A stretch of 32,000 nucleotides of DNA from a virus. The stretch is from the IMG/VR virus record IMGVR_UViG_3300047462_000400, positions 83,051-115,050 of that record; one strand, given 5' to 3'. Positions 1-32,000 of this stretch are shown piece after piece; within the stretch, counting starts at the first letter, position 1; each line of letters begins with the position of its first letter. The notes under the pieces are model-generated. The model had not been told where the DNA came from and ran no database searches. It was given only the letters and a program-made list of their open reading frames with translations. The translations under genes and the position numbers were made by a program.

Positions 1-1111
<1,111 letters not shown>

Positions 1112-1114
1112 GAC

Positions 1115-3115
1115 CTATCTCCTCTTCTTGGGCGCCTTCTTTCGAGCCGCCGGCTTGCGGGCGGCAGGCTTGTGAGCGGCCGGCTTGCGCTTCGCTGGCT
1201 TGCGATGCGTCGTCTTCTTCGCCGGTGCCTTGCGGGTCTTGTATCGCGTGACCGTCTTGCCCGGTCCGCCGCCTCTGCCAGCAGTCGCCGCCATCGCGAC
1301 GATCCCGACGAGCGCGACGGCGCCGAGCGCACCAGCCACGATGGCGCCGGTGCTGATTCCGCCCTTCGCCGTGGGGGCCACGACGATCGGCTGACCTCCA
1401 GGAGCTCCAGGGGCTCCAGGAGCACCCGGTGCGCCCGGTGCTCCGCCTCCCGCTGCTGGCAAAGGCAACGGAGCAGGCGCAGGACCCGGTACAGAGAACG
1501 GGAGCGGCGCGGGCGCGGGCGTGAACGGGGCAGGTGCCGGTGAAGGGGCAGGACCAGGCGCAGGTGCCGGTGAAGGGGCAGGACCAGGCGCAGGTGCCGC
1601 GCCCGGTTGCACCGCCCCAGGACCGTAGTTGCTCTGTCCGTGCGGCGCCCACCACGACGGACGCGGGCTGCACCCGCTCGGCGTGGAGGCCCCCATCACG
1701 GGGCGAGCTGAGTTGGCGGAGCCGGAGCCCCACTTGCCATCCGCCGTGATCCCCAGCGCCGCTTGCGCAGCACCGACGATGTTGACGTTCGCGGGATTGC
1801 AGGGATCGACCCCGACGAGCGCCTGTACGGCCGGCGGGAGTGCACCCCCACCACCCGGAGCGGGAGCCGGTGCGGGCGCCGGTGCACCACCTCCGCCACC
1901 GCCCCCCCCTCCCCCAGGAGCGTTACCGGTGATGATCGCAGTCGGCAGAGTGGTCACCCCACCGGACGTGACCGGACCACCGCAGTTCGTCTGACCGGGC
2001 GGTGCCCACCAGCTCGGTCTGGGAGTGCACGGAGGCGGTGCGCCTGGGACGCGCGCTTGCGCAGCGCTCGCCGTACCGCTGCCCCACTTGCCGTCCGGTT
2101 GGAGTCCGAGCGCGGACTGCACCGCGCAGACGTACTGCGCGTTGCCCGGATCGCAGGGACTGCCGGCGGTCTGGAGCGTGCTGACGGCATCGGACACGGC
2201 GTCGCCGACGCCGAACCGCAGGGTGCCGCCTGGTCTGCCCGGTTGCGAGAACGCTTCCCGGTTGGGGAGCGCCGCTGCGATGGAGGGATGGAGCGGGACC
2301 CCAGGAGGAGTGCTTGCCGCCGCCACCGCTGCGTGGAGCATGGGAGCAATTGTCGGGTGGTTGGCGAGCTCCGGTCGCACCGAGAGCAGCGAGTGCACCT
2401 CGGGGGGGAGCATCGCTGCCGCACGGATTGCGACCTGCGGGTGTAGCGGTAGCACTCCAGGCGCGAACGAAGGGTGAAGCCCTTGCGGCGCCAGCGGCAA
2501 CACCGCGGGCGCGAACGGGTGCATGATCGACTGCGGGAGCAGCGGCAGCACCCCGGGCTGGAACGGACGCGCAGGGAACGCGGGCTGCGGGATGAGCGGC
2601 GCGACGCCAGGCTGGAAGGGGGGCGCGGGCTGCATCGGCGCGGTCCCGAACTGCTCGCGACCGAACTGGTCACGCCAGAACTGCCGACCGGCTTGGTCCC
2701 GGCCGACTTCCCAGCCGTGCTGGTCGTGCCAGACCTGCCGGCCCATCTGGTCGCGATGGATGCGCCGCCAGCGCCGTCGACCGAACGGGTCGACGAACGA
2801 CTCCTGCTGGTCCGGCTGCCCCCACGGGTACGACGGGTACTGGTAGGCGGAGTCGGTCTGCGGCTGCCCGTACTGGGCCTGTCCGTAGTCCGGCGCGTAC
2901 CCCGGCGACGGCGCCATGTACCCGGACGTGTCCATCGCCGGCCCACTGACCGGAACGTTCAGACTTTCGCCGGGTCGGAGGTCGCGCCAGGTACGGACGC
3001 CGGCCACCATCATCGTCGGCTTCATGGGATTGGCCGTGATGAGCTGGTCGAGCGGGATACCGAACCGCTGCGCGATGATCGCGGGGCTGTCCCCGAACTG
3101 CACGTGATAGACCAT
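1115..3115 (-). CDS. LysM protein with two PG_binding-like half motifs, Pro/Gly/Ala linkers, C-terminal TM anchor and Lys/Pro/Ala-rich basic tail
   Basis: The ORF is open to 3328, but the LysM fold starts at the internal Met (MVYHVQFGDSPAIIAQRFGIPLDQLITANP...ESLNVP). That ATG (3115-3113) overlaps the TAA of the upstream gene (TAATG). Contains motifs ALGLQPDGKWGSG and ALGITADGKWGSG. Hydrophobic segment ISTGAIVAGALGAVALVGIVAMAA is followed by the tail KTRKAPAKKTTHRKPAKRKPAAHKPAARKPAARKKAPKKRR. Confidence 0.8.
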   Translation of the reverse strand: MVYHVQFGDSPAIIAQRFGIPLDQLITANPMKPTMMVAGVRTWRDLRPGESLNVPVSGPAMDTSGYMAPSPGYAPDYGQAQYGQPQTDSAYQYPSYPWGQPDQQESFVDPFGRRRWRRIHRDQMGRQVWHDQHGWEVGRDQAGRQFWRDQFGREQFGTAPMQPAPPFQPGVAPLIPQPAFPARPFQPGVLPLLPQSIMHPFAPAVLPLAPQGLHPSFAPGVLPLHPQVAIRAAAMLPPEVHSLLSVRPELANHPTIAPMLHAAVAAASTPPGVPLHPSIAAALPNREAFSQPGRPGGTLRFGVGDAVSDAVSTLQTAGSPCDPGNAQYVCAVQSALGLQPDGKWGSGTASAAQARVPGAPPPCTPRPSWWAPPGQTNCGGPVTSGGVTTLPTAIITGNAPGGGGGGGGGGAPAPAPAPAPGGGGALPPAVQALVGVDPCNPANVNIVGAAQAALGITADGKWGSGSANSARPVMGASTPSGCSPRPSWWAPHGQSNYGPGAVQPGAAPAPGPAPSPAPAPGPAPSPAPAPFTPAPAPLPFSVPGPAPAPLPLPAAGGGAPGAPGAPGAPGAPGGQPIVVAPTAKGGISTGAIVAGALGAVALVGIVAMAATAGRGGGPGKTVTRYKTRKAPAKKTTHRKPAKRKPAAHKPAARKPAARKKAPKKRR
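1531..1600. repeat. perfect 30-bp tandem repeat, 2.3 copies, in frame inside the LysM gene
   Basis: caggtgccggtgaaggggcaggaccaggcg occurs at 1531-1560 and again at 1561-1590, with a partial third copy. It encodes the repeated APGPAPSPAP linker. Confidence 0.9.
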
Positions 3116-3609
3116 TAGAAGCGTCTCCCCATCGGTGGGTGTACGACGACGGTTCGCCCGTACGGGTTGTAGCCGCCGTATGGCGCCGCCGGCCGATAGG
3201 CCGCTGGCATCGACGGCATCTGTTGTCGGGGCACCCACTGCCGTCCATTCCATGCGAACGGGTTCGGTGCACCGAACTGCGGGAACACGGGCTGCTGCGG
3301 TACAGCCGCCGCCTGCTGCTGCTGCCACGCGAGCTGCCGCTCGCGCCAGTCATGGCGGAGCTGCCAGCGCGCGCCGTCCCACGAGTACGGACTCGGGGGG
3401 CTCGGCGTCTGCGGCACCACCGGCGGAGTCGGGACACCCGACGCCGGCACGGAGATGGTCTCGCCGGGCGCGAGAGAGATGAAGGTCTGGATGCCGTTGA
3501 CCCACGTGGTTGGCTTCTGCGGGTTCGCCGCCAGCATCTGGGCCATCGTGATCCCGAACCTGGCTGCGATTGTGGCGGGGCTATCCCCGTACTGCACTTG
3601 GTAGAGCAT
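3115..3609 (-). CDS. LysM domain protein (164 aa)
   Basis: MLYQVQYGDSPATIAARFGITMAQMLAANPQKPTTWVNGIQTFISLAPGETISVP fits LysM. It carries the same ANPxKPT insertion as the two other LysM paralogs. The ATG at 3609 overlaps the upstream TGA (TGATG). Confidence 0.8.
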   Translation of the reverse strand: MLYQVQYGDSPATIAARFGITMAQMLAANPQKPTTWVNGIQTFISLAPGETISVPASGVPTPPVVPQTPSPPSPYSWDGARWQLRHDWRERQLAWQQQQAAAVPQQPVFPQFGAPNPFAWNGRQWVPRQQMPSMPAAYRPAAPYGGYNPYGRTVVVHPPMGRRF

Positions 3610-5897
3610 CAGCGACTCCTCTTGCGACGACGACCACCTCTACTGCCTTTGCCTCCACCACCGCCGTGCGTGGCGAAGTAGATGACACCCCCGACAACGA
3701 CCGCGCCCGCGACGCCGATGCCAACTATCGCGCCGGTGCTCAGGCCGTGCTTCGTGGCCGTCGCCGCCGGAGCAGGCGTCGTCGTCGTCACGGGAGCAGG
3801 AGTAGGCGCTGGTGTTGGAGCCGGCGCGAGTGTCGCGCTCGGCGCGGGCGTCGCAGGGACGGGGGCGGGGATGGGCGGAGCTGGCGCGTTGCCGCCCGCC
3901 GGGAAAGCGTTCGGGAAGTCTTGCGCGTAAACGTGCGTCGTGTTCTGGAGCGCGGTCAGCGTGTCCTGATCGAGCACACCGTCAGTGCGCAGCGGCGTCG
4001 TCGTGATGCCGGCGGTGATCGTGGGGAGCTTGGCGTTGTTGACCCAGATCTGGAAGCACGCGACGGCCGCCTGGAGGTTCACGCCCGGGTCCACCCACGT
4101 CGGGCACGAGGTCCCGGTCGCCGAGGTGATCTGGCTGTTGAACGTCGCGAGGCTGTTCCGGATCCACGTCTGCTGGTCCGGCGTGAGACCCGCGAATGCG
4201 TCCGGATCGCCAGGACCATCGAGCGCAAACCCGCGGCAACCGCAGCCGCCGAGTGAGATGGATTCACCGAGGAACATCGTCGTCTCCTTGTCGCCTACAA
4301 TTCCGAACCCGGATGGCCTGCCCGCCCCGCCCGTCATGGCAGCGAGGTCGATCAGGGTGCTCGTGATGGTGTCGAGCCGACCAGTCGGTGACATGCCATG
4401 TGCGAGCTGGAACCGTGCGATGGCGCCCGCGGTGTTCGCACCGAAGTCGCCGTCGAGTCGGAGTCGCTCGCCGAGCCGGTTCAGCTGCTGTTGCGCCGCC
4501 CAGACTGCGGAACGGTCGTGCGAGAGATCCTGGATGCCGGTCTCCGCAATCCCACCGATTCCGGACGGCACAATCGGACCCCCGCCACGGTTGGCGTACT
4601 GGTCACCGCCGGATGGCCGCGGACCGAAGTAGAGGTTGCGACGGGTCCACTGCGGGATCGGTCCCGTGCAGTCCGCGCGCGGGGCGCACGGCGGCGTCTG
4701 CGGCGTCATGTTCTGCGCGTACCAGCAGGAGGCCGCACGGAGCCCTTCGTCGGTCGGTCCCTGCACCGGCACGTCGGTCACGAAGTCGTACTGACCCGTC
4801 GCTTGCGCCGGCGTGAGCGGCCGACCCGCAGGCGTGATCGTCGGTCGCCCCGGAAACTGGCCGATGTCCAGCGGGAAGCCCGCGACGTCGCGTCCACCGA
4901 ACACGTCGCGCGCCGACACGGGCACCGGCACCGGCACCGGAAGCACCACGAAGACCGGCGGAGGAGGAGGTGGGGGCGGAGCCGGCGGCAAGAACGCCCC
5001 CGGCGGCATCCCCGGGACCATCCCAGGCGGGAACATCCCCGGAGGGCCAGGCGGCGCCGGATAGTGGGGATGATGCGGAGGGTGGTGCGGGCGATGGTGC
5101 GGGTGACCGGGCGGATACACGCCCGGCTGCACCGCGACCGGAGGATGGTGCGGGTGGTGCGGATGACCCGGATGATGAGGGTGGTGAGGATGGTGCGGGT
5201 GCTGCCCCGGCTGCACGACCACTTCCCGTCCATGGTGGGGATGGTGGGGATGACCTGGATGGTGCGGGTGACCCGGATGCACCGCCTGCCCGTGCGGGTG
5301 CTGGGGGTGGTGCGGGTGCTGCGGATGGCCCGGATGATGAGGGTGGTGAGGATGGTGCGGGTGCTGCCCCGGCTGCACGACCACTTCCCGTCCATGGTGG
5401 GGATGGTGGGGATGACCTGGATGGTGCGGGTGACCCGGATGCACCGCCTGCCCGTGCGGGTGCTGGGGGTGGTGCGGGTGCTGCGGATGGCCCGGATGAT
5501 GAGGGTGCTGCGGGTGCTGAGGATGATGCCCCGGCGGCGGGTGATGACCCGGCTGGTGCTGCGGATGATGCTGCGCCTGCGGGTGCTGAGGATGGTGCGC
5601 CCCATGGTGCTGCGGATGGTGCGGGTGGGGCGGGACCTGCCCGTACGGCGTCTGCGGCTGCGTCATCGCCTCTTCCTTCTGCGCGAGCGCGTACCCGTGC
5701 ACCTGGACACCACCCAGCGAGATGGTCTCGCCGAGGTCGCCGCCGCGACCTTGCGCAGGACTCAATCCTTCGCGTCCTTGCGCAGGCCCAAACCCGGGAT
5801 TCGCGGGAGTCGGATAGAATCCGAACTGCCGCTTGAATCCGTCTCGGTCCGAGCAGTCCGAGCAACCCGACAGCGTTCCTTCTCGAGTGGCCGTCAC
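3609..5897 (-). CDS. His/Pro-rich repeat protein with PG_binding_1 domain and C-terminal TM anchor plus basic tail
   Basis: GTG start at 5897 overlaps the upstream TGA (GTGA). Long HPHHPGHPQHPHH tracts. VWAAQQQLNRLGERLRLDGDFGANTAGAIARFQLAHGMSPTGRLD matches the peptidoglycan-binding PG_binding_1 pattern. C-terminus is LSTGAIVGIGVAGAVVVGGVIYFATHGGGGGKGSRGGRRRKRSR. Confidence 0.8.
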   Translation of the reverse strand: MTATREGTLSGCSDCSDRDGFKRQFGFYPTPANPGFGPAQGREGLSPAQGRGGDLGETISLGGVQVHGYALAQKEEAMTQPQTPYGQVPPHPHHPQHHGAHHPQHPQAQHHPQHQPGHHPPPGHHPQHPQHPHHPGHPQHPHHPQHPHGQAVHPGHPHHPGHPHHPHHGREVVVQPGQHPHHPHHPHHPGHPQHPHHPQHPHGQAVHPGHPHHPGHPHHPHHGREVVVQPGQHPHHPHHPHHPGHPHHPHHPPVAVQPGVYPPGHPHHRPHHPPHHPHYPAPPGPPGMFPPGMVPGMPPGAFLPPAPPPPPPPPVFVVLPVPVPVPVSARDVFGGRDVAGFPLDIGQFPGRPTITPAGRPLTPAQATGQYDFVTDVPVQGPTDEGLRAASCWYAQNMTPQTPPCAPRADCTGPIPQWTRRNLYFGPRPSGGDQYANRGGGPIVPSGIGGIAETGIQDLSHDRSAVWAAQQQLNRLGERLRLDGDFGANTAGAIARFQLAHGMSPTGRLDTITSTLIDLAAMTGGAGRPSGFGIVGDKETTMFLGESISLGGCGCRGFALDGPGDPDAFAGLTPDQQTWIRNSLATFNSQITSATGTSCPTWVDPGVNLQAAVACFQIWVNNAKLPTITAGITTTPLRTDGVLDQDTLTALQNTTHVYAQDFPNAFPAGGNAPAPPIPAPVPATPAPSATLAPAPTPAPTPAPVTTTTPAPAATATKHGLSTGAIVGIGVAGAVVVGGVIYFATHGGGGGKGSRGGRRRKRSR
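5147..5507. repeat. 162-bp tandem repeat, about 2.2 copies, in frame (54 aa unit)
   Basis: By eye, the unit starting cccggatgatgagggtggtgagg at 5167 is repeated identically at 5329 (162/162). A partial third copy starts at 5491. It encodes HPGHPQHPHHPQHPHGQAVHPGHPHHPGHPHHPHHGREVVVQPGQHPHHPHHPH. Confidence 0.9.
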
Positions 5898-6742
5898 GGC
5901 ACGTCCTCCCCCAGGTTCTCGTCGAAGACGAGCGATCCTGCGACGACGCCGTACTGCGCGAACGCTGCGAACGACGTGAGGAACCGATCCTCACGGGTGA
6001 GCGCGGAGAACTGGTCGGGCGTCAGACCCGTGGTGGTCGGGTTCGTTGCCGGATCGTTCTGCCGAACGCTTGCAAAGAGCGCGACGTCGCACGGCAAGGG
6101 GACCGGGATGTCGAGCACCCGCTCGCTCTGCGAACTCAGCCAGTGGTAGCGGAGGTCGTGGATGTTCCCGAGGCTCGCGTGGAGCGGCGTCCCCCACGGC
6201 TTGCCGGCGTTCGGCGGCGCGTAGGGCGCAGGCACCTGGTAGAGAATCGACGGCGCCGTGCTGGTCTCGTAGATGAAGCCGTCCGTGTTCGCCGGGTTCC
6301 GACGGTCACGGAACGTCTTCGGGATCAGCATCACGTGCCACGAGATGTCGCCGTCCGGCGGATGCCAGAGCGGCTGCCGGATCTCGCGCCGAAACACCGT
6401 CGTTGGTGCCGCTTCTCCGTTGGGGATGCGGGCGACGATCTCCGCGTACTGCCTAATGCCGACCAGACGCGCGCCGACCTCGCCGGTCGAGAACCCCACC
6501 CGCGCGAGCAGCATGAGGTAGCGCGCGTTGCCGATGGCCGCGCTCGGCGTTTGCGGGACGACGAGGCCCGTGCCGACGTTCGTGTTGTACGGGTCGCTCT
6601 TGATGAACCCGAACTCGGGGTTCGGGCCGGCGGTGACGACCTCGTAGCGACCGGCGCAGAGAGACGTGCGGAGGCCATTGGAAACCCCACTGGGTTCCCG
6701 CTGAAGCCTGATCACGTTATCCGTGCGTTCGCCTCGTCGCAT
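5894..6742 (-). CDS. hypothetical beta-rich protein (282 aa), candidate virion structural protein
   Basis: ORF track entry. ATG at 6742, 6 nt after the upstream stop. Its stop overlaps the next GTG start. No low-complexity sequence; composition is globular and beta-rich. The function is inference only. Confidence 0.65.
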   Translation of the reverse strand: MRRGERTDNVIRLQREPSGVSNGLRTSLCAGRYEVVTAGPNPEFGFIKSDPYNTNVGTGLVVPQTPSAAIGNARYLMLLARVGFSTGEVGARLVGIRQYAEIVARIPNGEAAPTTVFRREIRQPLWHPPDGDISWHVMLIPKTFRDRRNPANTDGFIYETSTAPSILYQVPAPYAPPNAGKPWGTPLHASLGNIHDLRYHWLSSQSERVLDIPVPLPCDVALFASVRQNDPATNPTTTGLTPDQFSALTREDRFLTSFAAFAQYGVVAGSLVFDENLGEDVP

Positions 6743-6748
6743 CGCGCA

Positions 6749-7357
6749 TCACAATCTCGGTCCGAGCAAAAGGGTGAGGTCAGGGACTTCGAAGCCGAGC
6801 TTCTTCAGGCGCTGGCGCGCATCGTCCTCGCTCATGTCATCGATCGTCTTATCGAGGAACTGCCAGCCGAGGAAGGTCAACGTGACGTCGAACGGCACGC
6901 TCACCGGCGTCTGCAAGAGCACCGCGCTCACCTTGACGTTGCTCTGCTTGTAAAGCGGCCAGCCCGCAGGCCAGGTGACCGCGAAGACGTCCACGAGGTT
7001 GCCGAGGTCCGTGAACGTGTCGTTGATGGCGTACTTCGGGCCGCCAAAGACCTGCATCTGGATGCCGACGCCGGTCTGGCCGCTCTGCTTCAACTGGTTG
7101 AAGTAGAGCGACTGGAGGGGGCTACCCGGAAAGCTGTTCTGCTGAAAGAGGTTGTACGAAACTCGCTCGATCAGCGTGTCCTGCGTCAGGTTGTTGTCGA
7201 AGCTCTGCACGACCGGCGGAGCGTTGACCGTGCTCGACGAGAACTGGAGCGGGATATCGACGATGAACGGCACACGCGGAACCCCCGCGAGCATGGCGAA
7301 CGCCACGCGCGGCGCGTAGAGCGCGAGGTTCTTGATGTCGTGGTCCCTCGGAAGCAT
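6749..7357 (-). CDS. hypothetical beta-rich protein (202 aa), candidate virion structural protein
   Basis: The ORF is open to a TTG at 7378. The ATG at 7357 has AGAGGA 6 nt upstream, so it is preferred. No family recognised. Confidence 0.65.
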   Translation of the reverse strand: MLPRDHDIKNLALYAPRVAFAMLAGVPRVPFIVDIPLQFSSSTVNAPPVVQSFDNNLTQDTLIERVSYNLFQQNSFPGSPLQSLYFNQLKQSGQTGVGIQMQVFGGPKYAINDTFTDLGNLVDVFAVTWPAGWPLYKQSNVKVSAVLLQTPVSVPFDVTLTFLGWQFLDKTIDDMSEDDARQRLKKLGFEVPDLTLLLGPRL

Positions 7358-7442
7358 TCTCAGTCCTCTCTCAAGCAAGAGAGCGAGCGCGCCCCCGTCT
7401 GACTACGAGTTATGCGCGCTCGCTCTTCTCGACTGCTCCGAA

Positions 7443-8726
7443 TCAGGCCGACATCTGCGGCGACATGATCTGCTGCACCGCAGGCGGCGCAGACGGCGAC
7501 TGGCAGAATGCCTTCCAGCCGCCGGGCATCTCCCAGCCCTTGATCTTGATGCCGAGCTTCAGGATGCCGCCCTTGAAGACCTCCCGGCAAACGTTGACCG
7601 TCTGCGGTATGGGGACCGGTGCGGGGTCGAGCGTCTGCTCCAGCATCGCGGTCGCACTCGACAGGGTCGGCCCGCAGTTGATGTTCTGGTCCGGGGTGAT
7701 GTTCGTGCCCAGCGGCTCGTTCGTGATGGTGAGCGCCTGGAGCATGTTCGCCTGGTGAACGGCGTCCTGCACGGCGAACAGCATGCCGATGGGGATGCCT
7801 CGCTCGAGGAAGCACGGGCTCTCGACGGGCCGGTACATCTGGCCCTTGCACCCGTACCCCTGCCAGCGGAGACCGCCCCAGGTGACCGGCGCGAGGTCGA
7901 AGTCGCGCGTCGGGTGGAAGATGCCGATGTTGCCGGCGACCGGCGACGTCGTCGAGATCGAGCCCACGCGCCGGAAGTTGACCGGGAGGAAGATCGTCCC
8001 GGACCCCTTCGAGCGGTACTGCGCGTTCACGCTCGCCACGAACTCGATGACGGCGACCTCGGAGGTGCCCGCCGCCTCGGCGTCCGCGAAGGACCCGAAG
8101 TAGGAAACGTCAGCCGCCAGCTCGTTCAGCACGAGCTCGCGCTGGTTCGTCTTCCACTGGAACTGGTAGGCGTTGATGAAGTTCCAGCCCGCCCGCCACA
8201 CGTCCACACCCCACACGAACACGGCGGGGGAGAAGTTGTCGGAATCGGCCGTGACGGTCGCGCCCATCGCGCCGTTGGTGAGGTCGTTCGTCGTGAAGAC
8301 GTCCGGCGAAGGGGGGGGAGCCGTCGTCGTCGTCGGCGCGTTGAACGCATTGCCGATGGTCGAGAAGCTCATCGGCTCGCAGAAGACGTGGACGCCGACG
8401 CCGTGAGCGAGGATGTCCGTCTGGAGGATGCCGTTGATGAGGAACGTGGAGTCGATCGACTGCACGCCGGGGACCGCGGAGCTGCCCGAGAGCAGGTTCA
8501 CGGAGTCACCGAACGTGGAGGTCGCCTCCTCGAGCGTAAGGGGGAGGGGGACCGTCCAGACCACCTGCTCGATGACGGGGATGTTCCCGAACGAGCAACG
8601 CAGGCACTTCTCGGCCGCCTTCAGGTCGCCAGGCGCCTGACCGAGACCGAAGGGGATGCGGCGAACCTTCTCGCGGTCCTGGCCGAACCGCGAAGTCTTG
8701 CGCCCGATGATGCTTCTTCCAGCCAT
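7443..8726 (-). CDS. hypothetical 427-aa protein, candidate major structural (capsid) protein
   Basis: ATG at 8726 with AGGAGA 6 nt upstream, one of the clearest SD sites I saw in the window. A terminator-like hairpin lies upstream. Globular, beta-rich sequence. The capsid role is inferred from context only. Confidence 0.7.
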   Translation of the reverse strand: MAGRSIIGRKTSRFGQDREKVRRIPFGLGQAPGDLKAAEKCLRCSFGNIPVIEQVVWTVPLPLTLEEATSTFGDSVNLLSGSSAVPGVQSIDSTFLINGILQTDILAHGVGVHVFCEPMSFSTIGNAFNAPTTTTAPPPSPDVFTTNDLTNGAMGATVTADSDNFSPAVFVWGVDVWRAGWNFINAYQFQWKTNQRELVLNELAADVSYFGSFADAEAAGTSEVAVIEFVASVNAQYRSKGSGTIFLPVNFRRVGSISTTSPVAGNIGIFHPTRDFDLAPVTWGGLRWQGYGCKGQMYRPVESPCFLERGIPIGMLFAVQDAVHQANMLQALTITNEPLGTNITPDQNINCGPTLSSATAMLEQTLDPAPVPIPQTVNVCREVFKGGILKLGIKIKGWEMPGGWKAFCQSPSAPPAVQQIMSPQMSA

Positions 8727-8806
8727 GTTCTTTCTCCTGTTTCGCAGGCCGTTTCTTGGTCAGCCGCCTGCTCCGAATCCGTTCACTGCGTTGCGTGGTG
8801 GTTGCG

Positions 8807-8832
8807 AAAAAAGGTGGTCCCCGAAGGGATCA
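8807..8832 (-). terminator. intrinsic-terminator-like hairpin (UUCG tetraloop) followed by U6
   Basis: Minus strand reads UGAUCCC-UUCG-GGGACCA (7-bp stem with one A.C mismatch), then CC UUUUUU. It starts at the stop codon of 8830..11217. Confidence 0.45.
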
Positions 8833-11217
8833 GTTGTAGAGGCCCTCTTCCTGCTGATCACCGATGAAGCCCAGGAACTGGTCTCCATCGCCGAGGCAGG
8901 CGCAGGCCGCCGTGTCGGCTCCACGGTGCTGCGGGCCGGGGCCGGGCAGCGGGGTGGGGCCGGGCTGCCAGCCGCCCTGCTGAGCTTCCGGTCGCCACGC
9001 CTGGTGCTCCATGCCGGGAGCCCAGTCCCCGGGGGGAGCGCCACCGCCGCCGCCGTGATGGCGATGGTGATGGGGCGCCACGGGAGGCGACACCAGCGGA
9101 GGAGGCGCCACCGCAACGGGCGGAGCGGGAGGAGCCGGCGGAGGAGGCGGCGGAGGCACCGCGCCCGCGGGCGGAGGGGGAGGAGGCGGCGGGGGTGCCG
9201 CCGCGGATGCGTCGGGCGGAGGCGGAGGAGGCGGCGGCGCACCGGCCGTCGGATCCTGGCTCACGCCGGGCGGGAGGTAGCCGTACTGCCCCTGCATCGC
9301 CTGCGCACGTGCGATGTGCGGATGGAGATGCGCTGCGCACTGGTAGAGCGCCTCCTGGGGGACACCCGGGAACGCCGAGGTCAGCGCTCCGTAGATGTTG
9401 TTCGGGTTGGCGATCACGCTCGCCGCTCCCTGCACGGCCTGCTGGGGCGCGATGAAGCGCGGCAGGACCGACGAGATGGTGTGCGTGATGTCGCGGAACA
9501 GGTTGCCGACGCCGGTGATCCCAGCAATCCCGGGGGGCTCACCTGGCGTGCTCTTGCCGGTCCCCCAGACGTTCTGGAGTGTGGGGAACATGTCCCCCAT
9601 GCCAGCCGCCTGGTCGAGCGCTTGAGCTGCCGTGGGGAACATGCCCGTGTCGCTCGGGCTGCCGAGCGCGAACGGACCGACGTCGGGAGCGCCGACACCG
9701 GGCTGCGGATACGGCACGCTGCCGACACCGGGCTGCGGATACGCCTGCGGGTACGCGGGCGGACCAGACAGCGCGCCGGCTCCGCCGCCGCTCGAGACCG
9801 CCGTCTGGGGCGGGGTCTGCTTCTGGTTGATGTGCGCCGCGATCTCGGCCGGGTAGAGCCGCGCGATGAAGCTCTTCTGGAGCCCCGCGCTGCTCGTGTC
9901 CTTCGGGGCGAGGAGCGGCATGAAGACGCTCGACCAGAGAGTCGAGAAGAGCTTCACGCTGGAGCCGATGGCCAACCCCTCGAGCGTGCTTCGAACGAAC
10001 GGTTGCTCGACGAAGACGCTCGCGACGGCGGGGACCGCCGCCAGGCCGACGTTGGCCGCGATGCGGAGGAGGCCGGGGGCCGCCGCCACGTTGAGCGTGT
10101 TGGCGAGCGTGCCCGCCCCATCGCTCGTGAACTTGTCCTTGGGCTTGTCGGTGGCCGCCGGATCGTAGGTGGCGAGGAATCGGTCGATTCCGTCCGCCAG
10201 CACGAACCCGAGGCCGCCGGCGATGCAGGCCACCGCCATCTCGGCGACGTACATGCCGCGCCCCTCACGCGCGAACATCCTGCGCGAAGTCGAACGCTTG
10301 TAGCGGCGGCGCGGGCGCGAAGCCTCGGCGACCGTCTGCTCCTCACGCGCACGCTGACGACGCCGACGCGGACGGCGCGGCGCTTCGTACGCAAACGTCT
10401 CCCGCGCGCGACGCCGACGGGGTCTCGTGTGCGAGGTGCCCTTCCGGCGACGGCGCGCCCAACCCTTCTTCGCGGCCTTCGCGTGCGCGGCCTTGTCGTT
10501 CTTCCACGCCTCGCTCGCGCGAGTCCGCCGACGGGGGCGAGAACGCGGACGGCGCGTCGTCTCCTCCATCATGTGACCACCGGTCGGAGCGTGATGACGG
10601 CGGCGGCGGCGAGCCGGTCGACGAGCCTCGGCCGCAGCAGCGCGCGCGACCGGAGCCTCGCGAGCTCCGTGCCTCTTGCGCTTGCGCCAGCCCTTCTTTG
10701 CGGCCTCGCTGCGCTCACGCTTGGTCTCGCCCTTTCGGCGCCTCGGCCGACGACGGGGACGAGATGCTTCCTTGGTGGTGGTGGAGCGACGCCTAGCTGC
10801 CATGTCTTCCTCTCGTGCGACTACGGCGCGAATGCCGTGGCCGAATGTGATGGTCCTCTTGACCTTGAGCCCCTTGGGGTCGAACTGACGAATCCGGATG
10901 TACTGATCGGTGACGTGGACCTTGCCGTACTTGTAACCGTGCGACTTGGCCCAAGCCTTCGCCTTGCTGTCCGTCCAGCCGGCGCTCCGATCGAAGAGGA
11001 GAGACTGGACGTCCATCGAAGGACGTCGCGCCTCACCAATCGGGGGAGTGGCAGCAGGACGGGCAGGTGCGGATCGTGGTGCAGACGGAGGTCGTGCGAC
11101 CGCTCCCGAAGAACGCGGAGCAACCGCCGAGCGTGTCGGTGCCGGCCAGCGATCCGCGACGCGACGGCCACGTCGAGAAGCGCTGAGTTCGGCGAGGCGG
11201 TTGTCGTAGAGCCCCAT
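8830..11217 (-). CDS. large protein: globular N-domain, protamine-like Arg-rich region with AAKKGW repeats, hydrophobic segments, Pro-rich C-terminus
   Basis: ORF track 795 aa, ATG at 11217. Runs of RPRRRPRRRK, AAKKGWRKRKR and AAKKGWARRRRKG. Hydrophobic segments include YVAEMAVACIAGGLGFVLADGI and LLRIAANVGLAAVPAVASVFV. Poly-Pro tracts near the C-terminus. Confidence 0.75.
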   Translation of the reverse strand: MGLYDNRLAELSASRRGRRVADRWPAPTRSAVAPRSSGAVARPPSAPRSAPARPAATPPIGEARRPSMDVQSLLFDRSAGWTDSKAKAWAKSHGYKYGKVHVTDQYIRIRQFDPKGLKVKRTITFGHGIRAVVAREEDMAARRRSTTTKEASRPRRRPRRRKGETKRERSEAAKKGWRKRKRHGAREAPVARAAAAEARRPARRRRRHHAPTGGHMMEETTRRPRSRPRRRTRASEAWKNDKAAHAKAAKKGWARRRRKGTSHTRPRRRRARETFAYEAPRRPRRRRQRAREEQTVAEASRPRRRYKRSTSRRMFAREGRGMYVAEMAVACIAGGLGFVLADGIDRFLATYDPAATDKPKDKFTSDGAGTLANTLNVAAAPGLLRIAANVGLAAVPAVASVFVEQPFVRSTLEGLAIGSSVKLFSTLWSSVFMPLLAPKDTSSAGLQKSFIARLYPAEIAAHINQKQTPPQTAVSSGGGAGALSGPPAYPQAYPQPGVGSVPYPQPGVGAPDVGPFALGSPSDTGMFPTAAQALDQAAGMGDMFPTLQNVWGTGKSTPGEPPGIAGITGVGNLFRDITHTISSVLPRFIAPQQAVQGAASVIANPNNIYGALTSAFPGVPQEALYQCAAHLHPHIARAQAMQGQYGYLPPGVSQDPTAGAPPPPPPPPDASAAAPPPPPPPPPAGAVPPPPPPPAPPAPPVAVAPPPLVSPPVAPHHHRHHGGGGGAPPGDWAPGMEHQAWRPEAQQGGWQPGPTPLPGPGPQHRGADTAACACLGDGDQFLGFIGDQQEEGLYN

Positions 11218-11280
11218 GTCACGACTGTTTCAACAGGCTATCGAGCCAGTTTTTTCATGAGAAGGTTCTCCAATTCACGA

Positions 11281-11480
11281 ATGCACACGCATGCACGTGC
11301 ACGTGCACACGATGCACGGTTGCGCACGCCGCAAACGGTGGTTATGCACGCCGCGGATGCACGGCTAGAAGCCGTTAGCGATCAACTACTTATGCATCGG
11401 TGCGCGTCGCGTGCATCTGCATGTGTGCACACGTGCAGCGCGTGCGTGCGCATGCATGCGCGCGTGCATGTCGAATGCAC
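11281..11480. promoter_or_regulatory. dense array of RTGCAY hexamers (ATGCACG / CGTGCAT / GTGCAC / ATGCAT) in the largest non-coding gap
   Basis: ATGCAC at 11281, 11291, 11312, 11344, 11357 and 11475. The complement GTGCAT at 11411 and 11464. Palindromic GTGCAC at 11297, 11303 and 11425. ATGCAT at 11392 and 11452. The ORFs listed here (11386..12075 -, 11400..12059 +) are Cys/His/Ala artefacts of the repeat. Confidence 0.6.
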
Positions 11481-11485
11481 GATTA

Positions 11486-11513
11486 TGGACTCCGCGTGGA
11501 CTCCGCGCGGAGT
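11486..11513. promoter_or_regulatory. perfect tandem 11-mer TGGACTCCGCG x2 merging into the palindrome ACTCCGCGCGGAGT
   Basis: 11486-11496 and 11497-11507 are identical. 11500-11513 is a perfect 14-bp palindrome. The same 11-mer pair occurs at 18308-18328. Confidence 0.6.
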
Positions 11514-12176
11514 TCAACGGATGCCGGGGTAGAGCAGATCCGGCGCAGTCGCTGGACCGCTGAGCGCGCCGTCGCCGCCGCCGCTCATCCCTACGAAGTC
11601 GCCATGCGCGACTGCACGCTGATCTTTTCCGGGCTCCACCCACCACTCGCGCGCGTGCGGCGCAACGCGACCAGCCGGGTGATTGGTCGTGCCGTCCATC
11701 TTCACCCAGTCGTCGAGCTCGTCCTGGAACGCCATGAAAACGTGCGTCGGAACGTCGACCGGGTCCTTGTAGCTGCTGCCGATAATCATGGCCGGGATGG
11801 CGATCGACATCAGCGCGGCAGCGAGCGCGATGGCTGCCTCGTCGCAGTCGCCGCCGATGATGCAGAGACCACCCTCGTCGAGGCAGAGCAGCTGGTCGGG
11901 CGTCGCCATGAACTCGCCCATGAGCGGGTCCGCGGCGTACGGAACCTTCTTCCGGAATGCATCGAGGATGCACTGAGCGATCTGGAGCCGACTGCTCTTC
12001 GACGGAGAGAGACCGCAGCTCGCGATCTGTTGCAGCACCCACGCGCGAAGGCGCGGTGACATGCGCGCTTTCCACGCGCGCGCTGCAACCTCCTCGAGCG
12101 ACATGAGCGCGCCCTTGCGGCCCGCCGGATGCGGACGTTGATCGAGCTGCACACCAGTGACGGGCTTATCGATCAT
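11514..12176 (-). CDS. transglutaminase-like cysteine protease fold protein (220 aa)
   Basis: Internal ATG (12176-12174) overlaps the upstream TGA (ATGA). GGDCDEAAIALAAALMSIAIPAMIIGSSY ... THVFMAF ... DWVKMDGT fits the Cys-His-Asp transglutaminase-core pattern. The upstream part of the 333-aa ORF is Arg-rich shadow sequence. Confidence 0.65.
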   Translation of the reverse strand: MIDKPVTGVQLDQRPHPAGRKGALMSLEEVAARAWKARMSPRLRAWVLQQIASCGLSPSKSSRLQIAQCILDAFRKKVPYAADPLMGEFMATPDQLLCLDEGGLCIIGGDCDEAAIALAAALMSIAIPAMIIGSSYKDPVDVPTHVFMAFQDELDDWVKMDGTTNHPAGRVAPHAREWWVEPGKDQRAVAHGDFVGMSGGGDGALSGPATAPDLLYPGIR

Positions 12177-12973
12177 CGTCCCCTCCGCGCTGCGCGCCGC
12201 GAGCTCGTTCCTCGTCGTCGTCCGCGTGGAGCTGGCTTGTGGTGGGTCGCGAGGTAGATGATGCCGCCCACCGTGCCGGCCCCGAGGAGGCCCAGGCCGA
12301 CCATTGCGCCGGTGCTCATCCCCTTGTGCGGCGTTGGAGTCGCTGCGGGCGCAGGCACTGGTGAAGGCGCAGGCGTAGGCGCAGGAGCAGCGAGCGCCGG
12401 ACATGCAGCCGGAGCGTTGCTCCCGAGCACGGTCGCCATCGCATCGGCGGTCGCCTTCTCGAAGGTGCCGGTGCCGAGCGGCACGGGCAGTGGATTGTTC
12501 GGCACCGCGTTCCACGCGACCTTGAAGTCGTGCACGGCGGCGTTCACCTTGCTGCCTGCCTGCTGCACCGACTGGCAGAAGTTCGGGTCCGCGGCGATGG
12601 CGGCAGCAGCGGCTTGTGCAGCACCAAGCACGTCCGCAACTGACTGCGGTCCGGTGAACGTGGTCGCGGGCGCCGGTTGGGGAGCGGGCGCTTGCCCAAG
12701 CGCGCCCTTACCGGGCGTCACGCCGTCTGCGTACGGGAGCGCCGCGAAGTATTCGGGCGGCAGCTGGTCCATCTCGCCGTTGAACCACTTGTCAGGCAGC
12801 CAGAGTCGCTCACCGGGATGCAGCGACTGGAACGTGATGAAGCCGTTTGGGAACGTGATCGTCGGCTTGTGCGGGTTCGCGCGGATGAGGTCCACCGCGC
12901 ACTTCGGGCAACCAGCGTAACGGACCGCGATGTTCGCCGGGCTGTCGCCCTCGCGTGCTTCGTAGACCTGCAT
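12173..12973 (-). CDS. LysM-like protein with C-terminal TM anchor and Arg-rich tail
   Basis: MQVYEAREGDSPANIAVRYAG...LIRANPHKPTITFPNGFITFQSLHPGERLWLP. C-terminus is [54 protein letters not shown] lies 7 nt before the ATG at 12973. Confidence 0.75.
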   Translation of the reverse strand: MQVYEAREGDSPANIAVRYAGCPKCAVDLIRANPHKPTITFPNGFITFQSLHPGERLWLPDKWFNGEMDQLPPEYFAALPYADGVTPGKGALGQAPAPQPAPATTFTGPQSVADVLGAAQAAAAAIAADPNFCQSVQQAGSKVNAAVHDFKVAWNAVPNNPLPVPLGTGTFEKATADAMATVLGSNAPAACPALAAPAPTPAPSPVPAPAATPTPHKGMSTGAMVGLGLLGAGTVGGIIYLATHHKPAPRGRRRGTSSRRAARRGR

Positions 12974-13002
12974 AGCCTGCTCTCCGGATCCTTTGGGCTG
13001 AC

Positions 13003-13027
13003 GATTGCAACCGTCGCCTTTGCAATC
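13003..13027. repeat. inverted repeat GATTGCAA-N9-TTGCAATC in an intergenic spacer
   Basis: Perfect 8-bp arms at 13003-13010 and 13020-13027, between the stop at 13055 and the start at 12973. No U-tract follows it. Confidence 0.5.
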
Positions 13028-13054
13028 CAGCCTACGCGCACACCCCTTGACGGT

Positions 13055-13378
13055 CTAGGGGATGGGCGGGCGCCGTCCGCGCGGGAACGGTGAGGGCATC
13101 GGAGGAAAGTGCGGGTGCGGCGGCAACATCGGCATCGGCGTGAGCATCGCGAGCGATTGCAATGCAACCGCGAGCTGGTCGGCGCGCACGCGCACGTTCT
13201 TGCCGCCGAATGCATCCCCCTTTCCGCGCACTTCGAGCACCGCTCCGACGCTCGGCGTTCCGTCGATGGCCTCGATCGGTACTTCGATGCAACCGAGGCA
13301 TGGACGAATCTTTCCCACCTCCTCGAATTCCGCGTTCGCGACTCCGAACACGTCGCCGCCGCCGTCGCCGCCGTTCAT
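13055..13378 (-). CDS. hypothetical protein (107 aa), Pro-rich C-terminus
   Basis: ORF track entry. The ATG at 13378 overlaps the upstream TGA (ATGA). Confidence 0.6.
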   Translation of the reverse strand: MNGGDGGGDVFGVANAEFEEVGKIRPCLGCIEVPIEAIDGTPSVGAVLEVRGKGDAFGGKNVRVRADQLAVALQSLAMLTPMPMLPPHPHFPPMPSPFPRGRRPPIP

Positions 13379-13563
13379 GTGCCATCTCCATTGCGCTTCG
13401 GCATGTAGACCTGCACGGGGCCGAGCGTCCGGATGCCCTCCGTGTCGATCGCCATCTTCACGAGCGGGTTCTTGAGCAGCTCACCGAGCTTGTTGGCGAC
13501 GTCGACCGCGTGGTGGTCGTTCGCTGCGTCGATGTCGACGTGCATGAGCACTCGGTACTTCAT
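13375..13563 (-). CDS. small hypothetical protein (62 aa)
   Basis: Internal Met of ORF 13375..13746 (MKYRVLMHVDIDAANDHHAVDVANKLGELLKNPLVKMAIDTEGIRTLGPVQVYMPKRNGDGT). Its ATG at 13563 overlaps the upstream TGA (ATGA). Confidence 0.6.
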   Translation of the reverse strand: MKYRVLMHVDIDAANDHHAVDVANKLGELLKNPLVKMAIDTEGIRTLGPVQVYMPKRNGDGT

Positions 13564-13994
13564 GACGGCTCGCGCTCGTGCATGGGCGGTTGCTCGTGCG
13601 GTCCGGATGCAGGCGGCGGCGGCGCGATGAAGCAGAACGGGTGACCGCAGTGCCGGCAGCTCGCGCGGTTCGGGTTGTTGAACGTCGCGCACTTGCAACA
13701 TCCGATGCCGGCCTCTGCGTGCCGGGATGCTTCGATAGGGAAGCACCGCTGGGCAGGCTCACGGATCGGCCGGACGTTGTCGGGGTCCTCCTGCGCGTAC
13801 GGTCCCACCGGTTGCGGTTGCGGGTACGGGCCAGGAACGTATCCCGGTGGCGCACCAGGCGGCACCCAACCGGGAGGAGGTAGAGCAGGCTTTGCACCTC
13901 GTGCGGTTGCACCGACCCGAACGCCTTGTTGATGGCGCGGAAGATGACGCTCCAGCTCGTCGTGGTTGAACTCGAAGTTGATGACCGTTCGCAT
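13560..13994 (-). CDS. protein with RanBP2-type zinc-ribbon motif
   Basis: ATG at 13994 with GGAGGG 7 nt upstream. CCKCATFNNPNRASCRHC fits C-x2-C-x3-N-x6-C-x2-C. A Pro/Gly/Tyr-rich linker lies N-terminal to it. Confidence 0.65.
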   Translation of the reverse strand: MRTVINFEFNHDELERHLPRHQQGVRVGATARGAKPALPPPGWVPPGAPPGYVPGPYPQPQPVGPYAQEDPDNVRPIREPAQRCFPIEASRHAEAGIGCCKCATFNNPNRASCRHCGHPFCFIAPPPPASGPHEQPPMHEREPS

Positions 13995-14027
13995 CAGGAC
14001 GCCCTCCGTACCCCAGGTCTAGGTCGC

Positions 14028-16067
14028 TCAGCCGCCCATGCCGGGCGGCATCCCCCACGTTCTCCGTTTCGGCTCACCCGCCGCTTCCGAGATTGGGGGG
14101 GGCATCTGCGCGGGGGGCTCCGGGAGCGCCTGCTGTACCGGCGCAGCGGGAGCCGCGGGCGGCTGCGACGCAGCTGGTGCTACTGCCATGGGCGGTCCCA
14201 CGACGTACCCGGGCGGGGGCTGCTGGAGTGGGCGACCGTCTGCACCGACCTCGATGTACCCCGCCGGCAATTGCGGTCTCGGTTGCGCGGCAGCGGCCTG
14301 CCTCGTCTCCCGTTCCGCCTGCGCTTTGCGGATCTTGTCGGTCTGCTCGCCGATGAAGTTGAGGAACCGGTCGAGGTTGGCAGCGCCGGTCTCCCAGAGT
14401 CGCCCGGACCCGTCGCTCTTGTTGATGATGACCTTGCCCAGCCCGGTATCGAGGATGCGCACCGGGCTGTCCTCCTCCGGATCGCGCTCCGGTTCTGGAG
14501 GGGGAGGAGCGGCTGGCTGCTGGGGGGGTCGAATCTCGTCCGCGAACTGGACGATCGTCCGGAAGAGGGACATCGACTCACGCATCTCTTCAGCTGCCGA
14601 CTTCTGGCGCTGGGGCGGCTGGTACGGGACCGGACCCGGGGGGGCGGTCGGGTCGTTGGCCGGCGGCTGCCCGTAGTAAGAAGGAGGAGGGCGTGGTCCG
14701 CCGTACGGTCCTCGGTAGGGGCCGGCGCCCGGTCGCATAGCCACGCTGCCCCCCTGGACCGCTTGCCGAAGCGATTCTTCGGGCACGAATCCCCATCCGG
14801 GCACGAAGACCGTGCCGGGCGGGGGAGGCGGTTGCTGGACCGGCGCCGGTGCGGGAGGGGGAGCGGGCGCCCCGAACGCTTGCGCGAGCCGTTCGGTCTG
14901 GATGAACCCGAAGTTGGGGACGTGCGACCAACCGGGAGGCGCCTGCATCTGCGGCGCCGGAGCCGGTTGCGGAGGCGGTGCAGGAGGCGGAGGGGGCGCC
15001 GGAGGAGGTACGGCTGCGGTAGCCGCTGCGACGGCTGCGGCGGCGGTCTGCTGCATCGCGTACTGCGCACGCTGCAAGAAGTCGAACTGCTGCTGCTGCA
15101 TGAGCTGCATCATCGACCCGAAGTCCGGCGGTAGGCCCGCCGGTACCGGGCGGCCTTGCTGCGTCGCCGCCGACCAGAGCTCCCACTGCTGGCGCTGCCA
15201 CGCCATCAGGCCGTTCATGTCGATGCCGGGAGGAGGCGCAGGCGGGGGCGCGGGCTGCATCACGGCAGGAGCCGGAGCCGCTACCGGTGCGGGAGCGGGC
15301 ACGGGCGCGGGTGCAGGTTGCGCGACGGGAGGAGGTTGGGCCGCCATCGGCGGCTGCTGGTAACCCGGGGGCGGGTAACCGCCGGGTGGATAGCCGCCGG
15401 GCGGGTAACCGTACGGTGCTGCCGCGGGCGGGTAGCCAGGCGCCGCAGGAGCGTACCCAGGAGGAGGCTGCTGCGGAGGGTAACCGAACGGGTTGAAAGG
15501 GTTCATGGGCGGCTGTCCTTGCAGTTGCGGCTGGGGCTGGGGCTGCGCTTGCTGCGTGCGCCCGTCCGGCATCGTGATCTTGCCTTTGCCGAGGTACTTC
15601 TTGCTGCTCCGGTCGACGAAGTTGATCGCGTAGTCTGCTTCAGCGTTCGTGCCGTGGAGCTGCCGGAGGCACTCATAGAGCTCGGAACCGTTGCGCGGAC
15701 CGCTGTTGATGACGTTCTGCGTGGGCGAACCGGTGATTCGCTTGACGCTGATCTCTATCTCGTTCGGCGCCCAGTACCGCGTGATGTTGCCGTACAGCAC
15801 GAGCACGTCGTCCACGTTGAAGTGGACGCCGGTCATGTTCGCGCGCTTCTTGCCGACGATGGTGTCGATGCGCGCGTTCTCGCGGATGCTCTCCGCATCG
15901 AGCGCGCCGAGCTCTCGGACCTTGGCCTCGTCGATCACGAGCTCGCCGGTGTCCGGGTCCGGCTCTGCACCGACCTCGGCGACGATGTCCGCCTCGTCCT
16001 GCTGGATCGGGGTGCTTACACCTTGCTCGGGCTGCTGCTGCTGACGAATTCTTCTGCGTGCCGCCAT
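14028..16067 (-). CDS. large hypothetical protein with globular N-domain and long P/Q/G/Y low-complexity core
   Basis: ORF track 679 aa, ATG at 16067. GYPPGGYPPGGYPPPGY and PAPAPVPAPAP tracts. No family recognised. Confidence 0.7.
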   Translation of the reverse strand: MAARRRIRQQQQPEQGVSTPIQQDEADIVAEVGAEPDPDTGELVIDEAKVRELGALDAESIRENARIDTIVGKKRANMTGVHFNVDDVLVLYGNITRYWAPNEIEISVKRITGSPTQNVINSGPRNGSELYECLRQLHGTNAEADYAINFVDRSSKKYLGKGKITMPDGRTQQAQPQPQPQLQGQPPMNPFNPFGYPPQQPPPGYAPAAPGYPPAAAPYGYPPGGYPPGGYPPPGYQQPPMAAQPPPVAQPAPAPVPAPAPVAAPAPAVMQPAPPPAPPPGIDMNGLMAWQRQQWELWSAATQQGRPVPAGLPPDFGSMMQLMQQQQFDFLQRAQYAMQQTAAAAVAAATAAVPPPAPPPPPAPPPQPAPAPQMQAPPGWSHVPNFGFIQTERLAQAFGAPAPPPAPAPVQQPPPPPGTVFVPGWGFVPEESLRQAVQGGSVAMRPGAGPYRGPYGGPRPPPSYYGQPPANDPTAPPGPVPYQPPQRQKSAAEEMRESMSLFRTIVQFADEIRPPQQPAAPPPPEPERDPEEDSPVRILDTGLGKVIINKSDGSGRLWETGAANLDRFLNFIGEQTDKIRKAQAERETRQAAAAQPRPQLPAGYIEVGADGRPLQQPPPGYVVGPPMAVAPAASQPPAAPAAPVQQALPEPPAQMPPPISEAAGEPKRRTWGMPPGMGG

Positions 16068-16074
16068 CTACCCC

Positions 16075-16545
16075 TCAAGACGGTGCAGTCTGTCCATTCG
16101 TAACTGGCGCCTGCTCGGGCTCCGGATCTCCGGGCTCCGGCTCGGGCTCTGGCTCGTCCTCCTCGGCGGCGGCGAGCTCCTCCACGAAGACGTCGAGCGG
16201 CATCGCTTCCTCGATGAGCCGCACCCAGCTCATCGGAACGAGGTTGCGCATCCCGGCCTTGCCGTCGTCCGACACCGAGTAAACCTCGACGCCACCCCGG
16301 TCGACGAACATCCGCATGACCTTCATCTGCGGCACGAGCGGATGCGCCTGCCCGACGATCCACGTGATGGGCTCTTCCTTCGTGCTCTGTTCGAGGGAGA
16401 TGGACCCCTTGCAGTGCGGGCAGCCCACGGTCTTGGTCTGCGCTTCCGGGAAGAGTGCGTTCGAGATCATGCGCGTGAGCATCGGGAAGCCCGGCTCCGG
16501 CAGTACGACGTTCCTTGTGGCAGTGGTGCCGGTGGGCTGAGTCAT
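16075..16545 (-). CDS. hypothetical protein with acidic C-terminal tail (EEDEPEPEPEPGDPEPE)
   Basis: ORF track 156 aa. ATG at 16545 with GGAAGGAAAG upstream. Confidence 0.65.
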   Translation of the reverse strand: MTQPTGTTATRNVVLPEPGFPMLTRMISNALFPEAQTKTVGCPHCKGSISLEQSTKEEPITWIVGQAHPLVPQMKVMRMFVDRGGVEVYSVSDDGKAGMRNLVPMSWVRLIEEAMPLDVFVEELAAAEEDEPEPEPEPGDPEPEQAPVTNGQTAPS

Positions 16546-16590
16546 GAGAAAACTTTCCTTCCGATGGGCAAGCGGAATTGCGAGAACCCT

Positions 16591-17238
16591 TTACAGGGCT
16601 CCGTCTTCTGCGAACGAGTAGTAGCTCGGTCTCTCTACGTCCCCTCCGCAGATGATGTGGTCCATGAGGTCGATGTTCACGATGTCGAACGCCTTCACGA
16701 ACGCCTTCGTCGTGTCCTTGTCTGCCTGGCTGGGCTTCGCTTCGACGCCTGACGGGTGGACGTGGAAGAGGATGACGGCGTGCGCACCGTCGATCAGCGC
16801 AGCCTGGAGCGTCGGGACCATCGGTGCTGCCACGCTCGACGCTTCTCCACGACCGGTCTCCCACGACCCCACGTGAAGCAGATGCAGGTTGAGCGTCACG
16901 AGGCCGAAGACCTCGTTCACCTCACCGCCGATGAGCTCCTGGATGTACCGGAACGCCTTCTTGGGGTCGTTCAGCGGACCGATACTCTCCGCGAGCGCGT
17001 TGCACGCCGCGAACCGTTCCATGTCCTTCTGGGCCGTGAGGAACGGTCGACACCTTGGCTCTCCGGGCGGATTGAGCGGCATGGCCCCTGGTACCGAGTG
17101 CGGGCGGACCTGCTCGGCCACCTCTCGTGCACGGATTCCCGCGCCGACCGGCTCGTGGCACCCGCACCCCCCGTTGCCTCGCCGCCGCACGATTGCGTCC
17201 GGGTCGTAGACGACCCGAGCTGTCCGTTGCTGAATCAT
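16591..17238 (-). CDS. radC: RadC-like JAB/MPN domain protein
   Basis: Internal ATG at 17238 overlaps the upstream TGA (ATGA). VILFHVHPSGVEAKPSQADKDTTKAFVKAFDIVNIDLMDHIICGG matches the RadC signature H-x-HPSG...PS..D...T...DHII. The upstream 115 codons of the listed ORF are Arg/His shadow sequence. Confidence 0.7.
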   Translation of the reverse strand: MIQQRTARVVYDPDAIVRRRGNGGCGCHEPVGAGIRAREVAEQVRPHSVPGAMPLNPPGEPRCRPFLTAQKDMERFAACNALAESIGPLNDPKKAFRYIQELIGGEVNEVFGLVTLNLHLLHVGSWETGRGEASSVAAPMVPTLQAALIDGAHAVILFHVHPSGVEAKPSQADKDTTKAFVKAFDIVNIDLMDHIICGGDVERPSYYSFAEDGAL

Positions 17239-17606
17239 GCAGCGGCCTCCATCTTCTCGGTCTTCTCGGCCGGCTTGCCGTCGAGGTCGAGGCGGGTCGA
17301 GAGCGGGTTGCCGTCGAGCAGCGTGAAGTCGTCGAGGGTGACGTCGTGCACGCGGTGGATCACCTCGCTGACGAGAAAGGTGACGCGGTGGATGGCGCCG
17401 CCGCGGAAGAACTCGTCGTACACGGCCTTGCAGACGACGATGTCGCCGACGTTGTAGCCCGCATCGGTCGCTTCCTTGCTGACCGACTCGATGAGGTAGC
17501 AGCGCGTGTTGCCCTTCGCGCCGGCGTTCGGCGTGATGATGGTGCCGAGCATCTTGCTGACGATGGCGTGTCCAACGATCCAACTGTTGACCGGTTCGAG
17601 TCTCAC
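17235..17606 (-). CDS. hypothetical protein, possible GroES/Hsp10-like fold
   Basis: GTG start at 17606 overlaps the upstream TGA (GTGA). By eye the spacing resembles GroES (RLEPVNSWIVG ... GTIITPNAGAKG ... YNVGDIVVCKAVY ...). This is a weak call. Confidence 0.35.
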   Translation of the reverse strand: MRLEPVNSWIVGHAIVSKMLGTIITPNAGAKGNTRCYLIESVSKEATDAGYNVGDIVVCKAVYDEFFRGGAIHRVTFLVSEVIHRVHDVTLDDFTLLDGNPLSTRLDLDGKPAEKTEKMEAAA

Positions 17607-18070
17607 GGGGTGGTCTCCTTGAGTTCTGGGGTGTCCGCCGGGGGCGGTGTTGTTGTCTTTCCGCGAAGCGTTTCGAGCTCGGCCTGCGCTACGACCAGCT
17701 CGGCCATGATCTCGCTGAAGTGCTCGCGGCTGGGCGCAAAGTAAGACGCATCCGCTGGCCGTCGAGCGTCGATGGTAGCGAATTGACGCGCAGAGTTGAG
17801 CACGACGAGCGCTGACAGGCGGAGCTCCCGGTCCGGACAGTCACGGAGGCAGACCTCCGTCTCGCTCGCTTCGCCCGGACAGCCGGCGGTGTGTTTGCAG
17901 CCGGCGACCATCTCCGCCGCCGCGCGCCCTGCGATCTCCCAGGCGACTTTGCTGCGCCAGAGCGCGAGTTTCATCCCTTCCCAGTGCCGGAGCGGGACCT
18001 CGACTCGCTGGTCGCCAGGGTTGTCGAGCCCCATCATTGCTCGGGGATTGGCGCGAGGATTCGGGTTCAT
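17603..18070 (-). CDS. hypothetical protein (155 aa)
   Basis: Internal ATG at 18070 (MNPNPRANPR...) overlaps the TAA of the RHH gene (TAATG). The N-terminal part of the listed ORF overlaps that gene. Confidence 0.6.
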   Translation of the reverse strand: MNPNPRANPRAMMGLDNPGDQRVEVPLRHWEGMKLALWRSKVAWEIAGRAAAEMVAGCKHTAGCPGEASETEVCLRDCPDRELRLSALVVLNSARQFATIDARRPADASYFAPSREHFSEIMAELVVAQAELETLRGKTTTPPPADTPELKETTP

Positions 18071-18276
18071 TAGGTGGAGGCTCCGTTCGGTTCCCGGATG
18101 TACGTGTATCCCCTGTTGGACTGCCGGGTGGCTGCCTGAACGGCGATGTTCCGCAGCCACGCCCGCGTGGTCATCCCGCACTTCTCTGCGCGCTTCTCGA
18201 TGAGGCGCACCTGCTCGGCAGTGAATCGGACGGATAGCATGCGATCCTTGTGCTGCCGCTCTTCTCGATCCTTCAC
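18070..18276 (-). CDS. ribbon-helix-helix (CopG/MobC-like) DNA-binding protein
   Basis: LSVRFTAEQVRLIEKRAEKCGMTTRAWLRNIAVQAA is a typical RHH strand-helix-helix. The longest ORF starts at GTG 18276. An alternative ATG at 18240 has AAGGA 4 nt upstream and places Met directly before the beta strand. It is the first gene of the long minus-strand block. Confidence 0.7.
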   Translation of the reverse strand: MKDREERQHKDRMLSVRFTAEQVRLIEKRAEKCGMTTRAWLRNIAVQAATRQSNRGYTYIREPNGAST

Positions 18277-18307
18277 GCTGCCCTCCGCGACCTACGAACC
18301 TCCGCAG

Positions 18308-18328
18308 GGACTCCGCATGGACTCCGCG
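18308..18328. promoter_or_regulatory. tandem 11-mers GGACTCCGCA-TGGACTCCGCG, candidate operator in a divergent control region
   Basis: Same repeat as 11486-11507. It lies between the RHH gene start (18276, -) and the first + strand gene (18391). Additional CCTCCGC half-sites are present at about 18283-18306. Confidence 0.55.
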
Positions 18329-18332
18329 GGGG

Positions 18333-18362
18333 ATACTGCGCCCTGGCTTATAGACGTGTCAA
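18333..18362 (-). promoter_or_regulatory. sigma70-like promoter candidate for the RHH-led minus-strand block
   Basis: Minus strand reads TTGACA (18362-18357), an 18-nt spacer, then CAGTAT (18338-18333). The predicted start would fall inside the 11-mer repeats. Confidence 0.3.
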
Positions 18363-18390
18363 GACGGCCCGCGGTAAACTCCGATGTGCG

Positions 18391-18828
18391 ATGCCCCAGT
18401 ACGGTGCTGATCCGAAGCTTGCGGAACAGTGCCCGCAGGTCCCCACCCCCAGCGGTTGGCGGCCTTGGACTGACGCGGATGGGCCGGTGCCGGACGCCCT
18501 CTCCAAACGCGCGCAGGCGATAGCATCCGACCAGACCATCCCGCTCGGGACGACCGAGAGCTATCCGCTGCCCGGCGTCACGACGCTCATCCGTATCGAA
18601 CCGCGCGTGTGGGGAAAGGACGCGCAGGGGAACCTCGTCCAAGGATGCTTTCGGGTCGGCGGCATCTACCTCCCCGTCTCCGCCTCCGCGCTCGCGAACG
18701 GCGGGGTCACGCCCCCGTCGGCGAGCACCTGGGATTGGGGTAAAACAGTAACGGTCCTCACCGCCGCGAGCTTGGCGGTCGGAACGGTTGCGACGGTGAT
18801 GACCTTGCGCGCGGAGAAGAAGTTGTGA
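18391..18828 (+). CDS. hypothetical protein with C-terminal TM anchor
   Basis: The ATG at 18391 was chosen because the longer ORF (18250) overlaps the RHH gene. C-terminus is TVTVLTAASLAVGTVATVMTLRAEKKL. Confidence 0.6.
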   Translation: MPQYGADPKLAEQCPQVPTPSGWRPWTDADGPVPDALSKRAQAIASDQTIPLGTTESYPLPGVTTLIRIEPRVWGKDAQGNLVQGCFRVGGIYLPVSASALANGGVTPPSASTWDWGKTVTVLTAASLAVGTVATVMTLRAEKKL

Positions 18829-19649
18829 CGATGGCCGACTGGTGTGACCGCGCACGCGCACGCCTCCTCGAGATGGAGACGCTCATCAAGGAGGGGCGGG
18901 GCAGCACGCTCGTGGCCGGCGGCGGTTGCACGGACCCCGGCGGTGGCATCGTGCCGACGACGCGCACCGCCCACGAGATGGCAGCAATGCTGCGCGATCA
19001 GCTCAGCAATCACGGCTCGTGCGTCGAACCGCAATCGCCGCCACCGTTCGGACAACCGCTCGACCACATCGGCGGCTCGTACGACTGGTGGTGGTGGAAC
19101 TTCGGCCGGACGGCGGGGATGCCGTACAACCCCACCGGCCGTCCCAACGTCGAACTTGCGAGAGACGAGGTTCGCCGTCGCCTGAACCGTCCATCGTGGG
19201 GACGGGGAGTAGGGCTCACGCTGCTTCACCATCCCAACGGAGCGCCGTACGACGCAGTGCTCGTGCAGGTGCAGCGTCCGGAGCATGTCGCGCTCGCGCG
19301 CCAGCTTGTGGGCGCGCAGACCGATCAGCTCTACGGCATTCCCATCGTGTACGAGGCCGTCGGAGACATCGTCGCCGCTCCCGCAGGTCCCACCGCGGTA
19401 CCCGGTGAACCGGGTCGCTACGTCTGGCAGGACGGGCGCACGGAACCATCCCCGCGCGAGCTCGCCGCCGTGCTGCGCAACGGTTCGCCGATCGGCTTCG
19501 GGCAAGGAGAGACAGTCGTCGCGCCGGTCGCCGCCGCCTCAGCATCCCCCTGGCCGTTCGTGCTTGCGACGAGCATGGTGGGCGCGGCAACGAGCTGGGT
19601 CATCGAGGAGATCGCGCAAAGCTTTCGCGGCAAACGGAGAAGTCGATGA
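18825..19649 (+). CDS. hypothetical protein with C-terminal TM anchor and basic tail
   Basis: GTG start overlaps the upstream TGA (GTGA). C-terminus is PWPFVLATSMVGAATSWVIEEIAQSFRGKRRSR. Confidence 0.65.
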   Translation: MTMADWCDRARARLLEMETLIKEGRGSTLVAGGGCTDPGGGIVPTTRTAHEMAAMLRDQLSNHGSCVEPQSPPPFGQPLDHIGGSYDWWWWNFGRTAGMPYNPTGRPNVELARDEVRRRLNRPSWGRGVGLTLLHHPNGAPYDAVLVQVQRPEHVALARQLVGAQTDQLYGIPIVYEAVGDIVAAPAGPTAVPGEPGRYVWQDGRTEPSPRELAAVLRNGSPIGFGQGETVVAPVAAASASPWPFVLATSMVGAATSWVIEEIAQSFRGKRRSR

Positions 19650-19786
19650 GCTGCTCGGTCCTCTACCGGTCCCCATGGACGAGGCCCCCCGAGCCCCCGC
19701 GCGCGCCGCCGCCAGCATGGCCGATGGTTGCCCTCATGCTCGGCATCCTCATCGCGCTCATCGCGGTGATCGTGGAGAGCCAATGA
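19646..19786 (+). CDS. small membrane protein (46 aa), not in ORF track
   Basis: My translation is MSCSVLYRSPWTRPPEPPRAPPPAWPMVALMLGILIALIAVIVESQ. There are ATGA overlaps at both ends (19646-19649 and 19783-19786). Confidence 0.5.
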   Translation: MSCSVLYRSPWTRPPEPPRAPPPAWPMVALMLGILIALIAVIVESQ

Positions 19787-20409
19787 TTCGGTTCGGCGGC
19801 AGGCCAGTGCCGGGATTCGCGCTCGGCGACACGGACCCGTACATCGAGAGCGAGAATAACCTCCAGACGCAGATGCAGCCGGCGATCGAGCTCGGCGACC
19901 AGTACATCTCTGGCGCGCGGCAAGTTCCCGGTGGGTTCCCGTGGATCATTCAAAAGGCCCCGTGGGCGGCAGCACTCGATGCTTACGAGAAGGCGGCCAA
20001 CATCGGCATGGCCACCGTCGCTACCGGTATCGACGCCGCAGGGCACACGGACGTCACGAAGCCCTTCACCGACAAGGCGGCGGACGCAGGCAAGCAAGTC
20101 GTCGCGCTCGCCAACCAGTGGGTGGTTAGCAGCGCGGACGCCACGCACGCGAGCATGCTCGTGAAGAGCATGGTGAATAGCTACACGAAGGCCATCGCGG
20201 CAGGTCGTGCAGCGATTGGAATAGTGGCACCCCCGCAGCAATCGCAGCAGGGTTCGCAGGGTTCGCAACCGCTGCCGATGCCCAGCACCGGCGGCGCGCC
20301 GGGCTGGTACGTCCTCATTCCGGTCACCATCGTCGCCGCTGCTGGTGGGGTGTATCTTGCGACCAGGAAGGCAAAGGCACCGGATGGAGACCATCTATCG
20401 CGGCGGTAG
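19783..20409 (+). CDS. hypothetical protein, N-terminal GGRPVPGF motif, C-terminal TM anchor
   Basis: Internal ATG at 19783 is coupled by ATGA to the small ORF upstream. Sequence is MIRFGGRPVPGFALGD... ending ...GWYVLIPVTIVAAAGGVYLATRKAKAPDGDHLSRR. Confidence 0.65.
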   Translation: MIRFGGRPVPGFALGDTDPYIESENNLQTQMQPAIELGDQYISGARQVPGGFPWIIQKAPWAAALDAYEKAANIGMATVATGIDAAGHTDVTKPFTDKAADAGKQVVALANQWVVSSADATHASMLVKSMVNSYTKAIAAGRAAIGIVAPPQQSQQGSQGSQPLPMPSTGGAPGWYVLIPVTIVAAAGGVYLATRKAKAPDGDHLSRR

Positions 20410-20896
20410 GCCGGTTGCCGGCTTCAACGTGGGGGTCGGCGGCCTCATCGTCTTCGCCGAGGACATTGAGGCCGAGCAGGCGCGCATGCTGGCCACCGCG
20501 CAGAACATCGACACCGCCGTGGATGCGTGCGCCGCGCTCGACCAGACGACGCGCACGCAGTGGAAGACGTTCTTCGCAGACCTCGCGCGGTTCGCACACC
20601 AGAAGGTCTGCAACGTTCCGTTCCCCGGTCGCGGATGCGACCTCTACGCAACCGCGAACCTGGGGGACACGACCGTCGCGTACGAAGGGCAGCTCCAGGC
20701 GTGGGGGAAGAAGCTCTCCACCTGCGCGAACATGCCACCCGAGTTCGAGGTCACGAAGTCGCGGCCGATCAGCCTCGACTCGCTGGTCGGTCCGTCAGGG
20801 ACGGACGTCCTCAAGTACGTCGTCATCGGTGTCGCCATCGTCGGCGGCGTGTACGTGACGAGCCAGGTCATCGCCGTCATCCGGAAGAAGCCATGA
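20384..20896 (+). CDS. hypothetical protein, N-terminal GGRPVAGF motif, C-terminal TM anchor
   Basis: Internal ATG at 20384: METIYRGGRPVAGFNVGVGG... C-terminus is LKYVVIGVAIVGGVYVTSQVIAVIRKKP. Confidence 0.65.
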   Translation: METIYRGGRPVAGFNVGVGGLIVFAEDIEAEQARMLATAQNIDTAVDACAALDQTTRTQWKTFFADLARFAHQKVCNVPFPGRGCDLYATANLGDTTVAYEGQLQAWGKKLSTCANMPPEFEVTKSRPISLDSLVGPSGTDVLKYVVIGVAIVGGVYVTSQVIAVIRKKP

Positions 20897-21429
20897 GTCG
20901 TAACCTCCGTATCGCGCACCTGCCGTCGATGCACCCGCGCTTGCGGTTCTCCGGGTACCTCACCGACCCGAAGGTCACCGACCAGCGCCTGATGGAAGCG
21001 CTCGGCCCGTTCTTCGTGAACCTGAAGCTCTGGCGCACCAGCAACGCGCTGCCGAACGACTGGCCGACCCAGGACGACAGCATGATTCAGAGCCCCCCGA
21101 CCGGGGTCACGCCGATCTGGGGCGAGGGAGACGACACCTCCGCGGCCGTCTACATCGGCGACCCGGAGACGCCGTGGCGGCTCCTCGTCGGCAGCGGACA
21201 GCTCGTCATCGAAAACGTCTGGCTGTTCGACGCGCAGGCGGACCCGTGGCCTGCTGCGCTGGCTCCGTGCCCGACCGTCGTCTGCCCACCCATCACGAAC
21301 TGCCCGCCGTCCTTCATGGACGAGACGGTGCGCCCACCGAGCCAGTGTAATGCCGTACCCATCGGCGTGCTCGGTGCGGCGCTCGGCGTGACTGCCACGG
21401 CGGCCGGACTCTGGTGGTGGAAGTCGTGA
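20893..21429 (+). CDS. hypothetical Cys/Pro-containing protein with C-terminal TM anchor
   Basis: ATG at 20893 overlaps the upstream TGA (ATGA). C-terminus is VPIGVLGAALGVTATAAGLWWWKS. Confidence 0.65.
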   Translation: MSRNLRIAHLPSMHPRLRFSGYLTDPKVTDQRLMEALGPFFVNLKLWRTSNALPNDWPTQDDSMIQSPPTGVTPIWGEGDDTSAAVYIGDPETPWRLLVGSGQLVIENVWLFDAQADPWPAALAPCPTVVCPPITNCPPSFMDETVRPPSQCNAVPIGVLGAALGVTATAAGLWWWKS

Positions 21430-21647
21430 AGACCTGGCGGATCGTCCAGCACATCTACGAAGAGAACGACCCGGAGCCGGTGCTCACGCACGTCTTCTAC
21501 GGCGACACACCTGCGGCGTCGCAGCACATCTTTGACGCACACATGCAGACCGACTCGTTCATGCGCGAGTGCGTCGAGCGCCATCGTTTCCGCAACTTTT
21601 CCTGCCGCGCGGTCGCGCAGCTCGAGAACCGCAACGAGCGCGTCTGA
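21426..21647 (+). CDS. small hypothetical soluble protein
   Basis: GTG at 21426 overlaps the upstream TGA (GTGA); alternative GTG at 21414. G/C-rich third positions throughout. Confidence 0.55.
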   Translation: MKTWRIVQHIYEENDPEPVLTHVFYGDTPAASQHIFDAHMQTDSFMRECVERHRFRNFSCRAVAQLENRNERV

Positions 21648-21677
21648 CTGCTCAGCCGGCGGTGCTACTTTAGAGAG

Positions 21678-21941
21678 GTGGACCCCTCTATCGCGGCGCA
21701 GGTCGCCTCACACGGCCTGCTCGGTGTCCTGCTCGTCGCGGTGACTTGGGCGTACTGGACCAAGGACAAGGAGCTCAAAGCAGAGCGAGACTTACGCATC
21801 GCGGACGCGAAGGCGTACACCGACCTGGCGCTCAAGCTCCAGGCGCAGGTGATCGACTCCGTCAACAAGCTGGCGGAGACCTTCGACGAGATGAAGAAGA
21901 TGATGGCCCCGCGGACGGGACCGGAGAGGACTTCCCGATGA
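21678..21941 (+). CDS. small protein with N-terminal TM segment and coiled-coil-like tail (holin- or spanin-like architecture only)
   Basis: GTG start. HGLLGVLLVAVTWAYW is followed by KDKELKAERDLRIADAKAYTDLALKLQAQVIDSVNKLAETFDEMKKMM. Confidence 0.55.
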   Translation: MDPSIAAQVASHGLLGVLLVAVTWAYWTKDKELKAERDLRIADAKAYTDLALKLQAQVIDSVNKLAETFDEMKKMMAPRTGPERTSR

Positions 21942-22135
21942 GCGAATCATCCATCAGGGCACCCCGCAGCGTGAGTGGTCAGCACCCGGCCGTGCAGGCG
22001 TACCGGAAGAGGCTCGACAGCGTCGAAACCGGCGCATCGGCGGCGACCACCGAGCTCGATCGCAAGCTGTCGGAGTACCTGCACGACATCAAGACGCCCG
22101 TCCCGCCCCCGCCCGAGCGACCCGGCGCGCCCTAG
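21938..22135 (+). CDS. small hypothetical protein (65 aa)
   Basis: ATG at 21938 overlaps the upstream TGA (ATGA). Its TAG stop shares the tetranucleotide CTAG (22132-22135) with the stop of the convergent gene. Confidence 0.5.
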   Translation: MSESSIRAPRSVSGQHPAVQAYRKRLDSVETGASAATTELDRKLSEYLHDIKTPVPPPPERPGAP

Positions 22136-22305
22136 TGCGGCGTGATCTCGGGCAGCGCGACCACCTCGAGCCGGCCGCCGGGAAACAGGACCAAGAAGGC
22201 TAATCCGCCCTGCACGACCCCCTTCGTCAGTCTCGGGATCCCGTCCTCATCCTCGTCGCAGGGGATCGGGCAGAAGAGCTCGACCTCGTCCCCGACCGCC
22301 GTCAC
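22132..22305 (-). CDS. small hypothetical protein (57 aa)
   Basis: GTG at 22305 overlaps the upstream TGA (GTGA), the same pattern as the rest of the window. Sequence is TAVGDEVELFCPIPCDEDEDGIPRLTKGVVQGGLAFLVLFPGGRLEVVALPEITPH. Confidence 0.4.
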   Translation of the reverse strand: MTAVGDEVELFCPIPCDEDEDGIPRLTKGVVQGGLAFLVLFPGGRLEVVALPEITPH

Positions 22306-22559
22306 CGCGTGAGCTGCGGAGGCTGCGGTGCGGGCGGGGGCGCAGGCTCGCCGGCGGCTGCACCGGCGACGAACGCACCGAGCACTGCACCGGCGGCGGC
22401 GCCGACAACCATGGCGTCCTCCACCTCGGGACCGTGCGGCTGCTCCGCGTAGCTGTAGCGCGGCCTGGTCTTCGCTGCGTACTTGCCGGCTTGCGCGCCG
22501 AGTAGCGCACCACCGATTGCGCCGAGGGCGCTCCACAATCCGGTCTTTGCGTTGCTCAT
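22302..22559 (-). CDS. glycine-zipper membrane protein (85 aa)
   Basis: Internal ATG at 22559. MSNAKTGLWSALGAIGGALLGAQAG and VVGAAAGAVLGAFVAGAAAG contain GxxxG-type zippers. Confidence 0.55.
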   Translation of the reverse strand: MSNAKTGLWSALGAIGGALLGAQAGKYAAKTRPRYSYAEQPHGPEVEDAMVVGAAAGAVLGAFVAGAAAGEPAPPPAPQPPQLTR

Positions 22560-22566
22560 GGCTGCA

Positions 22567-22875
22567 TCATCCCCAGATCGCGCCGGCCACGCCACCGACG
22601 ACCGCACCGAGGATTGCTCCCCTGCCGGCCCATCCACCCTGAACGGCACCCGTCTCCATGTACGAGAGGCCCGCTCCGGCTCCGGCGCCGAGGAGGCCCA
22701 GCGTCGCCGCACCGAGCACGACGTTCTCTGCGCGGTTCACGGTGCTGGCGGCGGCGGACTGCCCGACCCCCCAGAGACCCGTGACGTCACACATCGGATC
22801 GCCCGCCGCGCAGCGTTGACCCACGCCGAAGCCTTGCACGGCCCGACCGCCCAGCATGATCGATTCGTTCATCAT
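22567..22875 (-). CDS. glycine-zipper membrane protein with N-terminal ESIMLGGRAVQGF motif
   Basis: ATG at 22875 overlaps the upstream TGA (ATGA). C-terminus is GAILGAVVGGVAGAIWG. Confidence 0.55.
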   Translation of the reverse strand: MMNESIMLGGRAVQGFGVGQRCAAGDPMCDVTGLWGVGQSAAASTVNRAENVVLGAATLGLLGAGAGAGLSYMETGAVQGGWAGRGAILGAVVGGVAGAIWG

Positions 22876-23075
22876 GGCCTCATGATCCTCCGGCGGACGG
22901 CGTCGACCGCCCACCCCACCGTGCCACCCACGATTGCACCCGGCGGTCCCGCGATGGCCGCTCCGAGTCCAGCTCCGACGCTCGCGAGCACCACCGTCTC
23001 CTTGCCAACCGGCAGGATGTTCGGCGGGGTGACCACCTCGCTCTCAGCGAGCTCGCGGATGCGGTCCTGCGCCAT
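22872..23075 (-). CDS. glycine-zipper membrane protein (67 aa)
   Basis: ORF track entry. Contains ASVGAGLGAAIAGPPGAIVGGTVGWAV. Confidence 0.55.
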   Translation of the reverse strand: MAQDRIRELAESEVVTPPNILPVGKETVVLASVGAGLGAAIAGPPGAIVGGTVGWAVDAVRRRIMRP

Positions 23076-23078
23076 GCT

Positions 23079-23510
23079 TCAGTTTACCGCGAAGATGGCG
23101 GATTGGTCGGTGATCTCCTCGCCGCCCACCGCGACCTCGTAAGGGGTCATGTAGATCACGACCATGACCGGAATCTCCTGCCGGCGCGCGATGACCAGCC
23201 AGAAGGCGTCGGACTCGAAGGGGAGCGACACGACGCCGTGCGCCGACTTGTCGATGAGCGCGTGCGCGAAGAACGGGATCGGGTTGCCCGCGTTGTCCTC
23301 CTTCATCTGCCGCACGAACTCGTTGCGCGTCTTCACGTTGACGCCGCTCGGGTCCGACTCCGACACGACGAGCACGAGGTCGCCGGTGTGGAGGTGATGG
23401 CGACCTTCCTTGTACGCACCGTAGAGCTCCGTCGGCGTGAAGAGGCGACCGACCAGCCGCTTGCATTCGTCGGTGGTCCCCTGCGCGAACTCGAGCCCCT
23501 TCTTCAGCAT
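23079..23510 (-). CDS. hypothetical protein (143 aa)
   Basis: ORF track entry, ATG at 23510. Globular composition; no family recognised. Confidence 0.6.
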   Translation of the reverse strand: MLKKGLEFAQGTTDECKRLVGRLFTPTELYGAYKEGRHHLHTGDLVLVVSESDPSGVNVKTRNEFVRQMKEDNAGNPIPFFAHALIDKSAHGVVSLPFESDAFWLVIARRQEIPVMVVIYMTPYEVAVGGEEITDQSAIFAVN

Positions 23511-23529
23511 GCAATCAATGGTAACACCG

Positions 23530-23559
23530 TTGACAGTGTTAGGGCAGCGTGCTTACGCT
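23530..23559 (+). promoter_or_regulatory. sigma70-like promoter candidate for the PTH2/tRNA-like unit
   Basis: TTGACA at 23530-23535, then TACGCT after an 18-nt spacer (or TTACGC after 17). The inverted repeat AACAC/GTGTT flanks the -35. Confidence 0.3.
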
Positions 23560-23638
23560 GAGCCTCGCATGAAGCCACTGCCACTCTGAGTCGCCGCTCA
23601 TCCACTACGTCATCCTCCGAGCTGACCTCCCCAAGGGG

Positions 23639-32000: not shown

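Follow-up and report, generated by a model that had tools for sequence, protein, structure and literature searches.

A Gly-Gly peptide motif recurs on otherwise unrelated tail-anchored proteins in a family of uncultivated high-GC viruses and is most likely an address or processing tag

A peptide motif of 16-17 residues, with the consensus E-[TS]-[IVL]-x-[RFLY]-G-G-R-P-V-x-G-F-[GA]-[LV]-G among 41 distinct instances, recurs on membrane-anchored proteins that are otherwise unrelated, and most likely represents a hitherto undescribed type of address or processing tag that is specific to the virus family. The stretch of DNA analysed here (the window) covers 32 kb of a viral element of at least 116 kb. 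Translations and a profile HMM place seven copies within it (Table 1), where about 0-0.1 would be expected by chance, and an eighth copy (MxETISFGGRPVQGFALG) lies about 6 kb to the left of the window in the same element, on a 76-aa protein (L049:19680-19910). An earlier, sequence-only reading of this DNA had reported six copies in five proteins. All six translate exactly at the positions and on the strands that it assigned to them, and the count now stands at seven in the window and one outside; its consensus holds as a peptide pattern and is here refined by the addition of Arg-Pro after the Gly-Gly.

Table 1. Motif copies, the proteins that carry them and conserved neighbouring proteins; positions refer to the 32-kb window
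Feature	Position	Strand	HMM score (bits)	Description
Motif copy A	19783..19830	+	29.1	MIRFGGRPVPGFALGD; begins at residue 1 of protein A; SD-like GGAG 5 nt upstream of ATG
Protein A, 208 aa	19783..20409	+		N-terminal motif, variable domain, C-terminal TM at about aa 171-193, basic tail RKAKAP...
Motif copy B	20387..20434	+	27.8	ETIYRGGRPVAGFNVG; residues 2-17 of protein B
Protein B, 170 aa	20384..20896	+		N-terminal motif, variable domain, C-terminal TM, tail RKKP
Motif copy C	26804..26848	-	27.2	MICYGGHPVVGFADA; begins at residue 1 of protein C
Protein C, 166 aa	26348..26848	-		N-terminal motif, variable domain, C-terminal TM; independent 166-aa gene call L047 5673-6173
Motif copy D	22816..22866	-	26.0	ESIMLGGRAVQGFGVGQ
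Protein D, about 101-102 aa	22567..22875	-		N-terminal motif and Gly-zipper-like C-terminal hydrophobic segments
ORF E, up to 762 aa	3609..5897	-		Translation; independent gene calls cover only 446 or 466 aa
Motif copy E1	5679..5729	-	20.1	ETISLGGVQVHGYALAQ
Motif copy E2	about 4866-4910	-	17.1	RDVFGGRDVAGFPLD; new relative to the sequence-only reading
Motif copy E3	4218..4265	-	20.6	ESISLGGCGCRGFALD; position kept in E-family homologues
427-aa protein	7443..8726	-		Family marker; probable jelly-roll-type major capsid protein; candidate docking partner
202-aa protein	6749..7357	-		Adjoins the 427-aa gene; median identity 71.5% in 32 loci
220-aa protein	11514..12176	-		Transglutaminase-like (papain-fold) Cys-His-Asp enzyme; candidate protease for the Gly-Gly site

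The recurrence of the motif is genuine and far beyond chance. The strict pattern I..GG..[VC].G[FY] is observed six times in the window, compared with a mean of 0.000-0.005 in randomised sequences (300 triplet shuffles and 200 order-2 Markov sequences of the window), and the core GG..V.G[FY] six times compared with 0.08-0.12 expected. The possibility, raised in the sequence-only reading, that the motif is no more frequent than a Gly/Pro/Val-rich proteome would produce is thus answered. A profile HMM built from the 41 distinct instances, the window's own copies being among its seeds, gives exactly seven matches to the six-frame translation of the window, at 17-29 bits, and the next best match scores 4.7 bits. 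The short form of the motif is E-T-I-x-x-G-G-R-P-V-x-G-F-A-L-G, and METIYRGGRPVAGFNVG is an example of the peptide.

It is the peptide that is conserved. The Gly, Val and Phe codons vary synonymously among the copies (GGC/GGT/GGA, GTG/GTT/GTC and TTC/TTT), ruling out a DNA repeat. The Gly-Gly is invariant, located 5-9 residues from the initiating Met, with Ile at -5 and Glu at -7, and the motif alignment shows about 14 conserved positions that flank it on both sides, an extent of conservation that exceeds the needs of a bare protease site. Within each carrier family the motif is also better conserved than the remainder of the protein, with identities of 47-69% and 24-44%, respectively, and variants such as V-x-W-F are seen among the copies.

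In proteins A, B, C and D the motif begins 0-5 residues after the start Met. These starts agree with independent gene calls on identical or near-identical contigs, of 208 aa for A (with the identical start codon), 170 aa for B, 166 aa for C and 101 aa for D, the last, on a near-identical contig, beginning one ATG later than the sequence-only reading had proposed. The exact 170-aa product of B is on record in seven contigs, and the start of D overlaps the stop of an upstream 67-aa gene (ATGATGA). In homologues from related contigs the motif lies 0-6 residues downstream of the ATG, which disposes of the concern that alternative start codons might leave it at variable internal positions. Members of the protein B family in L040, L043, L054 and L098 retain it.

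At their other ends these proteins are anchored in the membrane. All five carriers (A-D and ORF E), and not four of the five as had been thought, have a C-terminal hydrophobic anchor, typically a single TM helix followed by a short, usually basic tail, and none has a signal peptide. A C-terminal TM is found in 5/5 motif proteins of the window compared with 6/33 of its other proteins (p = 9e-4). The domains that follow the motif are unrelated between carriers in BLASTP comparisons, as the sequence-only reading had claimed, and the 15 residues immediately after it are somewhat enriched in P/S/T/G/D-type residues (fraction 0.66 vs 0.58). The limiting case is a 58-aa protein in L004 that consists of motif, linker and TM and nothing else. 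C-tail-anchored proteins of 113, 178, 266 and 272 aa in the same element lack the motif, implying that the tag is not required for anchoring as such.

An iterative jackhmmer search seeded with protein B did group B with A and the E family. The trimmed cores of these proteins have no BLASTP similarity, and we therefore treat this grouping as profile drift by way of the motif and the TM; A and B may nonetheless be distant paralogues. With protein B as the query, a search for homologues in a word-indexed protein database recovered only B itself, and scans for related loci that used protein B and the 679-aa protein found nothing.

ORF E is differently organised and alone holds three of the seven copies in the window. 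Its translation runs in the order motif E1, His/Pro-rich repeats, motif E2, a C.DC.GPIP.W segment, a PG_binding_1 domain (E = 3.1e-12 at aa 463-512) and motif E3, followed by a PG-binding-like C-module, a Pro/Thr linker, a TM and an Arg-rich tail. Copy E1 is less certain than the others: it has no start codon with an SD nearby, and the pipeline leaves this part of ORF E uncalled, calling instead an antisense ORF over the His-rich repeats. The 446-aa pipeline call begins about 17 codons upstream of E2. For E3, an in-frame ATG six codons upstream is preceded by AAGGAG plus 6 nt, so that a nested start may be possible. Such an SD-plus-ATG just upstream of the internal E copy is present in the window, L022 and L030 and absent from L001 and L012, and the idea that the internal copies are the N-termini of nested products is, from these sequence features, only partly supported. 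The E family has the motif at a genuinely internal position, about 20 residues past the conserved C.DC.GPIP.W segment and ahead of the PG-binding-like C-module. A free N-terminus is thus not obligatory, unless it is created by cleavage or internal initiation. Some members of the E family retain the first half of the motif (G-L-G-E-T-I) and have lost GG..V.GF.

The motif is confined to a single family of uncultivated, high-GC viruses of 60-160 kb. A search of 2.9 million IMG/VR contigs with two degenerate DNA patterns that encode it gave no more than 8 and 16 matches, of which 6/8 and 8/16 are on contigs that encode the 427-aa protein conserved in the window, a protein shared by about 30 IMG/VR contigs. 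Among 120 metagenome matches to I..GGRPV.GF, N-terminal placement is strongly associated both with a C-terminal TM (OR 36, p = 6e-8) and with the extension GF[GAS][LVI] (OR 47, p = 4e-10). Other genes in common with the window are found at 12/17 of the N-terminal loci, the other five being shorter than 2 kb, and at 0/103 of the remaining loci; chance matches lack the N-terminal placement, the extension and the TM. Each genome carries the motif on 5-8 different proteins, often encoded by tandem genes, as for A and B in the window, with 3-4 copies in L041 and L043 and three in L022 and L116. In L028 and L029, which have 45% identity in the 427-aa protein, no copy is present within +-10 kb. A motif-profile search of the word-indexed protein database, a method unsuited to so short a motif, gave 15 candidates and one 60-aa match, and megablast of window positions 14000-32000 against phage and plasmid collections gave no match.

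Three conserved neighbours may be relevant to the function of the motif. The 427-aa protein occurs in at least 419 clusters, on contigs of up to 159 kb, and across 30 IMG/VR loci its identity is 67-76% in most and 45-46% in two. Its AF2 model (pLDDT 86.7, pTM 0.85) has two β-rich halves, residues ~50-225 and 244-400, each with an interposed helix; a diverse alignment is needed for this result, a shallow one (70-80% identity) giving a pLDDT of 34. Jelly-roll capsid proteins make up nearly all of the top Foldseek matches to the model, with PRD1 P3 at rank 44, and none of the matches is significant (best E 0.014-0.03, TM ~0.1). From this predicted fold the protein is probably a jelly-roll-type major capsid protein. 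The adjacent 202-aa protein, for which domain-family profile searches gave no family match, is possibly a second capsid or penton protein and another candidate partner. A kinship between the second half of the motif and the N-terminal arm of the 427-aa protein (RRIPFGLG) was considered and rejected: three extra F[GA][LV]G sequences compared with roughly one expected, the latter a rough hand estimate from composition, is not above chance.

The third neighbour, the 220-aa protein, is among the best-conserved genes of the element, with a median identity of 65% across loci. The sequence-only reading had called it a transglutaminase-like protease, and as a family assignment this is borne out. Its own match to Transglut_core (E = 6.3e-4, 20.4 bits) falls under the 23-bit cut-off, its homologues reach a best E of 7.7e-7, and C111, H145 and D161 are invariant in 22 homologues, distant ones included. 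By these sequence features it belongs to the transglutaminase-like cysteine protease superfamily, with predicted catalysis. Neither the 427-aa nor the 220-aa family had a significant match among PDB sequences in profile searches. Searches of Pfam, PHROGs and NCBIfam with the carriers and most neighbours found only PG_binding_1, LysM, collagen repeats, Rv2525c-like and RadC domains, together with weak matches to GDSL and Transglut_core. Viruses of the PRD1-like lineage, which combine an internal membrane with a major capsid protein of two jelly-roll domains, have a packaging ATPase of the FtsK/HerA type with a Walker A motif. HK97 capsid, portal, prohead protease and terminase families were not detected in searches, and no packaging ATPase, terminase or portal was recognised in domain-family searches; the Walker A pattern [AG]xxxxGK[ST] is present in 0/41 window proteins, which also give no match to an ATPase family. 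The window is only 32 kb of the element and a packaging ATPase gene may therefore lie elsewhere, and with these packaging proteins unrecognised an internal membrane is something that we infer.

What kind of signal could the motif be? The sequence-only reading offered a targeting signal, a cleavage site and a docking strand as possible roles and did not recognise the motif as a known signal, and this last judgement holds for the Sec, Tat, lipobox, prepilin and double-glycine classes. Sec signals comprise a basic n-region, a hydrophobic h-region of 7-15 residues and a cleavage site, to which Tat signals add S/T-R-R-x-F-L-K. In A-D the first hydrophobic 17-residue window (Kyte-Doolittle >= 1.5) starts only at residue 171/208 (A), 140/170 (B), 140/166 (C) and 52/102 (D), and the carrier N-termini have no twin-arginine motif. 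Nor do these proteins, which lack signal peptides, have a lipobox, [LVI][ASTVI][GAS]C; a Cys occupies motif position 2 in 5/41 instances, with no preceding lipobox residues. A type IV prepilin has a short leader ending in Gly, cut before Phe or Met, and next to it a hydrophobic helix some 20 residues long that has Glu at +5. The very short N-terminal leader and invariant Gly-Phe seen here are reminiscent of this, but what comes after the Gly-Phe is [GA]-[LV]-G and a linker that is polar or rich in Pro, A, C, D and E have neither the hydrophobic helix nor the Glu at +5, and the anchor is at the opposite end of the protein; prepilin-type N-terminal domain models in NCBIfam gave no match at E <= 5. 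Double-glycine leaders of class II bacteriocins and lantibiotics are 15-30 residues long (LSxxELxxIxGG, with Ile at -4 and Glu at -8) and are cut by a papain-fold C39 peptidase, usually fused to an ABC transporter. They share with the motif an N-terminal peptide with Glu, Ile and an invariant Gly-Gly. Here, however, the Gly-Gly lies much nearer to the Met, Ile and Glu are at -5 and -7, and conservation is strong after the Gly-Gly. Neither the window nor 71 proteins of related loci gave a match to Peptidase_C39 or to an ABC transporter.

The closest analogues appear to be the N-terminal peptides of adenovirus pVI and pVII and the capsid-targeting sequence (CTS) of T4. Adenain cuts at (M/L/I)-X-G-G|X or (M/L/I)-X-G-X|G, belongs to Peptidase_C5 (adenain/Ulp1-like) and is packaged in the virion. 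In adenovirus, the N-terminal peptides of pVI, a membrane-active protein held under the capsid, and of pVII bind the same pocket of the jelly-roll major capsid protein, hexon, and are then cleaved by the viral protease (10.1101/857581). The likeness is that a shared N-terminal peptide with an invariant Gly-Gly, a papain-fold Cys-His-Asp enzyme and a capsid-like protein with two β-domains co-occur in this family also. There is no sequence similarity, however; the hydrophobic residue is at P5 here (I-x-x-G-G) and at P4 in adenovirus, the enzyme is transglutaminase-like and not Peptidase_C5, for which searches gave no match, and the carriers are C-tail-anchored membrane proteins of a virus whose host is presumably bacterial, with hints from MAGs towards Binatia or Polyangiaceae.

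The T4 CTS is a short, conserved N-terminal peptide, the sole feature common to highly diverse proteins, that directs their entry into the assembling particle (PMC3012670). The logic of one N-terminal tag on diverse proteins is all that the two systems have in common. The two peptides have no sequence relationship, and whereas the carriers here are membrane-anchored, T4 loads soluble proteins into an HK97-fold head along with the DNA and cuts them after Glu. The T4 CTS is later removed by the prohead protease, and the combination that marks such a sequence (a peptide of about 10 residues that sends its carrier to the scaffolding core, an HK97 prohead and removal after Glu) is not found in this case. 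Encapsulin cargo-loading peptides are likewise short and Gly-rich, with spaced hydrophobic residues and flexible linkers, and dock into a pocket on the inner face of a protein shell. They differ in being usually C-terminal, in serving soluble cargo and an HK97-fold shell with no membrane anchor, and in having no sequence similarity to the motif.

Our leading interpretation, held tentatively and with a little less than even confidence, is that the motif is a lineage-specific address peptide that gathers tail-anchored proteins through one viral partner, possibly with cleavage at the Gly-Gly. By binding the motif, one conserved viral partner would bring diverse tail-anchored membrane proteins together in a single assembly, for which a membrane associated with the virion and underlying a jelly-roll capsid is the most plausible identity. 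This partner might be the 427-aa capsid-like protein, its 202-aa neighbour or the transglutaminase-like enzyme, and the invariant Gly-Gly may also be cut during maturation by the last of these, a papain-fold cysteine enzyme, in parallel with adenovirus pVI and pVII. PG_binding_1 and LysM domains on anchored proteins that lack export signals would be in keeping with virion components whose target at entry is the cell wall. In its most complete form, which we consider unlikely, the proposal is of a large, abundant and undescribed lineage of bacterial jelly-roll viruses of 60-160 kb that mature by an adenovirus-like logic, in which one N-terminal hairpin peptide docks many different tail-anchored virion-membrane proteins into a capsid pocket and a papain-fold protease then clips the Gly-Gly.

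The motif could instead be mainly a maturation cleavage site, its flanks serving only for recognition by the 220-aa enzyme, which would cut at or next to the Gly-Gly. A leader of 5-9 residues would then be removed from A-D, and ORF E would yield separate His-rich, PG-binding and membrane-anchored products. Cutting after Gly-Gly is common among papain-fold proteases of viruses and cells, examples being adenain, ASFV pS273R, ubiquitin-like proteases and C39 peptidases, and LapG-type transglutaminase-like proteases cut near the N-terminus at a doublet of small residues. The invariance of the Gly-Gly with a hydrophobic residue three positions upstream, the strong conservation of the Cys-His-Asp enzyme and the location of the three ORF E copies at domain boundaries all accord with such a site. 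Against this, conservation extends for nine residues past the Gly-Gly (R-P-V-x-G-F-x-L-G), which is unusual for the P' side, and the hydrophobic residue is displaced by one position from that in the adenain consensus. The other structural proteins (427, 728, 666 and 679 aa) have no copy, the next HMM score being 4.7 bits, the shedding of so short a leader has no obvious purpose, and the enzyme might just as well act as a transglutaminase or an amidase. We regard cleavage as the main function as unlikely.

Self-association, in which the hairpins would pair by β-augmentation or in a shared small barrel or sheet to form a hetero-oligomeric membrane complex with no receptor, is in our view distinctly unlikely. 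The several copies per genome, often in tandem genes, and the three in the single chain of ORF E could be explained in this way, and the alternation of hydrophobic and small residues around two Gly turns would fit an amphipathic hairpin. A consensus that is near-identical in distant family members suggests a fixed external binding site, however, rather than co-evolving partners; the proteins that are little more than motif and TM fit both readings alike.

A role in export or topology is very doubtful. On this reading the motif would move the N-terminal domain across the host membrane independently of Sec and Tat, giving an N-out, C-in orientation with the PG-binding domains periplasmic in the infected cell. 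By the positive-inside rule, basic tails such as RKKRRR are compatible with a C-terminus in the cytoplasm, the PG_binding_1 domain of ORF E is one that works outside the cytoplasm, and the carriers have no signal peptide. Nevertheless, the motif is absent from the LysM-bearing 266-aa protein and from other anchored proteins, follows a large N-terminal region in the E family and has no hydrophobic core, and domain searches recognised no translocase-like gene.

Less credible still is a membrane-active, fusion-loop-like peptide exposed at entry to perturb the host membrane. The architecture of the carriers, similar to class I fusion subunits with their N-terminal Gly/Phe-rich peptide, ectodomain, C-terminal TM and short tail, and the Gly/Phe/Leu content do resemble those of viral fusion peptides, but the motif is only weakly hydrophobic and has a conserved Arg-Pro and an acidic residue, and it is spread over five to eight different carriers per genome, with three copies inside one PG-binding protein. 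Finally, chance or compositional recurrence, or a nucleic-acid signal near start codons, might be suggested by the 68% G+C, Gly-rich composition of the window and by the four copies at gene starts, but is refuted by the six occurrences compared with at most 0.005 expected in shuffled or Markov sequences, the 12-bit gap to the next HMM match, the synonymous codon differences, the three internal copies, the retention of the motif in homologues on contigs of 59-71% G+C and the lack of N-terminal placement, extension and TM in the chance metagenome matches.

Shared targeting peptides are rare and useful: the T4 CTS and the encapsulin cargo peptides explained the contents of particles and became engineering tools. 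In each genome of the present family, 5-8 membrane-anchored proteins that are unrelated in the rest of their sequence bear the same 16-residue tag. If it is a sorting or maturation signal, it would give a first handle on which dark-matter proteins share one assembly, would predict a receptor site on a conserved structural protein, and would draw a parallel, open to testing, between maturation of the adenovirus type and bacterial jelly-roll viruses. Should docking and clipping both prove true, no signal dedicated to virion-membrane sorting and processing would have been known earlier from a prokaryotic virus. The motif is also usable as a compact diagnostic signature for finding members of the lineage. 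This virus family is abundant in soil and peat metagenomes, and its genes are almost all unannotated.

The glycine-punctuated peptide motif, with the consensus E-[TS]-[IVL]-x-[RFLY]-G-G-R-P-V-x-G-F-[GA]-[LV]-G, recurs in the window far more often than chance would produce. Translation recovers all six peptides listed in the sequence-only reading, a looser six-frame scan adds a seventh, and an eighth is found in a 76-aa protein of the same element. Against 6 observed occurrences each, the strict pattern averages 0.000-0.005 and the bare core GG..V.G[FY] 0.08-0.12 when the window is randomised (300 triplet shuffles, 200 order-2 Markov sequences), so that the proper background model asked for earlier leaves the recurrence standing. 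A profile HMM of 41 distinct instances gives seven window matches at 17-29 bits, the next best scoring 4.7 bits; the window's own copies are among its seeds, but the gap is wide all the same. Codon-by-codon alignment shows synonymous variation between copies (GGC/GGT/GGA, GTG/GTT/GTC, TTC/TTT), implying selection on the peptide rather than on a DNA or RNA element.

Positions of motif copies, conserved genes and motif-less tail-anchored proteins
Feature	Position (nt)	Strand	Basis or remark
MIRFGGRPVPGFALGD (A)	19783	+	translation
METIYRGGRPVAGFNVG (B)	20384	+	translation
MICYGGHPVVGFADAP (C)	26848	-	translation
MMNESIMLGGRAVQGFGVGQ (D)	22875	-	translation
ETISLGGVQVHGYAL and ESISLGGCGCRGFALDG (ORF E)	within 3609-5897	-	translation
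RDVFGGRDVAGFPLD, seventh copy (ORF E)	~4866-4910, in ORF 3609-5897	-	looser six-frame scan
ETISFGGRPVQGFALG, eighth copy (76-aa protein)	~6 kb past left end of window		same element
427-aa protein, family marker	7443-8726	-	conservation across related contigs
220-aa transglutaminase-like enzyme (predicted)	11514-12176	-	among the element's best-conserved genes
Motif-less tail-anchored proteins	18487-21429	+	
Motif-less tail-anchored proteins	12173-12973	-	
Motif-less tail-anchored proteins	27426-28136	-	

Because the window has 68% G+C and many spurious ORFs, start codons were taken from independent gene calls that accompany public assemblies of this element, and not from our own choice. In these calls A has 208 aa, B 170 aa, C 166 aa and D 101 aa, and the starts agree with those first chosen, apart from that of D, which is the second of two adjacent ATGs. 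Shine-Dalgarno-like sequences lie at suitable spacing ahead of A, B and D; C starts 18 nt past the stop of the preceding gene, and the start of D overlaps one.

The fifth carrier, the His-rich PG-binding protein ORF E, holds three copies (E1, E2 and E3). The public pipeline calls just its last 446 or 466 codons, and instead places an antisense ORF (288 aa) over the His/Pro-rich repeats. The minus-strand frame is favoured as the coding one by a PG_binding_1 match (E = 3.1e-12) and by the three motif copies that share it; GC by codon position is uninformative over the His/Pro/Gln-rich stretch, owing to amino-acid bias. This stretch of ~250 residues (~4970-5600, minus strand) contains a near-perfect tandem duplication of ~55 residues, GREVVVQPGQHPHHPHHPHHPGHP.... 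Ahead of E3 (4218-4283, minus strand), a perfect Shine-Dalgarno AAGGAG with a 6-nt spacer precedes an in-frame ATG six codons before the motif, suggesting a possible nested 222-aa product that would begin with this copy. Two or three of five other E-family homologues examined (L022 and L030, for example) show a comparable layout, which is absent from L001 and L012. Every member of the E family carries the motif internally, ~20 residues past a conserved C.DC.GPIP.W segment and ahead of a PG-binding-like C-module, and four members retain the first half alone, G-L-G-E-T-[IV].

All five carriers, not four as first counted, have a hydrophobic segment within their last ~45 residues, as a rule with a short basic tail behind it (RKKP, RKAKAP..., GGRRRKRSR), and none has one near the N-terminus. 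By a simple Kyte-Doolittle window rather than a dedicated predictor, such anchors are called in 5/5 motif proteins vs 6/33 other window proteins (Fisher p = 9e-4). The five cores, trimmed of motif and anchor, show no BLASTP similarity to one another, as the first reading had held. Directly downstream of the motif the sequence is typically rich in Pro, Asp, Ser and Gly, suggesting a tethered module. In the related locus L004 (minus strand, ~nt 700-880), a 58-aa protein consists of just the motif, a Pro/Ser linker and a transmembrane segment with a basic tail. That segment is homologous to the C-terminus of a motif-less 272-aa window protein, so that motif and anchor appear to be shuffled as modules; the anchor of the 272-aa protein was read from its sequence, the Kyte-Doolittle test not flagging it. 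Motif-less proteins with a single C-terminal transmembrane segment and basic tail have 113, 272, 178, 266 (LysM-bearing) and 236 aa, and the plus-strand operon 18487-21429 carries five C-terminally anchored proteins in a row. Tail-anchoring thus seems to be a general design of the element.

To judge from sequence searches, the motif belongs to this virus family only. Of two degenerate DNA patterns compared with 2.9 million IMG/VR contigs, I..GGRPV.GF gave 8 matches, six in contigs that also encode the conserved 427-aa protein; the other two are chance matches, low in GC and not N-terminal. GGR.V.GF[GA][LV]G gave 16, of which eight lie in contigs of this kind. At least 120 places in JGI metagenomes match the first pattern, mostly by chance, and the chance matches among the 120 analysed served as an internal control. 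An ATG 0-6 codons upstream is associated with a GF[GAS][LVI] extension (odds ratio 47, p = 4e-10) and with a C-terminal transmembrane segment (odds ratio 36, p = 6e-8). Other genes are shared with the window at 12/17 N-terminal loci vs 0/103 remaining ones, and the five N-terminal loci without them are all shorter than 2 kb. In related genomes the motif is present several times, often in tandem genes, and within gene families identity is 47-69% in the motif vs 24-44% in the rest of the protein. The motif is conserved as a peptide, modular, lineage-restricted and borne by tail-anchored, otherwise unrelated proteins.

The virus lineage is itself essentially undescribed. The window has no nucleotide match to deposited phages or plasmids, and its proteins have almost none in Pfam, PHROGs or NCBIfam; neither they nor 71 proteins from related loci include a recognisable terminase, portal, HK97 capsid or packaging ATPase. 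Across 30 IMG/VR contigs, the longest of 125 kb, identity in the 427-aa protein is 67-76% for most and 45-46% for two distant contigs. The protein's family, compact but abundant and without annotation anywhere, comprises at least 419 clusters at a 90% identity cut-off, with contigs as long as 159 kb, and has just 184 representative clusters among 1.84 billion proteins. Genome-bin matches fall only in MAGs of Binatia and Polyangiaceae, a weak hint of the host. A confident AlphaFold model from a diverse alignment, A6 (m77394e0f0b53; pLDDT 86.7, pTM 0.85), has two beta-rich halves. Foldseek finds nothing significant (best E 0.014-0.03, TM ~0.1), though the top of both non-significant lists is almost all viral jelly-roll capsid proteins, including papillomavirus L1, birnavirus VP2, CRESS-virus capsids and PRD1 P3. 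Together, model and matches point to a probable, not established, jelly-roll-type capsid protein, possibly a double jelly roll; if it is the latter, 60-160 kb would be an unusually large genome for such a bacterial virus. Residues 1-33 form a disordered N-terminal arm, MAGRSIIGRKTSRFGQDREKVRRIPFGLGQAPGD, loosely like a split motif (S-I-x-G-R ... R-x-[IV]-P-F-G-L-G), with F26, G27, L28 and G29 invariant across the family; the motif HMM does not detect this arm, and the likeness is not above chance.

Also conserved are a 202-aa protein encoded beside the 427-aa gene (71%), a 282-aa protein (57%) and a 220-aa protein (65%). The last, taken earlier for a transglutaminase-like protease, does match Transglut_core (E = 6.3e-4 in the window, 7.7e-7 in homologues) and is a predicted enzyme; Cys111, His145 and Asp161 do not vary, even among its remotest relatives, and PDB sequences include no relatives. 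Its gene lies in a long minus-strand operon with capsid-like genes. Several anchored proteins have PG_binding_1 or LysM domains without an export signal, which would fit virion proteins that encounter the cell wall during entry.

What, then, might the motif do? Its hydrophobic residues (I1, position 3, V8, F11 and L13) alternate with small residues around two glycine turns, and conservation spans ~14 positions on both sides of the Gly-Gly, suggesting an amphipathic hairpin or strand made to fit a pocket. A modular, lineage-restricted peptide on unrelated proteins is what would be expected of a short linear element read by one conserved partner. We favour, tentatively, a docking or sorting tag that would bring tail-anchored membrane proteins into one assembly, most plausibly a virion membrane under a jelly-roll shell. 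Against this, several anchored proteins lack the tag, and no copy lies near the marker gene in the most distant relatives examined.

Proteolytic processing at the motif, coupled to docking or in its place, is a serious rival, if a good deal less likely. The enzyme, predicted to have a papain fold, is conserved, the ORF E copies lie at domain junctions, and the Gly-Gly is invariant; tolerated variants such as F-N-G-R-P-V-A-W-F-G-V-G do occur, however, so that the apparent invariance of G4, G5, G10 and F11 is partly imposed by the search pattern. Self-association of the motif hairpins is weaker and rather improbable, and an export or topology signal more improbable still. We give little credence to a membrane-active peptide, and almost none to chance or a nucleic-acid signal.

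The best precedent for docking and cleavage combined is in adenovirus, where N-terminal peptides of pVI and pVII fill the same hexon pocket before the viral cysteine protease cleaves them (10.1101/857581). An N-terminal tag as the sole common feature of diverse proteins has its classical example in the T4 capsid-targeting sequence (PMC3012670). At most, the way the motif works would resemble that of the targeting and processing peptides shared in adenovirus, T4 and encapsulins. Judged by its features, it is not a member of any described signal family among the types considered, as the sequence-only reading had supposed. The lack of a hydrophobic N-region rejects a Sec/Tat signal peptide or lipobox. 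A prepilin signal would need a hydrophobic helix and Glu+5 after the Gly-Phe, neither of which is present, and no NCBIfam model matches; a double-glycine leader differs in length and spacing, and neither a C39 peptidase nor an ABC transporter was found. Adenain sites are alike in the Gly-Gly only, the motif's hydrophobic residue being one position farther out. The earlier interpretation is upheld in part: the motif is a real signal-like module that fits no known type, while none of the roles offered is singled out.

Elsewhere, three long ORFs overlap on both strands at 24062-25823: a 547-aa minus-strand ORF with a strong collagen G-X-Y repeat match (Pfam 2.4e-45) and tail-fibre PHROGs, a second minus-strand frame (24333-25718) with the highest GC3 (0.89), and a plus-strand ORF (24561-25823) chosen by the public gene caller. 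Divergent from the operon holding A and B, a minus-strand cluster (16591-18276) encodes a NikA-like 68-aa protein, two ORFans and a RadC-like JAB protein (215 aa). A phage integrase in one related locus hints at a temperate or plasmid-like lifestyle. The distantly related contig L029 (IMGVR_UViG_3300045391_004661), 45% identical in the 427-aa protein, has 41% G+C vs 59-71% in the rest of the family; its marker-gene match contains an in-frame stop, with no motif copy within ±10 kb. On L049, the same element reaching left of the window, the segment 16627-20495 encodes a 675-aa ORFan, a family 2 glycosyltransferase (336 aa), the 76-aa protein with the eighth motif copy, and a protein weakly matching a dual-specificity phosphatase.
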